From assembly GCA_031549605.1 (NCBI GenBank), contig JAVBPM010000027.1, forward strand, positions 1,338-65,337: a stretch of 64,000 bases of DNA, written 5' to 3'. The DNA comes from Oscillospiraceae bacterium. Lineage in GTDB: Bacteria > Bacillota > Clostridia > Oscillospirales > UBA929. This document shows, piece after piece, positions 1 through 64,000 of this stretch (its first letter is position 1; each line of letters begins with the position of its first letter). The notes under the pieces were generated by a model. It saw only the letters and a program-made list of their open reading frames with translations. It was not told where the DNA came from and did not search any database. The translations under genes were made by a program, and so were the position numbers.

Positions 1-69
1 CGTGGTGCCGCCGCAGCCGGTCAGGACCAGCAGCAGGCCGGAGAGTAAGCTGAAAATTATTATTCGCAT
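1..69 (-). CDS. putative lipoprotein, N-terminal fragment (gene runs off the left edge)
   Basis: Minus-strand ATG at 69-67 with GAGGA 7 nt upstream. It translates as MRIIIFSLLSGLLLVLTGCGGTT, a signal peptide plus lipobox. Confidence 0.45.
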   Translation of the reverse strand, partial: MRIIIFSLLSGLLLVLTGCGGTT

Positions 70-79
70 TGAGAAATCC

Positions 80-589
80 TCATTTCTTTAAGGTAAAGCC
101 ATCCAGCATAGCCTGAAGCGCAGCCGCGTGTTTGTTGTCGTTGTCCATGCAGGAGATGATGAAAAACCTGTCGCCGTCGCCGATGAGATACTGCACCAGA
201 TGGCCGGGTGAGCTGCGATAGGTGAGCTTGGCGGCGGTGTATGTGTTGACGCGCTCGTTGAGCGCCAGCTCGATGTCGTGTACGCCACTGGCCTGTCCCA
301 CGGTGTCGACGGTGTAGGTGGCGTAGCTGTCCAGCGTCTGGCCGCTGAGGTTATCCTCGTAGCTGATGTTCAGCGCGGCGCTGTTGTCGGCGGCGTAGGC
401 GGTAACAGTATTGTCCTCCTCGACCAGTCGCCAGCCGTCAGCCAGCGTCACGCGGTAGAGGTCGTCCTCCATAAGAACGGCGTTGGGGTCGACACTGGGC
501 AGTGTCGCGGGTGAAGACCGGCTGTCGGGCTGGCCGCAGGCGGCCAAGCAGAGCAGCAGCATCGGTAGCGCGCGCCATGATTTTTTCAT
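80..589 (-). CDS. hypothetical lipoprotein
   Basis: 169-aa ORF. The N-terminus MKKSWRALPMLLLCLAACGQ has a signal peptide and an LAAC lipobox. No recognisable catalytic motif. Confidence 0.6.
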   Translation of the reverse strand: MKKSWRALPMLLLCLAACGQPDSRSSPATLPSVDPNAVLMEDDLYRVTLADGWRLVEEDNTVTAYAADNSAALNISYEDNLSGQTLDSYATYTVDTVGQASGVHDIELALNERVNTYTAAKLTYRSSPGHLVQYLIGDGDRFFIISCMDNDNKHAAALQAMLDGFTLKK

Positions 590-631
590 GCAATCGCTCC
601 TATTGTGTCGTGTTGTCGTACAAATGATGCG

Positions 632-2035
632 CTAGTCGACCAACGCGCCTCGCATGGCGGCACAGCAGGTCTCGGCCAGCTGTTGAGATGGCATTTCGCT
701 GAAAATACGCAGCAGCGGCTCGGTGCCGGAAAAGCGGGCGATGACCCAGCCGCCGTTGGAAAAGGTAATCTTACAGCCGTCCAGCGTGCTGACCTGTTGC
801 ACGGCAACGGGAAACGCAGGCAGCGGCAGGTTGTTTAGTTTAGCCACCAACGCCGGCTTGTCGGCGGCGGCAAAGCACACGTCAAGCTCGGCAGTGCAGA
901 AACGGCCAAAACGCTCCTCCAGCTGTTGCAGCAGCTGGCTCAGCTTGCAGCGACTGACGGCCAGCATTTCGACCAGCAGCATGGCGGCGTAGATGCCGTC
1001 CTTGCCTTGGATGTGGCCGCGCACCGTCAGGCCGCCTGAGCTCTCGCCGCCAATAATCGCGTCGGTCTCAAGCATCTTGCCCGACACGTGCTTAAAGCCG
1101 ACAGGCACCTCATAGCAGCGCTGCCCGTGGGCGGCAGCCACCTTGTCAAGCAGGTGGGTGGTGGCGATGTTGCGCACGGCCGGACCGGTCCAGCCTTTGT
1201 GCGACAGTAGATAATCGTAAAGCAGTACCAGAATGAGGTTGGGGTGGACAAAGCGTCCAAGGTCGTCGATAATGCCCAGCCGGTCGGCGTCACCGTCGGT
1301 GGCAATGCCGATGTCGACGCCGTTTTCCTTGACAAAGGAGACGAGGTCGTCAAGTGTGTCGATGTTGGGTGCCGGCAGGCGGCCGCCAAACAGCGTGTCG
1401 TGCCGCTCGTGGATGGTGTCAACGTCGCAGCGCGCCGTCAGCAGTAGCGTTTGCAGGCTGGTCTTGCTGACACCAAACATGGGATCAAGCGCCACGCGCA
1501 GGTCGGCGCGGCGGATGGCAGCCATGTCAACGGAGCCGATGATGGCGTCGAGGTAGTCGTTTTGCGGCCTGATGACCACAATGCGGCCGGCTTGCAGCGC
1601 TTGCTCGAAGGGCAACTGCTTGATGGCACTGTCCGCTTGCAGCGCCAGCTTGGCCTCCAGCGCGGTCGTTATCTGTTCGTCGGCGTCGCGGCCGCCGGCT
1701 GTAAATAGCTTGATGCCGTTGTACACGGCGGGATTGTGGCTGGCGGTAACGGCCAGCCCGTAGGGCAGTTGTTTTTGCTTGACAACAAACATGACCAGCG
1801 GCGTGGGCGCCGAGCGGTCGATAAATTGTACGGTAATGTCGTTGGCGGCCAGCACCTCGGCGGCCCAGCCGGCAGCCTCGCGTGAGAGAAAGCGCCGGTC
1901 GTAGCCAATGACAATGTCGTGCCGGTGCTGCTCTCGCAGTGTGTCGGCCAGAGCCTGCGACAGGCGTTGGACGTTGCGCTTGGTAAAGCCGTCGGCGATG
2001 ATAGCACGCCATCCGCCGGTTCCGAATTGAATCAT
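632..2035 (-). CDS. phosphoglucomutase/phosphomannomutase family protein
   Basis: Active-site motif TASHNP (VTASHNPAVYNGIKL) and Mg loop ATDGDADR. Start moved to ATG 2035 (MIQFGTGGWRA), which has GGAGGTG upstream; the track's upstream extension looks non-coding. Confidence 0.85.
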   Translation of the reverse strand: MIQFGTGGWRAIIADGFTKRNVQRLSQALADTLREQHRHDIVIGYDRRFLSREAAGWAAEVLAANDITVQFIDRSAPTPLVMFVVKQKQLPYGLAVTASHNPAVYNGIKLFTAGGRDADEQITTALEAKLALQADSAIKQLPFEQALQAGRIVVIRPQNDYLDAIIGSVDMAAIRRADLRVALDPMFGVSKTSLQTLLLTARCDVDTIHERHDTLFGGRLPAPNIDTLDDLVSFVKENGVDIGIATDGDADRLGIIDDLGRFVHPNLILVLLYDYLLSHKGWTGPAVRNIATTHLLDKVAAAHGQRCYEVPVGFKHVSGKMLETDAIIGGESSGGLTVRGHIQGKDGIYAAMLLVEMLAVSRCKLSQLLQQLEERFGRFCTAELDVCFAAADKPALVAKLNNLPLPAFPVAVQQVSTLDGCKITFSNGGWVIARFSGTEPLLRIFSEMPSQQLAETCCAAMRGALVD

Positions 2036-2153
2036 GTCGCACCTCCTACCGCAGCTTTCAGTATAGCACAGGCGCTGTTTCTGCGCAATGGCGCGACCGG
2101 CGCAAGTTTGTGATAGCATTTTGCAGTTTACTGTGATACAATAGGAAAAACCT

Positions 2154-4664
2154 ATGCCAAGGACGTGTTTTTGTATGCCAAACGCCACCCCGGAGCAGCT
2201 GCTGCATTTTATTGATATGTTTGCCACGTGGGTCTTTGAGACCGACGAGCACTACGTCGTTACATACTGTCACAAAAAGCCTGATTTTGAAGCGACTGTC
2301 TCGGCCGAGGAGCAGATTGGCTTGGTGTTTGGCAGCAATCTGTCGCAGAATCAGGCCGAGCGCTTTATGTCGCTGTTTGAGGAAAATCGACAGCGCCGCA
2401 CGCCCACCTTTACCACCAGCTATATCAATCCGTTGGGCGACTTTTTTGTCATGTATCTGAGCAGCAAATGGGACGGCGACACCTTTAAGGGCTACCGCAT
2501 TGTGTCGGCCAACGCCACCCATCTGGTCAGGCAGGATCAGGCCGAGCAGCAGCTGACGCAGATGCTGCACTATCAGGACGTGTTGGCGTCGCTGTCGCTG
2601 GCGCTGACGACCGGCGACAGCTACGAGCAGCAGCTGGAAAACGCATTGATGATTGTCGGTGAGTTTTTGGATGTGTCGCGCATGGCCATAATCTGCCACG
2701 CCGAGCACAACGACCGCATGGAGACCGAGGTGCAGTGGAGTGTCGGCGACAGGCCCAGTGCCGATGTTGACCGCGCCGAGCAGGCGCTGCGTCACGCTGT
2801 GTCGGAAACGCTGCAAACGTCGTCGTGCCTGTGCCTTGAGGATGCCGAGGCCGAGGACAGTCCCGTTTGCCGGCTGGCCAGCGCCGCCGGCGTGCGCTCG
2901 GGTATGGCGGTGCCGATCAATGCCGATGGGCTGACCGCCACCTATCTGTGCGCCGAGTGCTTTGTGCAGCCGCACAACTGGAATGAATCGCAAATCAATG
3001 CCATGCGGACGACGGCGTCGATGTTGAGCGCGCTGTTGGCCAAGCGGCACATCGAGCGGCAGCTGGTGGACGCCATGCACCGCGCCGAGGACGCCAGCCG
3101 CGCCAAATCCGACTTCCTCAGCCGGATGAGCCATGAGATTCGTACACCGATGAACGCCATCATCGGCATGACCAAGATTGGCCAGACAACCAAGGATGCC
3201 GGTAAAATGCAGTACTGCCTTACCAAGGTCAACGAAGCAGGCAAACACCTGCTGGGCTTGATAAACGACATTTTAGATATGTCCAAGATTGAGGCCAACC
3301 GGCTGGAGCTGTATGAGGAGGCCTATAACTTCGAGACAATGCTGGAAACGGTGTGCAACGTCGTGTCGGTGCGGGCCGAGGAAAAGCAGCTCAATTTGTT
3401 TGTTGATATCAGCAACGAGGTGCCGGTCGAGGTCATGGGTGACGAGCTGCGTATGTCGCAGGTTTTCACCAACCTGTTGTCCAACGCCATTAAATTCACG
3501 CCTGAGCACGGCGCCATTTATCTCAATGTCAAGAAAATTCCGGCGCGGAAGGGCGCGCCCTGCATGGTGCGTGCCGACGTCATTGACACCGGCATTGGCA
3601 TCAGCGCCGAAAAGCAGAAAAAGCTGTTCACCTCCTTTGAACAGGGCGAGGGCAACATTGCGCGCCGCTACGGCGGCACGGGTCTGGGCCTGTCGATTAC
3701 CAAGAGCATTGTCGAGCTGATGGGTGGCACCATAGCCGTGACCAGCACGCCGGGCGAGGGCAGCTGCTTTTCCGTCACCTTCCCGCTCAAGCTGACCGAC
3801 AAGCTGCAAAAACGGCGTGGCTACGACAAAAGCATTTATCGCAATCTGCGTGTGCTGGTGATTGACGACGACCAGAGCGTGCTCGATTATTTCGAGCGGG
3901 CACTGGGCGAGTTTGGCATAAACAGCGACCTGATTTCAAGCGGCGAAGAGGGCGTTGAGCTGGTTAAGACCGCCGCCGATGCCGGCGTGCCCTACCAGAT
4001 TATTTTTGTCGACTATCTGATGGAGGGCATTGACGGCATTGAAACAACGCGCCAGATTAAGAAAATTATCGGCGACAGCGTCAATGTCATTATGATTTCG
4101 GTGTCCGACTGGAGCGTTATGGGCAAAGAGGCCGAGGCGGCCGGTGTGGTCAGCTTTATTCAAAAGCCGCTATTCCACTCCTCGATTTTCAACGCCATCA
4201 ACCAGCTGGTGATTAACCGCCGTATGCTACGGGAGACTAAGCCGGTGGAGATCGCCCGCCGGCAAAAGACCTTTAGCAAGTGCCGGCTGCTGCTGGTCGA
4301 CGACATAGAAATCAACCGCGAGATTGCCGCCACACTGCTGGAGGATACGCGCATGGTCATCGACTGTGCCGAAAACGGCCGACAGGCACTGGATCTTTTT
4401 GCCGCCGGTGCCGACAGCTACGATTTGGTGCTGATGGATATGCAGATGCCCGAGCTTGACGGCCTTGAGGCGACTCGTCGCATCCGTGCGATGGATGCCG
4501 GGCGCAGCGCCGACGTGCCGATTGTCGCCATGACGGCCAATGCCTTTAAGGAGGATGTCGACGCCTGTCTCGCCGCCGGTATGAACGACCACATCAGCAA
4601 ACCGATTGACGTCGAAGAACTGCTGGACAAGGTGTACCGGCATTTATCAGGCAAAGAGGATTAG
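2154..4664 (+). CDS. hybrid sensor histidine kinase/response regulator (two receiver domains)
   Basis: H-box [14 protein letters not shown]; N/G boxes [25 protein letters not shown]. Two REC domains follow (VLVIDDD...; [13 protein letters not shown]...[14 protein letters not shown]). Confidence 0.85.
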
Positions 4665-4677
4665 TCGCTAACATGAG

Positions 4678-4706
4678 CAGACCCGGCAGTGGCCGGGTCT
4701 GTTTTT
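4678..4706 (+). terminator. rho-independent terminator after the kinase gene
   Basis: Hairpin cagacccggc-agtg-gccgggtctg followed by TTTTT. Confidence 0.6.
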
Positions 4707-4754
4707 ACATTTTATGGGAATCTGTTTTTATTTTTTGCAGAGCAACATAGTGCA

Positions 4755-4783
4755 TTGACCGAGCGGTCAAAGTATCATACAAT
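4755..4783 (+). promoter_or_regulatory. sigma-A-like promoter with a palindrome over the -35
   Basis: TTGACC-17 nt-TACAAT. The -35 lies in the perfect palindrome TTGACCgagcGGTCAA (4755-4770). It sits 43 nt upstream of the 4826 start. Confidence 0.4.
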
Positions 4784-4825
4784 ACAGTATGTCGCGAAGC
4801 GATAGATAAAAAGGAGGACTGGGAA

Positions 4826-5359
4826 ATGAAAAAGTCAACTGTTCGCTGGATTGCGCTGATTGCCGGCATTTGCCTGCTGCTGCTGGGGTGCGCGTTGTTT
4901 GCCACGCCGGTGCTCAACTCGGTTGCGGTCGCCTATGTCGCCGTCGCCTTGATGTTGATTCACGGCGTGACGGAAATCTGCCACTATTTCACGAGCCGTA
5001 AAGAACAGGGTCTGTCGGGTTGGTCGCTAGCCGACGGCATTATTACCACCGTGTTGGCGCTGATGCTGCTGTTCCAACCGGGCGCCGAAATGTTCATGAT
5101 CTCATACATCTTTGCCTTCTGGGTTTTGTTTACCGGTGTTACCCGCACCAGTGCCGCCTTCACGCTACGTGATATCGGTGGCAAACGCTGGGGTTGGGTG
5201 CTGGCGGCCGGCATCATCGGTATCCTGCTGGGCGTGCTGGCACTGTTCAATCCGCTGTACGGCATTCTGGTTATCGGCTTTATGCTGCCCATGCTGTTTA
5301 TCATACAGGGTATCTCGGCCGTTGCCGTCTTCTTCGCCTCGGGTGACGACAAAGAATAA
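4826..5359 (+). CDS. HdeD/DUF308-like integral membrane protein
   Basis: 177 aa with about six hydrophobic helices in the repeated DUF308-like pattern. Strong RBS AAGGAGG. Confidence 0.5.
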   Translation: MKKSTVRWIALIAGICLLLLGCALFATPVLNSVAVAYVAVALMLIHGVTEICHYFTSRKEQGLSGWSLADGIITTVLALMLLFQPGAEMFMISYIFAFWVLFTGVTRTSAAFTLRDIGGKRWGWVLAAGIIGILLGVLALFNPLYGILVIGFMLPMLFIIQGISAVAVFFASGDDKE

Positions 5360-5376
5360 CGCAGGTTTATCATACG

Positions 5377-5406
5377 AAAGCGGACAGCCTCGGCTGTCCG
5401 CTTTTT
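5377..5406. terminator. bidirectional terminator between convergent genes
   Basis: Hairpin aaagcggacagc-ctcg-gctgtccgcttt with a T-run on the plus side and an A-run start. Confidence 0.6.
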
Positions 5407-6153
5407 CTAATGTGTATGCGCTGCCAGGAAGTCGTCTACAACGGCGTTGAAAATATCGGGCTGCTTGACCAGCGCAAAGTGGTCGGCATCGGGCAGAATG
5501 TCCAGCCGTGCATTGGGCAGCGATTGGGCAATCAGTCGTGTGTGCGACTCTTTGATGACGTCGTTCTGTCCGGCCACGACCAGCGTCGGCGTGGCGATGG
5601 CCGCCAGCTGCGCCGGTGCGATGTGTGGTTCGCGCAGCATCAATCGCAGCGTATCGCGGCTGTGCCGCGCTTTGGCCGAAAAGGCAAAGAGTTGGCACAG
5701 ACACACACCTAAACAGACGAGCAGCTGTGTCTGCGCTTTAACACCGCCGGGGTCGAGGTTAGCGCCCACCAGCGTCAGCGTGCATAGGCGCGAGGTGTCG
5801 CGCAGCGCGTAGAGTAACGCAATGTTGCCGCCATCGCTGAAGCCGAGCAGGTGGCAGTGGTCGATGTCAAGCGCTATTAGCGCCGCACCCAAATCAGTGG
5901 CCATTTGCTGCAATGAATAGGGTGCTGTGCCGCGCGGCGACTTGCCGTGACCGCGGCTGTCAATGGTAATGACGCGGTATTGATTGCAAAACAAGGCCAC
6001 CTGCGACGCAAACAGCCGCCCATCCTCACCGTTGCCGTGGAGCAACACCAGCGGTGTGCCATCGCCAAAGCTCTCATAGTACAGCCGCGTGTCGCCAACG
6101 TCCAGCCAGCCTTGGCTGTCGGGTGTCAAACCAGCGCCGTCAGTTGCTGGCAT
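5407..6153 (-). CDS. alpha/beta hydrolase
   Basis: Nucleophile elbow GFSDGG and an HGNG oxyanion region. The start may be the TTG at 6129, which overlaps the upstream stop as TTGA. Confidence 0.75.
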   Translation of the reverse strand: MPATDGAGLTPDSQGWLDVGDTRLYYESFGDGTPLVLLHGNGEDGRLFASQVALFCNQYRVITIDSRGHGKSPRGTAPYSLQQMATDLGAALIALDIDHCHLLGFSDGGNIALLYALRDTSRLCTLTLVGANLDPGGVKAQTQLLVCLGVCLCQLFAFSAKARHSRDTLRLMLREPHIAPAQLAAIATPTLVVAGQNDVIKESHTRLIAQSLPNARLDILPDADHFALVKQPDIFNAVVDDFLAAHTH

Positions 6154-7205
6154 AGCGCGTCAATGTCGGCGGTGGTGTTGCCACTGCCCAACGAGAGGCG
6201 CAGCGCCGACCCGGTGACCTCCGGCGGCAGCAGCATGTCGGCATATAATGACTCTTGCTTTCCCTTGCTGCACGCCGAGCCGGTCGACAGGCAGATGCCG
6301 GCGTCACTCAATCGCCGCACCAGCACCTCGCCCGGTTCCGAAGGCAGCGAAAAAGCGACGATATGCGGCGCTGTATGCGGCGGGATGATTACAACCTGAG
6401 ATATGACCGCTAATTTTTCCAATGCGTATTCTTTTAGCGCCGTCAATTGCGTCGGATAGGGCAGATGTTGCAATGCGACATTGAGTGCAGCAATGCCGGG
6501 CACGTTTTCAGTGCCGGGACGACTGCCGTTCTCCTGCGAGCCACCCTGCCACAGCGGCGACAACCGCGCACTGTGGCGCGCAATCACGGCGCCCACGCCT
6601 TTAGGAGCGCCCAGCTTGTGACCCGAAAGGCTGAGGGTCTGCGGTCGTTTGGGCAGGCTGACGTGACCCAGCGCCTGCACCGCGTCGCAGTGCAGCCACG
6701 CCGACGGACAAATCAGCGACATGGCGTTGGCAATGTCGTCAACCGGCGGCATTGCGCCGGTGACACTGCACACGGCGGTGCAGCAAACCAGCACGGTCTC
6801 GGGCGTCAGCGCCTTGGACAGCGCTTTCATGTTGAGCTGGCCCGTCTTATCGGGCGGGATGACAACAATGTCGTAGCCCTTGGCCTTATAGCTGTTGACG
6901 GCCTGCGACACCGAGGGGTGCTCTAAGGATGTGGTAATGATGCGACCGCGCGGCTTGCCGCGCAACGCCGATGCAATGGCCAGATTGTTGGCCTCGGTGC
7001 CGCCCGAGGTAAAGACAACGTCCTGTGCGCGTGCGCCGGTGAGGTCGGCCAGCCGATTGCGTGCCGCGGTCAGCAGCTGCGCGGCCGCCAGCCCCGGCGC
7101 GTGCTGCGACGAGGGGTTGCCGTAGGTGTCGGTCATGGCGTCAAACGCGGCCTGTGCCGCTTGCGGCAGAACTGGCGTGGTGGCGGCGTGGTCAAGATAA
7201 ATCAT
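6126..7205 (-). CDS. cysteine desulfurase (class V aminotransferase, NifS/IscS-like)
   Basis: N-terminus MIYLDHAATTP, PLP lysine in SGHKLGAPKG, and active-site Cys in STGSACSKG. Confidence 0.8.
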   Translation of the reverse strand: MIYLDHAATTPVLPQAAQAAFDAMTDTYGNPSSQHAPGLAAAQLLTAARNRLADLTGARAQDVVFTSGGTEANNLAIASALRGKPRGRIITTSLEHPSVSQAVNSYKAKGYDIVVIPPDKTGQLNMKALSKALTPETVLVCCTAVCSVTGAMPPVDDIANAMSLICPSAWLHCDAVQALGHVSLPKRPQTLSLSGHKLGAPKGVGAVIARHSARLSPLWQGGSQENGSRPGTENVPGIAALNVALQHLPYPTQLTALKEYALEKLAVISQVVIIPPHTAPHIVAFSLPSEPGEVLVRRLSDAGICLSTGSACSKGKQESLYADMLLPPEVTGSALRLSLGSGNTTADIDALCQQLTALV

Positions 7206-7254
7206 GGCAAGCCCTCCTAATGCGTCATCAAATGCGCTGCGGTACGTCGTGCTG

Positions 7255-9033
7255 CTATTTGAGATTGAGCTGAAGGTGCAAATCGGTCAGCTGGTGGTTG
7301 TCGACGTTGGCGGGGCTGTCCATCATCGGCTCGACGGCTTGCTGCGTCTTGGGGAAGGCCAGCACATCGCGGATGTTGTCGGTCTGCGCCAGCAGCATGA
7401 CGATGCGGTCAAAGCCAAAGCCGATGCCGCCGTGCGGTGGCACGCCATAGGTAAAGGCCTCAATCATATGACCGAAACGCGTTTTAATTTCGTCGTCGGG
7501 TAGGCCGAGCAGCTGGAACATACGCTGCTGCACATCGGCCCGATGGATACGAACCGAGCCGGAGCACAGCTCATAGCCGTTCATGACCATGTCAAAGGCC
7601 TTGGCGCGGCAAGCGCCGAGGTCGCTGTCCAGCAGCGCAACGTCCTCGTCCATCGGCGCGGTAAACGGGTGGTGGGCGGCGACGTAGCGGTTCTCCTCCT
7701 CGCTGTACTCAAAGAGCGGAAACTCGGTAATCCACAACGGTTTGTAGTCGTCGGGCTTAATCAGGCCAAGGCGGCGCGCCAGCTCGCAGCGCAGACAGCC
7801 CAGCACCGTCTTGACCAGCCGGTCGTTTTTGTCGGCGACAACAAAGAGAATGTCGCCGTCCTTGAAATCAGCGGCGGCAGTCAGTGCCGCCAGCTCGGTC
7901 TCACTCAATTGCTTGGCAAACGAGGAGGCGACGGTGCCGTCCACGCTCTTGTGCCAAGCCAGTCCACCGGCGCGCAGGCCGCGCGTGTACTCGACCAGAT
8001 TGTCAAGCTCCTTGCGAGTAAAGCGGCCGGCCAGGCCCTCGGCATTGATGAGTCGCACCGAGCCGCCGCCGTGGATGGCGTCGCCAAAGACGACAAAGTT
8101 CGTCTCTTTCAGACATTCGGAAACGTCAATCAGCTTGAGGTCGTAGCGCAGGTCGGGCTTGTCGGTGCCGTACTGCTCGATGGCGTCTTTGTAGGTCATG
8201 CGCGGAAAGGCGGGCAGCTCGACGTTAAGCACGCTTTTAAACAGCGACTGCATCATGCGCTCGTTAATGTCTAGGATATCGTCGATGTCGACAAAGGACA
8301 TCTCCATGTCAATTTGGGTGAAGTCGGGCTGGCGGTCGGCGCGTAAATCCTCGTCGCGGTAGCAGCGCGCCAGTTGGAAGTAGCGGCCGGTGCCGCCGAC
8401 CATCAGCAGCTGTTTATACTGCTGCGGCGACTGCGGCAGCGCGTAGAACTTGCCGGGGTGCAGGCGCGACGGCACGAGGTAGTCGCGCGCGCCCTCGGGC
8501 GTGGACTTGGTCAGCACCGGCGTCTCGACCTCGATAAAGCCCTCGGCGTCGTAGAAGTTGCGGACGGCCATAGCCGCTTTGTGGCGAATACGCAGATTGT
8601 GTTGCAGCGGCGCACGGCGCAGGTCGAGGTAGCGGTACTTGAGACGCAGCAGCTCATTGGCGTCGCTGTCGTCGATAATCTCAAAGGGTGGGGTCAGTGA
8701 TTTGGAAAACACCGTCAGCGCCGTCGCCAGCACCTCAATTTCGCCGGTCGGCATATCGGGGTTGATGTCCTTACCGTTGCGGCGGCTGACTTGGCCGGTC
8801 ACGGTCACGCAGTACTCGCCGCGCAGCGCGGCTGCCTGTTCAAACAGCGGCGCGTTTTCCGTCTCGTTAAAGGTGCATTGCACAATGCCGCTGTGGTCGC
8901 GCAGCTGTACAAACAGCAGGCCGCCGAGGTTGCGCGTGCGCGCAACCCAGCCGCACAGCGTGACGGTTTGGCCGGCGTGGCTGCCGCGCAGCGCGCCGCA
9001 CAGCAGGGTGGGGGTGTGTTGAAAATGAGGCAT
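7255..9033 (-). CDS. aspS: aspartate--tRNA ligase
   Basis: 592 aa, recognisable as a full-length class II AspRS (FVQLRD OB-fold, FRDEDLRADRQPEF-like motif 2, GGIGFGFDR motif 3). Confidence 0.95.
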   Translation of the reverse strand: MPHFQHTPTLLCGALRGSHAGQTVTLCGWVARTRNLGGLLFVQLRDHSGIVQCTFNETENAPLFEQAAALRGEYCVTVTGQVSRRNGKDINPDMPTGEIEVLATALTVFSKSLTPPFEIIDDSDANELLRLKYRYLDLRRAPLQHNLRIRHKAAMAVRNFYDAEGFIEVETPVLTKSTPEGARDYLVPSRLHPGKFYALPQSPQQYKQLLMVGGTGRYFQLARCYRDEDLRADRQPDFTQIDMEMSFVDIDDILDINERMMQSLFKSVLNVELPAFPRMTYKDAIEQYGTDKPDLRYDLKLIDVSECLKETNFVVFGDAIHGGGSVRLINAEGLAGRFTRKELDNLVEYTRGLRAGGLAWHKSVDGTVASSFAKQLSETELAALTAAADFKDGDILFVVADKNDRLVKTVLGCLRCELARRLGLIKPDDYKPLWITEFPLFEYSEEENRYVAAHHPFTAPMDEDVALLDSDLGACRAKAFDMVMNGYELCSGSVRIHRADVQQRMFQLLGLPDDEIKTRFGHMIEAFTYGVPPHGGIGFGFDRIVMLLAQTDNIRDVLAFPKTQQAVEPMMDSPANVDNHQLTDLHLQLNLK

Positions 9034-9046
9034 AGAAAAGCCCTCC

Positions 9047-10297
9047 TTAGTTGTGTATCATTGCGGCAATGGCTTGCGCGTCGAGCGCGCACGGCTGTTG
9101 CTCACCGGTTTTCATATGCTTGACCGCCACGGTGCCGCCGGCTACCTCGTCGTCTCCGATGACGACAACATAGCGGCAGCCCGACTTATCGGCCTGCTTC
9201 ATCTGCGCCTTGAGACTGCGGCCCATGGTGTCGCGCTCGGCCTTGACGCCCAGCTGCCGCAGCGCGTGCGTCAGCTGTAGGCAGGCGGTGCCGTCGACTT
9301 GCGCGTTGCAGAGGTAGAGGTCGCTGGCAGCGCTTCCGCCCAGCCGGATGCCCTGCGCCTCAGCCGTCATCAGCAGCCGTTCCAGCCCGCTGCCAAAGCC
9401 GAGTGCCGGCGTTGCCGGGCCACCCAGCGTCTCAATAAGGCCGTCGTAACGGCCGCCGCCGCAGACGGTGTCCTGTGCGCCCAGTCCGGGGGCCTTGAAT
9501 TCAAAGACGGTGCGGGTGTAGTAATCCAAGCCGCGCACCAGCAGCGGGTTAAGCTTGTAGCCAATGCCCATAGCCGTCAGGTGTCGTTGCAGCGCGGCAA
9601 AGTGATCGGCGCAGTCGCCGCAGAGGTGGTCGACCGAGTGCGGCGCCTGACGCGCTATCGCTTGACAGTCGGGGTTTTTGCAGTCGAGAATGCGCAACGG
9701 GTTGCGTTGGATGCGCTCATTGCAAAGGCCGCACAGCGAGTGCTGCGATAGATAGGCCTTGAGCGCGGCGTGGTACTGCGGTCGGCAGACGCTGCAGCCG
9801 ATACTGTTAAGCTCCAGTGATACGTCGGTCAGACCCAGCGCGCGCAGATAGGTGTCGGCCAGCGCAATGACCTCGGCGTCGGCGTCGGCACCCGACGGGC
9901 CAAAGCACTCGACACCAAACTGGTGGTGTTCGCGCAGTCGACCGGCCTGTGGCTTTTCATAGCGAAAGTTGGGCGCGATATAGTAGACCTTTTGCGGCAG
10001 CGCCTGTGCCAGCAACCCGTGCTCCAGCACGGCGCGGCAGACGCTGGCCGTGCCCTCGGGTCGCAGCGACAGGCTGCGCCCGCCCTTATCGGTAAAGGTG
10101 TACATCTCTTTTTGCACCACGTCGGTGGTGTCGCCGACGCCGCGCTCGAACAGCTCGGTGTGCTCAAAGGTGGGAAAACGGATTTCATGAAAGCCAAAGC
10201 TGTGCGCCACACGGCGCAGCGTTGCCTCCAGCGCCTGCCACGGCGTGCTGTCCAGCACGTCTTTGGTGCCCTTGGGCGCCTGTGTCAAAAGGGCCAT
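9047..10297 (-). CDS. hisS: histidine--tRNA ligase
   Basis: 416 aa class II HisRS (RPEGTA, FRYEKPQAGRLREHHQFG, GGGRYDGL motifs). Directly upstream of aspS, as in many Firmicutes. Confidence 0.95.
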   Translation of the reverse strand: MALLTQAPKGTKDVLDSTPWQALEATLRRVAHSFGFHEIRFPTFEHTELFERGVGDTTDVVQKEMYTFTDKGGRSLSLRPEGTASVCRAVLEHGLLAQALPQKVYYIAPNFRYEKPQAGRLREHHQFGVECFGPSGADADAEVIALADTYLRALGLTDVSLELNSIGCSVCRPQYHAALKAYLSQHSLCGLCNERIQRNPLRILDCKNPDCQAIARQAPHSVDHLCGDCADHFAALQRHLTAMGIGYKLNPLLVRGLDYYTRTVFEFKAPGLGAQDTVCGGGRYDGLIETLGGPATPALGFGSGLERLLMTAEAQGIRLGGSAASDLYLCNAQVDGTACLQLTHALRQLGVKAERDTMGRSLKAQMKQADKSGCRYVVVIGDDEVAGGTVAVKHMKTGEQQPCALDAQAIAAMIHN

Positions 10298-10385
10298 GGT
10301 GTTCCTCCTGCCGTTAAATAGTGATACACGTTAGAATATCACAGCTGCGCGGTAAAAAGCAAGCAAAAGACACGTAAAAGGCGGC

Positions 10386-10414
10386 TTGACAGAACGTAAG
10401 TTCCGTGATATTCT
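10386..10414 (+). promoter_or_regulatory. sigma-A-like promoter
   Basis: TTGACA-17 nt-TGaTATTCT (extended -10), upstream of the 10461 start. Confidence 0.45.
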
Positions 10415-10460
10415 CCACGTGAACCGATTGAATCGATTCAATCGAACGGAGGAACATACT

Positions 10461-10967
10461 ATGGCGGCACAGATCGTGAAGCGTTATGTTGAAGCGTTTC
10501 CGGCCATGCGGCTGATTGGGCGCTGTTACGGCGAGGCCGACCGTGTGGGCGGCGGCTTTGGCGCTAAATGGGGCGAGTGCTTTGCCACCGGCCATTTTGC
10601 GCCGCTGGAGGCGCTGCCCAAGCTGGCCGTTGAGGGCGATGCCTATGTCGGCGCTATGCGCGACAACAACGGCGCGTTTGAGTACTGGATTGGTGTGCTG
10701 GCACCGCAGGGTACGCCGGTGCCCGACGGATATGACAGCGCCGAGTTGGCCGCCTTTGAGGCCGTCACCTGCTATTTGTACGGCGATGAGAAAAGCGGCG
10801 AACTGTACGGCATGGCGGCGCATACGCTGTGTGTTCAAAGCACGGCCGAGCTGGGTCGCATACCCGACGCGGCGGGCTGGCGCATTGAGCGGTACAACTG
10901 CCCGCGCTTCACCGCGCCGGACGCGCAGGGCAAGGTCATTCTCGATTACAGTATCGCCGTGCAGTAG
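10461..10967 (+). CDS. GyrI-like/AraC effector-binding-domain small-molecule-binding protein
   Basis: Start moved to ATG 10461 (GGAGGA RBS). The ~168-aa product begins MAAQIVKRYVEAFPAMRLIG, typical of GyrI-like domain proteins. Family assigned from recall only. Confidence 0.5.
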   Translation: MAAQIVKRYVEAFPAMRLIGRCYGEADRVGGGFGAKWGECFATGHFAPLEALPKLAVEGDAYVGAMRDNNGAFEYWIGVLAPQGTPVPDGYDSAELAAFEAVTCYLYGDEKSGELYGMAAHTLCVQSTAELGRIPDAAGWRIERYNCPRFTAPDAQGKVILDYSIAVQ

Positions 10968-10973
10968 CAAGCT

Positions 10974-11010
10974 AAAAAAAACAGGCCGTCTGCGGTGGCA
11001 GACGGCCTGT
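10974..11010 (-). terminator. rho-independent terminator of serA
   Basis: 13-bp stem acaggccgtctgc/gcagacggcctgt, followed on the minus strand by a 7-nt T-run. Confidence 0.6.
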
Positions 11011-11026
11011 TATCTGTGACAAGCAG

Positions 11027-12190
11027 CTAGGCTTCAAGTACGCGGAGACGCAGGATGCCCTCCATCTCTGCCAGCTTGGCTGTGGCCTGCAGGTCAAAGG
11101 GTTCGCTTGAATCAAGGATGGTGAAGGCGTAGTCCTTTTTGGCTTTGTTGAGCATGTTTTCAATGTTGATGCCGTTGCTGCTGCACACGGCGATAATCGA
11201 CGACAGCATATTGGGGATGTTGCGGTGCGCGACACAGAGACGGTAGGGCGTCTCACGCGGCAGCGACACATCGGGGAAATTGACGCTGTTTTTGATGTTG
11301 CCGTTGACCAAAAACTCGCGCAGCTCGTCGGCGGCCATGACCGCGCAGTTGTCCTCGCTCTCGGGCGTCGACGCGCCGAGGTGCGGGATGGCCACAACGC
11401 CGGATTGACCCAGCAGGTGCTCGTTGGGAAAGTCGGTGACGTAACGGGCGATTTTGCCCTCGGCGAGGGCCGTCAGCACGCTGTCGTTGTCAAACAAGTC
11501 GCCGCGCGCCAGATTGATGATGCGCGGGCTGCGCGTAGTCAGATCAAGCGCTTCCTTGAGCAGCTTTTTGTTTTCGGCGTTGCTGGGGATGTGCAGCGAG
11601 ATGTAGTCGCACTCGGCAAACAGGTAGTTCTGGCTCGGCGCGCGCTTGACGGCGCGGCTGAGACCCCATGCGCCCTCGACGCTGAGGAAGGGGTCGAAGC
11701 CGTAGACCTCCATGCCCAGCGCGTAACCGGCGTTGGCCACCATCGCGCCGATGGCACCCAGACCCAGTACGCCCAGCTTTTTGCCGTACAGCTCGGGGCC
11801 GACAAACTGGCTTTTGCCCTTTTCAACGGCGGCGGCCACGCCCTCGGTACCTTGCAGCGTCTGCACCCAGGTCATACCGCCGGCGACGTCGCGCGACGCC
11901 AGCACCAGCGCGCAGATGGCCAGCTCCTTGACGGCGTTGGCGTTGGCGCCGGGTGTGTTAAAGACGACAACACCGGCTTCGCTGGCCTTGTCGACAGGTA
12001 TGTTATTGACACCGGCACCGGCGCGCGCAATGGCCTTGAGGCTGGCGTTCAGCGTGCCGCTGTGCATGTCGGCGCTGCGCACCAGCACGCCATCGGGGTC
12101 GGCGCAGTCGGTGGTGCAGGCAAAGCGGTCGGTTGGCAGTCGGTCGAGGCCAACCTGCGCGATTTTGTTCAGCAGTTGAATGTTAAACAT
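11027..12190 (-). CDS. serA: D-3-phosphoglycerate dehydrogenase
   Basis: 2-hydroxyacid dehydrogenase NAD fold GVLGLGAIG, with a C-terminal ACT-like tail. Overlaps serC as an operon. Confidence 0.85.
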   Translation of the reverse strand: MFNIQLLNKIAQVGLDRLPTDRFACTTDCADPDGVLVRSADMHSGTLNASLKAIARAGAGVNNIPVDKASEAGVVVFNTPGANANAVKELAICALVLASRDVAGGMTWVQTLQGTEGVAAAVEKGKSQFVGPELYGKKLGVLGLGAIGAMVANAGYALGMEVYGFDPFLSVEGAWGLSRAVKRAPSQNYLFAECDYISLHIPSNAENKKLLKEALDLTTRSPRIINLARGDLFDNDSVLTALAEGKIARYVTDFPNEHLLGQSGVVAIPHLGASTPESEDNCAVMAADELREFLVNGNIKNSVNFPDVSLPRETPYRLCVAHRNIPNMLSSIIAVCSSNGINIENMLNKAKKDYAFTILDSSEPFDLQATAKLAEMEGILRLRVLEA

Positions 12191-13274
12191 GGGCTACGCC
12201 TCCATTCTGCGCAGCAAAGGCGCACATAAATTGTGCCAGCGCTTCGACGCCGGCCATCGGCATGGCGTTGTAAATCGAGGCGCGGATGCCACCAACGGCA
12301 CGGTGGCCGGCCAAGTTAACCAGTCCGGCGGCGGCCGCTTCCTTGACAAACTGCTTATCCAGTTCTTCGCTGGGGCAGCGGAAGGTGATGTTCATCAGCG
12401 AACGGCTTGCTTTTTCGGCCACCGGCTTGTAGAAGCCGTTGGCGTCGATAACGCGATACAGCACATCGGCTTTTTTCTCGTTGTGCAGGCGCATGGCGGA
12501 CAGACCGCCCAGGTCGCGCACCCAGTCGAGCACCAGGCCCAGCAGATAGATGCCATAGGTGGCCGGCGTGTTGATCATCGAGTCGTTTTCGGCCTGGCCG
12601 GCGTAGTTCATGACGGTCGGTGTGTAATCTGCGGCCGTGCCCAGCAGGTCGTCGCGCACTATGACGACGGTCAGACCAGACGGGCCCATGTTTTTCTGTG
12701 CGCCGGCGTAGATAACGCCGTATTTGGAGACGTCAAGCTCGGTGCTCAAAATGCAGCTTGACATATCGCAGACGACGGGTACATTGCCCGTTTCGGGCAC
12801 ATAGTCCCAGCAGGTGCCGTAGATGGTGTTGTTGTGGCAGTAGTGGAAATAGGCGGCGTCGGCGCTGAGTGTCAGGTCACGCTGGCGGGGAATGGCGGCG
12901 TACGGCTTGGCATCGCAGGCGATGTTGACCTTGCCGTATTTCTGCGCCTCCTGCATCGCCTTTTTGCTGAACATACCCGTCACAGCGTAGTCGGCGCTGC
13001 CAGTGCGGCTCATCAGATTCATGGGCACGGCGGCAAACTGAAGCGTTGCGCCGCCCTGTAAAAAGAGCACTTTATAATTCTGAGGAATGGCCATCAGGTC
13101 GCGCAGCTTTTGCTCCACTTCCTGAAAAATGGCCAGATACATCTTTGAACGATGGCTCATTTCCATCACCGACATACCGTTCCCGCGGAAATCGAGCATC
13201 TCATCTGCTGCCTTTTGCAGCACCGGCTCCGGCAGAACGGCCGGACCCGCTGAGAAGTTGAATACACGACCCAT
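12183..13274 (-). CDS. serC: phosphoserine aminotransferase
   Basis: Start moved to ATG 13274 (MGRVFNFSAGPAVLPE, the canonical SerC N-terminus) with a GAGGAG RBS. Confidence 0.9.
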   Translation of the reverse strand: MGRVFNFSAGPAVLPEPVLQKAADEMLDFRGNGMSVMEMSHRSKMYLAIFQEVEQKLRDLMAIPQNYKVLFLQGGATLQFAAVPMNLMSRTGSADYAVTGMFSKKAMQEAQKYGKVNIACDAKPYAAIPRQRDLTLSADAAYFHYCHNNTIYGTCWDYVPETGNVPVVCDMSSCILSTELDVSKYGVIYAGAQKNMGPSGLTVVIVRDDLLGTAADYTPTVMNYAGQAENDSMINTPATYGIYLLGLVLDWVRDLGGLSAMRLHNEKKADVLYRVIDANGFYKPVAEKASRSLMNITFRCPSEELDKQFVKEAAAAGLVNLAGHRAVGGIRASIYNAMPMAGVEALAQFMCAFAAQNGGVAHV

Positions 13275-13410
13275 TGCTGTCACGCTCCTCTTTCTTGTAT
13301 TGGTATCCATTATAAGGAATGGCGCTCCGTCCGTCAAACAAAAGCGGTGGGTAAAAGCACCAAAACAGCGGGCATTTTAACAGGCATTTCAAGCGTTTTG
13401 TCTGGCGAGA

Positions 13411-13454
13411 TACAAAAAGCGCCGGGACCGTTTGAGGTTCGGTCCCGGCGCTTT
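13411..13454 (-). terminator. rho-independent terminator of the small basic protein gene
   Basis: 15-bp stem aaagcgccgggaccg/cggtcccggcgcttt, followed on the minus strand by TTTTTGT. Confidence 0.55.
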
Positions 13455-13455
13455 G

Positions 13456-13611
13456 CTAAGCCAGCGGCTCGGTGCGCTTTTTGCCCGACTTTTTGCTGTG
13501 CGGCAGCTCGGGCACCGGCGGCAGCTCGTTTTTGGGAATGTGCAGCTTTTGATTGCTCTCGGTGCCGTGCGGTTGTTTGGGGTCGGGCCGTCTCATACCG
13601 GCTTTGGCCAT
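13456..13611 (-). CDS. small basic hypothetical protein (51 aa)
   Basis: ATG 13611 lies 6 nt after GAGGTG, and the gene has its own strong terminator. Product: MAKAGMRRPDPKQPHGTESNQKLHIPKNELPPVPELPHSKKSGKKRTEPLA. Confidence 0.4.
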   Translation of the reverse strand: MAKAGMRRPDPKQPHGTESNQKLHIPKNELPPVPELPHSKKSGKKRTEPLA

Positions 13612-13717
13612 GTTCATCACCTCGGGGTTAGTCTGTCCGCCACAGCGCTTTCTTATTGCCAAGTACGGCGACTTGTGGCATGATGGACGTCAAACGACAA
13701 TGAACGGAGGCGGTCGC

Positions 13718-15784
13718 ATGGACGAGCAGCTGCGGCATGAGCAGGCGGTGCTGGACGCTACGCTGGTGAAGGTTGCGCATAATTTGGAACTGCTGACTCA
13801 GGATGAGCAGTCGCTGGCGGCCGATATTCAAAAGTTTTACGAGTCCTACCACGCCGGCGATGTGGAAAACACCAGCGACCTCTATGTCGCGCTGGACAAG
13901 CAGCGGTTGCTCGACGCGGCGCTGGCCGCCAACCGCGCGGCGCAGAGCAAGGCCTATTTCGGTAAGATAGACTACACCTCGCCGGAGCGTGACGAGCAGC
14001 TGTACATCGGCAAAAAGGGCGTGGCCGACCAGACGCGCCGTCCCGAGCAGCTGATTATCGACTGGCGCGCGCCGGTGTCGCAGCTCTATTACAGTGCCAC
14101 TACCGGAGCGGCCAGCTACACGGCGCCGCAGGGCGAAATCGGCGTCGATATCACGGCCAAGGCGACGCTGGAGGTGTCGGGCGACAAGGTCAACGCCGTC
14201 TACGACAGCCAGGTCGTGACCAACGACGCGCTGCTGGTGCAGTATTTGAGCAAGACCAAGGACGTGGTGCTCAATGAAATTGTCGCCACCATCCAAAAGG
14301 AGCAGAATGACATCATTCGCATCGCGCCGTGGAAGAATGTGCTGGTGCAGGGTGTGGCCGGCTCGGGCAAGACGACGGTGGCCATGCACCGCATCTCGTA
14401 CCTGCTGTATAACTACGCCAACCGGCTGACCTTTGCCAACATTTATGTCGTGGCATCGAGCAAGCTGTTTCTCAACTACATCACGGCCATGCTGCCCGAT
14501 CTCGACGTGCCCGAGGTGCCGCAGGGCACGCTGGCCGAGCTGCTGACGGCGCTGGTACAGCAGGCCGACAAGCGGATTAAACTAAAAACGGCGGTCTGGG
14601 CGCTGACACACGAGCAGCAGCAGGACGCCTGCGACAGCATCAAAAGCCGCGTGGCGGCCATCGAGCAGACAGTTTTTCCGCACAGCGCCGTGTCGTTGTT
14701 TGGTGTGACGCTGCTGCGGCCGGATGACATTGCCATTACGCAGCGGCGTGGCCGCAGCTTGTCGCAGCGCGCGGCGTTACTCGACCAGCGTGTCGACGAG
14801 GCCATTGAGCAGCGCAAGGGACAGATTATCGACGCGATTGTGGCCCGCCGCAACGACGCCGAGACGGTGGCGCTGGCACGGCAGCTGTTTGGGCTCAAGG
14901 GTGAGCAGGTGTGGGAGGTCGACTTGCAGAGCAGCTTCCGCAAGTGCCAGAACGCCTGTAAGCGCTGGTTTGGCAGACAGCTCAAGGCGTTTAAGGCCAG
15001 AGAGTTGGTCGATGATGTACTGCTGGCGGTCGCTCCCGACTGCGTGGGCCAGCCGCCCGACCTCGCCGTCATGGCGCTGACGGCGCTGGCCGCCGACCTG
15101 CTGGTTAAATCGCCGCTGGCCTCAACGGTCAAGCACATTGTCATTGACGAGGCGCAGGACTTTCCGCCACTGGTTTACCGCGTGCTGCGCTCGATTTTTT
15201 CCGACGCCACCTTTACCATTGTCGGCGATGTCTGCCAGAACATCAGCGCCGACGGGCTGGACAGCTGGCAGCCACTGACCGACGACATCTTTGCCGACAA
15301 CGTCGACTTTGCCAAGCTGGTCAAAAGCTACCGCAATACCATTGAAATCAGCAGCTTCGCCAACGCGCTGGCGGCGCCTTTTTTCGGCGGCGATTTTTTG
15401 GTCGAGCCGGTGGTGCGTCACGGCGCACCGGTTGGCGTCTACCCAAACGCCGACAAGGACAAGGCGCTGCGCCGGTTGCTGTCGCAGCTGGAGGAGCGGG
15501 CTTACCAGCTGTGCGCTGTCATCTGCAAGGAGCCGGACGAAGCGGCGCGGCTGGCAAAAAAGCTGGGGTTGACCCTGCTGGCCGGGGGCAGCGGCAGTCT
15601 CAGCCAAGGCACCTGCGTCGCGGCGCTAAAGGACACCAAGGGGTTGGAGTTTGACGCCGTCGTGCTGTACGACTTCGATGCGTACGATTTGTGTGAAGCC
15701 AGCGGCGACGCCAAGCGGCTGTACGTCGCCATGACGCGCGCGTTGCACGAGCTGCACCTGTTCAGCGACCGCGCCTTGCCGTAA
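13718..15784 (+). CDS. UvrD/HelD-like superfamily 1 helicase
   Basis: Start moved to ATG 13718 (GGAGG 7 nt upstream). Walker A GVAGSGKTTVAMHR, Walker B IVIDEAQDF, and a C-terminal LYVAMTRA motif. Confidence 0.75.
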   Translation: MDEQLRHEQAVLDATLVKVAHNLELLTQDEQSLAADIQKFYESYHAGDVENTSDLYVALDKQRLLDAALAANRAAQSKAYFGKIDYTSPERDEQLYIGKKGVADQTRRPEQLIIDWRAPVSQLYYSATTGAASYTAPQGEIGVDITAKATLEVSGDKVNAVYDSQVVTNDALLVQYLSKTKDVVLNEIVATIQKEQNDIIRIAPWKNVLVQGVAGSGKTTVAMHRISYLLYNYANRLTFANIYVVASSKLFLNYITAMLPDLDVPEVPQGTLAELLTALVQQADKRIKLKTAVWALTHEQQQDACDSIKSRVAAIEQTVFPHSAVSLFGVTLLRPDDIAITQRRGRSLSQRAALLDQRVDEAIEQRKGQIIDAIVARRNDAETVALARQLFGLKGEQVWEVDLQSSFRKCQNACKRWFGRQLKAFKARELVDDVLLAVAPDCVGQPPDLAVMALTALAADLLVKSPLASTVKHIVIDEAQDFPPLVYRVLRSIFSDATFTIVGDVCQNISADGLDSWQPLTDDIFADNVDFAKLVKSYRNTIEISSFANALAAPFFGGDFLVEPVVRHGAPVGVYPNADKDKALRRLLSQLEERAYQLCAVICKEPDEAARLAKKLGLTLLAGGSGSLSQGTCVAALKDTKGLEFDAVVLYDFDAYDLCEASGDAKRLYVAMTRALHELHLFSDRALP

Positions 15785-15831
15785 GAGGCGGTCGGTGGTA
15801 TACTCAAGCTACGACAACGAACGGAGGCACT

Positions 15832-17004
15832 ATGAAATACTTGACCCGAGTCGCACTACTGCTGTCGCTGACCGTTGGACTGACGGCGTGCGGACAGCCG
15901 CAGGCGGCGATGACCCAACCGACGGCCACTGCGGCGCTTGTCACAATCGCGCCGACAACGCCGTCAGCCACAAAGGCGCCGCCGACGGCACCGGCAACCG
16001 CTACGCCGACGCCGGTCGTCGACCGCAGCGTCTCGCTCTCCTTTGTGGGTGACTGCACCTTTGGCAGCATTAACGACACCGACAGTTCGCGCGGCTTTCC
16101 GGCACTCTACAAGGCCGCAGGCAGCTTGACCTATCCCTTCGATTTGGTTAAGCGCTATTTTGAAAGCGACGATTTGACAGTAATCAATTTTGAGGGCACG
16201 CTGACAACGGCCAGCCAGCTGGCCGACAAAGAGTTTCATTTTCGCGGCGACGCCGCCTATGCCCAGATACTGCCTGCCGCATCGGTGGAAGTGGCGCTGC
16301 TGTCCAACAACCATGCCCACGATTATCTGGAGCCCGGCTTTGCCGACACGCTGGCGGCCATGGACGCCGCCGGAGCGCCCGTTGTCTATCAGGACAAGCC
16401 GCTCGTCACGACTATTAACGGCGTGCAGGTGGTGGTCATCGGCGACTGCTCGGTCGTCGGTGAGAACACACCGGCCACAGAGGGCGTGGCCGAGCGCGTG
16501 ACGGCGCTGGTGCAGCGCTATCAAGCGCCCGACACCCTTGTCATTGTCGATATGCACTGGGGTTCGGAGGGCGACGCCGCGCCGACAGCGTGGCAGCAAG
16601 CGTCGGCACGCGCATGGATTGACGCCGGCGCCGACCTCGTGGTTGGCCAGCACGCGCACAACGTGCAGGGAATTGAAACCTACAACGGCAAGTACATCCT
16701 TTACAGTCTCGGCAACTTTGCCTTTGGCGGCAACGGGCTGGCTTTTTCCAAAGACAGCTTGATTGCCAACGTCGTGTTTACGCTGACGGCCGACGGTTCG
16801 CGCCGCGCGCAGCTGGCGGTGGTGCCCTGCTATATCACCTCGACCGACCAAAAGAACGAGCGCGGCGTGCTGTACAACAACTACCAACCGCTACCGCTGA
16901 CCGGCGAGGCCGCGACCGCGACGCTACAGCTGCTACTCGATCGCAGCAAGGTGCTGCAAAACGGCGTCACCGAGCTGACCGTGTGGTCACCCGAGACGCC
17001 ATGA
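15832..17004 (+). CDS. CapA-family (PGA_cap) metallophosphatase-like lipoprotein
   Basis: Lipobox LTACGQ. CapA-type motifs FVGDCTFG, NNHAHDY, MHWGSE and GQHAHNVQG. Confidence 0.75.
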   Translation: MKYLTRVALLLSLTVGLTACGQPQAAMTQPTATAALVTIAPTTPSATKAPPTAPATATPTPVVDRSVSLSFVGDCTFGSINDTDSSRGFPALYKAAGSLTYPFDLVKRYFESDDLTVINFEGTLTTASQLADKEFHFRGDAAYAQILPAASVEVALLSNNHAHDYLEPGFADTLAAMDAAGAPVVYQDKPLVTTINGVQVVVIGDCSVVGENTPATEGVAERVTALVQRYQAPDTLVIVDMHWGSEGDAAPTAWQQASARAWIDAGADLVVGQHAHNVQGIETYNGKYILYSLGNFAFGGNGLAFSKDSLIANVVFTLTADGSRRAQLAVVPCYITSTDQKNERGVLYNNYQPLPLTGEAATATLQLLLDRSKVLQNGVTELTVWSPETP

Positions 17005-17375
17005 TTACCATTGATCAAGCTGAGGTCATGCTCGACGAGCTGGCCAACGAGCTGCCGCCCGATTTTTTTGTCGGGCTGAACGGCGGCATTTGTCTGCTGC
17101 CCGAAATAAAAAGACACCCCGAGTCGGTCGGCGACAACCTCTACATCTTAGGGCAGTATCACCGAGACGCCATGGGGCGCTATATTACCATTTTTTTCGG
17201 TTCCTTTGAGGTGCTGTACGGCCGGCTGCCGCCGGCGCAGTTCAAGGAGCGGCTGCGCAAGACGCTGCTGCACGAATTTACGCACCACATGGAGTACCGC
17301 GCCGGACTGCGCGGCCTTGAGGTCAAGGACGAGCAACAGCTGGCCGAATACCAGCGCCGACAGCGGCGCGATTAA
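17001..17375 (+). CDS. small metallopeptidase-family protein (DUF1025-like)
   Basis: The ATG overlaps the capA stop (ATGA). HExxH in LLHEFTHHM, and the typical GLNGG...LYILGQYHRD pattern. Confidence 0.65.
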   Translation: MITIDQAEVMLDELANELPPDFFVGLNGGICLLPEIKRHPESVGDNLYILGQYHRDAMGRYITIFFGSFEVLYGRLPPAQFKERLRKTLLHEFTHHMEYRAGLRGLEVKDEQQLAEYQRRQRRD

Positions 17376-18328
17376 AATTCGTTTTTCAGGCTGCGGGTGA
17401 ACAGCGTTGTCAGCGCCGCCTGCGCATCAACGGCGCGATAAAGCACGTCGTAGACGGCCTGGCAGATGGGCAGCTCCACGTCACAGCGCTGCGCCAGCTT
17501 GATGAAGGCGGGCACGGAATTATAGCCCTCGGCCAACTGGTCGTAGGGCTTATTTTGGATAAAACACTCGCCAAAGTGACGGTTATGGCTGTACGGCGAA
17601 AACAGCGTCGCCTCGTAGTCGCCGAGGTGACACAGACCGTAGGCCGAACGCTCGTCACCACCCATGGCGCCGGTCAGACGCGAGATTTCACGCGCGCCGC
17701 GCGCCATCAGCGCGCCTTTTAGGCTGCCGCGCCCGGAGCCGTCCAGCATACCGGCGGCAATGCCGATGACATTTTTGGCAGCCGCACCCACCTCGTTGCC
17801 GATGAGGTCGTTGCCGTAATACAGGCGAATCAGTTGGCTGGAAAACTGCGATACCAGCTGACTTTTCAGCGCGTCGTTGTCACTGTCAATGACCATGCAG
17901 TTGGGCACGCCGGCGGCAAAATCCTGCGGGTGACCCGGACCCAGCCAAACGGCCACCGGCCAGTCACCGCCCAGACATTCGGCGGCCACTTGGCTCAAGC
18001 GCAGGCAGCTCTGCGTTTCCAGGCCCTTCATGCACAGCACAAAAGGAAGCCGAGGCCGCTGCTCGCTTGTCCACTGTGCCAGCACTTGGCGCAGCGACTG
18101 CGCCGCCACACTGACCAATACGACGTCGCAGCTATCCAAATCGGACATCCGATCGGTCAGCGATACGGTGCGCGGCAGCCGAATGGTGTCGTTCTCGTAT
18201 TGTTGGCGCAGCGCTGCTAACCGCGCCGAGCCGGGCCGGCCCCACAGCACGACCTCGTGGCCTACCCGAACGGCGTACCACGCCAAAAAGGTCGCCCAGC
18301 GACCGCAGCCAAGCACGCCGACGCGCAT
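17372..18328 (-). CDS. gpsA: NAD(P)H-dependent glycerol-3-phosphate dehydrogenase
   Basis: Start moved to ATG 18328 (MRVGVLGCGRWATFLA Rossmann N-terminus). GpsA-like AAKNVIGIAAG motif. Confidence 0.85.
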   Translation of the reverse strand: MRVGVLGCGRWATFLAWYAVRVGHEVVLWGRPGSARLAALRQQYENDTIRLPRTVSLTDRMSDLDSCDVVLVSVAAQSLRQVLAQWTSEQRPRLPFVLCMKGLETQSCLRLSQVAAECLGGDWPVAVWLGPGHPQDFAAGVPNCMVIDSDNDALKSQLVSQFSSQLIRLYYGNDLIGNEVGAAAKNVIGIAAGMLDGSGRGSLKGALMARGAREISRLTGAMGGDERSAYGLCHLGDYEATLFSPYSHNRHFGECFIQNKPYDQLAEGYNSVPAFIKLAQRCDVELPICQAVYDVLYRAVDAQAALTTLFTRSLKNEF

Positions 18329-18422
18329 CAGTGCCACTCCCTTCAAACGGGCGCAAGCCCGTAGTTGACAATTTTGGATGTTATTATAACATGACTTTTC
18401 CGGCAAGTCCAGCATTGACATC

Positions 18423-18451
18423 TTGTCATATACGGTCGAACACATTATAAT
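18423..18451 (+). promoter_or_regulatory. sigma-A-like promoter
   Basis: TTGTCA-17 nt-TATAAT, 31 nt upstream of the 18482 start. Confidence 0.4.
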
Positions 18452-18481
18452 ACAGCCACAACCAAAAGAGGGGGTGGCCGC

Positions 18482-19996
18482 ATGGTAGCGAAGATTAAGA
18501 CGCTGGGCGTGCAGGGCATTTATGGGTATCAAATTGACGTCGAGTGCCTAGTGACCGGCGGACTGCCCAATTTTGACATCGTCGGGTTGCCCGACGCCGC
18601 TGTCAAGGAGTCGCGCGAGCGCGTCCGCGCCGCCGTGCGCTGCTGCGGCTACGAATTTCCGGCGCGACGTATTGTTATGAATTTAGCGCCCGCCGACACC
18701 AAAAAGGTGGGCTCGCTGTACGATTTGCCTATGCTGCTGAGTTTGTTGCAGGCGATGGATATTGTGCCACTGCTGCCCGACAACGTCTACTTCCTTGGCG
18801 AGCTGTCGCTGGAGGGTGCGTTGCGCGGCGGGCCGGGCGTGCTGCCCATGGCGCTGGCATGTCCCAAGGACGCCGTTGTCTTCGTGCCGGCCGTTAATGC
18901 CGCCGAGGCAGCGTTGTGTGAGCATATTACCGTCATCGCTGCCGAGCACGCCAAGCAAATTATCGCCCATCTCAACCATGAGACGCAGTTGCCTGTTGTG
19001 ACGCCGGCCGCCGACGCCGAGCTGCCGGTCGAGCTGCTACCCGACTTCGCCGACGTGCGTGGGCAGGAGGCCGCCAAGCGGGCGATGGAAATCGCCGCCG
19101 CCGGCGGACACAGCATTTTACTGGAGGGCCCGCCCGGTTCGGGCAAGTCGATGCTGAGTACGCGACTGCCCTCCATTCTGCCGCCGCTCAGCTATGGTGA
19201 ATCGCTGGAGGTAACCGCCATTTACTCGGTGGCCGGTCAGCTGACCAACGGCAATCCCATTTTGCGCCGTCGACCCTTCCGCTCGCCGCACCACACCAGC
19301 AGCGATGTCAGCCTGGTTGGCGGCGGCACCTATCCCAAACCGGGTGAGGTGTCCTTGGCGCATCACGGCGTATTGTTTTTAGACGAGCTGCCCGAATTTT
19401 CGCGCGCGGCGCTGGAGGTGCTGCGCCAACCGTGGGAAAGCGGCGTGGCGCACATCAGCCGTGTCAGCGGCTCGCTCAGCTACCCCTGTCGATTTATGCT
19501 GGTGGCCGCCATGAACCCCTGTCCTTGCGGTTTTTTTGGCTTTCACGGCCATGACTGCACTTGCACCACCAATCGTGTGCAACAGTACCGTAGCCGCATC
19601 TCCGGCCCGTTGCTCGACCGTCTTGACCTGCGCGTGCCTGTGCCGCCGGTTAAGTTCGACGAAATCAGTCAGGCGACACCGGCCGAGCCGTCGGCGGCGG
19701 TACGGCAACGCGTTATTGCGGCGCGCGAGCGGCAAAAGGCGCGCTTTGGCGGTCAGGATGACACCAACGCGCACCTCGACGGCCAGCTGCTGCGCGAGAC
19801 CTGCGCGCTTGACGATCGCGGCTCGGCGCTGCTGCGCAACGCCTTTGAAAAATTTCATATGTCGGGCCGGTCGCACGCCCGCGTGCTGCGCGTGGCGCGC
19901 ACCATTGCCGATTTGGCGGGTGCTGAGGTCATTTCGCCGCTGCACTTATCGGAGGCGCTTCAGTATCGCGGTTGGAGCGAGGAGCCGGCGCAATAG
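18482..19996 (+). CDS. YifB/ComM-family Mg-chelatase-like AAA ATPase
   Basis: 504 aa. Walker A GPPGSGKS, Walker B VLFLDELPEF, and a C-terminal ChlI-like domain. Confidence 0.9.
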   Translation: MVAKIKTLGVQGIYGYQIDVECLVTGGLPNFDIVGLPDAAVKESRERVRAAVRCCGYEFPARRIVMNLAPADTKKVGSLYDLPMLLSLLQAMDIVPLLPDNVYFLGELSLEGALRGGPGVLPMALACPKDAVVFVPAVNAAEAALCEHITVIAAEHAKQIIAHLNHETQLPVVTPAADAELPVELLPDFADVRGQEAAKRAMEIAAAGGHSILLEGPPGSGKSMLSTRLPSILPPLSYGESLEVTAIYSVAGQLTNGNPILRRRPFRSPHHTSSDVSLVGGGTYPKPGEVSLAHHGVLFLDELPEFSRAALEVLRQPWESGVAHISRVSGSLSYPCRFMLVAAMNPCPCGFFGFHGHDCTCTTNRVQQYRSRISGPLLDRLDLRVPVPPVKFDEISQATPAEPSAAVRQRVIAARERQKARFGGQDDTNAHLDGQLLRETCALDDRGSALLRNAFEKFHMSGRSHARVLRVARTIADLAGAEVISPLHLSEALQYRGWSEEPAQ

Positions 19997-20107
19997 CCTG
20001 CTATCGGAATATAATTTACGCAAGCCATTGTCCTCGTCTATAGGGTGTGATACACTGGCAGTGGCAGGACTGCTGCTGCAACCGGAAAGGAGCTAGAAGA
20101 AGCTATT

Positions 20108-20479
20108 ATGAAAAAGTTTTTATTGTGTGCCCACTGCAAGAATTTGGTCGGCGTTATCAACGACAGCGGAGTCGACATCCTTTGCTGTGGCCAGCCCATG
20201 ACGCTGTTGACGCCCAACACAACCGATGCCGCGCAGGAAAAGCACGTGCCGGCGCTGACCCGCGACGGCAATTGCCTGACCGTTACGGTCGGGTCGGTCA
20301 CTCATCCCATGACGCCCGAGCATTTTATCGACTGGATTGCCGTTGAGCAGGGCGCCACCATGCAGCGCGTGAGGCTCGACGTTGCCGGCGCGCCGACCGC
20401 CACCTTTACCGTGGCCGACGGCCCACTGACTGTCTACGCCTACTGCAATCTGCACGGGCTCTGGAGCGCACAGGGCTAA
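20108..20479 (+). CDS. desulfoferrodoxin (superoxide reductase)
   Basis: N-terminal desulforedoxin CxxC...CC motif (CAHCKN...LCCG). SOR centre II residues EKHVP, HPM..EH and CNLHG. Confidence 0.85.
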   Translation: MKKFLLCAHCKNLVGVINDSGVDILCCGQPMTLLTPNTTDAAQEKHVPALTRDGNCLTVTVGSVTHPMTPEHFIDWIAVEQGATMQRVRLDVAGAPTATFTVADGPLTVYAYCNLHGLWSAQG

Positions 20480-20490
20480 GGTTTTCTCGT

Positions 20491-20524
20491 AAAAGCCGGT
20501 CGGCACACGCCGACCGGCTTTTCT
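20491..20524 (+). terminator. rho-independent terminator
   Basis: 14-bp stem aaaagccggtcggc/gccgaccggctttt running into a T-tract. Confidence 0.65.
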
Positions 20525-20601
20525 GTCTGCCTTTTGCTCTTGACGCTGCGGCTTGTCTTGTCTATACTGTTTATGTTAACCTCGAGTCAGGAGGCGTGCT
20601 T

Positions 20602-22116
20602 ATGAAATATGCCGTTCGCGCTATCGTTGCCATACTTGTCATCGCCGGCTTAGTGGCCGCGGTGGCGATTTTTGGCGATACCATTATGTTTAAGCTCAAC
20701 CGATGGCAGGCGGGCAATGCCGTTGAGGACGGCGATGTGTCGCTGGCCATTTCCAAGTATGAGGAGGCGCTTGACTACCGGCCCAAGGACACCGGCACGC
20801 GGGTTAAGCTGGCGCAGCTCTATCTGCAGAAGGACAACGGCGCGCGCGCGGAAAAAGTGCTGTTTGACGGGCTTAAACTGTTGCCGGGTGACACGGCGCT
20901 GCTAACGCAGCTGTCGGCCGCTTTTGTGCAGCAGGACAAGCTGTCCGACGCCGTTGAGCTGCTCGATCAGAACAATAGTCTGATTGGCGGACTACAGGAA
21001 CAGCGCCCGCAACTGCTGATTCCCAACGTCGATCCCGGCGTTTACAACAGCGAACAAAATATTACCTTTACACTGCCGGCCGACACGCGCGTTTACTATT
21101 CGACCGACGGCAGCTATCCATCGTCGCTGACTGAGGCGTACAGCCAGCCCATTCATGTGGGCAGTGGCGTCACGACGCTGATGGCGGTGGCCGTCAATAC
21201 CGAAGGGCTGGTCGGTGCGCTGTGGCAGGGAGAGTATACGGTGGAGCATGTGGTTATGCCGGTCGACTTTGTCGACGACAATATGGAGGCGCTCATCCGC
21301 AAGACGCTCGATTCGCCGACCGAAGCGCTGTACAGCAATGATCTGTGGGGCATCACTACACTGGACAATACAGGAACCGGTATTATTCCGGCGTCACTGG
21401 ACGACTTGCAGTGGTTGACCGGCCTTGAGTCGCTGGTTATTGTGGGCGACGGCACACAGACCTATGACCTGACGTCGCTGAAGACAGTGACGGCGCTGTC
21501 GAGCCTGACGCTGGACAACTGCAATCTTGACGCCACGGAGTTTGACACCATTGTCAGCTGTGGCTGGCTGACGCAGCTGCGGTTGCCGCGCAACCATATT
21601 ACGTCGCTGTCGCCGATTACGGCGCTGACGCGCCTGCAGCTGCTTGACGTCAGTGCCAACAACTTGACCGACATAGCGCCGCTGAGCGGGCTGACGACGC
21701 TGACATCGCTCAACCTCAGCGAAAACACGGTGTCCAGCCTGTCGGCGCTGGGTGGGCTGGTGCATCTGACCTCGCTGGGTCTAAAAGGTTGCCAGTTGGC
21801 CAACCTCAACGCGTTGACACCGCTGGTGGAGTTGGCGGCGCTTGACATCAGTGACAACAGCCTGACCGAGCTGGTGGGGCTGGAAGGGCTGGCAAAACTG
21901 GAAACGCTCAACCTTTCGCACAACAGCGTCGAGCAATTGCAGCCGTTGTCGGGCTTGCCGTCGTTGAAGACGCTGGACATTTCGCTCAACAAGGTCAAGA
22001 CTGTGGTGCCGTTATTTCAATGCCGCAATCTCAAGACGGTCAAGGCGTTTGGCAATGACATCACCGACAGTAGCACAACGCTGGTGACAGCGCCATTTGC
22101 GCTTGAGCGCAACTAG
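20602..22116 (+). CDS. membrane-anchored TPR + leucine-rich-repeat (internalin-like) surface protein
   Basis: ATG 20602 after AGGAGG. N-terminal TM helix and a YYSTDGSYPS chitobiase/FN3-associated-type segment. About ten 22-residue LRRs follow (LxxLxLSxNxI...). Confidence 0.7.
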   Translation: MKYAVRAIVAILVIAGLVAAVAIFGDTIMFKLNRWQAGNAVEDGDVSLAISKYEEALDYRPKDTGTRVKLAQLYLQKDNGARAEKVLFDGLKLLPGDTALLTQLSAAFVQQDKLSDAVELLDQNNSLIGGLQEQRPQLLIPNVDPGVYNSEQNITFTLPADTRVYYSTDGSYPSSLTEAYSQPIHVGSGVTTLMAVAVNTEGLVGALWQGEYTVEHVVMPVDFVDDNMEALIRKTLDSPTEALYSNDLWGITTLDNTGTGIIPASLDDLQWLTGLESLVIVGDGTQTYDLTSLKTVTALSSLTLDNCNLDATEFDTIVSCGWLTQLRLPRNHITSLSPITALTRLQLLDVSANNLTDIAPLSGLTTLTSLNLSENTVSSLSALGGLVHLTSLGLKGCQLANLNALTPLVELAALDISDNSLTELVGLEGLAKLETLNLSHNSVEQLQPLSGLPSLKTLDISLNKVKTVVPLFQCRNLKTVKAFGNDITDSSTTLVTAPFALERN

Positions 22117-22126
22117 CTGTAAATAT

Positions 22127-22252
22127 TTAACATTTATTTAATCTAAATGGTATTGAATGATAACATCTATGGTGTAGAATACAGGTGCCTAGAGCAAGAC
22201 AGCCTGTACGCAGTGCGATAGCGAGATAGGTTGTTGTTTTCTTCAATATCAT
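22127..22252 (-). CDS. possible small Cys-containing peptide (41 aa)
   Basis: GGAGG 6 nt before ATG 22252. Product: MILKKTTTYLAIALRTGCLALGTCILHHRCYHSIPFRLNKC. Below the track cut-off, and there is no homology evidence. Confidence 0.2.
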   Translation of the reverse strand: MILKKTTTYLAIALRTGCLALGTCILHHRCYHSIPFRLNKC

Positions 22253-22270
22253 CTTTCTCCTCCACATTCA

Positions 22271-22311
22271 TGCGAAAAAGGGCAGTGACGCACACACTGC
22301 TCTTTTTCGCA
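22271..22311 (+). terminator. strong hairpin, probable terminator
   Basis: 17-bp stem tgcgaaaaagggcagtg/cactgctctttttcgca (one G-U pair), 7-nt loop, then gaTTTTT. Confidence 0.4.
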
Positions 22312-22330
22312 GATTTTTATCAGTTTGCTC

Positions 22331-22358
22331 TTTACTTTTTTTGAAAGCTTGCTATAAT
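22331..22358 (+). promoter_or_regulatory. candidate tRNA promoter
   Basis: TTTACT-16 nt-TATAAT, 27 nt upstream of the tRNA 5' end. Confidence 0.35.
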
Positions 22359-22384
22359 AGATAAGCACGTTGTCAACGCGACAC

Positions 22385-22460
22385 GGGCGATTAGCTCAGC
22401 TGGGAGAGCGCGGCGTTCGCAATGCCGAGGTCAGGGGTTCGATCCCCCTATCGTCCACCA
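22385..22460 (+). tRNA. tRNA-Ala (anticodon CGC)
   Basis: A 76-nt cloverleaf folded by hand: acceptor GGGCGAT/ATCGTCC with the G3:U70 Ala identity pair, anticodon loop TTCGCAA, T-arm AGGGG-TTCGATC-CCCCT, and an encoded CCA. Confidence 0.95.
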
Positions 22461-22463
22461 AAA

Positions 22464-22504
22464 GAAAAACCTTACAACCCTTCGGTTGTAAGGTTTTTCT
22501 TTTG
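22464..22504 (+). terminator. rho-independent terminator after the tRNA
   Basis: 16-bp stem gaaaaaccttacaacc/ggttgtaaggtttttc, loop cttc, then TTTT. Confidence 0.7.
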
Positions 22505-22748
22505 GTGCAACAGATGGCTAAAACAGCCCCTATGCTAATATGTTTTAGCGGTTACATGGCTGCGGCTATTTAACTGTTATGCCAGATGGGTAAGCCATCC
22601 GTCCCCAATACGGTACGAGGAATGACACGACTTGGTAATGTCATTGTCGTGTGTAATAATACAGTTGTACACCGTGGGACTTTAGATGCAGGAATAACTT
22701 GGTCAAACATTTTCGGTCGGCAGAATCAAATCAATAACAATGTTTCTG

Positions 22749-23858
22749 CTACGGGCGCCAGTTGACCTTAACGCTGTCCTCGCGCTGCCAGCTCATGTCG
22801 TCCATGGCCTGTTCGATGATGCCGACGCTTTCGCCGCTCCAGCCGTAGCTGCCAAAGGCGATGCCGGTGCGGTTTTTGGGTGCCAGACCCTTGACGTAGG
22901 TCAGCAGACCGCCGATGGTGGCCATGACGTTGCGGTTGAGTGTCGGCGAGCCGATGGCGATGCGCTGCGCCTCCAGCATGGCGGTGATGGCCGTTGAAAC
23001 GTGCGTGTCAGCCATGTTGAGCAGCGTGACGGTCTCGCCGCGCGACTGCGCCTCATCGGCCAACCGCTGAGCCAGCATTTCGGTCGTTTTCCACATGGTG
23101 TCGTAGGCAATCACGGTTTTCTTGGGGTCGGTCTCGTTGTGACTCCAGCTTTGGTAGCGGCTGACAATGTCATCAATGTGCGTGCGCCACATAATGCCGT
23201 GGCTGGGGCAAATGACGTCAATGTCCAGCTTGCCGACCTGTTCCAGCAGCTTCTGCACCTGCATGCCAAAGGGCAGCACGATGTTGGCGTAGTAGTCGCG
23301 GGTGCGCTCGTCGAGCACTGCCATGCCGAGCTGATCGTCAAAGCGATACTCGCTGGCAATGTGTTGGCCGAAGGCGTCGTTGGAAAAGAGAATTTTCAGC
23401 TCGGGCATATAGCTGGCCATCGAGTCGGGCCAGTGCACCATCGGCGCGGGCAGAAATTGCAACGATGTGGCGCCGAGACGCAGCGTCTGGCCCGGCTGCA
23501 CGATGTTGATGTTGTCCATGCCGTGATAGGCCTTAATAATCTTGGCACCGTTGGCGGTGGCGTAAATCTTGGCCTGCGGCGCCAGCCGCGCCAGCTCGGG
23601 CAGGCTGCCTGAGTGGTCGGGCTCGGCGTGGTTGCTGATGATGTTGTCAATTTTGTCAAAGCCGGTCAGCTGCTTGATGTTGTCCAAAAACAGCGGTGTA
23701 AACGGCGCTTTGACCGAATCGATGACGGTAATCTGCTCGTCAATGACCAGATAGGCGTTGTAGGTGCTGCCCATGGGCGTCAGATAGCCGTGGAAATTAC
23801 GGATGGCGTAATCGTTGACGCCAATCCAGTAGATGTTGTCTTTAATCTTTTGAATCAT
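22749..23858 (-). CDS. FprA-family flavodiiron protein (metallo-beta-lactamase + flavodoxin-like domains)
   Basis: N-terminus MIQKIKDNIYWIGVNDYAIRNFHGY, di-iron motif HAEPDHSG, and a C-terminal flavodoxin-like segment. Confidence 0.8.
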   Translation of the reverse strand: MIQKIKDNIYWIGVNDYAIRNFHGYLTPMGSTYNAYLVIDEQITVIDSVKAPFTPLFLDNIKQLTGFDKIDNIISNHAEPDHSGSLPELARLAPQAKIYATANGAKIIKAYHGMDNINIVQPGQTLRLGATSLQFLPAPMVHWPDSMASYMPELKILFSNDAFGQHIASEYRFDDQLGMAVLDERTRDYYANIVLPFGMQVQKLLEQVGKLDIDVICPSHGIMWRTHIDDIVSRYQSWSHNETDPKKTVIAYDTMWKTTEMLAQRLADEAQSRGETVTLLNMADTHVSTAITAMLEAQRIAIGSPTLNRNVMATIGGLLTYVKGLAPKNRTGIAFGSYGWSGESVGIIEQAMDDMSWQREDSVKVNWRP

Positions 23859-23868
23859 TGTGTGCTCC

Positions 23869-26622
23869 TTACTCTTGGGCGCTGCCGCTCTCCATGCCGC
23901 AGCATTTCTTGTATTTCTTTCCGCTGCCGCACGGGCAGGGGTCGTTGCGTCCCACCTTTTGCGCCTTGCGCACGGTGGTGTTCTTCACGCGCTCGCCGCC
24001 GAGACTGGCGCCGGTGACCTTGGCCACCTGCTCGCGCTTGGGCGCTTCGGGCGTGCGCAGCTCGGCCAAAAAGACGGTGCGAACCGTGTTTTCGCGAATG
24101 GAATTAATCATCTCGTCAAACAGCTCAAAGCCCTCCTGCTTGTAGGCGACGACCGGGTCGGTCTGGGCGTAGGCGCGCAGGCCAATGCCCTTGCGCAACT
24201 CGTCCATGGCATCGATATGGTCCATCCAATAGCTGTCGACGGTGCGCAACAGCACGACACGCTCCAGCTCGCGCATGAGCGGCTCGGTGATGCGCAGTTC
24301 CTTGGCGTGGTAGGTGTTGTGCGCCGCGTCCTTGACGGCGTCAATAATGTCCTGGTCATCAACCTTGTTTTCGTCAAACTGGCCGGCGGTCAGCTGTCCG
24401 GCCGGGTAGAGCATGCCGTTGAACGGGTTAATCGCACGCGCCAGCTGCTCCGCGCTTTCAAAATAGTGCTTTTCGCCCAGCTCGCTCTTGACCGTGCGCT
24501 CAATCCACTCGTCGGTCATGGCGGTGATGTTGTCGCGCACATCGTCGCCGTCGAGCACCTTTTTGCGCTGGCCGTAGATAATCTCACGCTGGCGGTTCAT
24601 GACGTCGTCGTATTGCAGCACGTGCTTACGCGTCTGGAAGTTGCGCGATTCGACGTTCTTCTGCGCGCCTTCGATGCGGTTGGTCAGCATTTTGTTTTCA
24701 ATGGGCGTGTCCTCGTCAAAGCCGAGGCGCTCCATCAGCCCGGTGACGCGGTCGGTGCCGAATAGACGCATGAGGTCGTCGTCGAGCGCGAGGAAGAAGC
24801 GCGATTGACCCGGGTCGCCCTGGCGACCGGCGCGGCCGCGCAGCTGGTTGTCGATGCGGCGGCTCTCGTGGCGCTCGGTGCCGATGATGAACAAGCCGCC
24901 GGCGGCGCGCACACGGTCGGCCTCGTCGGCGATGGCCTTCTTGTGGGTGGCCAGCTGCTGCTGGTAGAACTCGCGCGCTTTGAGAATCTCCCCATTGTCG
25001 GTCTCGGCAAAGCCGATGGCCTCGACGTAGGCCTCCTCAGGCAGATTGAGCTTTTTCAGCTCGGCGCGCGCCATAAACTCGGCGTTACCGCCCAGCAGAA
25101 TATCGGTACCACGACCTGCCATGTTGGTGGCAATGGTGACCGCGCCGTAGTGACCCGCCTGCGCCACAATTTCGGCCTCTTTTTCGTGGTGCTTGGCGTT
25201 CAGCACGACGTGCTTGATGCCGCGCTTTTTCAGCGCCGAGGAAAGCGACTCGCTCTTGTCAATGCTGATGGTACCGACAAGCACCGGCTGGCCCTTTTCA
25301 TGGCACTCCTCAATTTGGTTGAGGATCGCGCGCGTTTTGCCGGCCTGATTTTTGTAGACCGAGTCGGGCAAATCCTCGCGCACCATCGGCTTGTTGGTGG
25401 GAATTTCAATGACATCCAGCTTGTAGATGGCCTGAAACTCCTCGGCCTCGGTCGTTGCCGTACCCGTCATGCCCGACAGCTTGTCGTAGAGACGGAAGTA
25501 GTTCTGGAAGGTAATCGTGGCCAGTGTTTTGGACTCGTGCTCGACCTTGACGCGCTCCTTGGCCTCAATGGCCTGGTGCAAGCCCTCGGAATAGCGGCGG
25601 CCAAACATCAGACGGCCGGTAAATTCGTCGACGATGATGACCTCGCCGTCCTTGACGACGTAGTCGGTGTCGCGGTGCATGACGCCGCGCGCGCGACTGG
25701 CCAAATTGATGTGGTGCAGCAGCGTTGTATTTTCGCCGTCGGCGAGGTTTTCTACGGCAAAGGCCTTTTCGGCCTTGGCCATGCCGCTGGGCGTCAGTGT
25801 GGCCGAGCGCGCTTTTTCATCGACCACGTAGTCGCCTTCGATGTCGTCCTGATCCTCTTTGGCCTCCAGCGTGCGCACGACGGTTTTACGCAGACCGGCG
25901 ACAAAGCGGTCGGCCTGCTCATACAGCGCCGTCGATTTTTCGCCTTGGCCGCTGATAATCAGCGGTGTGCGCGCCTCGTCGATGAGGATAGAGTCGACCT
26001 CGTCAACAATCGAGAAGTTGTGACCGCGCTGCACCATGTTCTCCTTATAAATAGCCATGTTGTCGCGCAGGTAGTCAAAGCCGAACTCGTTGTTGGTGCC
26101 ATAGGTAATATCGGCGTCGTAGGCGGCCTTGCGCGCCTCACCGGTCACGCCGTGCACAACCAGACCGACGGTCAGGCCGAGGAAGCGGTAGAGGTTGCCC
26201 ATCCACTCGCTTTGAAACTTGGCGAGGTAATCGTTGACGGTGACCACGTGCACACCCTTGCCGGACAACGCGTTGAGGTAGGCGGGCAGTGTGGCGACCA
26301 GCGTCTTGCCTTCGCCCGTCTTCATTTCAGCGATACGGCCCTGATGCAGCACGATGCCGCCGATAATTTGCACGCGGAAGGGCCGCATACCCAGCACGCG
26401 GTGCGACGCCTCGCGGCAGACGGCAAAAGCCTCGGGCAGAATGTCGTCGGTCGTCTCGCCGTTTTGTAGACGCTGCTTAAACTGTTCGGTCATGCCGCGC
26501 AGCTCGGCGTCGGTCAGCGCCTTAAATTTAGCCTCCAACGCCTCAACGGCATCGGCAATGGGGGTAATCCGTTTCAGCTCACGATTGCTGTGCGTGCCGA
26601 AAACGGCGGTAAAAATGCTCAT
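23869..26622 (-). CDS. secA: preprotein translocase ATPase SecA
   Basis: Start moved to ATG 26622 (AAGGAGG RBS; [18 protein letters not shown]). Walker A MKTGEGKT and DEAD-like [20 protein letters not shown]-terminal zinc motif [14 protein letters not shown]. Confidence 0.95.
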
Positions 26623-26663
26623 AGCTACTATTCCTCCTTGCAAGCACCAAATGCTCAACGTAC

Positions 26664-26691
26664 AGTATACCACGTTTTGGCAGTCTTGCAA
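26664..26691 (-). promoter_or_regulatory. candidate secA promoter
   Basis: Minus strand: TTGCAA-16 nt-TGgTATACT (extended -10). Confidence 0.4.
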
Positions 26692-26806
26692 CAGAAAGTA
26701 AATGGGGTCAATCTTTGCATAATGAAAAAATGTGCAAAAAAATGATGTATAGTTCAATATATGGCGTTAAACTACAATTTGCATACGGTTATTTGCGGAG
26801 TTTTCT

Positions 26807-26834
26807 TTGACATTCTGCTATGACCTGCTATAAT
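26807..26834 (+). promoter_or_regulatory. candidate promoter of the ABC uptake operon
   Basis: TTGACA-16 nt-TGcTATAAT (extended -10), 79 nt upstream of the 26913 start. Confidence 0.5.
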
Positions 26835-26912
26835 AAAAGAAAAGCCCAAAACCAGACTTTTGAGCCGCGCCAATATTGCCACACAAGCGCTAGAAAAAGG
26901 TAGGTTTCTATC

Positions 26913-29150
26913 ATGAAACTGTTCAAAAGAATAGCGGCAACCCTATGCGCCTCGTTGTTTTGCCTTATGGCCGGTTGCGGTCAAAAGGTGCCTGCGCCGT
27001 CGCCGTCCCCGTCTGCATCTGCGGACGGGGACGCCCCGGTCTACTTTACCGAAGCGCCGATGCCCACCACGCCTTCGGGCGAAATCCTGCGCATTTTGGG
27101 TGAGGTAGAAAACGGGTATGTAGTGGAATTTCTCGCCACGACCGACAGCGGATTTGGCGAAGTACACATTGGAACCGTCGATGACGGCTTGGGCGGCTTT
27201 CAGTCACGCCTTTCTCAAGACTTGGGGGTTGTGACCTCGTCACTGGACAAGCAGGGCCAGCTCTATGTTATCGACTTCATGAAAACGCTGCACATCTTCG
27301 ACAAGCAGTTTGCCCCGGTGAAGCAGATTGACTTGTCGGCGATTTCTGAACTCAGAGAAGAATTTGTCAACATGCCACCCATTGTGGTGGACAATCAGCT
27401 CTGGCTGATGACGCATGATGGCTATGTGCTGCTTGGCCAAGACGGCAAAGTGGCCGCTTCCGGAAAGTTGCCGATAGACGGCGACAGGTTGGGCGTTGTG
27501 ACCGACGGGCACGACCTCTATGTCGCGTCCGGAAACAGTCAGCGGCGAAGCCTGAAAAAAGTAAAGGCCGTTGACGCGTCTGTTGAATGGGAAACGGAGA
27601 TTGCCGCCAAAGACAGCTACAAAACAATGACTTTTGATGCAACCAACAAGCAAATACTCGTGTTGTCGGGCGACAGCATTTTGACTTACGGCGTCGACGG
27701 CTCCGAGCAGGGGCAGTTGCTTGATTTTACCGATCGCGACCTCTATAGAACCGAACGCACTAAGGCGCAGGAAGACGCCGTGGCAGTTTTCAACCAGCTG
27801 TACATCTCGCCGACCTCCGACCTGATGATTACCGCCAGTTTCTACGCGGAAGACAGCTTTGAGCTGCACGGCTGGCGCTACACCCGCATTGAAGGCGATG
27901 AGGCGCGTCAATTGATGGCCGCCGAGCAGGCCAAGACAAATGCCAAAACAAAGCTGAGCGTGCTGCTTCCTTACCCCAACTATACGGCCGATTATGTCGC
28001 ACAGTTGATGGAGGCTAACCATCCCGATGTCGATGTTGTGTTTACCTACATCAGCGAAACCAGCGACATTGCGCCCGAGGATTGCACCCAGCGCGTAAAC
28101 ACGTTGGTGCTGACGGAAAAAGCCAGCTTTGACGTGATGTTCACGCAACTCCTGCCCTATACCACCTATATAAAAAAGGGGGTACTGACCAACATTGACC
28201 AGCTCAAGGGTACGTCGGCATTGTCGGACGACAGCCGTTTCTACACCAACATGATTGACGCCTGCCGTCAGGACGGTGCGCTCTATTTTCTGCCGATACG
28301 CGCCTCCTTTGAAACGCTGTGCGTTCCGAAAACGGCCGACATCGCCCGAGAGGTCATGGAAAAGCAGGGCAAGCTGACTTGGCGGGAGCTGATTGACCTG
28401 CTGGGCACGGGCAATCAGCGTCGGCTCATTACCCGGTGGAACCCCTTTGTCGACGATGTGCGGCTCTACTATCCACGGCCGTATTATGAGTATTTGAGGA
28501 GAATTCTTCAGGGTGAGAATTTGGACGATCAACTCAAGGAGGCGCTGGAAATAGCGCACTTGATGAGCCGCGACGAGCTGTATACGCCCACAGTCGAGGA
28601 CGGCGTATTCACCTTTCTGTTTTCGGCCGATGTGAGCAACGGGATGGGTTTGTTTGATTACCTCAAGAGCCACCACATCACCAATGCGCCGAGCGTGGAA
28701 AGCTCTGCCAACGGCTTTTATTTACAGGAGTCGCTTGCGATTATGGCGTCCTCGACCCAAAAGGAGCTGGCGCTTGCGTTTATCTGCTGTTACATGGAAA
28801 ATATGAACGCCGACGACTCCATCTCACGCAACGACGCCACGCAGCTGAAGCGGAACCTGACGTCCAGTATGACGGATGGGAGCTATCAAACGCTCGACGC
28901 TCCGATTCGGCAGACCATCAGCGAGAAGGGAGACCAGCTTGTCGTCACGGCCGAGGACTTGGCCGAGCGGGACCGCATTGTGGCCGAACACACGGCCGCG
29001 AAGGAGGCGCTTAATACCGCTTACATCGGCGACAACAGCCTATACGCCAGCATTGAGCAGGTCGTCGACAGCTATTGCGGCGGTGGCATGAGCGTTGACG
29101 CGGCCGTCAGTGCCATTAAGGATAAAATCTGGTTCTATGCTAACGAGTAA
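26913..29150 (+). CDS. lipoprotein: ABC-type extracellular solute-binding domain with a long N-terminal extension
   Basis: Lipobox LMAGCGQ. The C-terminal ~400 aa resemble family-1 sugar-binding proteins. The N-terminal ~330 aa are of unclear fold. Sits immediately upstream of two sugar-type permeases. Confidence 0.55.
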   Translation: MKLFKRIAATLCASLFCLMAGCGQKVPAPSPSPSASADGDAPVYFTEAPMPTTPSGEILRILGEVENGYVVEFLATTDSGFGEVHIGTVDDGLGGFQSRLSQDLGVVTSSLDKQGQLYVIDFMKTLHIFDKQFAPVKQIDLSAISELREEFVNMPPIVVDNQLWLMTHDGYVLLGQDGKVAASGKLPIDGDRLGVVTDGHDLYVASGNSQRRSLKKVKAVDASVEWETEIAAKDSYKTMTFDATNKQILVLSGDSILTYGVDGSEQGQLLDFTDRDLYRTERTKAQEDAVAVFNQLYISPTSDLMITASFYAEDSFELHGWRYTRIEGDEARQLMAAEQAKTNAKTKLSVLLPYPNYTADYVAQLMEANHPDVDVVFTYISETSDIAPEDCTQRVNTLVLTEKASFDVMFTQLLPYTTYIKKGVLTNIDQLKGTSALSDDSRFYTNMIDACRQDGALYFLPIRASFETLCVPKTADIAREVMEKQGKLTWRELIDLLGTGNQRRLITRWNPFVDDVRLYYPRPYYEYLRRILQGENLDDQLKEALEIAHLMSRDELYTPTVEDGVFTFLFSADVSNGMGLFDYLKSHHITNAPSVESSANGFYLQESLAIMASSTQKELALAFICCYMENMNADDSISRNDATQLKRNLTSSMTDGSYQTLDAPIRQTISEKGDQLVVTAEDLAERDRIVAEHTAAKEALNTAYIGDNSLYASIEQVVDSYCGGGMSVDAAVSAIKDKIWFYANE

Positions 29151-30036
29151 AAAAGCGCCGACAGGCGTATTGCGCAAGGCAAAGCCGACACGCAGGAGCA
29201 AAGCCGCCACGGCGGTTTTCGCCCTGTGTTTTACCGGCTTTGCCTTTTTCTATCTGTTTCCGTTAATCATCGGCACTTACTGGAGTCTAACCGATATTTT
29301 ACCCGACCACGAGTTTGTTCTTTTCAAGCATTACAAGGCGCTATTTGCCTCGCCCGTTTTTGTCACGGCGCTGATCAATACGGTTGTGTTTACCGTATTG
29401 GCGCTCGTGTTCATCACGGTCTTTTCCTTTGGCATTTCCTATCTGCTGGTGTTTAAGCAGAAAGGGTCGCTGGGCAAGGCAACGCTGCTGGCGCTGCCTA
29501 TCGTCATTCCGTCGGTGGCCATTTCGGCGGTGTGGCAGATGCTGTTTCACCACAAGGGCTATTTCAATGGGCTTGTCCATCTGGTCGGCGGCCAGGGCAA
29601 CGCCGACATCCTGTCGGGCGCGTGGCTTTATCTGCCGCTGCTGCTGCTATTTCTTTGGAAATACGCCGGCTTTTCCATTCTGATTTACTGTATGGCCTTT
29701 CTCAAAATGCCCAAGGAGTATGTGGAAATCCACCGTCTGGAGGGCGGCGGCAGCTGGTCGCTGATGCGGCGTGTGCTCTGGCCCTACCTGTTCCCGCAGG
29801 TGGTGTTTACGCTGGTGCTCAACCTCTTTTTCTCAGCCAACATCTTCCGCGAGACGTACGCCGTGTGGAAGGATTATCCGCCCCGGCAGCTGTACATGCT
29901 GCAAAACTACATCTTCAATAATTTTCAAAAGCTGGAGTACGAGCGTGCGCTGGCCGCGTCGGTTATCCTCATCGCCTTGATTGCCGCCTTTATTAGCCTG
30001 CTGTTTTGGATTGAACGGAGGTGGTGGCGTCAATGA
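29137..30036 (+). CDS. carbohydrate ABC transporter permease (MalF/BPD_transp_1 type)
   Basis: Six TM helices and an EAA-like loop (EYVEIHRLEGGGSWSLMRRVLWPYL). Start taken at ATG 29137. Confidence 0.8.
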   Translation: MLTSKKAPTGVLRKAKPTRRSKAATAVFALCFTGFAFFYLFPLIIGTYWSLTDILPDHEFVLFKHYKALFASPVFVTALINTVVFTVLALVFITVFSFGISYLLVFKQKGSLGKATLLALPIVIPSVAISAVWQMLFHHKGYFNGLVHLVGGQGNADILSGAWLYLPLLLLFLWKYAGFSILIYCMAFLKMPKEYVEIHRLEGGGSWSLMRRVLWPYLFPQVVFTLVLNLFFSANIFRETYAVWKDYPPRQLYMLQNYIFNNFQKLEYERALAASVILIALIAAFISLLFWIERRWWRQ

Positions 30037-30869
30037 AGCCGATCAGACGCATGTTGTCCTTTGTGTTTTTTGCCCTTTTGTTTGTCCTTGCCTTTTATCC
30101 TATCCTACAGCTTATTACCTATGCCTTGCTGCCCGAGCAAAATGCCCGTATGCAGACGGACGCCCTCGTCAACCCGGCGGTGCAGTATCTGCCGTTTATC
30201 GGCGTGCCCAACGCCTTGTCATGGGATGGTCTTGCGGACGCTTTTTCGCCCCTGCTGCTGCGCCAGTACGCCAATTCGCTGTTCTATGCGCTGACCATAA
30301 CACTGTGCCAGCTCGTTATCTCTTTTTTTGTCGCCTTCCACCTCACCGTCTCGCGCTTTAAGTTCAAAAAGCTGTTCTTTTACGCCTATGTGCTGGCGAT
30401 GGTGCTGCCGTTTCAAGTGACGCTGGTTCCCAGCTATATGATTTTTGACGCCCTTGGCCTGCTTGACAGCGTCTGGGTCATTCTGCTGCCGGGTATGTTC
30501 TCGCCCTTTGGCGTGTTTTTGTTCCACCAGTTTATGAGGCAGGTCGACACGGAGGTGATCGACGCCGCCAAGCTCGACGGTGCAAATCTGTTTGTGGTGC
30601 TGACCCGTATTGTTGCGCCGATGGTCAGGCCGGGCATTGTTGTGTTTCTGCTGCTGTGCTTCAACATCAACTGGGCGGCCATTGAGCCGGCCATCGCTTT
30701 CCTGCGTACGGCGGAGAAGATGCCCTTTGGCATTGCGCTGCGCGACATGATGAATGCCAAGCCCTGGGCCGTTTACGCACCGTCGCTGCTGTATGTTGTA
30801 CCATCGCTGCTGCTCTACGGCTGGTTTGCCTGGTACCGGCGACGCCATGAATTTTCTATAGGTATGTAA
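30033..30869 (+). CDS. carbohydrate ABC transporter permease (MalG type)
   Basis: The ATG overlaps the upstream stop (ATGA). EAA loop IDAAKLDGANLFVVLTRIVAPMVRPG. Confidence 0.8.
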   Translation: MKPIRRMLSFVFFALLFVLAFYPILQLITYALLPEQNARMQTDALVNPAVQYLPFIGVPNALSWDGLADAFSPLLLRQYANSLFYALTITLCQLVISFFVAFHLTVSRFKFKKLFFYAYVLAMVLPFQVTLVPSYMIFDALGLLDSVWVILLPGMFSPFGVFLFHQFMRQVDTEVIDAAKLDGANLFVVLTRIVAPMVRPGIVVFLLLCFNINWAAIEPAIAFLRTAEKMPFGIALRDMMNAKPWAVYAPSLLYVVPSLLLYGWFAWYRRRHEFSIGM

Positions 30870-30996
30870 GTTCGCAAGCGCAAGCATGTGTGCCGAACGA
30901 TTGAATGGCATCACACGCCACGCAGGCGTTTTTTGCCTTGCCTTTTTGTCGTTGTTATATAATGTATAGCTGCCCCGCCAAAAGAAGCAAAATGTG

Positions 30997-31025
30997 TTGA
31001 CAAGGCTTGCCGTTGGTGCTATAAT
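30997..31025 (+). promoter_or_regulatory. strong sigma-A promoter of the rpmG-secE-nusG cluster
   Basis: TTGACA-17 nt-TGcTATAAT, a perfect -35 and -10 with an extended TG. Confidence 0.6.
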
Positions 31026-31115
31026 ACCGGTTACCTGTCAACGGGGGTCTTTTTTTTGTGCACAGAAAAAAAGAAGCGCCCGCAGGGAGGCAACAAGTTA
31101 AGGAGGTGCCGCACA

Positions 31116-31265
31116 ATGCGCGACAAAATTACGCTTTGCTGCTCGGAATGCAAACAGCGCAACTATGACACGAAGAAAAACAAAAAGAACGATCCCGACC
31201 GGTTGGAGATGAGCAAATACTGCCGCTTCTGCCGCAAGCACACGCCGCACAAAGAAACCAAGTAA
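31116..31265 (+). CDS. rpmG: 50S ribosomal protein L33
   Basis: 49 aa: [59 protein letters not shown]. Confidence 0.95.
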
Positions 31266-31280
31266 GGAGGCACGGAGATT

Positions 31281-31505
31281 ATGAGTATTAGTGATACCTC
31301 TGCCAAAAAGCCGGGTCTCTTTGGTAAAATCGGCAAGTGGTTCCGCGAAATGCGCTCGGAACTCAAAAAAGTGGTTTGGCCTACCTTTCCGCAGGTGCTC
31401 AACAACACCGGTATCGTACTGACGATGATTGTCCTTGTCGGCGCCATTATTGCTGGCTTCGACTTTGTATGGGGCAAAGTCGTTATGTGGATTATCAGCC
31501 TGTAA
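31281..31505 (+). CDS. secE: preprotein translocase subunit SecE
   Basis: 74 aa with SELKKVVWPT followed by a single TM helix. Conserved position between rpmG and nusG. Confidence 0.9.
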   Translation: MSISDTSAKKPGLFGKIGKWFREMRSELKKVVWPTFPQVLNNTGIVLTMIVLVGAIIAGFDFVWGKVVMWIISL

Positions 31506-31520
31506 GGATCGGAGATCATC

Positions 31521-32045
31521 ATGTCGGAAAACGCCAAATGGTACGTTGTGCACACGTATTCAGGCTATGAAAACAAGGTGGCTGCCACCATTGAGAAAGC
31601 GGTGGAAAACCGCAAGCTGCACGACTTAATCGTCGAAGTGCAGGTTCCCATGGAGCAGGTTACGGAAATTCAGGATTCCAAGCGCAAAACCGTGGAGCGC
31701 AAGATGTTCCCCGGCTATGTGCTGGTTAAGATGGTGATGACCGATGAGAGTTGGCACGTTGTCCGCAATACGCGCGGCGTGACCGGCTTTGTCGGACCGG
31801 CCTCCAAGCCGGTCGCGCTGACAGACAGCGAGGTCAAGGCCATGGGTGTGGAAAAAACCGAGCTGGTCATCGGCTATGCCGAGGGCGACAGCGTCAGAAT
31901 TACCGACGGACCGCTGGAGGGTTACTTCGGCGTCGTTGAGGAGATTTCCATGACCCGCAACAAGGTTAAAATCCGCGTCTCTATGTTCGGCCGCGAAACG
32001 CCGGTTGAGCTGGAGTTTGACCAGGTCGAGCTGGCCTCGGCCTAA
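31521..32045 (+). CDS. nusG: transcription termination/antitermination factor NusG
   Basis: KWYVVHTYSGYENKV N-terminus and a C-terminal KOW domain (GDSVRITDGPLEGYFGVV). Confidence 0.95.
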   Translation: MSENAKWYVVHTYSGYENKVAATIEKAVENRKLHDLIVEVQVPMEQVTEIQDSKRKTVERKMFPGYVLVKMVMTDESWHVVRNTRGVTGFVGPASKPVALTDSEVKAMGVEKTELVIGYAEGDSVRITDGPLEGYFGVVEEISMTRNKVKIRVSMFGRETPVELEFDQVELASA

Positions 32046-32077
32046 TCTTTCGTGTACAGTGAGGAGCAGTGTAGTAA

Positions 32078-32503
32078 ATGGCACAGAAAATTACCGGATA
32101 TATTAAGCTTCAGATTCCCGCCGGAAAGGCAACACCGGCCCCGCCTGTCGGCCCGGCTTTGGGTCAGCACGGTGTCAACATCGTCGCCTTTACCAAGGAC
32201 TTTAACGAGCGCACCAAAAATGAGATGGGTATGATCATTCCCGTCGTCATCACTGTGTACGCCGACCGTTCGTTCAGCTTTATCACCAAGACCCCGCCCG
32301 CCCCGGTGCTGATTAAAAAGGCCTGCGGTCTTGACCGCGCCTCGGGTCGCCCCAACACCGAAAAGGTGGCCAAAATCAGCAAGGCTGACGTGCGTAAAAT
32401 CGCCGAGACCAAAATGCCCGACCTCAATGCCGCCAGCATTGACAGCGCCGCCAGCATGATTGCCGGTACCGCGCGCAGCATGGGCATCACCGTCGAGGAA
32501 TAA
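32078..32503 (+). CDS. rplK: 50S ribosomal protein L11
   Basis: 141 aa: [26 protein letters not shown]. Confidence 0.95.
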
Positions 32504-32576
32504 GGTAAGTCCAAAAAACCCGGCATAATCGTGGGAGGACACAAGTCCGCTGACCACATGAGGAGGAAAAACAGTT

Positions 32577-33269
32577 ATGTTTCACGGAAAAAAGTATGTT
32601 GACAGCGTCAAGCTGGTTGACCGTACACTGCAGTACGAGCCGACCGACGCGTTTGATTTGACCCTTAAGACCGCCAAAGCCAAGTTCGACGAGACCGTCG
32701 AGCTGCACGTCAAGCTGGGCGTTGACTCGCGTCACGCCGACCAGCAGGTGCGTGGCTCGGTCGTGCTGCCGCACGGCACAGGTAAGACGATGCGCGTGCT
32801 CGTCTTTGCCAAGGGCGACAAGGCCAAGGAGGCCGAGGCCGCCGGTGCCGAATTTGTCGGCGCCGAAGAGCTGGTGACCAAAATCACGAGCGAGAACTTC
32901 TTCGATTTCGACGTCGTCGTCGCCACGCCCGACATGATGGGCGTCGTCGGTCGACTGGGTAAGGTGCTGGGTCCCAAGGGCCTGATGCCCAACCCCAAGG
33001 CGGGCACCGTTACGATGGACGTCACCAAGGCCATCAATGAGATTAAGGCCGGTAAGGTTGAGTATCGTCTCGACAAGACCAACATCATTCACTGCCCCAT
33101 CGGCAAGATCTCCTTTGGCGCCGAGAAGCTCAACGAGAACTTCACCGCCATTATGACCGCCGTTATCAAGGCCAAGCCGGCTGCCGCCAAGGGCACCTAT
33201 ATCAAGAGCTGCGTCGTCGCGTCGACGATGGGCCCCGGCATCAAGGTCAGCACCGCCAAGCTGGCGTAA
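32577..33269 (+). CDS. rplA: 50S ribosomal protein L1
   Basis: 230 aa: [22 protein letters not shown]...LPHGTGK. Confidence 0.95.
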
Positions 33270-33279
33270 CGACCCGGCC

Positions 33280-33789
33280 ATGAACGAGCGGATTGATAAG
33301 GTAAACTATTACCTCGACATCGCGCAAACGGTGTCCGAGCGTTGTACCTGTCTGCGCCGCCACTTTGGCTCGATTATCGTCAAAAACGATTCGATTGTCA
33401 GCACCGGCTATGTCGGCGCGCCGCGCGGCCGCATCAACTGCACCGACCGCGGCGTCTGCCTGCGCGACGAATTGAACATTCCGCGCGGGGACCGCTATGA
33501 GATGTGCCGCAGTGTCCACTCCGAGGCCAACGCCATTATCGCCGCGCCGCGCGAGCAGATGCTGGGCAGTACGCTGTACATGACCTGTGTTGACGCCCGT
33601 ACCGGCGAGCTGACAGCGGGCACTTCGCCCTGCTCAATGTGCCGGCGCATGATTATCAACGCCGGCATCGATACGGTCATTGTGCGCGAGACTAAGGATG
33701 ACTTCACCGTCTACTCGGTACAGGACTGGATTGACAACGACGAGAGCCTAACCGGCATCGGCGGCTACGCGCAGCCGAGAAAGGAGTAA
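33280..33789 (+). CDS. deoxycytidylate (dCMP) deaminase, ComEB-like
   Basis: Zinc motifs HSEANAI and PCSMCRRMIINAG. Confidence 0.85.
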   Translation: MNERIDKVNYYLDIAQTVSERCTCLRRHFGSIIVKNDSIVSTGYVGAPRGRINCTDRGVCLRDELNIPRGDRYEMCRSVHSEANAIIAAPREQMLGSTLYMTCVDARTGELTAGTSPCSMCRRMIINAGIDTVIVRETKDDFTVYSVQDWIDNDESLTGIGGYAQPRKE

Positions 33790-33793
33790 CAGT

Positions 33794-34084
33794 ATGAGCG
33801 AGGACTACGGCGCCGATTTTGTCACCATCGAGGACGAAAACGGCAATGAGATCGAACTGGAGCATATGGACACCATCCTCTTTGAGGAGCGTGAATATAT
33901 GGCCTTCACCCCGGCCGACACCGCGGAAGACGCGGAGGAGGTCGACCTGATTATCCTCAAGCTGGAGGAGGCTGACGACGGCGAGGACATTCTGGTCACC
34001 GTCGACGACGACGCCGAGCTCGAGCGCGTCTACGAAGCGTTTATGAAGCGCATCGAGGCCGAGGTCGAGGAAGACGACCAGTAA
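33794..34084 (+). CDS. DUF1292-family acidic protein
   Basis: 96 aa, very acidic. The FVTIEDENGNEIELE...FEEREYMAF pattern is typical of DUF1292. Confidence 0.6.
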   Translation: MSEDYGADFVTIEDENGNEIELEHMDTILFEEREYMAFTPADTAEDAEEVDLIILKLEEADDGEDILVTVDDDAELERVYEAFMKRIEAEVEEDDQ

Positions 34085-34101
34085 TCTGTTGATTTGCAAT
34101 C

Positions 34102-34133
34102 AAGCACCTGCACGATTTTCGTGCGGGTGCTTT
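34102..34133 (+). terminator. probable terminator
   Basis: 12-bp stem aagcacctgcac/gtgcgggtgctt (one G-U pair) followed by a short T-run. Confidence 0.45.
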
Positions 34134-34183
34134 GCTGTATAGACCACTGGAAAAAGATGGCACCTCAGCGGCTAGAATTCGTC

Positions 34184-34212
34184 TTGTTTTTTCGCCGTAC
34201 CGGTGCTACAAT
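34184..34212 (+). promoter_or_regulatory. candidate vanW promoter
   Basis: TTGTTT-17 nt-TGcTACAAT (extended -10). Confidence 0.4.
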
Positions 34213-34218
34213 AGAGAC

Positions 34219-34430
34219 AGCAAGTTCCCTGCTTGGTGCGTGACGGGTTCTTAAAAACCCACATTCCGTTAAAGGGACCTCAACCTCCCGCTGTGGCTTG
34301 CAGGCCTCCCGGATTCCCGGACGTTGGAAGCAGCAAAGCAGTGGGGCGGGGACCCACCTGCCATCTGTGCAGGTTTTTAACGGGCCTGCACGGCAAAAGC
34401 GGGGAACTTACATTTTATTGCGATTGGGTG
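34219..34430 (+). promoter_or_regulatory. long structured 5' leader of vanW (unclassified cis-regulatory candidate)
   Basis: ~210 nt between the promoter and ATG 34431. Several local hairpins, plus acctgc-catctgt-gcaggt-TTTTT (about 34356-34379) with a competing downstream cctgcac. Confidence 0.3.
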
Positions 34431-35264
34431 ATGCCGGTGGCGCGAAGACTGTTCAGCGAGCTGGGCCCGACGGCCTATAAAATTGCCGTGTGGCGCCGGC
34501 GCCGCCAGCGCAGTTTGGCCAATCTGGTGGCATTCCGCCAGCTGGCGCACCACAAGTCCACCGACCCGTTACCGGCTCTGATATACGCGCACAAATCACT
34601 CATTCGCCGACGACTGGGCAATGTTGACATGGAGCTGCAGGAGAACAAAGCTGTCAATTTAGCGCTGGCCGCACCGCATGTCCATGCCCTGCTCATTCGA
34701 CCCGGCGAAACCTTTTCCTTCTGGCATTTGGTGGGCAGCTGTACGGCGGCCAAGGGCTACCGCGAGGGTCTGACCATTTCGCGCCAAGGGCCGTCGCGCG
34801 GCATTGGCGGCGGCATGTGCCAGTTTACCAACCTGCTGCACTGGATGACGCTACATAGCCAACTGACGGTGACAGAGCACCATCACCACGACGGCGTCGA
34901 CTTGTTTCCCGACTTTAACCGGCAGGTACCATTTGGCGTCGGCACATCAATTTTTTACAACTATCTGGACTACCGCGTGACCAACAACACCGACAACACA
35001 CACCAACTGCTTGTTTGGGTGACCGACCAGCACCTGTGCGGCGAGCTGCGCGCTATGAAGCCGCAGCCGGTCAAGGTGCATATTGTCGAGGAAGACAGGC
35101 ACTTTGTTAAGCAGGGTGACGACTACTACCGCCGCAACGCGCTCTACCGTAACGTGGTCGACATGACAACCGGCAACCTGTTAGAGCACAAGCTGCTCAA
35201 GCGCAGCAACGCCAAGGTGATGTACGATCCCGACTTGATCGCCGCCGAATTGATACGACAATGA
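34431..35264 (+). CDS. VanW-family protein
   Basis: Start moved to ATG 34431 (MPVARRLFSELGPTAYKIAV matches the usual VanW-like N-terminus). Conserved GGGMCQFTNLLHW motif. Confidence 0.75.
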   Translation: MPVARRLFSELGPTAYKIAVWRRRRQRSLANLVAFRQLAHHKSTDPLPALIYAHKSLIRRRLGNVDMELQENKAVNLALAAPHVHALLIRPGETFSFWHLVGSCTAAKGYREGLTISRQGPSRGIGGGMCQFTNLLHWMTLHSQLTVTEHHHHDGVDLFPDFNRQVPFGVGTSIFYNYLDYRVTNNTDNTHQLLVWVTDQHLCGELRAMKPQPVKVHIVEEDRHFVKQGDDYYRRNALYRNVVDMTTGNLLEHKLLKRSNAKVMYDPDLIAAELIRQ

Positions 35265-35290
35265 CCGAAACGGTTTGTTTCGGTCTTTTT
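35263..35290 (+). terminator. rho-independent terminator
   Basis: gaccgaaac-ggttt-gtttcggtc followed by TTTTT. Confidence 0.65.
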
Positions 35291-35305
35291 ATATCGGCTT
35301 TTGTC

Positions 35306-35334
35306 TTGACAGTCACAAGGGTAGAGGGTATGAT
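35306..35334 (+). promoter_or_regulatory. sigma-A-like promoter
   Basis: TTGACA-17 nt-TATGAT. Confidence 0.5.
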
Positions 35335-35406
35335 AAATTGCATATGAAGTGATAGTGTGAGGAGGATTGCGCACCGGCACAGCACCGCCGCCGCGCAGCG
35401 ACCGCT

Positions 35407-36135
35407 ATGATTGGAGACAAACCCGTTGCCCTGGTGACCGGCGTGACCGGCGCCGTCGGCACAGATATGATTAAAAGCTTGGCCAACAGCGGTTACGCGC
35501 TGGCCTTTGCCGCCTGCGGCGACATCGACCGAGCCCGCGCATTGGAGCGCTTTTGCGCCGTTCAGGGCGTTGAAACGCTGCTGCTGACCGGCGACGTCAA
35601 CATTGCCGGCAACTGCGAGCAATGGGTGGCCGATACACTCAGCTTTTTTTGCCGGCTCGATGTGCTGTTGTGCAACATCGGCTACAACACTGACGACAGC
35701 ATGGTTTCCGCGCGCGACAGTGCCGACTTTATTCGGGTGGTACAGGCGGAAATTAACGGCCTGACCGAGCTGGCGCGCAACGCCGCCAAGCCGATGTCCA
35801 CGATAAAGCGCGGCCGCATTGTGACAGTGTCATTGCCCATAGGCTACCTCGACGCCGAGCGCCAGCGGCTGCTGTCGACCGCCGTCCGCGGCATGACCGC
35901 CGATTTGGCCGGTGAGCTGTGCAAAACCAATGTGACGGTCAACGCCGTCCTGCCCGGTTTTTTGGATACACTGCGCACGGCCAAGGGCGAAGAGGCCGCG
36001 CTGCTGCGGCAAATCCCGCTGGGTCGACAGGGCACGTCGGCCGACGTGGCGCAGGCGGTGCGCTTTTTGCTGTCCGACGCGGCGTCGTATATCACAGGCC
36101 ACACGCTGCCGGTGACAGGCGGTTTGGAACTGTAA
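35407..36135 (+). CDS. SDR-family oxidoreductase (FabG-like)
   Basis: VALVTGVTGAVG nucleotide-binding N-terminus and a C-terminal YITGHTLPVTGG. No SD directly upstream of the ATG. Confidence 0.8.
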   Translation: MIGDKPVALVTGVTGAVGTDMIKSLANSGYALAFAACGDIDRARALERFCAVQGVETLLLTGDVNIAGNCEQWVADTLSFFCRLDVLLCNIGYNTDDSMVSARDSADFIRVVQAEINGLTELARNAAKPMSTIKRGRIVTVSLPIGYLDAERQRLLSTAVRGMTADLAGELCKTNVTVNAVLPGFLDTLRTAKGEEAALLRQIPLGRQGTSADVAQAVRFLLSDAASYITGHTLPVTGGLEL

Positions 36136-36146
36136 CTCATCATGGT

Positions 36147-36182
36147 AACGGGCGGAAGAAGTCAGCTTCTTCCGCCCGTTTT
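36147..36182. terminator. bidirectional terminator (SDR gene / sigK 3' end)
   Basis: 15-bp perfect stem aacgggcggaagaag/cttcttccgcccgtt, loop tcag, T-run on the plus side. Confidence 0.7.
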
Positions 36183-36192
36183 ACTGTGTCCC

Positions 36193-36564
36193 TCACGTCC
36201 ACAGGCCGACGTCAAGGCAGCTTTTTTTGAGATGCTCCAGCGCCTTTTTCTCCAGCCGTGACACATAGCTGCGGCTGATGTTCAGTTCCTTGGCCACCTC
36301 GCGCTGCGTGCGCGGCTTGACGTTGTCCAGCCCATAACGCAGCGTAACAATCTCCAGCTCGCGACCGCATAGCAGCTGCTTAACCAGCGCATTCAGCTTT
36401 TGCTCGCGGTCAGTTTCTTCCACGCGTGCCAAATTGAAATCCTCCACGCTGATGGTGTTGCCGATTGGCAGCATGCCGCTGTCGTCCTCACTGTTAAAGC
36501 TCTCCTCAAAGGAGGTCAACTTAGGCGCGTGCGCCTCCTTGCGAAACTGCATGCGGAACTCATT
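36193..36564 (-). CDS. sigK: sigma-K gene, 3' segment (spoIIIC-like; regions 3-4)
   Basis: From codon AAT (36564-36562): NEFRMQFRKEAH...ELEIVTLRYGL...TQREVAKELNISRSYVSRLEKKALEHL, a sigma-70 region 4.2 HTH. The upstream part of the track ORF is an out-of-frame read of the recombinase gene. Confidence 0.85.
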   Translation of the reverse strand, partial: NEFRMQFRKEAHAPKLTSFEESFNSEDDSGMLPIGNTISVEDFNLARVEETDREQKLNALVKQLLCGRELEIVTLRYGLDNVKPRTQREVAKELNISRSYVSRLEKKALEHLKKSCLDVGLWT

Positions 36565-36573
36565 TGCAACCCT
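36555..36573. other. left attachment junction of the sigK intervening element (core TTT 36563-36565)
   Basis: SigK similarity ends at codon 36564-62. Aligning the two junctions gives G-N-AAA-N-G on the minus strand, with AAA shared. Confidence 0.6.
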
Positions 36574-38296
36574 CTCGCTGCGGCTCGTTTTCGACCTGTT
36601 GGGCAGTCGCGCCAATCGCTTGCAGCTCGGGTAATTCAATGTCGCCTTCCTGTGAGCCGAACAGGTAGACATGGGCGTTTTCGCCATCCCAGATGACTTT
36701 GCGGATAAAGGTGCGCAGCGCCGAGCGTTTTTCCTCAACACTCATGGTCTCAAGAGCTCCGGCAAAGGTGGACAGCAGGTCGCGTAGCAGGTCAAATTCG
36801 ATGTCGGACAGCTCGTGTTCCTTGGTCAGACTTTCGAGTTCAGTCAGATGCTGGGTGGTGTCGCGGTTCTGCTGTTGGAGCTGTTCGATTTCGGCGAGAA
36901 TGCGGGTGCTAACGGCGTCGTTGTCGGTTTTAGACAGTGTTGTCACCAACGTATCAATTTGCTTTTCGGTTTCCTTGATGTCTTTACGTAGTGCCGTTAG
37001 CTGGTTATCATAATCGCTGGTGTCACCGAGTATGGTCTTCTTGGCCTGTTCAAGTTGTTGAATAAAGGTGGAGCTGTCAAAGGACAACTTTTTGATTTCT
37101 TCGCAGACCAGCTTATCCAGCTGATTGCCGTTTGGGTTCTTGATGTCGCAGTTTTGACAACGGCTTTTTTCCTTGGTCTCGCAGAGATAGCTGTAGACAA
37201 GTTCGCCATCCTTGTTGGCACGGGTGGTCAACTTGGGTCGCAGGAAGTCACCGCAACGGGCGCAGAACAACAGACCCGACAGCAGCGCCACATTACTCTT
37301 GGGCTTGCGGTAGGATTTGGATTTGTTTTGGTCAAGCAGCTTCTGCGCCGCAATCCAGTCGCTGCTGCTAATCATCGGCGTATGCTTGCCAACGGCAACA
37401 ATCCACTCAACTGCCGGACGTTCTTCATGTGATTTGCCTGTCGACTGCACCGTCTTGTTGTAGACCATCATACCATGCTTGCCGTCAAAGTCTTTATCGT
37501 CGGCATATATCTCCATCTGCTTGGCTTGAAAGTAGCTCAACGCTTTGACATCAGCGGTCAGATAGACAGGATTTTGCAGAATGCTCTTAATGGCAAAGCG
37601 TGTAATGCGTTTGCCATTCTTTGTTTTGCTATGGTTTTGCTCAAAGAAGGTTTCGGTTTTAGTCAGTGACTTGGTTTCAAGGAATTTGCCAAAAATGAGT
37701 TCGATAAGAGCTGCTTCCTCTTTCACAAGGTCGAGCTTGTATGAACGGCGTTTTTTATCGTCAATTGTAATGGTATCAACAGGCACACTTTGATAGCCGG
37801 TGGGCGCAACGCCACCCAGCCAGCGCCCTGTTTTGGCCAGCTGCACCATGTTGTCGCGGATACGCTCGGCAATGGTCTCCCGTTCAAGCTGTGAAAACAC
37901 AGAGGCAATCATAATCATGGCGCGGCCTGTTGGTGTGCTGGTGTCGAATTTCTCCTTGAGAGAATGAAACTTTACATCGTAACGGTCAAGGTCGGCCATC
38001 AGATGGGCAAAGTCACCGATGTTGCGGCTGATACGGTCAAGCCGGTAGCAGACCACGGCATCAATCTGATTGCTGTGAATGGCTTGGAGCAAGGCTTGAA
38101 ACTGCGGACGCTCGGTGTTCTTTCCCGAATACCCTTCGTCCTCGTAGACGACAACACTGTCAAATGCGTCAGCGGCTATGTTTTGCTTGATGTACTGTTG
38201 ACACATTTCAATCTGATTTTCAATGCTCTCGCCCTTGCCGGTAAATCGCGATTTACGCGAGTAGATAGCAATGTTCCGTTTTAGTTCTTTCGGCAT
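36560..38296 (-). CDS. large serine recombinase (SpoIVCA-like)
   Basis: Start at ATG 38296 (MPKELKRNIAIYSRKSRFTGKGESIENQ; catalytic Ser in YSRKS; VVCYRLDRISRN). Also a recombinase domain, the zinc ribbon CARCGDFL...CQNCD, and a coiled coil. The stop TGA (36562-36560) lies in sigK DNA. Confidence 0.9.
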   Translation of the reverse strand: MPKELKRNIAIYSRKSRFTGKGESIENQIEMCQQYIKQNIAADAFDSVVVYEDEGYSGKNTERPQFQALLQAIHSNQIDAVVCYRLDRISRNIGDFAHLMADLDRYDVKFHSLKEKFDTSTPTGRAMIMIASVFSQLERETIAERIRDNMVQLAKTGRWLGGVAPTGYQSVPVDTITIDDKKRRSYKLDLVKEEAALIELIFGKFLETKSLTKTETFFEQNHSKTKNGKRITRFAIKSILQNPVYLTADVKALSYFQAKQMEIYADDKDFDGKHGMMVYNKTVQSTGKSHEERPAVEWIVAVGKHTPMISSSDWIAAQKLLDQNKSKSYRKPKSNVALLSGLLFCARCGDFLRPKLTTRANKDGELVYSYLCETKEKSRCQNCDIKNPNGNQLDKLVCEEIKKLSFDSSTFIQQLEQAKKTILGDTSDYDNQLTALRKDIKETEKQIDTLVTTLSKTDNDAVSTRILAEIEQLQQQNRDTTQHLTELESLTKEHELSDIEFDLLRDLLSTFAGALETMSVEEKRSALRTFIRKVIWDGENAHVYLFGSQEGDIELPELQAIGATAQQVENEPQREGCK

Positions 38297-38389
38297 TTCA
38301 TTCACCCTTGTCCAATGTGATGTATTAAGCTTAACACTATCGTTACGGCTTGACAAGGGTATTATATAGGAAAACAAGCGAATTCGCAA

Positions 38390-38420
38390 AAAGAAAAACA
38401 GGGCTGCTTTTGCAACCCTG
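38390..38420 (-). terminator. probable terminator of the 70-aa gene
   Basis: Minus-strand hairpin cagggttgc-aaaa-gcagccctg (one G-U pair) followed by TTTTTCTTT. Confidence 0.45.
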
Positions 38421-38440
38421 CCCAGCTTGATAATAGAAAA

Positions 38441-38653
38441 CTAGATGCCCTTGTACGAGTCGGTGATCTGCTGAATTAATTCGAGCGCCGTGGCGATATT
38501 TTCCCTGGCCAGTGGTGACAGTTCTTTGTTTTCCAGCATCAGACCCAGTGCCCAGACGGACATCGTCAGCTGCATGACATCTTCAGTCATATCCACCCCA
38601 CCAAAGACCACATCACGGTTTGCGCCTGTGTCCTCTCTCAAAATCTTGATCAT
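38441..38653 (-). CDS. hypothetical protein (70 aa)
   Basis: ORF with its own terminator. No recognisable motif. Confidence 0.4.
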   Translation of the reverse strand: MIKILREDTGANRDVVFGGVDMTEDVMQLTMSVWALGLMLENKELSPLARENIATALELIQQITDSYKGI

Positions 38654-38720
38654 ATGAACAACTCCAAATCATTAGTCTTGCATGGCAAGCTAACAATTCT
38701 GGTGGGCAGTGGCGGATTTC

Positions 38721-39947
38721 TTAGTTCACAGGAAATGTAATACTGACACCATCAGGGAACGGAAAGACGGCTGTAGTGGTCATAAATTCATTTCGCAATA
38801 TGTAAAGGCCAACAACATATCCTGAGCCGTTGAAATCGCTTGCTAGCACAGCGACATAGGTGTGTGCTGGCCCCGCAACGTCCTCTTGGGAATAAAACGC
38901 ATACGAGTATAAGTCTTCTGCTTCACCGGGGTCATAATAATCTGGATACCCCCACTTCTGAGTGAGTTGATCATACGTCGTTGTGCCGTCTACACCATTG
39001 ACGGAGTACCTTTGCTTGTAAAGGCTATTAAGATAATCGACATAAACTGCTTGAATCATGCTGGCCCCTACTCTATAGGCAATGATTAGCTGTCGCCCAT
39101 CGTACGTACTGCAATAGTAGCCGTTGGTGCTGTCAATGGGTAGGTCGTCGACATCTTTTCGATTTAGGGTGTGAAATACCGACGCGTCATAAATGGAAAT
39201 GTCAAGAAAGTTGACATCGACAGTTGACAGTGCGCTTGGTAATGCCGAATCACTGTGGTCGGCATCGGTTCGAATACGAACATCGGGCGCAGCGGCGTTG
39301 TCGTCTGTACTTCCCAATGTCGCATAGTACTCGAAACCATCCTTATAACAAACCAGTGTGCCATCAGCAATCGTACAATCGCCTAAGTATTCTTTCAACT
39401 GGCCTAAGGTTGGTGAACGCATGTCTTTGAACAGCAAGGAGGACTCCACCCATACAGCTTCAGGCAAACTGTTGTAGTATTCGTCAGTGCCCTTGCTGTT
39501 TTTTCTAGAGAAGTAAATAAAGACAAATCCGGGATCAGTGTAGCCCGGTAAACTGTATACATTACAGCCAAGCTCGGAGTAATCGCAATCAACAAGCCCA
39601 TACGAATCGTAAATTTGTCGGTAGGACATCTCAAGCAGGTGTGGCCATGAGTCAAACTGAAGTCCTTTAGTTGCTGTGGGTGATAACGCGGTCGGTTGTC
39701 GAGACGTGGCACTCGAAGGTGTTGGCGACGGCAACGTCTGCCCCGTCTTGTCCGACAGAGTGAAAAACAGCAACACAGCAATAGCTATCACTATGACGGG
39801 AATAACCGCCAGAAGCAAAAAACGCCACCAAGGCCGCCTAGCAACGGCGACCTCGGTTTCGTCTGTCAGTTTTGTCATGCAGTAAAGGCAGAAGTTGGCT
39901 TCCTGCGGCAGTTCAGCGTTGCAATGAGGGCATTGTTTCATGTGCAT
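38721..39947 (-). CDS. zinc-ribbon membrane-anchored protein with a large extracytoplasmic domain
   Basis: ATG 39947, 6 nt after GAGGTG. N-terminal CPHCNAELPQEANFCLYC zinc ribbon, one TM helix (FLLLAVIPVIVIAIAVLLF), then ~330 aa with no recognisable motif. Confidence 0.55.
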   Translation of the reverse strand: MHMKQCPHCNAELPQEANFCLYCMTKLTDETEVAVARRPWWRFLLLAVIPVIVIAIAVLLFFTLSDKTGQTLPSPTPSSATSRQPTALSPTATKGLQFDSWPHLLEMSYRQIYDSYGLVDCDYSELGCNVYSLPGYTDPGFVFIYFSRKNSKGTDEYYNSLPEAVWVESSLLFKDMRSPTLGQLKEYLGDCTIADGTLVCYKDGFEYYATLGSTDDNAAAPDVRIRTDADHSDSALPSALSTVDVNFLDISIYDASVFHTLNRKDVDDLPIDSTNGYYCSTYDGRQLIIAYRVGASMIQAVYVDYLNSLYKQRYSVNGVDGTTTYDQLTQKWGYPDYYDPGEAEDLYSYAFYSQEDVAGPAHTYVAVLASDFNGSGYVVGLYILRNEFMTTTAVFPFPDGVSITFPVN

Positions 39948-40113
39948 GTGTATCACCTCATAGGGTGATTATACAACATTTGAAATGAAAAGGAAATGTA
40001 ATGTCAATGGCAGGACGTGAGTACTATGCAAAGACTGGTAGTGTAAAACAAAGTGTGCTTTTGCCTTTTCTGAGGAAGTGGTATAAACTTAGAAACCCTT
40101 AAAAGCGAAAGTA

Positions 40114-40506
40114 TTAGCTGAATAATAAATCTATAAGACCTGAAAGCTTGTCACCAGTCATGGAAATACCATTTACGTTAGCACCGGCTACTGTAATGTG
40201 ATTGTCGTTATGCAATGTGAATACCATTGTAAATTCATAATCGTTTTTGCTTTTGACGCCGGTAAATGCCACTTCATATTTTACTTGTTTTCCGGCGCTA
40301 GTGCTTTCCCCAAGAGACCAACTCGGGCCGCGTGTTATTTCGTTGCCGGTCAGATAACTATGCAGTCCTTCTGCTATCGGCTTGTTAGGATAGCCAGCGA
40401 GACAACCATTTTTTACACTCCCCACTGGGTCTTTTGTGCCACTGGAACAGGCCGTTGTGGCGATTAGGAGGCAGAGGAAAATCGCTATAATTCGTGAGGT
40501 TTTCAT
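40114..40506 (-). CDS. hypothetical lipoprotein
   Basis: MKTSRIIAIFLCLLIATTACSSG: signal peptide plus lipobox. Confidence 0.55.
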   Translation of the reverse strand: MKTSRIIAIFLCLLIATTACSSGTKDPVGSVKNGCLAGYPNKPIAEGLHSYLTGNEITRGPSWSLGESTSAGKQVKYEVAFTGVKSKNDYEFTMVFTLHNDNHITVAGANVNGISMTGDKLSGLIDLLFS

Positions 40507-40568
40507 AAAATTATACTCCTTTTTACAAGTGCTTACAATACTTCCACATAGGATTTATCGAAGCGCAT

Positions 40569-40784
40569 TCATTTGCGATTGCCCTTTTTGACTTTTACGC
40601 CCATCATAACGAAATAAATGGTAACGAACAGCAGAATAACGCCAACAATGGGAACGACAATGGACAAGGTATCGAAAAGTGAAGCCCTAGCTTTTTCGTC
40701 AGCCATAAGTCCCGGCGAATATTGACTGGCACTTTCTATGACACCCCAGACTGCGCCTTTGCTGTATGAATTGTGCTCTGGCAA
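40569..40784 (-). CDS. small membrane protein (71 aa)
   Basis: C-terminal TM helix IVVPIVGVILLFVTIYFVMMGV followed by a basic tail. Confidence 0.4.
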   Translation of the reverse strand: MPEHNSYSKGAVWGVIESASQYSPGLMADEKARASLFDTLSIVVPIVGVILLFVTIYFVMMGVKVKKGNRK

Positions 40785-40889
40785 TATGTAAAAAAGTCAG
40801 GTCAGTAATGACGCCAGAGAAAATGTCCCTGACACAATGGAAAAACGAAGAAACTTGTTCATTCTTTTACACTCTTTTCTGTCATGTAA

Positions 40890-41195
40890 TTACGATCGGT
40901 TGCTTTTCAGACCCAAATAGGCTAGTACGCCTGCACCAAACAGACCCAGCGCACGAATGGTCATGGCGATGCCACCATAGATACCGCCCAGCTCGGTGTA
41001 GTATGCCTCCTCTAAGGTCTTGCCGCCGACTGATTCAATCAGAGAAATCTCTTCGCCGTGGCTGGCTATCTGCCCTGCTGCTACCATGCAGAGCACCAAA
41101 ACAATAACGGCTAGAACGCAAAATATGATGAGCTTAAGCGGATTGTTTTGTTTGGCCGGTGGGAATGGGGTGGGCGCAAATGTTGGTTGGTTCAT
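40890..41195 (-). CDS. small membrane protein (101 aa)
   Basis: Two predicted TM helices. AAAGGAG RBS. Confidence 0.45.
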   Translation of the reverse strand: MNQPTFAPTPFPPAKQNNPLKLIIFCVLAVIVLVLCMVAAGQIASHGEEISLIESVGGKTLEEAYYTELGGIYGGIAMTIRALGLFGAGVLAYLGLKSNRS

Positions 41196-41223
41196 AATGA
41201 TGACTCCTTTTCTGAAATGTGTT

Positions 41224-41283
41224 TAGTGTCGTAACGACGTTTTGTGCCATAATGGGCTGGTATTGAGGCGTGTATTGGGGTTG
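41224..41283. repeat. 60-bp direct repeat, copy 1 (intergenic)
   Basis: 58/60 identical to 42748-42807, compared base by base. Confidence 0.9.
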
Positions 41284-41285
41284 CT

Positions 41286-41843
41286 TCATTGTTTTATGTA
41301 CTTGCTTATGTACTCAACAATCTGATTACGGCTGTTTTTAGGTTTTGATGTAAATGGGTTTGGGCTGTTGCATGCAAATTTGTATCTTTCGCCGTATCGC
41401 GTAGCTATTTCGAGGCCCGCGGCGGCAAGTGCCTTTGAGAAAGTAACATACGTAATGTCTTGTAGTGGTATGGCTAAATCAGTATTATTGCTTGCCAAAG
41501 ATAATAGCCCTTTGCCGACTGCATTTATGGCGGTGCTTTTTTCCCAAAGTAGACGCATATTTGTCAGAATTATATACCCGCTGTCTCGAGTGCCCTTGTA
41601 AATCGTACACAGCTGCTTGATAATAACGGCTTCACCCTGATAGAGAGGCGTCTTAATATTGGGCGCAATATAGCTGGCAGGCTGCTGCTGTTGAGTCGTT
41701 GCGCTAGCTTGTTCTGTGCTGTTTGCTGGAGCAGCTTGTTGTTGAATCGCTGTAGTATTGGGTTGCCTAATCTTTGTTCCACATTCTATGCAAAAATTAG
41801 ATGTGTCATTTAGTTGTGTTCCACATTGTTGACAAAATGGCAT
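41286..41843 (-). CDS. zinc-ribbon protein with a PH/GRAM-like C-terminal region
   Basis: MPFCQQCGTQLNDTSNFCIECGTKI zinc ribbon, a Q/A/T-rich linker, then a ~110-aa soluble domain. Confidence 0.5.
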   Translation of the reverse strand: MPFCQQCGTQLNDTSNFCIECGTKIRQPNTTAIQQQAAPANSTEQASATTQQQQPASYIAPNIKTPLYQGEAVIIKQLCTIYKGTRDSGYIILTNMRLLWEKSTAINAVGKGLLSLASNNTDLAIPLQDITYVTFSKALAAAGLEIATRYGERYKFACNSPNPFTSKPKNSRNQIVEYISKYIKQ

Positions 41844-41916
41844 ACATAACTATCCTTTCGATATATTAATCGGGTTTAACAACTGTCTATGATATTATGA
41901 GATGAGAATTGCAGAG

Positions 41917-42327
41917 TTAGTTATAAAGGCTTGTGCCGCAGCTTTGGCAAAATAATGAGCCTTTGTCATTTCTGACGCCGCATTGTGTGCAGTAAACAAA
42001 TGGATTGGTATTATTGTTTAAGGGCAAAATCGTGGGGGCACTTGAGGCGAAGGTGTGGTTTTTTCTGCTTCGTCGGGAAAACGCCATAATCAAAAGTACA
42101 ATGCTTGAGATTACGAAGAAGATGCAGAGCACATAAAACGCATTATAAAGAAAAATAATAGTATCCTCTTTGGAGGTGTCACCGAAAGCCTCAGCCAATG
42201 CATAGGTAGATCCAGAGACACGTTGTGAATATGCGGCAGCATAGCCAAAGAAAGACCCAATTGCCAAAAGAAAGGATATGCCTGACCACATGAATAGATT
42301 CTTTGGTTTTCTTCTCATATATGACAC
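41917..42327 (-). CDS. membrane protein with a C-terminal zinc ribbon
   Basis: Two TM helices, then YCTQCGVRNDKGSLFCQSCGTSL. Confidence 0.45.
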   Translation of the reverse strand: MSYMRRKPKNLFMWSGISFLLAIGSFFGYAAAYSQRVSGSTYALAEAFGDTSKEDTIIFLYNAFYVLCIFFVISSIVLLIMAFSRRSRKNHTFASSAPTILPLNNNTNPFVYCTQCGVRNDKGSLFCQSCGTSLYN

Positions 42328-42369
42328 CTGCTTGTACAGTGGAAATTAAGTATATGTTGTAGTGCTGAG

Positions 42370-42939
42370 CTAACGCACAGCTTGCCGTGCAACAAACCCT
42401 TGCTCTATTTGCAGGAAAGTCGCTTGGTTGCTCATTGCATAGTTGCGGACGGTAAAATCATAAATGGAGCCGGCGACTGCGATGATGCCGCCAAAGATGA
42501 GGTTGTATAACAACGTGGCAACCAAAGGCCCGACCGGCGTGTATTTAGCGACAATGCCCACTGGTCGTTGTAGGATTTCCGCCGAATAGGCTCTGTCCTT
42601 GCCGGAAAGAACAATGTTGACCACGCCAATGGCAATGATAATGCCTCCGCTAATCTCGTCTACCGACATTAAGAGAATGCCGCCTATTGCCAACTGCAGG
42701 ATGCCAATAATGAGCCATATCGTAGCCGATGTTTGAAGTTTTCCCGATAGTGTCGTAACGACGTTTTGTGACATAACGGGCTGGTATTGAGGCGTGTATT
42801 GGGGTTGGTACGGCTGCTGATACGGCTGCTGATACAGGGGAACGGGGGGTGGAGCGGTGGCGCTTTGTGATGCAACGCATTGTTGGCAGAGCGTGCCGTT
42901 TGAATTGAGCGATGTACCGCAGCTTGTACAGAATGGCAT
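42370..42939 (-). CDS. zinc-ribbon membrane protein
   Basis: ATG 42939 (AAAGGA 8 nt upstream). MPFCTSCGTSLNSNGTLCQQC, a PQY-rich linker, and three or four TM helices. Confidence 0.5.
   Translation of the reverse strand: MPFCTSCGTSLNSNGTLCQQCVASQSATAPPPVPLYQQPYQQPYQPQYTPQYQPVMSQNVVTTLSGKLQTSATIWLIIGILQLAIGGILLMSVDEISGGIIIAIGVVNIVLSGKDRAYSAEILQRPVGIVAKYTPVGPLVATLLYNLIFGGIIAVAGSIYDFTVRNYAMSNQATFLQIEQGFVARQAVR
42748..42807. repeat. 60-bp direct repeat, copy 2 (inside the CDS)
   Basis: Pairs with 41224-41283. Here it encodes ...PQYTPQYQPVMSQNVVTTL. Confidence 0.9.
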
Positions 42940-43076
42940 GGTGTTCATCCTTTCTACATATAATCTATTTGTCAAACTGTATCATATATAATTCCTATAG
43001 TCAATATTTACTTCTTTTAATTCATTACTCGACATGACGAAATCCGATATAATCAAACCTCAAGGGGGTGCAGGTG

Positions 43077-43403
43077 ATGTTTGACTATATCGCGTTGGGT
43101 GCTCGTATACGGACAAGTCGGACCAAAGCCGGGATGACGCAAGAGCAGCTTGGCGAGGCGACCGGTTTGTCCACCGCATTTATTGGCCACATTGAGCGCG
43201 GCACACGCAAACTGTCGGTTGAGTCGCTGGTTCAAATTGCCTCCTGTCTATCCGTCAGCGTCGACTATCTGCTACTGGACATGGCGCAGCCGGACAATCT
43301 GTTCAGCACTATATCGGCCAAGCTTGCCGCCACCAGTGCTGAGAAGCAAAAAGCTTTTTTGACCATGGTCAAGGCGATGGCTGAAAAAATTGACGAAATA
43401 TAA
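43077..43403 (+). CDS. XRE-family HTH transcriptional regulator
   Basis: MTQEQLGEATGLSTAFIGHIERGTRKLSVESL, an HTH_3-type motif. Confidence 0.7.
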   Translation: MFDYIALGARIRTSRTKAGMTQEQLGEATGLSTAFIGHIERGTRKLSVESLVQIASCLSVSVDYLLLDMAQPDNLFSTISAKLAATSAEKQKAFLTMVKAMAEKIDEI

Positions 43404-43482
43404 ACCGCCCTTGATGACAATATCATCTTGGGCGGTCTTTGTTACTTAGCTGTCTGTTTAGTAAACAATGGGCACAGGTGAG

Positions 43483-44181
43483 CTATAATGCTCGACGGAG
43501 CGAGAGTGCGTCTGAGAAGCGTTCTTCGGGGCTGGGTTGTACGCAGCGACGGATAATTTTTCCCAGCCGTCCGCGCGCACGCTGCTTGCTGTAATGCTCA
43601 CCGGTTAACATGACATTCATCAGCATGCCCAGCGCATATATGTCCGTCCGCTCGTCGGACTCCTTAAAACCGTATTGTTCCGGCGCAGCATATCCGGCCG
43701 TGCCAAGTAGCTGTGTATCCTTGCTTTGCGCTGGCTTCACCAGTCGACAGGCGTTGAAGTCAATCAGCTTAGTCATGCCGTTACAATCAACCATTACGTT
43801 CTCAGGTTTAATGTCTCGGTGGACGATACCCAGCGAGTGCAGCGCGGACAATGCATCGCAAAGCTGCTTGGACACCTGTCGTGTGCCCCGCTCGGTGTAG
43901 TGGCCCGTCTCCAGCACTTGGGCAACGGTACAGCCGTCTATGTATTCCTCCAGCACGGTAACGATGTTTTCACGCTGCACAACTTCGTAGATGCGCGGCA
44001 GGTGCGGGTGTGTGACGTTCAGTAAATGCCGATAGACTTCAGCGCTGCCCGTGAAGGTGCGCTTGACGATTGGCCAATGCAGCGTCTTGTGGCGAAGTAG
44101 CAGCACTTGAGACGAAGGCGTCTGCTTCAATGCCGTCACAAGCGTATATTGTTTATCTAAGGCGTCATTTAGCCAGTCCAT
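43483..44181 (-). CDS. stand-alone Ser/Thr protein kinase domain protein
   Basis: Start ATG 44181. Hanks motifs HRDIKPENVMV, DFN (DFG-like) and GTAGYAAPE. No sensor or TM region. Confidence 0.8.
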   Translation of the reverse strand: MDWLNDALDKQYTLVTALKQTPSSQVLLLRHKTLHWPIVKRTFTGSAEVYRHLLNVTHPHLPRIYEVVQRENIVTVLEEYIDGCTVAQVLETGHYTERGTRQVSKQLCDALSALHSLGIVHRDIKPENVMVDCNGMTKLIDFNACRLVKPAQSKDTQLLGTAGYAAPEQYGFKESDERTDIYALGMLMNVMLTGEHYSKQRARGRLGKIIRRCVQPSPEERFSDALSLRRAL

Positions 44182-44236
44182 CTTTTCACCCACTGTCGAT
44201 TCATGGTATACTGACATCATACTAGGAGGCGATGTA

Positions 44237-44659
44237 ATGGTCAAGAAGTCAACCGACGATTTGCTGGCAGAGTTGCAGGGGCAAAAACCGCTGGAGGCGT
44301 ACATCGCCGACAACCAGGACGCTTTCTATTCGAAGCAGCTGGCGCAAGTGCTGTGTCAGTTGGTGGAGGAAAAGCAGACAACCAAATATGAGGTCATCAA
44401 ACGTGCTGAGCTGACCGAGGTGTATGGCTATCAAATCTTTGCCGGGAAGCGGCTACCCTCGCGGGATAAGTTGCTCTGTTTGTGCATAGGGCTGGGTCTG
44501 TCAGTCGACGAAACCCAGCAACTGCTGAAGCAGGTGGGCATGGCGCCGTTGTATGCAAAGCTGAAGCGGGATAGTATTATTCTGTATGAGGTTGGCCACG
44601 GGCAGAATGTGGTGGCGATTAATGAGCGGTTGTATCTTGAAAATGAATTAACGTTATAA
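44237..44659 (+). CDS. HTH-domain protein (XRE-like)
   Basis: 140 aa. The segment KRAELTEVYGYQIFAGKRLPSRDKLLCLCIGLGLSVDETQQLL matches a common clostridial HTH family. Divergent from the kinase gene. Confidence 0.55.
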   Translation: MVKKSTDDLLAELQGQKPLEAYIADNQDAFYSKQLAQVLCQLVEEKQTTKYEVIKRAELTEVYGYQIFAGKRLPSRDKLLCLCIGLGLSVDETQQLLKQVGMAPLYAKLKRDSIILYEVGHGQNVVAINERLYLENELTL

Positions 44660-44724
44660 TAAGACTGTGCAAAACAGGCATCTCCCACAAACTGAAGGAG
44701 ATGCCTGTTTTGTTTTATTACCAT

Positions 44725-45453
44725 TTATTCATAGTCTTTAGACTCTACTTCAAAGCGCCTGAGGTCTTCCTGTTCTTCGGCGTCCAGTTGAGCCATTTTA
44801 TTGGAAACAGCTTCCATTCGTCTTCCCACCCGTTCGAATAGTGCAATAATATCATGTTCTTGATTCCTTGCAGCATAGCTATCTTTGTTCTTTTTATACA
44901 TTTCTTTGATAAGCTTCAAGACATCGCCAACGCAACTGTTCAGAGCATAGCCTAATAATAAATCGTTGTTCGCAAGCAAAGTGGCAAATTTGACATCAAT
45001 ATCACCATTGCTTTTGATTCTTGCCGAAGGTACAAATGACGTACTATAAGCGTATATTAGGTCGAAAAGTGCATCAGCAATTTCTTTGTTTTCTAATATT
45101 ACGTCCACCATGTCAAGACGGTGCTCGTTTTCTTTACGATTGACGGTAAGCCAGTTAATGGACTCATTTTTTAGACCTGTTTTGTCGTGTGCCTCAACAT
45201 TTTCAGGGGCAATACCAGTAAACAGCTCATCAATTGAAATGCCAAAAAATTTGGCGATGCAACTGAGATGGTACGCTGTGTACCTTGTGTCTCCATCCAA
45301 CAAGTTGTGGACAGTAGAGGGATCAACGCGTAAGTACGCTGCAAGATTGTTTTGTGCTATTCCGCCCCGTCTTAAATAACTGGATATAGTGTTGCTAATG
45401 GTTTTTTGTATTGCGGTGAGCTTGTCCTCGCGTTCAAGTAGACTGTCTTTCAT
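44725..45453 (-). CDS. XRE-family repressor-like protein
   Basis: N-terminal HTH (IAQNNLAAYLRVDPSTVHNLLDG) and a ~150-aa C-terminal domain. Divergent from the primase module, as for a phage cI. Confidence 0.65.
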   Translation of the reverse strand: MKDSLLEREDKLTAIQKTISNTISSYLRRGGIAQNNLAAYLRVDPSTVHNLLDGDTRYTAYHLSCIAKFFGISIDELFTGIAPENVEAHDKTGLKNESINWLTVNRKENEHRLDMVDVILENKEIADALFDLIYAYSTSFVPSARIKSNGDIDVKFATLLANNDLLLGYALNSCVGDVLKLIKEMYKKNKDSYAARNQEHDIIALFERVGRRMEAVSNKMAQLDAEEQEDLRRFEVESKDYE

Positions 45454-45593
45454 GATGGTTACCTCCTGAATTGTTGATGGTTTATAAATTATTGAGTGTT
45501 ATAAAAATCATATTGTGGTTTTATGACCTAGAGTCAAATGTGTGCTACTCTGCACTTGGTACAGGCAGTATTTATAGTGTTAGGAGGAAGAAG

Positions 45594-45770
45594 ATGGAAA
45601 ACGTTTATTTCTACGATGCAAAGCGCAACTGCGTAATTCCGCAGGTCATTAATCTTGGGGATCTGGGGGAGGATGAAAACCTATGGAAGTGGTTGAGGAT
45701 GGAAAGTGAGGCAATTATCAAGAGAGGCAGCAATGATAGTAATTGTCAGGGTGATTGCCATGAGGCGTGA
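45594..45770 (+). CDS. small hypothetical protein (58 aa)
   Basis: AGGAGG RBS before ATG 45594. Occupies the position of a cro/early gene. Confidence 0.35.
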   Translation: MENVYFYDAKRNCVIPQVINLGDLGEDENLWKWLRMESEAIIKRGSNDSNCQGDCHEA

Positions 45771-47133
45771 GACGTATCAGGATAATCCTGCAGTTTATGT
45801 CACAAAGGATGGGCGGGTTGTAGTTCTGCCACAAGAACGATACAAGCAGATAAAACAGGAGTACGACATCCGCAAATCGGACAAGGCGAACATCTGGGTC
45901 TATGAGAAATCGGGCGTTCATAGACTATATAGCGCATATGAAATGATGGCACTGATAAAAAGTACATTACCAGTAGAGTATCGCAGTGCCCATGATTGGA
46001 AAGCGGTTTACGATGAGTTGTTGACCGACAGGGCAAATGTCTCTGAAAGTGACTTCAATAATGATGAAAATATCGTCAATTTCCGAAACGGGGTTTTGGA
46101 CATTAGCACAGGGCAACTGTCACCCCATAACCCCAAGTACTTATCAACGATTCAGATTCCGTGCAATTACATACCATCCTCAACGTTGCAGGATTGCGCG
46201 ACTTTTAGCGCGTTTCTTGATCATCTCTGCGCCACTGATTGCGTGACAATTACTTTTTTGTTGGAGTTTTTAGGCGCAATTATTTCCAATGCAAAAGGAT
46301 GGCGTTTTAAGAAGATGCTACTGCTAGTCGGGGCAGGAAACACAGGGAAATCGGTTTTCCGAGAATTGGCAATGCATCTTGTGGGTTTGGAAAATTGTGT
46401 TTCTATTGATTTGAAGAAGCTTAATGAACGGTTTGGTACATCGGCACTGTACGGAAAACGTCTTGCTGGTAGTGGAGATATGGCATTTGTTGAATTGCCC
46501 GAGGTCAACATTTTAAAACAGTTGACAGGCGGAGATGAGTTGTTTGCAGAGTACAAGGGAAAAGATAGCTTTACGTTTCGATATGACGGGTTTATTTTTT
46601 GCAACTGCAATAAACTGCCTTACTTTCGATCCGACAGAGGAGCTCATGTTTACGAGCGGTTCTTAGTCGTTTGCTGTTCCAATGTAGTACCAGCGGAAGA
46701 GCGTGATCCCAAACTGCTTGACAAGCTTTTGGCTGAGAAAGACGCTATTGTGAGTGTGGCGATCAAAGAGTTTATGTCTGTCATTCAAAACGGGTACAGG
46801 TTTACCGAAAGTGAGGCTATGCAGATTGGCCGCGACTCGTATGAAATTGAGAACAACAGTCTTTTAACGTTTGTAAATGAGTGCTGCGAGCGGGGAGATA
46901 GTGTCATTAAGCGGTCAGAGTTTGGTAGGTATTACGCTAAATGGTGCAAAGCAAATTTTGTGCAAGCTGAACGGGCACGAGACATCGAACCACAGTTAGT
47001 GAGATTCTTTGGCATACAGTCGCATAAGCGAAATGGATACTATGTCTTCACTGGACTGGAAATTCGGATTGAAGTCGTTGATGAACTTGACGATGTGATG
47101 TATCCGGACAGTACGCGAAATCGTCGTAAATAG
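45733..47133 (+). CDS. phage/plasmid primase, P4-family (D5-like SF3 helicase C-terminal domain)
   Basis: Walker A LLLVGAGNTGKSVF and Walker B-like FIFCNCNKLP. Start at ATG 45733 (AGAGAGG RBS) preferred over 45706. Confidence 0.7.
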   Translation: MIVIVRVIAMRRETYQDNPAVYVTKDGRVVVLPQERYKQIKQEYDIRKSDKANIWVYEKSGVHRLYSAYEMMALIKSTLPVEYRSAHDWKAVYDELLTDRANVSESDFNNDENIVNFRNGVLDISTGQLSPHNPKYLSTIQIPCNYIPSSTLQDCATFSAFLDHLCATDCVTITFLLEFLGAIISNAKGWRFKKMLLLVGAGNTGKSVFRELAMHLVGLENCVSIDLKKLNERFGTSALYGKRLAGSGDMAFVELPEVNILKQLTGGDELFAEYKGKDSFTFRYDGFIFCNCNKLPYFRSDRGAHVYERFLVVCCSNVVPAEERDPKLLDKLLAEKDAIVSVAIKEFMSVIQNGYRFTESEAMQIGRDSYEIENNSLLTFVNECCERGDSVIKRSEFGRYYAKWCKANFVQAERARDIEPQLVRFFGIQSHKRNGYYVFTGLEIRIEVVDELDDVMYPDSTRNRRK

Positions 47134-47291
47134 GCTAGTTCGGGGTGGCAGGGGCAAAGTGGAAACTACTTCTTTAAATAATTGACTTTTAATTGGTGCC
47201 AAGCTTTTATTTCTTTGCCCTCAGAACCCTGTTGCGGCTTGTTGTAGTCATTGGAGTGATAAAGCATTTTTGATAGAAAGGGGGGCAGGTA

Positions 47292-47459
47292 GTGAAAGTG
47301 ATAGTACACAGGTCGGAAAAGCTAGAAGATAGAGATACGCTAACTGAAATAGTTTCGCATATATATGGTTTAGCAATAGCGAATTATTTACATAAGCTGC
47401 CTTGTCCTCTGGATCAAAAGGTAAGTCTGCTAAAGTTGCTGCAGGATAAGCACAGGTGA
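47292..47459 (+). CDS. possible small protein (55 aa)
   Basis: GTG 47292, 6 nt after AAAGGGGGG. VKVIVHRSEKLEDRDTLTEIVSHIYGLAIANYLHKLPCPLDQKVSLLKLLQDKHR reads more protein-like than the track's antisense ORF 47248-47511. Confidence 0.25.
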   Translation: MKVIVHRSEKLEDRDTLTEIVSHIYGLAIANYLHKLPCPLDQKVSLLKLLQDKHR

Positions 47460-47515
47460 AACAGATTGCTCGAAATAAATAACGTCCATCAATTGATGCT
47501 AAAGATAGCACAATA

Positions 47516-47560
47516 AAGTGGGTGTAATACTAAGCTGACAGCTTAGTATTACACCCACTT
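47516..47560. repeat. perfect 22-bp-arm palindrome/hairpin
   Basis: aagtgggtgtaatactaagctg-a-cagcttagtattacacccactt. Sits at the left edge of the AT-rich island. Confidence 0.9.
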
Positions 47561-47618
47561 AGCTTTGCCGATCCATGTGCGATGCCAAATGTTGTCGAAA
47601 TATGAGGAGAAAAAAGTC

Positions 47619-47647
47619 TTTTCATACCGAAATACATCGTATATAAT
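47619..47647 (+). promoter_or_regulatory. candidate outward promoter facing IR-L
   Basis: TTTTCA-17 nt-TATAAT, 76 nt upstream of IR-L. Confidence 0.35.
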
Positions 47648-47722
47648 AAATGGTAATTAGGTTACAGTTCTATGTGCAAAAGGGCTTGTAATTCTGGCAG
47701 TGCAAAATGAAGATTTAAAAGT

Positions 47723-47780
47723 CAATGCAGGATAATACCAGATTATCTATTGTTTACAGGTCAAATAATTTGTAATTATC
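47723..47780 (+). repeat. 58-bp inverted repeat, left copy (IR-L)
   Basis: caatgcaggataataccagattatctattgtttacaggtcaaataatttgtaattatc. Its reverse complement equals 52819-52876 exactly (58/58, checked base by base). Confidence 0.95.
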
Positions 47781-47795
47781 CTTATAAAAGAGAGG

Positions 47796-49475
47796 ATGTT
47801 AAGTTTGATATCACTTGGAATTAACATTGGACATGATCAGGGTGCCGCAGTTGTAAAAGACGGCATTTTGGTTGGGGCAATCGCTCAAGAAAGACTAAAT
47901 AGAGTAAAGCATTCTGCTTCAACAACATTGCCATTTATAGCTATAGATAATCTACTAGATTACTTGGAAATAGGTATTAACGAAGTAGATTGCATTGGGT
48001 TCTCTTCTACTGCTGTTAATATCAATGAATTAAATTCTTATGTTGCTGATAGTCTTACAAACTACTATGATATTAATGATCCACATATCATTCCTGTATC
48101 ACATCATCAAGCTCATGCAGAAAGTGCTTACTTTACTTCAAATTTTGATGAAGCAATAACGCTTATTGCTGATGGTGGCGGTGAAATGTTAGGCGTAAAG
48201 GAAGAAGCAGAAAGCATATTTTACTGCAGAAACGCAGAGGTTACATTAATGGAACAACGTTTGCAAAGTAATAATGTACATGCTTTTGCTCGTCCGCACA
48301 ATTATTTAATCCCGTTTATGAACAAAAAACAATTTAGTGAACAAATTAGCCTTGGTAAAAAATATGAACAGGTAACTAGTTTGCTATCTTTTGGCGCAAA
48401 TGGTGCTGGAAAGACGATGGGCCTTTCAGCCTATGGGAAAAGTTTAATTAGTACAAATGCAGTTCCTGTAACCGATCCATTGGCTTTCAATCTTGATTTT
48501 CAAGATATTTTGCAACCATATTATTCATTGTACGAGCATTCTGGGGAGAATTACTTTGATTTCATGAAAAAGCATCAAGCAGATATAGCGAGGACCTTAC
48601 AAGATTATACAGAAAATCAAGTATTAGAAATCATTGAATACATACTGTCAAAGTACAAAGTATCACAAATCTGTTTAGCCGGAGGGCTGTTTCTCAACTG
48701 TCCTATTAATCACAAAATTTTAGAAAAGTATCCACAAGTGTCATTGCATATCTGTCCTGCTGCAGGTGATGATGGACAGGCAATGGGAACTGCATTAGCA
48801 GCGTATAGAACAGTCTCTTCAGATCTATATCCGAATTCATCCTGCCTACCGTATCTTGGTATAAGTTATACAAATGCTCAAATAGAGCAAGCTATAAAAT
48901 CGCGAGGACTACATTATCACTATTATGATGATGTAAGTATTGCGAGTCTTGTAGCAGAAAAAATATATAATAACAAAATAATCGGATTTTTGCATGGGAG
49001 AAGTGAAATTGGACCAAGGTCATTGTGCCATAGGAGCATACTTGCTAATCCAACTGTACCAAATATGAAAGACTATATCAATGCAAAAGTAAAGCACAGA
49101 GAAAATTTTCGTCCATTTGCACCAGTGGTTGCTGCAGAAAAACAATTTGAATACTTTTCTTTATTACAAGAGTCGCCGTATATGCTCTTGGCAACTACTG
49201 TAAAAGATAAATTTGTAGAACAATTACCTGCAATAACCCACGTGGATGGAACTGCGAGAATTCAATCGGTTAAAGCCGAAGATGATCCATTTGTACACCG
49301 AATACTTATTGAATTTGAAAAACTCTCTGGATTTCCAGTATTACTAAATACTTCATTTAACGATTGTGGAGAGCCTATTGTAGAAACACCAAGTGATGCA
49401 ATAAAAACTTTTCTGACTACAGAAATAGATATTCTTGTTATGGAAAATTATATATTATTTAAAGATGAACAATAA
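47796..49475 (+). CDS. NodU/CmcH/TobZ-family carbamoyltransferase
   Basis: Motifs GINIGHDQGAA, HHQAHAESAYF, ICLAGGLFLNCPINHKI, FRPFAPVV, HVDGTARIQSV and LNTSFNDCGEPIV. The true start may be TTG 47805, because the SD AGAGAGGA abuts ATG 47796. Confidence 0.85.
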   Translation: MLSLISLGINIGHDQGAAVVKDGILVGAIAQERLNRVKHSASTTLPFIAIDNLLDYLEIGINEVDCIGFSSTAVNINELNSYVADSLTNYYDINDPHIIPVSHHQAHAESAYFTSNFDEAITLIADGGGEMLGVKEEAESIFYCRNAEVTLMEQRLQSNNVHAFARPHNYLIPFMNKKQFSEQISLGKKYEQVTSLLSFGANGAGKTMGLSAYGKSLISTNAVPVTDPLAFNLDFQDILQPYYSLYEHSGENYFDFMKKHQADIARTLQDYTENQVLEIIEYILSKYKVSQICLAGGLFLNCPINHKILEKYPQVSLHICPAAGDDGQAMGTALAAYRTVSSDLYPNSSCLPYLGISYTNAQIEQAIKSRGLHYHYYDDVSIASLVAEKIYNNKIIGFLHGRSEIGPRSLCHRSILANPTVPNMKDYINAKVKHRENFRPFAPVVAAEKQFEYFSLLQESPYMLLATTVKDKFVEQLPAITHVDGTARIQSVKAEDDPFVHRILIEFEKLSGFPVLLNTSFNDCGEPIVETPSDAIKTFLTTEIDILVMENYILFKDEQ

Positions 49476-49477
49476 AT

Positions 49478-52400
49478 TTACACACCAAAGGGTATATAAA
49501 AATCGGTAAAAGTATCGCGAACCGAGTATAGAATATCTTTACCTACAAATAACAATCTACCTTTTTTAACTGATTCATAGTTTTTCTTAAATACGTCTAT
49601 ATTTCGCTGGCAAGAGTAGAAGCAAGATTTGTTTTTATCACACTTGAAATCACAAGTCCCATTACTTCCGTAGTATTTAATTTCACTTAGGAACTGATAA
49701 ACTTCACTTTCCAATCCATATTCGCATAGAAAAATAGCATAATTTGTAAGCAAAATAATATTGTTATAAGTAAAATCAAGTGCTCCAAGAAAAAATTGAT
49801 CACACTGTCTCATATGATGAAGCATGGTCTGAAAGTATTTATAAATTGTTTCTGATGATGAACCGTCGCTGGCAGCGATTATTGCACGAAGGCAATATAA
49901 TGACGGCATCATTTTAGCTATCCCGTTTTGTATACTGTCGGATATTCCAGCGTCTATGTGCTTTTTTGCTTGTTCTCTTTCCTCAGTACTGTTTCCAATA
50001 TAATAAATCGCAGCTAAGAGGTAATGACTACGGATAATAGCTATCGGGTACTCTACTTCCATGGCTAATTCAAGAAGTCTTTGCCCTTCATTTTTAAAAT
50101 AATTTAGTTTATCAAATTTAGTAGAATCATTAACTATGTTTGCTGTTAAAATACCAAGATCATTGTGACAACTAATTCTTGGTGATACATCTGATGAAAG
50201 AAGCGCTTTTGCTTCATTCATCAAGGCAAGAGCCTCTTGAAAATCTCTATAAAATCTTATTTTAGCTGATAATATTTTACTTAATGTCAATAACTTTGCA
50301 TCTTGCAACCGTTCAGCAATCTTGTATGAAAGCTGATTATAAAGCATCGCTAATTCCTTATGGTTTTCTTGTATATACACGCTAGAGATCCGGTCAAAAA
50401 GATCAAAACGTGTTTCATCATTAAAAAGAGCTTCATCTTTACGCTCTTGTGCAAGAAGTTCCAACAATAGTTTTTTTGCTTGTGATATACGGTCTGATTG
50501 CATAAACAGATGTGCTTGCATTTGCATAGCTGTTAGATGTAATGGCATATCATTTGCATGATGTTCTTTTATTATTTCTAGTATCTTCTCTATGACAATA
50601 CCACCACGGGCAACAGATAAGCTGTGTAAAGCGATATACATACTAGCTAATAATGTGTTTCTTTGAAGATTCAAGTTATTATTTTTAGAAGCAATTTCAT
50701 AAATAGTCTCGTATGTTTCAAAATATTTAGGAGTTAAATTGCATGAAGAAATATTTTTTATGTTGCTAATTTCAGTAATGGCTATTTGTAATAAACTCTC
50801 GCTTCTGTGAAAGTCGCCAACATGAAAATAAATTACTGCTTTTTGTAAATCAGAATACTGCTCTAATAATTCATTGCAAGAAACAAGGAAATCAGCTACT
50901 TTCTCAATTGTATTTTTAGATTTAAGAATTTCTCTTATAAACAAGAAAATATTTTCATGATCAAAAGTGATGTTATCATTATGAGTTATCTTGAGAAAGT
51001 GCCTTTTGTATAAAATATTAATGGTTTCAAAATTCTCATCCCCAAAATACAAATTATAAATTCGTTTGGGAGCTTCAATTCCATATAAACCGAGTAAAAG
51101 CAAAAATAATTGCAAATCTGTTCCGTTTGTCAAATCTGCAATGTTATCAAATCTTGCTCTTATTAAGTCCTGAACAGAAGAAGGGATGTATAATTTCTTC
51201 GCAAAAGTTGTTACATTAGTTATTCCCACTGCATTTCTGTTCATCAAATACATTAATTTTGTCTCCAACATATATTCTATAAATTGGCACACATAAAATG
51301 GATTGTTTTCAGATGCTTTATGAATCTTATTTATTACATATTCAGGTGCTTCGATAATTATTGACCGAATCATATTTTTACACTCAACATCAGTTAACTT
51401 TTTAATTTTATAGTTATTAATATTTTCGTTTTTCTCGTTTTCTAGCCATGATAAATAAGTAAAATAACTCTGATTGTAAACGCTATAGTCGTCCCGACCT
51501 GCAGTAATAATAATAAAAGGAGTATAGAAATTACTTGTCGAGAATTTCTTCAACAATGAAAAAAGGCTTTTATCTGCATTATGTATATCCTCAATAACAA
51601 TAGCATATCGGTTAAAATGCATTGGAATATTCGTTAAATCTATTAGAGCTCTTAATTTGTATTGCGGGATGCTATCAGCAATATAAGAATTAAGCAGTTC
51701 TTCGGTAGATTTTGTCTCATGTTCCGTGCATATAAAGTGAAATATCTTAATTCCACTTTGAGAAATTTTTTTACTCGCTTCATCTAATATTCTTGTTTTT
51801 CCAATTCCGGCTTCTCCACGAAGGTTAATCATGTGGAAATTAGTATTATTTTGCCCCCTTGAAACAATACTACTTATTATTTCTTTGTGATAAGTGCCTA
51901 CAAGAGGTGTTTCAAAATCATAATCAACAAAACGACCATTGATTATAATTTTTTTTAAATTTTCATTCAGCATAACATCAACTAAAATATCATCAATACC
52001 ATCAAAATATTCTTTTGTTACTCCGATACATTTGCAAATGCTATTGCCAGCATCTAGAAAAACTTCAAACTGTGTTTCAGATAATAGCCAGTTTCGATCA
52101 GATTTAAGTTGGAATTTGCATATTTGGGGATTTTCCGAATAATTGCGAAAACGCAAATATAATTCTAAATATGGCAAACCATTTCTCTTGCCGTGATTAA
52201 GTTGATAATCAGCCGATAGTTCAAAATGTTCTAGAGGCAAAGCATAATTTCCGAAAAGGGCATTATGAAAATCTAAAAACTTTGCTAAAATAAATTGGTC
52301 TACTAGAAAAAATTCATATCCATTTTCTATTGCATTATGGTTGGCTTCGTAATGCGAAAATGGAACGATGGTTTGATTGGTAATTAAAATGAAATAATCA

Positions 52401-52744
52401 ATTCCGCTATGATTTGCAAGAAGTATATTCTTTGAAAACTTGTCAAGACCAATTTTATTATTATTTGAGCTTTTAAATTCTATGTAAATGCAAATACTGC
52501 TTTTACCCTTTAAATCAAACTTTTTGCCAAAAAGAGAAAAAGGTACTATTGATCTAATAATTAAATCCTTACCACTATCCCTTGTGCGAGGGGTTCGTTC
52601 AATTTTTAATTCTTTTTCATAATATTCAGCTAACGAATACTCAATCACTGATGACACATGCTCTTCAAATTCAAAGCCAGACATATTTAGGTCCCACTTT
52701 TGACTATTAATATTCGGCGTAATATAATTAACGCTACCTAGCAT
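49478..52744 (-). CDS. Mrr-like nuclease / STAND P-loop NTPase / TPR-like repeat protein (Avs-like architecture)
   Basis: GAGGGAG RBS. Residues ~20-160 carry a PD-(D/E)xK pattern (GFEFEEHV, DSGKDLII, IYIEFKS, GIDYFILITN). Walker A GEAGIGKT (residues 310-317) and Walker B AIVIEDIH. About 650 aa of helical repeats, then a C-terminal Cys cluster. Confidence 0.8.
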   Translation of the reverse strand: MLGSVNYITPNINSQKWDLNMSGFEFEEHVSSVIEYSLAEYYEKELKIERTPRTRDSGKDLIIRSIVPFSLFGKKFDLKGKSSICIYIEFKSSNNNKIGLDKFSKNILLANHSGIDYFILITNQTIVPFSHYEANHNAIENGYEFFLVDQFILAKFLDFHNALFGNYALPLEHFELSADYQLNHGKRNGLPYLELYLRFRNYSENPQICKFQLKSDRNWLLSETQFEVFLDAGNSICKCIGVTKEYFDGIDDILVDVMLNENLKKIIINGRFVDYDFETPLVGTYHKEIISSIVSRGQNNTNFHMINLRGEAGIGKTRILDEASKKISQSGIKIFHFICTEHETKSTEELLNSYIADSIPQYKLRALIDLTNIPMHFNRYAIVIEDIHNADKSLFSLLKKFSTSNFYTPFIIITAGRDDYSVYNQSYFTYLSWLENEKNENINNYKIKKLTDVECKNMIRSIIIEAPEYVINKIHKASENNPFYVCQFIEYMLETKLMYLMNRNAVGITNVTTFAKKLYIPSSVQDLIRARFDNIADLTNGTDLQLFLLLLGLYGIEAPKRIYNLYFGDENFETINILYKRHFLKITHNDNITFDHENIFLFIREILKSKNTIEKVADFLVSCNELLEQYSDLQKAVIYFHVGDFHRSESLLQIAITEISNIKNISSCNLTPKYFETYETIYEIASKNNNLNLQRNTLLASMYIALHSLSVARGGIVIEKILEIIKEHHANDMPLHLTAMQMQAHLFMQSDRISQAKKLLLELLAQERKDEALFNDETRFDLFDRISSVYIQENHKELAMLYNQLSYKIAERLQDAKLLTLSKILSAKIRFYRDFQEALALMNEAKALLSSDVSPRISCHNDLGILTANIVNDSTKFDKLNYFKNEGQRLLELAMEVEYPIAIIRSHYLLAAIYYIGNSTEEREQAKKHIDAGISDSIQNGIAKMMPSLYCLRAIIAASDGSSSETIYKYFQTMLHHMRQCDQFFLGALDFTYNNIILLTNYAIFLCEYGLESEVYQFLSEIKYYGSNGTCDFKCDKNKSCFYSCQRNIDVFKKNYESVKKGRLLFVGKDILYSVRDTFTDFYIPFGV

Positions 52745-52818
52745 ATAACTCCCTCTTTTTACATTAGTTGCAATAAACAGTTATCCATTATTTACTGTTT
52801 TTTCAATGATAAACAATA

Positions 52819-52876
52819 GATAATTACAAATTATTTGACCTGTAAACAATAGATAATCTGGTATTATCCTGCATTG
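52819..52876 (-). repeat. 58-bp inverted repeat, right copy (IR-R)
   Basis: Exact reverse complement of 47723-47780. Lies 75 bp upstream of the 1088-aa gene start and 44 bp from the recombinase stop. Confidence 0.95.
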
Positions 52877-52920
52877 GCTTAAACGTGAATAGTGACCCCA
52901 TGAATGAGGCCACTACTATT

Positions 52921-53841
52921 TTAAATAACTATTCGATTTCTAGGATGCTTTGTGTCTAATATCTCTTTTTGCTTTTTTAAACTCACATGTGTATATATCT
53001 GTGTCGTGGTAATCGAGCTATGTCCCAGAATTTGTTGTATATACCTGATATCAACACCTTCATCCAGTAATAGAGTTGCAAAAGAATGTCTAAACATATG
53101 TGGGGTTATATTAAGTGCAATTCCAGCTTGATTCGCATACTTTCGTATCATAAACCGTACAGATTGCTCAGATAGCCTGTTATTACAGCGGTTTAAATAA
53201 AATTGCTTTGCATTATTAACGTCTTTTTCTTCTCGAACTATACCATAATTATCTAACGCAGATAAAACCTCATCATTGCCAATTCTGATAATTCTCTCTT
53301 TCGCACCCTTTCCATAGATACAGGCGGTTTTTTCGTGGAAATTAATATCGCAACAATTTAATGAGCACAGCTCGGAAACACGCATGCCCGTTGCAAAGAG
53401 CAGTTCAAGAACGGCAATGTTACGAATTGTCATTCTCTTTTTATAATCTGTAGAACTGATTGACAATTCTGTATATGCGCATCTAAGGATGGCCTCAACA
53501 TCGGTCAATGATATAGTTCGTGGTAAAATCTTAGGCTCCTGAAACTTAGTTCTAACTTTAGCAAAATGGTCTTCATCAATTATATTTTCAAACTGTAAAT
53601 AATTAAAAAAAGCCTTTAGCGAAGCAATTTTGCGTTTAGCGCTTTTAGGCTTGTATTTTGTATGTAATGTAACAATATATGCATTAAGCACTTCTTTCAT
53701 TGAGCTGCTTTCGGACAGTTTTGCGTGCTGCCTAAATTGTTCAAGATCAATTCGGTATGCTTTAATTGTGGGCGCACTCAACTTCTTTTGATTTGCGCAA
53801 AAAGAAAGATAAGGACGGATTAACGATTCAGTAATTATCAC
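52921..53841 (-). CDS. tyrosine site-specific recombinase (XerC/XerD-like)
   Basis: GTG start after GGGGG. Core-binding N-terminal domain (APTIKAYRIDLEQF). Catalytic ATGMRVSEL, HMFRHSFAT and LGHSSITTTQIYTHV (R..HxxR..Y). Confidence 0.85.
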   Translation of the reverse strand: MIITESLIRPYLSFCANQKKLSAPTIKAYRIDLEQFRQHAKLSESSSMKEVLNAYIVTLHTKYKPKSAKRKIASLKAFFNYLQFENIIDEDHFAKVRTKFQEPKILPRTISLTDVEAILRCAYTELSISSTDYKKRMTIRNIAVLELLFATGMRVSELCSLNCCDINFHEKTACIYGKGAKERIIRIGNDEVLSALDNYGIVREEKDVNNAKQFYLNRCNNRLSEQSVRFMIRKYANQAGIALNITPHMFRHSFATLLLDEGVDIRYIQQILGHSSITTTQIYTHVSLKKQKEILDTKHPRNRIVI

Positions 53842-53975
53842 TTAAAAAACCCCCATAAGTATTTTCTGAACCATTATGGAGGAGTTGTCGCATTTTGTCG
53901 ATCACTTACAACTTGAGATTGCGGCATGCCATCCCGAGCGTCGTATGATTCCTCTTTAGGAAAGTCCTACCGCAC

Positions 53976-54004
53976 TTTACTTGTGCTTGTCTATGGTGTA
54001 TAAT
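53976..54004 (+). promoter_or_regulatory. candidate promoter of the AAA ATPase gene
   Basis: TTTACT-17 nt-TATAAT. Confidence 0.4.
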
Positions 54005-54072
54005 AGACATGTTAAATATAAAAAATGCAGAAATTATTACGTTATCTTCTACGTAAAAACGGGAGGTGTCAC

Positions 54073-55374
54073 TTGAAACGCATATTAAGCGACCAGCTAT
54101 TGTCTTGGAAAACGCAGAGCGACCGAAAACCGCTTATTCTAAAAGGCGTACGTCAGTGCGGTAAAACGTATTTGCTCAAGGAGTTTGGTGAGGCGCACTA
54201 CGACGACGTTGCCTACTTTAATTTTGAGGGCAACGACGCCTTGCAAGCGCGGTTTGATGTTGATTTGGATGTTGACCGAATCATTGCTGAACTGGGTATC
54301 CTGCGACGCAAAGCCATCGAGCCGGATAAAACGCTGATTATCTTTGATGAGATTCAGTTTTGTAACCGTGCTTTGACGGCGTTGAAATACTTCTGCGAGA
54401 ACGCGCCACAGTTTCATATTGTCTGTGCCGGGTCTCTTTTGGGCGTGGCGCTTAGTAAGCCGTTGTCATTTCCCGTGGGTAAGGTTGATTTTCTCACATT
54501 GCGGCCGATGAACTTCTATGAGTTTTTGCTGGCAAACGGCGAAGATTTACTGTGTGATTATTTGAACAAGCTAACCACCGGCGAAAAGGTGTCGGCATTG
54601 TTTGCCGAAAAGCTGGAGCAGTTGCTTCGGACGTATTATATCACTGGCGGTATGCCGGAGGCCGTGGATATATGGCTAAAGACGCGTGACATCGGCAAGC
54701 TGGAGGAGGTGCAGCAACGCATCCTTGACAGTTATGAGTTGGACTTTGCTAAGCACGCACCGAGTAAAGACTTCCCGAAACTGTCGGCGATTTGGCGGTC
54801 AATTCCTGAACAATTGGCCAAAGAGAACAGCAAGTTTATTTTCAGTCAGGTCAAGAAAGGCCTCCGCGCCAAAGACTTAGAGGATGCCTTGGAGTGGCTT
54901 CTGAGTGCCGGACTGGCCTTTAAGGTTATGAAAATTGAAAAGCCATTTTTGCCGCTGTCTGCCTATGCTGACGCGACGTTCTTTAAGCTCTACATGTCTG
55001 ACGTGGGCTTGCTTCGAAAGATGTCAAAGCTACCTGCAGAGGCGTTACTGGCGAAGAGTGAGCTATACACTGAGTTCAAGGGCGCATTGGCTGAGAATTA
55101 TGTGCTGACTGAGTTGGTCAACTTGCAGGGCGACACGCCGTATTACTGGAAATCGGGAAATATAGCCGAGGTCGATTTTGTCGTTCAGCAGGACATGGAC
55201 ATCATTCCTATTGAGGTCAAATCCGAGCGGAACGAACGCGCGCGGTCGCTGTCGGAGTATCGGAAAAAGTATAACCCACGTGTGGCGGTGATTACGTCGA
55301 TGAGTAATGTGTCTGGCGGCGAGGTTAGGAATGTGCCGTTGTATATGTTGTGGAGGTTGGTGGCGTATGTATAG
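54073..55374 (+). CDS. AAA-family ATPase with DUF4143-type C-terminal domain
   Basis: TTG 54073, 6 nt after GGGAGG, gives the family-typical N-terminus (L)KRILSDQLLSWKTQSDRKPLILKGVRQCGKTY (Walker A). Walker B LIIFDEIQ. Confidence 0.7.
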   Translation: MKRILSDQLLSWKTQSDRKPLILKGVRQCGKTYLLKEFGEAHYDDVAYFNFEGNDALQARFDVDLDVDRIIAELGILRRKAIEPDKTLIIFDEIQFCNRALTALKYFCENAPQFHIVCAGSLLGVALSKPLSFPVGKVDFLTLRPMNFYEFLLANGEDLLCDYLNKLTTGEKVSALFAEKLEQLLRTYYITGGMPEAVDIWLKTRDIGKLEEVQQRILDSYELDFAKHAPSKDFPKLSAIWRSIPEQLAKENSKFIFSQVKKGLRAKDLEDALEWLLSAGLAFKVMKIEKPFLPLSAYADATFFKLYMSDVGLLRKMSKLPAEALLAKSELYTEFKGALAENYVLTELVNLQGDTPYYWKSGNIAEVDFVVQQDMDIIPIEVKSERNERARSLSEYRKKYNPRVAVITSMSNVSGGEVRNVPLYMLWRLVAYV

Positions 55375-55449
55375 TGGTGGTGGAGATATTAATTGTTGTT
55401 GCCGTCTTTATTTATCGAAAAGATAAAATATGTAGCTGGGGGAAATTAA

Positions 55450-56235
55450 GTGATACGATACAGTAAATGCAAAGAAGCAAGGAAAACAATCGAAGATGTA
55501 TATAATCATCCAGAGAAATATTTAATTATCCATTATTCATGTGAGAGCTTTATGGACAAGCCTGATGGCGGGACACCAAGGATAACCTCAATTGCGGTAA
55601 GATTTTGTAGCACTTCACAGACAAAGTCTTTTTCAATACATAAAATTGCAGAGCAAAAGCATATGGATTGGAATAAACTTCAAGATAATTACGATATTTG
55701 TGAAAGAGAAATGTTGAAGGATTTCTTTAAATTTGTGAGGGAACACAAAACTTTTGTATGGTTACATTGGAACATGAGAGATGAAAATTACGGGTTTTAT
55801 GCCCTTGAAAACAGGTTTAAGGTTCTTGGTGGAACACCAATTTGTGTTGAGGACAACAGTAAAATAGATATCGCAAGATTATTTGTTAAACGATACGGGA
55901 AATACTATATTCAAAATCCGAAAATTGTCAATTTAGTTCAAAAGAACGGTATGTCACACATGGATTTCTTAACAGGACAAGAAGAGGCAGACGCCTTCGT
56001 AAATAGAGAATACATCAAACTTCACAAATCAACATTGAGAAAAGTTGACCTGTTTTCAAATATGCTGATTGCATCTGCAGAGAAGACACTAAAAACCAAT
56101 GCAAAATGGAAAGATATGTATGGTGTTTCCCCTCAGGGGTTGTACCAGGCTGCAAAAGATAATATATGGTATAATATAGCAGTAGGTGTTGTTGTTTTGC
56201 TTCTTGGTGCTATGCTGGGGCAATTATATAACTGA
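55450..56235 (+). CDS. hypothetical protein with a C-terminal TM anchor (261 aa)
   Basis: GTG start after GGGGGA. Soluble ~225-aa domain with no motif I recognise. C-terminal helix YNIAVGVVVLLLGAMLGQLY. Confidence 0.45.
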   Translation: MIRYSKCKEARKTIEDVYNHPEKYLIIHYSCESFMDKPDGGTPRITSIAVRFCSTSQTKSFSIHKIAEQKHMDWNKLQDNYDICEREMLKDFFKFVREHKTFVWLHWNMRDENYGFYALENRFKVLGGTPICVEDNSKIDIARLFVKRYGKYYIQNPKIVNLVQKNGMSHMDFLTGQEEADAFVNREYIKLHKSTLRKVDLFSNMLIASAEKTLKTNAKWKDMYGVSPQGLYQAAKDNIWYNIAVGVVVLLLGAMLGQLYN

Positions 56236-56326
56236 TTTATTACGCATACGCCCATTTTGTTGCTTTCACCTTAAATGAAAAACCCAAATAAGCCAGTTAT
56301 AACACGCTACGTCGAACACAGGCCGT

Positions 56327-56818
56327 TTATATCTCGAGATACTGCCTACTTATCCCAACATAGTTCTCCTTAAGTAATGTAGTGAATCCTGTCTCCCACC
56401 TTTTCACTGTGCCATGATGCACGCCCAAAACTCTGGCCAACGCAGGTCGCGACAGCCTATTAGCCTTCCGCAATTCTCGAATCTGCTCAGCTTGTCCGTC
56501 GTACAGAAACCTATGGTACGAATCGAGTAAATCAACCACAGCCACCCCAAACAACGCCGCAGCAACCCCCAGCTTGTCCAACGGATACACCGAAATACCA
56601 CGCTCCCAACGTAGATAGGTGCCGGTGTCGATACCAATAGCCGCTGCCACATCTACCTGCCTCAACCTACACTGCCTCCGATAATAACGAAGCTTGTCCG
56701 CCACGGACGCATCAGCCTCCGGCACAACCACGACCTCCACAGCGCCGCTGTATTGTTCCTGTTTGATGACATGGACATACAGCGGCGCATATTTTGTTTT
56801 GCCCTTAACCGTACACAT
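56327..56818 (-). CDS. XRE-family regulator with two HTH domains
   Basis: Two HTH_3-like motifs (RLRQVDVAAAIGIDTGTYLRWERG; RLSRPALARVLGVHHGTVKRWETG). The start is uncertain: ATG 56818 or 56911, neither with a clear SD. Confidence 0.55.
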   Translation of the reverse strand: MCTVKGKTKYAPLYVHVIKQEQYSGAVEVVVVPEADASVADKLRYYRRQCRLRQVDVAAAIGIDTGTYLRWERGISVYPLDKLGVAAALFGVAVVDLLDSYHRFLYDGQAEQIRELRKANRLSRPALARVLGVHHGTVKRWETGFTTLLKENYVGISRQYLEI

Positions 56819-56917
56819 ATAAATAGCGAGCGTATTGCTCACCGCCCACGCCAACCGCCACGGCGATAAATGGGGTGCGTGGTGCGCTGTGTCGCGTTCC
56901 AAAGTTCCCATTTTGAT

Positions 56918-56938
56918 AGTATTGCTTTTTCAATACAT
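56918..56938. other. right attachment junction of the sigK intervening element (core TTT 56927-56929)
   Basis: SigK similarity ends after codon GAA (56931-56929). The local dyad gtattg-cttttt-caatac spans the junction. Confidence 0.6.
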
Positions 56939-57267
56939 CGGCAGGCGTAGGTGGCGAAGCGGGCTCCTTTTTCGGGGTCAAAGGTGAGCACTGCCTTGAT
57001 GAGGCCAATGTTGCCGCTGGACAGCAGGTCCTCGTAGTCGCTTTCGCTGGCGTAGAATTTGCGTGCAATGTGCGTGACCAGCCGCATGTTGTGTTCGATA
57101 AGCGCGTCCTGCGCGCGTTTGTCGCCCTGCTTATAGCGCAGCCACAGCGCCGACTCCTCCTCGCCGGTCAATCGTCGCGGGAAAGAGCCACCACGGCTGC
57201 TCAGTCGCAGGCTGAGGTACAAACTGTGCACCATGAGGGCCAAAGTAATGGAAATTATAGGAAACAC
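56929..57267 (-). CDS. sigK: sigma-K gene, 5' segment (spoIVCB-like; pro-sequence + regions 1.2-2.4)
   Basis: Hydrophobic pro-sequence (M)FPIISITLALMVHSLYLSL, then GDKRAQDALIEHNMRLVTHIARKF and SGNIGLIKAVLTFDPEKGARFATYACRCIE. Similarity stops at E113. The start codon (GTG 57267) is uncertain. Confidence 0.85.
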
Positions 57268-57282
57268 CTCCCAACTCGTTTC

Positions 57283-57313
57283 AGTTTATGAGGTGCCGTT
57301 TTTGTCCTATGTC
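57283..57313 (-). promoter_or_regulatory. candidate mother-cell (sigma-E/sigma-K-type) promoter of sigK
   Basis: Minus strand: GACATA-17 nt-CATAAACT, resembling the CATA-type -10 of sigma-E/K promoters. There is no TTGACA/TATAAT pair here. Confidence 0.3.
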
Positions 57314-57477
57314 TGCTATTTATGCAGGAATTGTCCTAGTTTAGGTTTGGTTTTTGCGCACGTCCTTTCGCGGCGTCCACTCCGACGCGACATTTATACT
57401 TGAGATTTGACGACAATTGCTGTATTATGGTACACAGCGATTTGTGCTGATTTTGGGCATGGGAGGATTATTGGTTG

Positions 57478-59268
57478 ATGGATATGCTGTTTACCATTAT
57501 TTTGCCGTTGCTTGGCGGCGTCGCCATTTTTATCTACGGCATGAACCTAATGTCGGCCGGGCTGGAAAAACTGGCCGGCAGTAAGCTGGAGTATATACTC
57601 GAGCGATTGACCCGCAATCTGTTTACCGCACTACTGCTGGGCATGCTTGTCACGGCGGTCATCCAGAGTTCGTCGGCCACGACGGTTATGGTTGTCGGCT
57701 TTGTCAACGCCCGCATGATGAAGCTCAAGCAAGCGGTCGGCGTCATTATGGGCGCCAACATCGGCACCTGCGTGACCTCGCTGCTGCTGGGGCTGGGCGA
57801 CATCGACAGCAAAAGCGGCGTGCTGGCGCTGATTAAGCCGACCAGCTTTGCGCCCGTCCTGCTGGTAATCGGCGTCGTGTTGTTGATGACGGCCAAGCGC
57901 GGCTTCAAGCGCGACCTGGCCGGTATTTTGCTTGGTTTTGGTATTTTGTTTACCGGCATGCACCTCATGGAGATTGCCGCGGCGCCGCTCAAGGACAACG
58001 AGGGCTTCCGCAACCTCTTTACCATGTTCACCAACCCGCTGCTGGGCATTGCCGTTGGCGCGCTGGTCACGGCCATTATCCAAAGTTCCTCGGCGTCGAT
58101 TGGTATTTTGCAATCGTTCAGCTCTCTGGGCATCATTCCGTTTTCGGCGGCGGCACCCATTATTATGGGCCAAAACATCGGCACCTGTGCCACGGCCATG
58201 CTGTCGAGCATCGGCGCCAACCGCAACGCCAAGCGCGCCGCGCTGGTGCACCTGTATTTCAACCTCATTGGCACCGGGGTTTTTATCGCGCTGTTGTACG
58301 CGCTACACTCGATTATTACGCTGCCGTTTTGGAATGACTCGGTCAACCGCACCGGCATCGCCATGTTTCACCTGGTGTTCAATCTGGTCAACACCGTTGT
58401 GTTGCTGCCGTTCACCGGCCTGTTGGTCAAGCTGGCCAAGCTGACGCTGCCCAGCTCGGAGGACAAGCGCGCCGAGAGCAGCCTGCTGGACGAACGCTTT
58501 TTGACCACGCCGTCGCTGGCACTTGACCGCGCCCGTGCTACGACGGTGGATATGTCGCTGCTGGCTATGGACAACTACCACAGCGCCGTATCGTTGCTGT
58601 GGGATTATGACGAGAAAAAATACCGCAAGCTGATGGAAAACGAGGCCTTGATGGACCGCTACGAGGTCAAAATCGGCCAGTATCTGCTCAAGCTCAACAA
58701 CCACGAGCTGTCGTACGAGGAAACGCGCATGGTTAACGAGCTGCTGCGCAGCGTCGGCGATATGGAGCGCATCGGCGACTACGCTGTCAACGTGGCCGAG
58801 CAGGCCGCCGACAAGCACAGTGCCTTTGTCGGCTTCTCCGATTCGGCCAACCGCGAGCTGGTGCTGATAACCGACGCGGTCGAGGAGCTGTTGGACATCA
58901 CCTGTCAGTGCTACAGCCAAAAGGACGCCGAGCTGGCCGCCAACATCGAGCCGCTGGAGCAGACGGTCGACATGATGACCAGCGAGCTCAAGGAACGGCA
59001 CATAGCCCGCCTGCAACAGGGTCGGTGTACGGCCGAGACGGGCGCGCTGTATCTCGAGCTGCTGATCAATTTGGAGCGCATTGCCGACCACTGCTCTAAT
59101 CTGGGCGTGGCGGTGGTACAAGGCTACGGCCTTGGCCATCAGGGTAGCATTTTTGATACCCACGAGTATATCCGTAAGCTGCACGCGGGCGGCGACAAGG
59201 TGTACGACCGCGTGTATGCTCAGTACACAGAGAAATACGTCGGCGCTATGGAGAAAATTACGCTGTAG
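57478..59268 (+). CDS. Na/Pi cotransporter family protein with PhoU-like C-terminal domain
   Basis: Duplicated NptA motifs (QSSSATTVMVVGF; QSSSASIGILQ) and a C-terminal PhoU-like helical repeat. Confidence 0.85.
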   Translation: MDMLFTIILPLLGGVAIFIYGMNLMSAGLEKLAGSKLEYILERLTRNLFTALLLGMLVTAVIQSSSATTVMVVGFVNARMMKLKQAVGVIMGANIGTCVTSLLLGLGDIDSKSGVLALIKPTSFAPVLLVIGVVLLMTAKRGFKRDLAGILLGFGILFTGMHLMEIAAAPLKDNEGFRNLFTMFTNPLLGIAVGALVTAIIQSSSASIGILQSFSSLGIIPFSAAAPIIMGQNIGTCATAMLSSIGANRNAKRAALVHLYFNLIGTGVFIALLYALHSIITLPFWNDSVNRTGIAMFHLVFNLVNTVVLLPFTGLLVKLAKLTLPSSEDKRAESSLLDERFLTTPSLALDRARATTVDMSLLAMDNYHSAVSLLWDYDEKKYRKLMENEALMDRYEVKIGQYLLKLNNHELSYEETRMVNELLRSVGDMERIGDYAVNVAEQAADKHSAFVGFSDSANRELVLITDAVEELLDITCQCYSQKDAELAANIEPLEQTVDMMTSELKERHIARLQQGRCTAETGALYLELLINLERIADHCSNLGVAVVQGYGLGHQGSIFDTHEYIRKLHAGGDKVYDRVYAQYTEKYVGAMEKITL

Positions 59269-59289
59269 CGGGTAGCGTTTGCCGTCTGT

Positions 59290-59325
59290 CGACCAAGGGC
59301 CGTTTGGCGCTTGGTCGCTGTTTTT
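59290..59325 (+). terminator. probable terminator
   Basis: cgaccaag-12 nt-cttggtcg followed by ctgTTTTT. Confidence 0.5.
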
Positions 59326-59353
59326 CCTGAGAAGAAACATAGGAGTGGTTGGC

Positions 59354-60052
59354 TTGCAGCAAATTCTCAGCTTGGTGCGTCGTTGCGTGCAGGAATACAA
59401 TATGATTGGTGCCGGAGACGGCGTGGCTGTCGGGCTGTCGGGCGGCAAGGACTCGTTGCTGCTGGTGCAAGCGCTGGCGCTGTTGCGTCGGTTTTACCCC
59501 GTGCCCTATTCGCTGCAGGCCATTACCATTGACAATGGCTTTCCCAATGTCGATTTTACGCCGCTGGCCGATTTCTGCGCGGCGCTGGAGGTGCCCTATA
59601 CCATTGTCAAAACCGACATTGCCGAGCTGATCTTTGACATCCGCAAGGAGTCAAATCCCTGCTCACTGTGTGCCAAGATGCGGCGCGGTGTACTGCACGG
59701 TGCTGCTGTTGAGCGTGGCTGTCGTGTTGTTGCGCTGGGTCACCACTATGACGACGCCGTGGAGACGGCGCTGATGAATCTGTTGTCGGGCGGGCGGTTT
59801 GCCTCCTTTGCGCCCAAGAGCTATCTCAGCCGCCGCGATGTCACGCTGATTCGGCCACTGCTGTATGTGCATGAAAAGGACGTCGTGCCACTGGCGCGCA
59901 CGCTGCCGGTGATGAAAAGCCCTTGCCCGGTCGACGGAAAGACCAATCGCGAGGACACCAAGCAGCTGATTAAGAGCCTGCAAAAAACCTATCCGCAGAT
60001 TAAGCAGCGCATCTTTCATGCGCTGCAACAGATGCCCGAATGGAAAAAATAG
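59354..60052 (+). CDS. TtcA-family PP-loop ATPase (tRNA 2-thiocytidine synthase-like)
   Basis: PP-loop GLSGGKDS and CSLCAKMRRG. Start set at TTG 59354 (AGGAG 8 nt upstream), because the track start overlaps the terminator. Confidence 0.7.
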   Translation: MQQILSLVRRCVQEYNMIGAGDGVAVGLSGGKDSLLLVQALALLRRFYPVPYSLQAITIDNGFPNVDFTPLADFCAALEVPYTIVKTDIAELIFDIRKESNPCSLCAKMRRGVLHGAAVERGCRVVALGHHYDDAVETALMNLLSGGRFASFAPKSYLSRRDVTLIRPLLYVHEKDVVPLARTLPVMKSPCPVDGKTNREDTKQLIKSLQKTYPQIKQRIFHALQQMPEWKK

Positions 60053-60087
60053 CAGCTGTGCATCTGCACTGTAGTACAACATGATAA

Positions 60088-60117
60088 AACAGCGGCGGTC
60101 ATCTGACCGCCGCTGTT
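60088..60117. terminator. bidirectional terminator (ttcA-like / rpoD)
   Basis: 13-bp perfect stem aacagcggcggtc/gaccgccgctgtt, loop atct. Confidence 0.7.
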
Positions 60118-60151
60118 GCTATGTACACCGTTGGCGCGTGCACCAAACGGC

Positions 60152-61264
60152 TTAGTTAAGGTAGTCGCGCAGCTTGCGGCTGCGGCTGGGGTGGCGCAGC
60201 TTGCGCAGCGCCTTGGCTTCAATTTGGCGGATGCGCTCGCGCGTGACATTAAACTCGCGGCCGACCTCCTCCAGCGTGCGCGTGCGGCCGTCCTCAATGC
60301 CAAAGCGCAGCTTGAGCACCTTTTCCTCGCGCGGGGTCAGCGAGCCCAGCACATCGAGCAGCTGCTCTTTGAGCAGCGTGTAGCTGGCGGCCTCGGCCGG
60401 TTCGCTGGCGGCCTCGTCGGGGATAAAGTCGCCCAGATGGCTGTCCTCTTCCTCGCCGATTGGCGTTTCGAGCGACACCGGCTCCTGCGCGATTTTCATA
60501 ATCTCGCGCACGCGGTCGACGCTCATGCCCATCTCCTCGCTGATTTCCTCGGGTGAGGGGTCGTGACCCAGCTCCTGCAGCAGCTGGCGCGACACGCGGA
60601 TGACCTTGTTGATGGTCTCCACCATGTGCACAGGGATGCGGATGGTGCGCGCCTGGTCGGCAATGGCGCGCGTGATGGCCTGACGGATCCACCACGTCGC
60701 GTACGTGGAGAACTTGTAGCCCTTGGTGTAGTCAAACTTCTCAACAGCCTTGATCAGGCCGAGATTGCCCTCCTGAATGAGGTCGAGAAACAACATACCA
60801 CGGCCGCCATAGCGCTTGGCTATGCTGACAACCAGACGCAGGTTGGCTTCGGCCAGCTTTATTTTGGCGTTTTCGTCGCCCTCACACATACGGCGCGCGA
60901 GGTCAACCTCTTCGTCGCCGGTCAGCAGCGGCACTTTGCCGATTTCCTTGAGGTACATACGAACAGGGTCGTCTAGGTTAAAGCTCTCGGCCAGCAGGTC
61001 GGTGTTGGCCAGTTCCTCGCGTGGAATTTCCTCGACCTCACTCAGTTCGATGGGCGCATCCTCACTGGGTTCGGCCAGCTCTTCGCCATCACTGAGCTCA
61101 ATGCCGCAGCCCTCGAGATTTTCATACAGCCGGTCAATCTGTTCCGTTTCAATGTCCAGTTCTTCCAGCGCGTCGGCGATATCCTTGTTGGACAGGCTGC
61201 CCTTGCGCTTACCCATCTCAATCAGCTCAAGCATGGCCGAGTGTTTGTCCTGCTGGTCACTCAT
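60152..61264 (-). CDS. rpoD: RNA polymerase primary sigma factor
   Basis: 370 aa with regions 1.2-4.2 ([60 protein letters not shown]). Confidence 0.95.
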
Positions 61265-62975
61265 CGTTGTTTCCTCCGTATCCTTTTTTGTTTCGTACTT
61301 GGTTCATCATAATTCTCAGCTGCTCGTCGCCGTCGGCGGTATGTAGCGCCCGCTGGCTCTGCAGCGTTGACACGCAGTCGTGCAGCGCCTGCCGGTTGGC
61401 GGCCTGCGACAGCGGCTTTTGCATCAGCCGCGCCAGCCGTCCCGACTCCTCCGAGGACAAGTCGAGTGCCGCCAGGCCGGCCTGTCCACCCAGCGCATGC
61501 AGACGGGCGAAGATGTCCTTGAGAAAGGGGTCGGTAAAATCGTCGGCCGTCAGGTCGGGTGGCAGCTGTGCCCACATCGAGCTGTCAAGCAGCAGGATGC
61601 GCAGCAAATCCTCCTCGGCCGTCAGCGCCTTGGCTTGTGCGCGCTGGGGGCCGGTGCGGCCGTCGGGGTTTTGCAGCAGCTGGCGCGTTTCCTTCCGCTG
61701 GCGCTGCTTCAGCCTCTTTTTGATTTCAGCGGCCACAACATCGACCGAAACGCCGGCCACCTGCGCGGCGCGGCCGGTGTAGATCTCGCGCTCGATGGGA
61801 CTGCTCAGCGCCACAATGGTCTCAACAGCTTCTTGCAGGTATGCCACGCGGCCCTCGTCGGCCGTCAGGTCGTGGCGCGCCTGCACGCTGGTCAGCGCGT
61901 GGTCGGCATGGCTCTTGGCGTTGTCCAGCAGCTTGGCAAAGGCTTCGCGGCCAAACCTCTGGATAAACTCATCGGGGTCTTTGGCGCCGGTCAGCGATAG
62001 TATGCGCACGTTCAGCCCCGCCTTTTGCAGAATGGGTGCAGCGCGCGCCGCCGCCTTTTGGCCCGCCTCGTCGCTGTCGTAGGCGACGACCGCCTCCCGC
62101 ACATAGCGGGCAATCAGCGCGGCGTGCTGGCCGGTCAGTGCCGTGCCCAGACTGGCGACGGCCGAGTCAAAGCCGGCCTGATAGAGCGCCAGCGTGTCGA
62201 GGTAGCCCTCGGTCAGCACAAAGCGGCCGCTCTTGGTGTTCTTGGCCTCGTGCAGCGCGTACAGCTGTCGGCTCTTGGAAAACAGCAGCGTCTCGGGCGA
62301 GTTGAGGTACTTGGGCGGCGTATCGTCCAGCGAGCGCCCGCCAAAGGCAATCACCCGCTTGCGCACATCGAGGATGGGAAACATCAGCCGGTTGCGGAAC
62401 TTGTCGTAGAAACCGCCCTTGCTGTTCTGCACCAGCAGGCCGGCGGCCAGCAGCTGGCCCTTGTCATGCCCCAGCGCCGTCATGGCGCGCAGCAGACCAT
62501 CCCAGCCGGACGGCGCAAAGCCGACGCCAAACCGCTTGACCATAGTCGGCGACAGGCCTCGCTTTTGCAAGTAGGCGACCGCCGTGTGACTGCCCGGCCC
62601 CGAAAGCTGTGCGTGAAACCAGCGCGCGGCGTCGCGCATGATGGTAATCAGCTGGTCGGTCTGCTTCTGGCGCACGTCGTTGGAGTCCTCGGGCATGGTC
62701 ATGCCGGCGCGCGTGGCAAGAAACTCGATGGCCTCAATAAAGCTGAGGTTTTCGGCCGCCTTGACAAACTGCACAGCGCCGCCGCCGGCTCCGCAGCCAA
62801 AGCAATAGTACATCTGCTTTTCCGGCGTCACGTGGAAAGAGGGCGTTTTTTCGCGATGGAAGGGACACAGTCCAACCCAACTGCCGCCCTTGTGCTGCAA
62901 CGTCGAGTAGCTGCCGATTAGGTCGAGAATATCTGTTTTCAGAATCACCTCGTCTATAAAAGACGTGGGCAGCAT
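61257..62975 (-). CDS. dnaG: DNA primase
   Basis: Zinc finger [13 protein letters not shown]...CFGCG and Toprim EGYLD...DSDEAG. Overlaps the rpoD start (the macromolecular synthesis operon arrangement). Confidence 0.95.
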
Positions 62976-63034
62976 CGGCTCACCACCTTGATAATATTAC
63001 CATTCCAACTATTTATATACGGAAACGTCGAAAA

Positions 63035-64000
63035 TCAGACGTTTGTCCAGCCTTGCGGCACAAAAAGCTCGATATATTTGTTGACGGCGAAGCGGTCTGT
63101 CATGCCGGCAATGTAGTCGCAGGCAGCGCGCCGCACATCGGGCTCAAGCGCGACATACTCTTGCGGCAGCTCGCTCTGGTGGTTTGTGTAGTAGTGAAAC
63201 AGCTGCGCCACAAGCTCTTGCGCCTTTTTCTCCTCGACCTTGGCAATCGAGCCAAAGTAGATGTTGTCAAACAGATAGCGCCGCAGCGCCATCATGGCCT
63301 GCTCGACCTCGGCCGACATGGCGATGTCAGGCTGTCCGTCACTGGTGGCAATCACGTCGCAAATCATGCGGTCAATGCGCTTGCCGTGGCTGTCGCCCAG
63401 CACGGCAATGCAGTCGCGCGGCAGGTCGGACGGCGCAATCAACTCGGCGCGCAGCGCGTCGTCGATGTCGTGGTTGATGTAGGCAATGCGGTCGGCTTTG
63501 TGCACCAGCCGACCTTCCAGTGTGTCGGCCTTGATGGGCCCGGTGTGGCAGAGGATGCCGTTGCGCACCGCTTGCGTCAGGTTAAGCCCGGCGCCGTTTT
63601 TCTCTAGCCGGTCGACAACGCGCAGGCTCTGCTCATTGTGCTTAAAGCCGCCGCAGTCGGCCATCAAAGAGGCCAGCGTCGCCTCGCCGGTGTGGCCAAA
63701 GGGCGTGTGCCCCAAATCGTGACCCATGGCAATGGCCTCGCACAAATCCTCGTTGAGCGACAGCGCGCGCGCCATGGTGCGCGCAATGCGCGACACCTCC
63801 AGCGTATGTGTCAGCCGCGTGCGGTAGTGGTCACCCTCCGGCTTGAGAAAGACCTGCGTCTTATGCATCAGTCGCCGAAACGACTTGCTGTGTGTAATGC
63901 GGTCGATGTCGCGCTGAAAGGCGGTACGGGTGGGACAGGGCGTCTCGGGGCGAGCCCGTACATCGCCCTGTTGGCTGGGCAATCCAACGCGCGACAGCGT
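63035..64000 (-). CDS. dGTP triphosphohydrolase-like HD-domain protein (5' end beyond the window)
   Basis: RTAFQRDIDRITHSKSFRRL, HD motif HDLGHTPFGH. The frame stays open to the window edge, so the track's TTG 63982 start is probably not the real one. Confidence 0.8.
   Translation of the reverse strand, partial: TLSRVGLPSQQGDVRARPETPCPTRTAFQRDIDRITHSKSFRRLMHKTQVFLKPEGDHYRTRLTHTLEVSRIARTMARALSLNEDLCEAIAMGHDLGHTPFGHTGEATLASLMADCGGFKHNEQSLRVVDRLEKNGAGLNLTQAVRNGILCHTGPIKADTLEGRLVHKADRIAYINHDIDDALRAELIAPSDLPRDCIAVLGDSHGKRIDRMICDVIATSDGQPDIAMSAEVEQAMMALRRYLFDNIYFGSIAKVEEKKAQELVAQLFHYYTNHQSELPQEYVALEPDVRRAACDYIAGMTDRFAVNKYIELFVPQGWTNV

What the first reader, a model, noticed from the sequence alone, without database searches (positions are those of the whole stretch)
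47796..49475. A carbamoyltransferase in a defence-island context
**Seen.** This is a full-length two-domain NodU/CmcH-type enzyme: a Kae1/ASKHA-like N-terminal part with HHQAHAES, and a YrdC-like C-terminal part with HVDGTARIQSV and NTSFN. No antibiotic, Nod-factor or polysaccharide biosynthesis genes lie around it. Its only tight partner is the STAND nuclease.

**Established.** Family members (TobZ, NodU, CmcH) carbamoylate hydroxyl groups via carbamoyl-AMP.

**Inference.** Possible roles are:
- self-protective modification;
- production of a signalling or toxic nucleotide;
- modification of phage nucleic acid or glycan.

None of these is supported yet.
Basis: inference. Interest (0 to 1): 0.65.

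Follow-up and report, generated by a model that had tools for sequence, protein, structure and literature searches.

The report
Invertible carbamoyltransferase / STAND-nuclease gene switch
The carbamoyltransferase is real, and it sits tail-to-tail with an immune-type STAND nuclease on a 5-kb DNA segment that a neighbouring recombinase flips, so the cell probably alternates which gene faces the outside promoter; I found no paper describing this kind of defence-island switch.

Summary
The ORF at 47796-49475 is a genuine, apparently active CmcH/NodU-type carbamoyltransferase (CT).

- CT and the 1088-aa Mrr-STAND-TPR gene (49478-52744) are convergent, not an operon.
- The pair is bracketed by 62-nt inverted repeats (47719-47780 and 52819-52880). 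These contain a dif-like core, GGATAA-N7-TTATC.
- A Xer-like tyrosine recombinase (52921-53841) lies just outside the repeats.

Every CT at 40% identity or more with enough flanking sequence has the same STAND partner. All with complete ends except L025 show the exact core at both ends, with reverse-complementary spacers. A related recombinase was found in most. These loci span several phyla. None of 73 CTs at 36% or less has a partner.

In two lineages, loci with near-identical flanks carry the segment in both orientations, with the breakpoint at the core.

Start codons lie too close to the core for an internal promoter, and usually only one flank has a good inward promoter. I therefore infer a gene-swap switch. 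In this window CT is on the promoter side.

Sister cassettes pair a second Mrr-STAND family with GT4 glycosyltransferases, and a putative TIR-like/HEAT protein with a GT2 glycosyltransferase. CT therefore fills a "modifier" slot. Its substrate is unknown.

The parts
47516..47560 (-). Perfect 21-22 bp hairpin outside the left repeat. It looks like a terminator on the - strand (followed by UUUAUUGUGCU) and may insulate the cassette from the primase region.
   Evidence: (I2), 22 and 80: -38.6 kcal/mol, z -7.95.
47619..47647 (+). Best inward-facing sigma-70-like promoter candidate, TTTTCA-17-TATAAT. It lies 82 nt outside the left core and points at CT.
   Evidence: This is a consensus match only, not shown to be functional.
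47719..47780 (.). Left inverted repeat (IR-L), 62 nt. It ends 15 nt before the CT start codon.
   Evidence: I1: 98% complementary to 52819-52880, with 5038 nt between the arms.
47730..47748 (.). Left core recombination site, GGATAA-TACCAGA-TTATCT. A second, weaker site lies at 47764-47781 inside the same repeat.
   Evidence: 7 matches against 0.51 expected, and 0 of 100 shuffles reached 7; same core at both ends of every related cassette with complete ends except L025.
47796..49475 (+). CmcH/NodU-family carbamoyltransferase, 559 aa: Kae1-like N domain plus YrdC-like C domain.
49478..52744 (-). Avs-like STAND NTPase, 1088 aa. N-terminal Mrr-type PD-(D/E)xK nuclease, beta-sandwich, P-loop NTPase, TPR-like helical repeats, C-terminal CX3CX5CX3C.
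   Evidence: invariant D60, E89, K91, G310-K316, D386; pLDDT 85; Foldseek: STAND-TPR 6mfv, Avs3, Avs4, NLRs.
52819..52880 (.). Right inverted repeat (IR-R), 62 nt. The core site is at 52851-52869 with spacer TCTGGTA, the reverse complement of the left spacer.
52881..52920 (-). Hairpin between the recombinase stop codon and IR-R. It is stable only on the - strand. It is a candidate attenuator of read-through from the recombinase gene into the cassette, but its U-tract is weak.
   Evidence: -18.1 kcal/mol, z -5.6; + strand -8.3, not significant.
52921..53841 (-). Xer-like tyrosine recombinase, 306 aa. It lies outside the repeats and is the presumed invertase.
   Evidence: Phage_integrase 4.3e-41 plus Phage_int_SAM_1. 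XerD model 251 bits, below the 329.6 cut-off. Related recombinases at 44-58% identity sit near related cassettes.

Best explanation
**What it is.** CT is one arm of a two-gene invertible cassette.
- A Xer-like tyrosine recombinase (52921-53841) recombines two inverted dif-like cores, GGATAA-N7-TTATC. The cores lie inside the 62-nt repeats at 47719-47780 and 52819-52880.
- This flips the 5.1-kb segment that carries CT and the Mrr-STAND-TPR nuclease, which are arranged tail to tail.

**How it probably works.**
- Both genes start within a few tens of nucleotides of a core and have no room for their own promoter, so each is transcribed only by what enters across the core from outside.
- One flank carries the main inward promoter. 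The other is the recombinase side, which often carries a terminator-like hairpin.
- Inversion therefore decides which gene is strongly expressed. With no terminator between the two stop codons in this window, read-through would be antisense to the other gene.
- In the window's orientation CT is in the promoter-side slot, and the STAND nuclease lies behind the recombinase.

**Role of CT.** CT is predicted to be an active carbamoyl-AMP-dependent O-carbamoyltransferase. It fills the 'modifier' slot that GT4 and GT2 glycosyltransferases fill in sister cassettes. A clonal population would then alternate between a 'modifier' state and a 'sensor-nuclease' state.

**Status of each step.**
- Shown: the repeats, the cores, the conserved association, and inversion in relatives.
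- Inferred: which flank drives expression, mutual exclusivity, and any anti-phage role.
- Unknown: the acceptor that CT carbamoylates.
For: **Repeats and site**
- 62-nt, 98% inverted repeats bracket exactly the two genes.
- The core pattern occurs 7 times against 0.51 expected.
- The core GATAA-N7-TTATC resembles the inner part of Xer/dif sites (my own knowledge). The recombinase scores best on the XerD and XerC models.

**Conservation**
- Every locus whose CT is at least 40% identical and has enough flank has the convergent STAND gene. A related recombinase was found in most. The taxa include Lachnospiraceae, Bacteroidaceae, Maridesulfovibrio, a partial Rubrobacter locus and one IMG/VR contig.
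- All 73 CTs at 36% or less have neither.
- In every locus with both ends except L025, the two cores have reverse-complementary spacers. Spacers differ between lineages (nine or more variants) and always match within a locus.

**Inversion seen directly**
- L013 and L015 against L014 and L016-L018: 6.6-kb flanks at 99.7-99.9% identity, with the central 5157 bp inverted.
- L179 against L180 and L183: central 5002 bp inverted.
- The outer half-sites swap partners exactly at the core.
- Contigs L187 and L188 are exactly the 5002-bp segment. L185 and L186 (5097 and 5025 bp) also begin 3 nt before the left core.
- 38 of 120 CT clusters have a longest contig of 4997-5352 bp.
- Relative to the recombinase, the window, L001 and L010 have STAND proximal. 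L007, L021 and L025 have CT proximal.

**Promoter must be outside**
- The core-to-ATG distance is 22 nt in L010, where the repeat includes the Shine-Dalgarno sequence. In L025 the core overlaps the ATG. It is about 45-48 nt in the window and L179.
- One flank has a good inward promoter and the other does not in the window, L007, L013 and L179/L180. L021 has only a marginal edge of 10 against 9.5.
- Hairpins follow the recombinase gene in the window, L010 and L021.

**Same design with other enzymes**
- Mrr-STAND2 with GT4, with or without a zeta-like kinase, and a TIR-like/HEAT protein with GT2. These have the same cores, a recombinase 55% identical to the window's, and are also seen in both orientations.
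Against: - Only one orientation of the window's own locus is available, so switching in this genome is extrapolated from relatives.
- Promoter calls are consensus matches in AT-rich DNA. Region-wide there are fewer than in shuffles (24 against 33.6).
- In L001 the best promoter is on the recombinase side, not the far side.
- In L007 and L025 the recombinase stop codon is less than 30 nt from the core, so the proximal gene is probably co-transcribed with the recombinase while the other flank also has a promoter. Both genes may then be made, at different levels.
- In L012 both flanks score alike.
- The window's hairpin after the recombinase has a weak U-tract.
- A strictly conserved, co-diverging pair (CT 77 to 40% identity, STAND 69 to 27%) would also be expected if the two proteins work together.
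- No PADLOC model hits either protein, and no experiment links them to phage defence.
Confidence: 0.6

Rival explanations
1. CT and STAND form a co-expressed two-component defence system. CT would supply something the nuclease needs: a self-protective mark, or a carbamoylated nucleotide ligand or antidote. Both flanks would provide transcription, and inversion would only tune the ratio or be incidental.
For: - Strict co-occurrence and co-divergence across phyla.
- In L007 and L025 the recombinase-proximal gene is probably co-transcribed with the recombinase while the far flank also has a promoter.
- L012 has similar promoter scores on both flanks.
- Accessory genes in the CT operon point to nucleotide or RNA chemistry: a zeta-like kinase in L012 and a 2H phosphoesterase in L025.
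Against: - Convergent genes have overlapping or abutting 3' ends (2-nt gap here, 22-68 nt overlap in L007, L010 and L179), so they interfere rather than co-express.
- One flank is usually promoter-poor or carries a terminator-like hairpin.
- The STAND protein has the full self-contained Avs-like layout of nuclease, NTPase and TPR sensor, which needs no partner in characterised Avs proteins.
- CT persists without STAND where an IS has destroyed it.
Confidence: 0.2
2. The inverted cores are primarily the ends of a mobile, exchangeable cassette, moved by recombinase-mediated cassette exchange or insertion. Inversion would be a side reaction without regulatory meaning.
For: - The same conjugative-element backbone (83% nt identity up to the core) carries CT+STAND in L013 but STAND2+GT4+zeta in L198.
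- The module sits in many unrelated contexts and has much lower GC (0.30-0.35) than its surroundings here.
- Extra cores with other spacers exist in L001, L010 and L198.
Against: - The recombinase lies outside the repeats.
- Cassettes at the same site have different spacers, so they cannot simply exchange.
- Gene starts are placed right at the cores, with shared leaders and Shine-Dalgarno sequences inside the repeats. That is design for expression from outside.
- Both orientations are common among near-identical loci and probably within samples.
Confidence: 0.12
3. CT is an ordinary biosynthetic or cell-envelope enzyme that lies next to a defence gene by chance on a mobile element.
For: The family is best known for small-molecule O-carbamoylation. 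The PDB relatives are antibiotic-tailoring enzymes.
Against: - Every CT at 40% identity or more with enough flank has the same partner, and the exact core at both ends is missing only in L025. None of 73 more distant CTs has either.
- The NodU equivalog score is far below its cut-off (155 against 1000).
Confidence: 0.02

Closest known systems
Phage Mu G segment / Gin (and P1 C segment / Cin)
   Same: An invertible segment of a few kb is bounded by short inverted repeats. Alternative genes face inward from each end. The promoter lies outside the segment and the invertase gene sits next to, but outside, the segment. Inversion chooses which gene set is expressed.
   Different: - Mu uses a small serine invertase; here it is a Xer-like tyrosine recombinase with a dif-like core.
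- Mu swaps homologous tail-fibre variants fused to a constant 5' part. Here two complete, unrelated genes (a transferase and a STAND nuclease) are swapped.
- This comparison rests on my own knowledge of Mu.
Expression-site switching by tyrosine recombinases (Mycoplasma pulmonis vsa/hsd with HvsR; Streptococcus pneumoniae ivr type I R-M with CreX; other hsdS invertons, PMC7672463, PMC9881135)
   Same: A tyrosine recombinase sits beside the locus. Inverted sites lie at gene 5' ends. The result is phase-variable population heterogeneity in phage-related functions.
   Different: Those systems shuffle homologous gene segments or alleles. Milman et al. (PMC9881135) searched for gene-altering inversions, and their text does not mention carbamoyltransferases or NTPases. 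Here whole, non-homologous genes trade places.
Avs (antiviral STAND) proteins such as Avs3 and Avs4
   Same: N-terminal nuclease effector, STAND NTPase and C-terminal TPR-like sensor in one polypeptide of about 1000 aa or more. Foldseek hits Avs3 (8dgc) and Avs4 (8dgf) at E 1e-9 to 6e-8.
   Different: There is no PADLOC hit and only 10-13% identity to solved Avs structures. The protein has an extra beta-sandwich domain and a C-terminal four-Cys motif. It is always paired convergently with a transferase inside an invertible cassette. Its ligand and anti-phage activity are untested.
TobZ / NodU / CmcH / GdmN O-carbamoyltransferases
   Same: Same two-domain architecture, and the conserved family motifs are invariant. 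The inferred chemistry is therefore carbamoyl phosphate + ATP to carbamoyl-AMP, then transfer to a hydroxyl.
   Different: Identity to characterised members is low: CTs outside the clade are 29-37% identical. There is no biosynthetic cluster. This is a separate clade dedicated to the STAND cassette, and its acceptor is unknown.
GT4 glycosyltransferases as predicted effectors in STAND-linked conflict systems (Kaur, Iyer, Burroughs, Aravind 2021, PMC8195603; Pfam PF20706)
   Same: A group-transfer enzyme is associated with STAND NTPases in mobile conflict loci and is proposed to modify invader molecules. The sister cassettes found here carry such a GT4, with a weak PF20706 match.
   Different: That paper describes fusions and operons. 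It does not mention carbamoyltransferases, inversion or recombinases.

Membership tests
CmcH/NodU-type carbamoyltransferase | Both family domains (Kae1-like N, YrdC-like C) above Pfam gathering scores | tested here: met
   101.6 bits against a cut-off of 24, and 221.6 bits against 27.
CmcH/NodU-type carbamoyltransferase | Conserved catalytic motifs: the His-His...Asp metal site in the N domain, and the K-x-R...R-P-F, H-V-D-G-T-A-R and N-T-S-F-N motifs in the C domain | tested here: met
   all are present and invariant in 30 clade members. Assigning them to catalysis rests on my recollection of the TobZ structure paper.
CmcH/NodU-type carbamoyltransferase | Equivalence to a characterised member (NodU) | tested here: not met
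   NodU equivalog 155.5 bits against a cut-off of 1000. It is a family member but not an orthologue of any characterised enzyme.
CmcH/NodU-type carbamoyltransferase | Carbamoyl transfer to a defined acceptor | not testable with these tools
   Needs enzymology.
Programmed DNA inversion system (inverton/shufflon type) | Inverted repeats bounding the segment, beyond chance | tested here: met
   62 nt, 98%; 0 of 100 shuffles reach the count; cores at both ends in all complete relatives except L025.
Programmed DNA inversion system (inverton/shufflon type) | Site-specific recombinase encoded next to the segment | tested here: met
   A related recombinase was found in most related loci.
Programmed DNA inversion system (inverton/shufflon type) | Both orientations observed between otherwise identical flanks, with the breakpoint in the repeats | tested here: met
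   Met in relatives: (L013/L014, L179/L180/L183, L198/L199, L202/L203/L204). Not testable for the window's own genome, where only one orientation is seen.
Programmed DNA inversion system (inverton/shufflon type) | Matching crossover spacers in the two sites | tested here: met
   spacers are reverse-complementary within every locus with both cores and differ between lineages.
Programmed DNA inversion system (inverton/shufflon type) | Inversion changes gene expression | tested here: inconclusive
   Geometry forces transcription to come from outside, and promoter scores are asymmetric in several lineages. Exceptions exist (L001, L007, L012, L025) and there are no expression data.
Avs / antiviral STAND | STAND NTPase core with intact Walker A and B | tested here: met
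Avs / antiviral STAND | N-terminal nuclease effector and C-terminal TPR-like sensor in one protein | tested here: met
   Mrr_cat 21.3 bits against a cut-off of 21. Invariant D60, E89 and K91. Helical repeats at residues 610-1020 in the model.
Avs / antiviral STAND | Recognised by existing Avs profile models | tested here: not met
   no PADLOC family at E 0.01 or better.
Avs / antiviral STAND | Senses a phage protein and protects against phage | not testable with these tools
   Needs phage challenge.
XerC/XerD chromosome-dimer resolvase | Score above the equivalog cut-off | tested here: not met
   XerD 251.1 against 329.6, and XerC 242.6 against 335.2. It is Xer-like but not the housekeeping Xer.
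Restriction-modification-like pair (modifier protects self from the nuclease) | Modifier and nuclease expressed together | tested here: inconclusive
   The genes are convergent, with abutting stop codons and one dominant outside promoter. This argues against co-expression but does not exclude it.

The most novel reading that the evidence does not exclude
Xer-like invertases drive a widespread, undescribed class of 'either/or' immune toggles in gut Firmicutes, Bacteroidota and other phyla. Each cassette would pit an intracellular sensor-effector (Mrr-STAND, or TIR-like/HEAT) against a hydroxyl-modifying transferase (carbamoyltransferase, GT4 or GT2, with or without a zeta-like kinase or a 2H phosphoesterase). 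The two would be kept mutually exclusive because they are incompatible. For example, the transferase might mark nucleic acid, nucleotides or the phage receptor in one subpopulation, while the Mrr-type nuclease in sibling cells attacks what carries that mark. Carbamoylation would then be a new kind of immune mark.
Probability: 0.15. Interest if true: 0.92.

Novelty: new variant of a known kind. Interest (0 to 1): 0.78.

Why it matters
Recombinase genes in defence islands are usually written off as remnants of mobile elements. Phase variation of defence is known mainly for type I R-M specificity genes and for short invertible promoters.

Here a whole immune receptor-nuclease and a whole modifying enzyme trade places in front of an outside promoter.
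- The design recurs in Lachnospiraceae, Bacteroidaceae and Maridesulfovibrio, with a partial Rubrobacter locus and one IMG/VR contig.
- The modifier differs between cassettes: CT, GT4 or GT2.
- Cassettes sit next to Kiwa, a PARIS AriA-like ATPase, SIR2 and R-M genes.

If the switch is confirmed, three things follow:
- It adds a regulatory layer, bet-hedging between immune states, to STAND/Avs-type immunity.
- It gives carbamoyltransferases their first role in a conflict system.
- It explains why this locus fragments into contigs of about 5 kb in metagenome assemblies, and so is easily missed by neighbourhood-based discovery pipelines.

The system is small (three genes and two sites), so it should be easy to test in locked-orientation strains.

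Tried and rejected
- **PADLOC** scan of CT, STAND and recombinase: no hits.
- **Plasmid collection**, tblastn with STAND: no match.
- **Viral contigs**: only one related locus, L197, which has the same cassette with its cores.
- **Metagenome-contig scan** with the CT alignment: swamped by distant CTs because of the 600-stretch limit. Only L099 belonged to the clade.
- **Genome contigs**: only about 7 clade members among 80 loci, but these served well as a positive/negative contrast.
- **Cluster look-up to name the host**: no names. The host is unidentified. It has high GC and a split sigK, so it is probably a spore-forming Firmicute.
- **Region-wide promoter scan**: not enriched over shuffles, so promoter arguments rest on position and on cross-locus comparison only.
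- **Core in L025**: no GATAA-N7-TTATC core at first. By eye it has GATAACTAGAAATTATG overlapping both start codons.
- **Recombinase side always silent, far side always ON**: considered and dropped. L001 has its best promoter on the recombinase side, and L007 and L025 lack room for a terminator.
- **Contig breaks in Logan assemblies as proof of heterogeneity**: considered and dropped, because short-k unitigs break at any inverted repeat. I kept the argument only for the SPAdes, MEGAHIT and MAG contigs, where I assume k exceeds the 32-nt repeat. It is still an inference.
- **Literature**: six full-text searches and four papers checked. None describes CT-STAND pairing or inversion of whole defence genes by a tyrosine recombinase. 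A 2026 paper only speculates that inversion may regulate defence genes (PMC13552941).
Full report
**1. The observation.**

The ORF 47796-49475 (+, 559 aa) is present as described.
- It carries both domains of the CmcH/NodU family: Carbam_trans_N at 7.8e-29 and Carbam_trans_C at 6e-66.
- Its best solved relatives are GdmN, TobZ and a novobiocin carbamoyltransferase, at E 1e-64 to 2e-59.
- It scores far below the NodU equivalog cut-off, 155 against 1000 bits.
- It has no membrane segments and a pI of 5.2.

The module lies in DNA of 30-35% GC inside a genome of about 60% GC.

**2.

- CT and the 1088-aa gene (49478-52744, - strand) are convergent, with stop codons 2 nt apart and no terminator between them.
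- The longest inverted repeat in the region is a 62-nt, 98% pair at 47719-47780 and 52819-52880. It brackets exactly these two genes. IR-L ends 15 nt before the CT start codon, and IR-R begins 74 nt upstream of the STAND start codon.
- Each arm holds a palindromic core, GGATAA-N7-TTATC. The pattern gives 7 matches in the window against 0.51 expected, and 0 of 100 shuffles reach 7.
- Forty nucleotides outside IR-R lies a 306-aa tyrosine recombinase (52921-53841). It has Phage_int_SAM_1 and Phage_integrase domains, and its best NCBIfam models are XerD and XerC, both below their cut-offs.
- The core resembles the inner CATAA-N6-TTATG of Xer dif sites. This comparison rests on my own knowledge.

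**3. The association is specific and old.**

I collected loci through exact-protein look-ups and one scan of species-representative genomes. I then ran tblastn with the window's three proteins against them.
- Every CT at 40% identity or more with enough flank has the STAND homologue convergent downstream, at 27-62% identity. A related recombinase (44-58% identity) was found in most.
- This holds in Lachnospiraceae, a Bacteroidaceae MAG (L022), Maridesulfovibrio (L025), a partial Rubrobacter locus (L023) and one IMG/VR contig (L197).
- All 73 CTs at 36% or less (L024, L026-L098) have neither.
- CT and STAND identities fall together (74/62, 70/59, 67/56, 58/43, 52/38, 46/31, 40/27), so they are inherited as a unit.
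- The STAND family itself is compact. It has 73 clear members (plus one marginal hit at E 9e-4), nearly all about 1070-1114 aa, and then a sharp drop in score.

**4. The segment inverts.**

- Four CT lineages examined besides the window show long flanking repeats: L007/L008, L010/L011, the L013/L020 lineage and L021. L012 and L022 have 24-nt repeats.
- Every locus with both ends, except L025, has a GATAA-N7-TTATC core at each end with reverse-complementary spacers (in L022 the left core ends TTATG, read by eye).
- Spacers differ between lineages (TACCAGA, TACCAAA, CTATAAA, CTACTAA, TATGTAG, TTGAATA, TAAAAAG, TTCTTAG, TCCGGTA and others) but always match within a locus. This is what a tyrosine-recombinase crossover region requires.
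- Two lineages give direct proof. The CT protein is identical within each lineage.
  - L013 and L015 against L014 and L016-L018: 6.6 kb of flank on each side at 99.7-99.9% identity, with the central 5157 bp in opposite orientation.
  - L179 against L180 and L183: the same for a 5002-bp segment.
  - In the first lineage the outer half-site flanks (TAGTATGAACAGA and TACTATAAACGAA) swap partners exactly at the core.
- Contigs from a SPAdes assembly and a MAG (L187, L188) are exactly the 5002-bp segment. A MEGAHIT k127 contig and one further ENA contig (L185, L186; 5097 and 5025 bp) also begin 3 nt before the left core.
- 38 of the 120 best CT clusters have a longest contig of 4997-5352 bp. Because I assume these assemblers' final k exceeds the 32-nt repeat, I infer that both orientations coexist within samples.
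- Relative to the recombinase, STAND is proximal in the window, L001 and L010. CT is proximal in L007, L021 and L025.

**5. How expression is probably controlled.**

There is no room for a promoter between core and gene in several lineages.
- L010: 22 nt, and the repeat includes the Shine-Dalgarno sequence GAGGGAGGG for both genes.
- L025: the core GATAACTAGAAATTATG overlaps both ATGs.
- The window and L179: 45-48 nt.

Transcripts must therefore cross the core from outside. I scored inward sigma-70-like promoters in the 200 nt outside each core.

| Locus | Best inward promoter | Distance to core | Other flank |
|---|---|---|---|
| Window (left) | TTTTCA-17-TATAAT | 82 nt | poor |
| L007 | TTGATG-17-TATAAT | 32 nt | none found |
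| L013 | TTGCCA-17-TATGAT | 32 nt | poor |
| L021 | TTGAAA-18-TATGAT | 17 nt | almost as good (10 against 9.5) |
| L179/L180 | TTGAAT-17-TATAAT, preceded by a terminator | 13 nt | poor |

In L010 a strong promoter and a PIN_12-SIR2 operon read into the cassette.

Hairpins follow the recombinase gene before the repeat:
- window: -18.1 kcal/mol, z -5.6, stable on the - strand only;
- L010: -47 kcal/mol;
- L021: -32 kcal/mol, with a U-run.

My inference is that one flank is the expression slot and that inversion chooses CT or STAND. Where there is no terminator between the genes, as in this window, read-through would be antisense to the other gene.

By this reading the window is in the CT-ON state. 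The gene on the better-promoter flank is CT in the window, L010, L013, L015 and L180-L183. It is STAND in L001, L007, L014, L016-L018, L021 and L179.

Caveats:
- These are consensus matches in AT-rich DNA, and the region holds fewer than shuffles do.
- L001 has its best promoter on the recombinase side.
- L007 and L025 leave no room for a terminator after the recombinase gene.
- L012 is ambiguous.

A shift in ratio rather than strict ON/OFF remains possible.

**6. The partner protein.**

- The alignment shows an invariant PD-(D/E)xK set (D60, E89, K91), Walker A (G310-K316), Walker B (D386) and four near-invariant C-terminal cysteines.
- The AlphaFold model has mean pLDDT 85. It gives a nuclease domain (1-160), a beta-sandwich (176-269), a P-loop NTPase with winged helix (284 to about 600) and helical repeats (610-1020).
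- Foldseek's best hits are a STAND-TPR protein (6mfv), Avs3, SAMD9, Avs4, plant NLRs and CED-4.

It works like an Avs-type sensor-nuclease. It is not recognised by PADLOC models, and its ligand is unknown.

**7. The design is broader than CT.**

A third core in L001 precedes a second Mrr-STAND gene. Its family (about 1015 aa) is convergently paired with a GT4 glycosyltransferase of about 790 aa, which gives a weak match to Pfam 'GT4-conflict'.
- Some of these cassettes also carry a zeta-toxin-like kinase.
- They are flanked by the same kind of cores.
- They lie next to a recombinase 55% identical to the window's.
- They are seen in both orientations: L198 against L199, and L202 against L204.

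L202 and L203 also carry a second, independently inverted cassette with its own spacer. It pairs a 446-aa protein (weak CAP12-TIR and HEAT matches) with a GT2 glycosyltransferase.

L198 carries the GT4 cassette at the same site of the same conjugative backbone (83% nt identity up to the core) where L013 carries CT+STAND.

CT therefore occupies a 'modifier' slot that glycosyltransferases fill elsewhere.

Extra genes in the CT operon hint at nucleotide, sugar-nucleotide or RNA-end chemistry, but they do not identify the acceptor:
- a zeta-like P-loop kinase in L012 (Zeta_toxin, 3.2e-14);
- a 2H phosphoesterase in L025, with two HxT motifs.

All the modifier-arm proteins checked lack predicted membrane segments.

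**8. Context.**

Neighbours of the cassettes include:
- Kiwa (L179);
- a PARIS AriA-like ATPase and an Eco57I-type methylase (L012);
- a ThsA-like SIR2 (L010);
- an OLD-family ATPase and an FRG protein (L202);
- T4SS or relaxase genes (L013, L025);
- in the window, a PDC-S01 ATPase and a P4-type primase.

The defence-island and mobile-element setting is therefore real.

**9. Comparison with the known, and novelty.**

- The closest mechanistic analogue is the Mu G segment with Gin: inward-facing alternative genes, an outside promoter and an adjacent invertase. Here, however, a Xer-like tyrosine recombinase swaps unrelated whole genes.
- Type I R-M invertons and the Mycoplasma vsa/hsd loci are the closest tyrosine-recombinase examples.
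- GT4 domains linked to STAND proteins have been predicted as effectors (PMC8195603). That paper mentions neither carbamoyltransferases nor inversion.
- The systematic inversion survey (PMC9881135), the 2026 STAND survey (PMC13581612) and a 2026 recombinase-bait study (PMC13552941) do not describe this either.

Within the held library I found no description of it. I rate it a new variant of known kinds (programmed inversion plus Avs-like STAND immunity) rather than something categorically new.

**10. Verdict.**

| Claim | Probability or status |
|---|---|
| Observation | confirmed |
| The segment is an invertible cassette | about 0.95 |
| Inversion toggles which gene is mainly expressed | about 0.55-0.6 |
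| CT's substrate | unknown |
| The modifier and nuclease states are functionally incompatible | about 0.15 (attractive but untested) |

Noticed in passing
window 36193-57267: The sporulation sigma factor gene sigK is split. The N-terminal half at 56839-57267 (-) matches SigK model positions 5-116 of 227. The C-terminal half at 36193-36741 (-) matches 109-224. A low-GC element of about 20 kb lies between them, with a large serine recombinase at one end (36560-38389). This is a skin-like intervening element, and the CT/STAND/recombinase module is cargo inside it.
   Followed up: partly
window 54025-55374 (+): An AAA_14/DUF4143 ATPase matches the PADLOC candidate defence family PDC-S01 at E 1e-173. 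It lies just beyond the recombinase. The same gene type lies beyond the recombinase in L010 and L011.
   Followed up: no
L202 / L203 2567-4932: A second, independently inverted cassette has its own core spacer (CTTACAA/TTGTAAG). It pairs a 446-aa protein (weak CAP12/Pycsar-TIR and HEAT matches) with a GT2 glycosyltransferase, in tandem with the STAND2/GT4 cassette.
   Followed up: partly
L198 9948-16480 against L013 9908-15048: The same conjugative-element backbone (83% nt identity up to the core, LytTR side) carries STAND2+GT4+zeta-like kinase in one genome and CT+STAND in another. The cassette has been replaced at a fixed site.
   Followed up: partly
L010 831-897 and L001 11032-11050: Extra cores with non-matching spacers. 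In L010 a strong promoter (TTGAAA-17-TGgTATACT) and a core precede a PIN_12-SIR2 operon that reads into CT. In L001 a third core precedes a second Mrr-STAND gene. These may be multi-segment shufflons.
   Followed up: partly
L020 9888-9996: The CT leader has been replaced by the STAND leader, including the first 9 nt of the STAND ORF. This lengthens the inverted repeat to 109 nt and suggests that sequence is copied between the two arms.
   Followed up: no
L025 9970-9988, 11650-12231 and 15586-15604: In Maridesulfovibrio the core GATAACTAGAAATTATG overlaps the ATG of both genes. A 193-aa 2H phosphoesterase with two HxT motifs follows CT in the same operon.
   Followed up: partly
L012 9165-9980; L198 15485-16366: Zeta-toxin-like P-loop kinases sit at the head of the modifier arm, before CT in L012 and before GT4 in L198, inside the invertible segment.
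   Followed up: no
L183 2082-5291; L189 8671-10743; L021 11910-12515: Decay and IS activity in cassettes. STAND is frameshifted in L183. STAND is replaced or disrupted by Transposase_mut (IS256-type) genes in the P0051 lineage, while CT stays intact. An IS200-type transposase is inserted between the genes in L021.
   Followed up: no
table (P0001-P0120): 38 of 120 CT protein clusters have a longest contig of 4997-5352 bp, the size of the invertible segment. This locus is systematically fragmented in metagenome assemblies.
   Followed up: partly
window 38721-44313: A run of small zinc-ribbon membrane proteins, a Ser/Thr protein kinase (43483-44313, -) and HTH regulators lies in the same intervening element. 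Their function is unknown.
   Followed up: no

What the first reader, a model, noticed from the sequence alone, without database searches (positions are those of the whole stretch)
49478..52744. 1088-aa Avs-like STAND protein with an N-terminal Mrr-type nuclease and an unusual C-terminal Cys cluster
**Seen.**
- Residues ~20-160 read GFEFEEHV...TPRTRDSGKDLII...ICIYIEFKSS...GIDYFILITNQT. This is the order and spacing of the Mrr/PD-(D/E)xK restriction-endonuclease core.
- Residues 310-317 are GEAGIGKT and 381-387 are AIVIEDI.
- The remainder is amphipathic helical repeats.
- The last ~60 residues contain GTCDFKCDKNKSCFYSCQ.

**Established.** Avs proteins combine such nuclease effectors, a STAND ATPase and TPR sensors that bind phage terminase or portal.

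**Inference.** This looks like a divergent, very AT-rich member. It sits in a Clostridia skin element, so it would be lost from the mother-cell chromosome on excision.
Basis: partly seen in the sequence, partly recalled or inferred. Interest (0 to 1): 0.7.

Follow-up and report, generated by a model that had tools for sequence, protein, structure and literature searches.

The report
Invertible cassette: immune sensor versus carbamoyltransferase
The 1088-residue protein is a real NLR-like nuclease of the kind bacteria use against phages, but its gene sits tail-to-tail with a carbamoyltransferase gene inside a 5-kb DNA segment that a neighbouring recombinase flips, so a cell probably makes one protein or the other.

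Summary

**Protein.** Structure prediction gives:
- an Mrr-type PD-(D/E)xK nuclease
- a beta-sandwich
- a STAND NTPase with a winged helix
- a TPR-like solenoid
- a Cys4 loop

It resembles Avs in architecture and fold. It matches no Avs1-5 model, so it is not a member of those families.

- The gene and a convergent TobZ/NodU-type O-carbamoyltransferase (47796-49475 +) fill a 5.16-kb segment.
- The segment is bounded by 62-nt inverted repeats (47719-47780 and 52819-52880) with a 17-bp palindromic core, GATAAY-N5-RTTATC.
- A Xer-like tyrosine recombinase gene (52921-53841 -) lies next to it.
- This layout is conserved down to 27% STAND identity.
- In four independent lineages, public assemblies carry the segment in both orientations, with the junctions swapping inside the core.

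**Expression (inferred).** Only one outside flank carries a promoter-like site, and several cassettes have leaders too short to hold a promoter. Orientation therefore probably selects which gene is transcribed. In this window the promoter flank faces the carbamoyltransferase, so the STAND gene is predicted to be off.

**Skin-element claim.** It holds: sigK is split by a ~20.4-kb element that carries a large serine recombinase.

The parts
49478..52744 (-). STAND/NLR-like gene, 1088 aa, intact
   Evidence: ORF; family of full-length homologues; AF2 model with pLDDT 85 and pTM 0.66
52265..52744 (-). Residues 1-160: Mrr-type PD-(D/E)xK nuclease domain (E27, D56/D60, E89-x-K91)
   Evidence: Pfam Mrr_cat in 26 of 38 members; invariant catalytic residues; Foldseek hits to EcoT38I 7e-4, MspJI 2e-3 and the Avs4 nuclease domain 5e-3
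51938..52219 (-). Residues 176-269: eight-stranded beta-sandwich (Ig/MSP-like) with invariant Y180, Q181, W219, D248, G249
   Evidence: N-terminal model with pLDDT 91.9; Foldseek hits to FixG-related 2r39, complement MG and MSP domains
50945..51895 (-). Residues 284-600: STAND NTPase (Walker A GEAGIGKTR, Walker B IVIEDIHN, GRDD) plus helical and winged-helix module
   Evidence: the family profile's best PDB sequence hits are ZAR1, Cdc6 and Sr35
49685..50917 (-). Residues 610-1020: TPR-like alpha-solenoid, presumed sensor
   Evidence: AF2 helices with pLDDT about 90-97; Foldseek hits to TPR proteins and to STAND-TPR 6mfv
49607..49660 (-). Residues 1029-1046: Cys4 loop, C-x3-C-x5-C-x3-C, presumed metal site
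   Evidence: Four Cys conserved in at least 90% of members; pLDDT below 50 in the metal-free model
47796..49475 (+). Convergent O-carbamoyltransferase gene (Kae1-like N domain plus YrdC-like C domain), 2 bp from the STAND stop codon
   Evidence: Pfam Carbam_trans_C 6e-66 and Carbam_trans_N 8e-29; PDB GdmN, TobZ and NovN at about 1e-64; paired with the STAND gene in every complete locus
47719..47780 (.). Left inverted-repeat arm; core GATAATACCAGATTATC at 47731-47747
   Evidence: 62-nt arms, 98% complementary; the core pattern occurs only twice in the window against 0 expected
52819..52880 (.). Right inverted-repeat arm; core at 52852-52868
52921..53841 (-). Xer-like tyrosine recombinase, candidate invertase
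   Evidence: Pfam Phage_integrase 4e-41; below the XerC/XerD cut-offs; 50-56% identical orthologues lie next to the cassette in seven other loci
52888..52917 (-). 13-bp-stem hairpin between the recombinase stop codon and the right repeat (terminator-like insulator)
   Evidence: -18.1 kcal/mol, z -5.2
47619..47647 (+). Candidate fixed promoter TTTTCA-17-TATAAT, 83 nt outside the left core, reading into the cassette
   Evidence: 19 of 500 shuffles score as well, against 348 of 500 for the opposite flank
47516..47560 (.). Perfect 21-bp-stem hairpin that insulates the promoter flank from the upstream primase gene
   Evidence: -35.8 kcal/mol, z -7.9
36565..56928 (.). About 20.4-kb sigK-intervening (skin-like) element that holds the cassette
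   Evidence: sigK N-half 56929-57267 (-) and C-half 36193-36564 (-) rejoin to a 236-aa protein whose best match is SigK; GC about 0.3-0.5 against about 0.6 in the flanks
36560..38296 (-). Large serine recombinase (CcrB/XisF-like), presumed excisase of the skin-like element

Best explanation
The ORF encodes an intact NLR-like STAND NTPase. By analogy with Avs proteins, it should bind a trigger with its TPR-like arm, oligomerise through the NTPase, and switch on its N-terminal Mrr-type nuclease to cut DNA and abort infection. This step is inferred.

The gene is not a stand-alone unit. It forms one half of a conserved, horizontally mobile cassette of about 5.1 kb. The other half is a TobZ/NodU-type O-carbamoyltransferase gene placed tail to tail.

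The cassette is bounded by inverted repeats whose 17-bp palindromic core (GATAAY-N5-RTTATC) is a tyrosine-recombinase site. A dedicated Xer-like recombinase is usually encoded beside it. That the segment inverts in nature, with crossover inside the core, is shown for homologues.

Both genes read inward from the repeats and share a short leader. A promoter sits on only one outside flank, so orientation decides which gene is transcribed. The unterminated convergent layout keeps the other gene silent. The result is an either/or phase switch; this step is inferred from sequence.

In the orientation assembled here, the promoter flank faces the carbamoyltransferase. The STAND gene faces the terminator-insulated recombinase flank and is therefore predicted to be off.

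The whole module lies in a sigK-intervening element.
For: **Protein**
- The catalytic and NTPase residues are invariant.
- The fold is supported.
- The domain matches hold across the family.

**Pairing**
- The carbamoyltransferase is convergent with the STAND gene in the window and in L005-9, L035, L036, L068-73, L078-88 and L089. STAND identity in these loci ranges from 69% down to 27%.
- At least 17 STAND clusters and 17 carbamoyltransferase clusters share identical longest-contig lengths.

**Repeats**
- The window arms are 62 nt long.
- The core sits at both borders in all complete loci and nowhere else in the window.

**Inversion, four independent cases**
- L005 versus L006: the flanks are 99.9% identical but reversed around a 5138-bp segment.
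- L068/71 versus L069/70/72/73: the junctions swap exactly at the core.
- All four junction types exist for the P0019/P0265 cassette.
- L080/81/83/84 versus L082/85: the half-sites segregate, which places the crossover in the central bases.
- Contigs L007, L078, L079 and L088 start and end inside the core.

**Recombinase**
- Orthologues of 50-56% identity lie beside the cassette in 7 further loci.

**Promoter logic**
- One flank beats shuffles in 6 of 8 loci: 0 to 19 of 500 shuffles score as well.
- The opposite flank never does: at least 162 of 500.
- The core-to-start leaders are only 38-46 nt in L080, L086 and L087 and are never promoter-like.
- Hairpins follow the recombinase gene in the window and in L086.

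**Defence context**
- PDC-S01 lies beside the module in the window.
- L035 and L086 carry an AAA_14/DUF4143 gene of the same Pfam architecture in the equivalent position.
- SIR2_2, PIN_12 and PDDEXK_2 are neighbours.
- The STAND gene diverges faster than the carbamoyltransferase or the recombinase.
Against: - No read-level data exist for this strain, so inversion is shown only for homologues.
- The promoters are consensus matches in AT-rich DNA, and two loci (L005, L036) are not significant.
- Some cassettes (L078, L035 on the CT side) have longer leaders with weak promoter-like matches.
- In some loci the recombinase gene abuts the core with no terminator (L080/82). Read-through could then transcribe the 'off' gene.
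- No known defence model matches the protein, and its trigger is unknown.
- The substrate of the carbamoyltransferase is unknown, as is any functional link between it and the STAND protein.
- The L005/L006 locus has no recombinase within 8-10 kb.
Confidence: 0.62

Rival explanations
1. One reading: a stand-alone Avs-type defence gene. The carbamoyltransferase would be an unrelated neighbour and the inversion without consequence.
For: Tripartite architecture with Avs3 and Avs4 among the structural hits. Defence-gene neighbours.
Against: - The pairing, the repeats and the recombinase are conserved across lineages with only 27% STAND identity and in unrelated genomic contexts: a skin element, an ICE, a polysaccharide locus and a predicted viral contig.
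- Neutral neighbours would not persist in this way.
- There is no Avs HMM match.
Confidence: 0.08
2. A two-component system in which both proteins act in the same cell. For example, the carbamoyltransferase might mark a self molecule, or make or remove a ligand read by the STAND sensor. It might also carbamoylate the STAND Cys loop, in the way HypF does for HypE. Inversion would then only tune the ratio of the two proteins, or their joint on/off state.
For: - Co-inheritance is strict.
- The carbamoyltransferase is under stronger constraint than the STAND protein.
- The recombinase flank may allow read-through in some loci.
- L035 carries a PfkB sugar or nucleoside kinase after the carbamoyltransferase gene.
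Against: - Convergent genes with a 2-bp gap, or with overlapping ends, and no terminator suit co-expression poorly.
- A promoter is found on one flank only, and the leaders are too short for private promoters.
- One natural cassette keeps inverting although an IS element separates the two genes.
Confidence: 0.2
3. The repeat-bounded 5-kb unit is a transposable or integrative cassette that inserts in either orientation, not an invertible switch.
For: - It has terminal inverted repeats, very low GC and a patchy distribution across hosts.
- A third, related core marks an island border in L086.
Against: - The unit carries no transposase.
- In four lineages the same two flanks are joined to opposite ends at single-base-identical junctions inside a palindromic core, with no target duplication.
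- The recombinase lies outside the repeats.
Confidence: 0.05
4. A non-defence STAND protein, for example a MalT-like signalling ATPase, whose nuclease-like domain is inactive.
For: The best Foldseek hit is an archaeal STAND-TPR protein (6mfv) and AAA_16 is the commonest Pfam match. A few members hit TPR_MalT.
Against: - There is no HTH or other regulatory output domain.
- The PD-(D/E)xK residues are invariant in 38 divergent members.
- The gene is mobile, lies near defence genes and has a fast-evolving sensor.
Confidence: 0.05

Closest known systems
Avs4 / AVAST type 4 (Gao et al. 2022; PDB 8dgf) and Avs3 (8dgc)
   Same: The domain order matches: an N-terminal PD-(D/E)xK (Mrr-like) nuclease, a STAND NTPase and a C-terminal TPR-like sensor. 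Foldseek hits Avs3 at 9e-9 for the whole protein. It hits the Avs4 nuclease domain at 5e-3.
   Different: - Family HMMs find no similarity and a profile search of PDB chains finds neither protein.
- It is about 1090 aa, against 1500-2000 aa.
- It has an extra beta-sandwich and a Cys4 loop.
- It sits in an invertible cassette with a carbamoyltransferase.
- Its trigger is unknown.
Phage Mu G segment / P1 C segment / e14 P segment (Gin, Cin, Pin)
   Same: An invertible segment of a few kb holds two convergent alternative coding units, bounded by short inverted repeats. The invertase gene lies just outside, and a fixed outside promoter expresses whichever unit faces it.
   Different: - Those systems use serine invertases with an enhancer and Fis.
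- They swap variable C-terminal parts of tail-fibre genes that are fused to a constant part.
- Here a tyrosine recombinase is used.
- The repeats lie upstream of the start codons, and two complete, unrelated genes alternate.
Type I R-M hsdS invertons with an adjacent tyrosine recombinase (e.g. the pneumococcal ivr/SpnD39III locus; PMC7672463, PMC9881135)
   Same: A defence locus is made phase-variable by a Xer-like recombinase acting on inverted repeats, so that subpopulations differ in immunity.
   Different: Those inversions reshuffle domains within one gene family and so change specificity. This one exchanges a whole immune-sensor gene for an enzyme gene.
Clostridioides difficile RecV-controlled switches (flgB, cwpV, cmrRST)
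   Same: The hosts are Firmicutes, the invertase is a Xer-like tyrosine recombinase, and the outcome is on/off heterogeneity.
   Different: Those switches are regulatory elements of 150-300 bp lying between a promoter and a gene. Here the inverted unit is the 5-kb coding cassette itself.
Bacillus subtilis / C. difficile skin element
   Same: It interrupts sigK at the region 2/3 border, and a large serine recombinase gene sits at one end.
   Different: It is about 20 kb with different cargo: a P4-type primase, a Ser/Thr kinase, PDC-S01 and the invertible cassette. Excision was not tested.
TobZ / NodU / CmcH / GdmN O-carbamoyltransferases
   Same: Both Pfam domains score far above their cut-offs. 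Matches to solved structures reach about 1e-64.
   Different: It is not in a natural-product or Nod cluster, and its substrate is unknown. The NodU equivalog score is 155 against a cut-off of 1000.

Membership tests
Avs (antiviral STAND, types 1-5) | Match to the family's profile models | tested here: not met
   PADLOC gives 0 hits for the window protein. Only 1 of 38 family members gives a weak Avs2 hit, 2.6e-4.
Avs (antiviral STAND, types 1-5) | Tripartite layout: N-terminal effector, STAND NTPase, C-terminal repeat sensor | tested here: met
   AF2 model and Foldseek
Avs (antiviral STAND, types 1-5) | Similarity to solved Avs3/Avs4 | tested here: inconclusive
   Fold-level hits: 8dgc at 9e-9 and the 8dgf nuclease domain at 5e-3. 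No sequence-profile hit at E<=10.
Avs (antiviral STAND, types 1-5) | Phage-protein-triggered oligomerisation, DNA cleavage and protection from phage | not testable with these tools
   Needs co-expression toxicity assays, plaque assays and biochemistry
STAND NTPase superfamily | Walker A GxxxxGK[ST], Walker B hhhhD[DE], conserved Arg after strand 4, helical plus winged-helix module after the NTPase | tested here: met
   G310-K316-T317, E385-D386 and R417 are invariant or nearly so. Helical/WH module 452-600. NB-ARC matches 29 of 38 and AAA_16 36 of 38 members.
Mrr-type PD-(D/E)xK nuclease | Pfam Mrr_cat at or above the gathering score; D...(D/E)xK catalytic residues; restriction-endonuclease fold | tested here: met
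   21.3 bits against a cut-off of 21 here, which is marginal, and 26 of 38 members match. D60, E89 and K91 are invariant. EcoT38I, MspJI and Avs4 are fold hits at 7e-4 to 5e-3. Catalysis was not tested.
Site-specific invertible DNA segment (tyrosine-recombinase type) | Inverted repeats with a palindromic core at both borders | tested here: met
Site-specific invertible DNA segment (tyrosine-recombinase type) | Both orientations between the same flanks, junctions within the core | tested here: met
   Four homologous cassettes. Not tested for the window's own strain, for which there is a single assembly.
Site-specific invertible DNA segment (tyrosine-recombinase type) | Cognate recombinase catalyses the inversion | not testable with these tools
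   Only adjacency and conservation of the Xer-like gene are shown
Site-specific invertible DNA segment (tyrosine-recombinase type) | Orientation-dependent expression | tested here: inconclusive
   The promoter signal is one-sided, the leaders are short and hairpins insulate the other flank. No transcript data.
skin (sigK-intervening) element | Interrupts sigK; large serine recombinase at one end | tested here: met
   The rejoined 236-aa protein scores best as SigK, 199.8 bits, which is below the curated cut-off of 252. The recombinase is CcrB/XisF-like.
skin (sigK-intervening) element | Excision in the mother cell during sporulation | not testable with these tools
   Needs sporulating cultures
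NodU/CmcH/TobZ O-carbamoyltransferase (the neighbouring gene) | Carbam_trans_N and Carbam_trans_C domains above their cut-offs | tested here: met
   101.6 and 221.6 bits; PDB GdmN and TobZ at about 1e-64

The most novel reading that the evidence does not exclude
The cassette is a mobile, self-contained bet-hedging device that flips a cell between two different anti-phage states. In one state the carbamoyltransferase chemically alters a surface sugar, nucleotide or nucleic acid. In the other an NLR-like nuclease stands guard.

In the strongest version the two states are coupled. The mark or metabolite made in carbamoyltransferase-ON cells, or carried by phage grown on them, is what the Mrr-type STAND protein detects in sibling cells. 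If so, the two phases of one clone restrict each other's phage, and the two genes can never safely be expressed together.
Probability: 0.15. Interest if true: 0.9.

Novelty: new variant of a known kind. Interest (0 to 1): 0.72.

Why it matters
- **A new way to regulate an immune sensor.** Bacterial NLR-like sensors are usually treated as constitutive single-gene systems. Here a whole family appears to be phase-variable through a dedicated recombinase, always in exchange for the same enzyme. That implies a cost of carrying the sensor, a population-level immune strategy, and a still-unknown role for carbamoylation in phage-host conflict.
- **A blind spot in surveys.** Searches for inversions target either promoters or within-gene shuffling. 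A whole-gene swap in front of a fixed promoter falls between the two.
- **Assembly consequences.** The cassette breaks short-read assemblies at its repeats. Many public contigs are exactly the 5-kb cassette, so the family has probably been under-counted and mis-contextualised.
- **Directly testable.** The prediction can be checked with existing metagenomic reads.

Tried and rejected
- **Single-sequence PDB search of the STAND protein:** no hit.
- **PADLOC on the STAND protein and on the carbamoyltransferase:** nothing.
- **Exact-sequence look-up of the window protein's own contig:** The cluster look-up gave no accession for it either.
- **tblastn against the plasmid and phage collections:** no match.
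- **Pfam on distant relatives that share residues 275-1030 but have other N-termini:** no effector domain was recognised, so effector swapping could not be documented.
- **Literature:** six full-text searches found no paper on this pairing. They covered carbamoyltransferase with phage defence, STAND proteins or invertible DNA; invertons with Avs or NLR proteins; and programmed inversions.
  - The 2026 STAND census (PMC13581612) mentions neither carbamoyl nor inversion, and no supplement is held for it.
  - The programmed-inversion survey PMC9881135 does not cover it.
- **A shufflon reading** was considered because L008 and L086 each have a third core site.
  - The third site in L086 has a different spacer and lies at the island border.
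  - The third site in L008 duplicates a contig end at 100% identity and may be an assembly join.
  - The idea was therefore not adopted.
- **Read-through from the recombinase gene as the main driver** was considered. It is made less likely by hairpins in the window and in L086. It is not excluded for L080/L082.


Full report
**1.

The minus-strand ORF 49478..52744 encodes 1088 aa. All the quoted motifs are at the stated residues.

The family is real and well defined. A homology search found 73 full-length relatives of about 1090 aa, with identities from 69% down to 30%, and none carries a name. A profile search of 1.84 billion representative proteins found 166 clusters with E<1e-30.

In a 38-sequence alignment:
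- The putative nuclease residues E27, D56, G58, D60, E89 and K91 are invariant.
- So are the NTPase residues G310, G313, G315, K316, R318, D386, H388, R417 and D419.
- The four cysteines C1031, C1035, C1041 and C1045 are conserved in at least 90% of members.

**2. What the protein is**

AlphaFold2 with the family alignment gives pLDDT 85 and pTM 0.66. The model shows:
- an alpha/beta domain at 1-160
- a beta-sandwich at 176-269
- a P-loop NTPase at 284-450
- a helical and winged-helix module at 452-600
- an alpha-solenoid at 610-1020
- a low-confidence Cys loop at 1029-1046

Foldseek against the PDB puts these first: a STAND-TPR protein (6mfv, 5e-12), SAMD9, Avs3 (8dgc, 9e-9), many plant NLRs and Apaf-1.

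A separate model of residues 1-275 has pLDDT 91.9.
- Its nuclease part hits EcoT38I (7e-4), MspJI (2e-3) and the nuclease domain of Avs4 (8dgf, 5e-3).
- Its second domain hits Ig/MSP-like sandwiches.

Pfam results across the family:
- Mrr_cat matches 26 of 38 members. In this protein it scores 21.3 bits against a cut-off of 21.
- AAA_16 matches 36 of 38.
- NB-ARC matches 29 of 38.

The tests for Avs membership fail:
- No PADLOC model matches the window protein.
- Only one of 38 relatives gives a weak Avs2 hit.
- The family profile finds neither Avs3 nor Avs4 among PDB chains at E<=10. Its best sequence hits there are ZAR1 and Cdc6.

The protein is therefore an NLR-like STAND nuclease that probably works like an Avs protein. 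It is not a member of Avs1-5.

**3. The gene is half of an invertible cassette**

*Layout in the window.*
- A 559-aa carbamoyltransferase gene (47796-49475, +) ends 2 bp from the STAND stop codon.
- The pair is flanked by 62-nt inverted repeats that are 98% complementary, at 47719-47780 and 52819-52880.
- A Xer-like tyrosine recombinase gene (52921-53841, -) lies just outside the right arm.

*Conservation of the layout.*
- The same tail-to-tail pair recurs in every complete homologous locus fetched: L005-9, L035, L036, L068-73, L078-88 and L089. STAND identity in these loci falls to 27%.
- The exceptions are L001-4. There an IS-type insertion follows the STAND gene, and the carbamoyltransferase of that cassette lies on separate contigs, L074-77.
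- Every pair carries a 17-bp palindromic core, GATAAY-N5-RTTATC, at both borders.
- In the window the core occurs only at the two borders, even with three mismatches allowed.

**4. The segment inverts in nature**

There are four independent cases.
- **(i) L005 versus L006.** These come from two Hadza gut metagenomes. The flanks are 99.9% identical but reversed around a 5138-bp segment, and the breakpoints lie within the repeats.
- **(ii) A mouse-gut Lachnospiraceae cassette.** Two assemblies carry one orientation and four carry the other. The outside sequences swap exactly at the core.
- **(iii) The P0019/P0265 cassette.** All four possible junctions were recovered:
  - the recombinase flank joined to the STAND gene and to the carbamoyltransferase gene
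  - the HD-kinase flank joined to each of the two genes
- **(iv) The P0068 cassette.** It occurs in both orientations between DUF4432 and the recombinase gene. Its half-sites differ, and the inner half travels with the gene while the outer half stays with the flank. This places the crossover in the central bases, as expected for a tyrosine recombinase.

Contigs L007, L078, L079 and L088 begin and end inside the core. Many family contigs are 5.0-5.3 kb long. Both facts fit assembly breaks caused by mixed orientations.

**5. The likely expression logic (inferred)**

- Both genes read inward from the repeats.
- Scoring 150 nt outside each core, one flank beats composition-matched shuffles in six of eight loci:

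| Locus | Shuffles scoring as well |
|---|---|
| window | 19 of 500 |
| L035 | 4 of 500 |
| L068 | 9 of 500 |
| L080 | 0 of 500 |
| L087 | 8 of 500 |
| L001 | 2 of 500 |

- The opposite flank never beats the shuffles: at least 162 of 500 score as well.
- In L080, L086 and L087 only 38-46 nt separate the start of the core from either start codon. No internal leader is promoter-like. Transcription must therefore enter from outside.
- In the window the candidate promoter is TTTTCA-17-TATAAT at 47619-47647. A 21-bp-stem hairpin lies upstream of it, and the promoter faces the carbamoyltransferase gene.
- The STAND side is separated from the recombinase gene by a 13-bp-stem hairpin.
- The genes are convergent with no terminator between them, so transcription of one should interfere with the other.

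The most economical reading is an either/or switch. As assembled, this genome is in the state 'carbamoyltransferase on, STAND off'.

**6. The partner gene and the context**

*The carbamoyltransferase.* It has both Pfam domains well above their cut-offs. It matches GdmN, TobZ and NovN at about 1e-64. Its substrate cannot be inferred. One cassette (L035) adds a PfkB kinase gene after it.

*Rates of divergence.*

| Gene | Identity range across loci |
|---|---|
| carbamoyltransferase | 45-77% |
| recombinase | 50-56% |
| STAND | 27-69% |

The STAND protein is the fastest-evolving of the three, as expected for an immune sensor.

*Neighbours.* These include PDC-S01 in the window. AAA_14/DUF4143 genes of the same Pfam architecture flank the module in L035 and L086. 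Further neighbours are SIR2_2, PIN_12 and PDDEXK_2.

*Genomic settings.* The cassette is found in an ICE, a polysaccharide locus and a predicted viral contig.

**7. The skin-element claim**

- sigK is split. The N-half (56929-57267, -) ends at ...CRCIE, and the C-half (36193-36564, -) begins NEFRMQ.
- The rejoined 236-aa protein scores best as SigK.
- A CcrB/XisF-like large serine recombinase gene ends at the left border.
- The intervening element is about 20.4 kb long.
- GC content is nested: about 0.60 in the chromosome, about 0.41-0.50 in most of the element, and 0.28-0.37 from 47.4 to 53.9 kb. This suggests that the cassette and its recombinase gene arrived as a unit.

**8. Novelty**

Six full-text searches and two targeted papers gave no description of this pairing or of its inversion.

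The logic resembles the Mu G segment and the Type I R-M invertons. It differs in swapping two complete, unrelated genes and in using a tyrosine recombinase.

**Shown and inferred**

| Status | Item |
|---|---|
| Shown | The ORF, the conservation, the folds, the gene pairing, the repeats, and inversion in homologues |
| Inferred | The promoter toggle, the defence role, and Avs-like activation |
| Unknown | The trigger, the carbamoyl acceptor, and the role of the Cys4 loop |

Noticed in passing
window 54025-55374 (+); L035 7226-8485; L086 7090-8301: An AAA_14/DUF4143 ATPase gene lies next to the recombinase-plus-cassette module in three unrelated loci. The window copy matches PADLOC candidate PDC-S01 at 1e-173. 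It may travel with the module.
   Followed up: partly
L086 14990-17244 and core at 17309: A PIN_12-SIR2_2 operon reads directly into the cassette, and the SIR2_2 stop codon lies inside the core. A third, related core with a different spacer lies upstream of the operon, at the border of the low-GC island. It could be an att-like remnant or a second invertible unit.
   Followed up: partly
L008 1-406 versus 12217-12622; cores at 3, 5127 and 12604: A 406-nt inverted copy, 100% identical, of the STAND leader and first 110 codons lies 12 kb away beside a third core. It is either a real third recombination site or an assembly join caused by the inversion.
   Followed up: partly
L035 13265-14311 (-): A PfkB-family sugar or nucleoside kinase gene sits inside the cassette, downstream of the carbamoyltransferase gene. 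This hints that the acceptor is a sugar or a nucleoside.
   Followed up: no
L001 13262-13962; L074 9671-11743: In one mouse-gut lineage, IS fragments are inserted between the two genes. They are an IS3-like remnant and Transposase_mut (IS256-type) pieces. The cassette is still found in both orientations.
   Followed up: partly
L005 9478-9602 versus 15091-15215: A second inverted repeat of 126 nt and 91% identity lies outside the cassette repeats on both flanks. Its function is unknown.
   Followed up: no
window 38721-47133: The rest of the skin-like element encodes several zinc-ribbon membrane proteins, a Ser/Thr kinase (43483-44313), HTH regulators and a P4-type primase (45706-47133). This suggests a degraded satellite or prophage origin.
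   Followed up: partly
window 55450-56235 (+): A 261-aa protein gives a weak match to the exonuclease domain of family-B DNA polymerases and has a hydrophobic C-terminus. It lies between PDC-S01 and the element border and has no defence-database match.
   Followed up: no
L009 13830-13850: The carbamoyltransferase of the UMGS1266 MAG aligns as two segments in different frames. This is either a frameshift or a sequencing error.
   Followed up: no
window 47516-47560: A perfect palindrome of 22-nt arms around a single base lies between the primase gene and the cassette promoter flank (-35.8 kcal/mol). It is probably a bidirectional terminator.
   Followed up: yes
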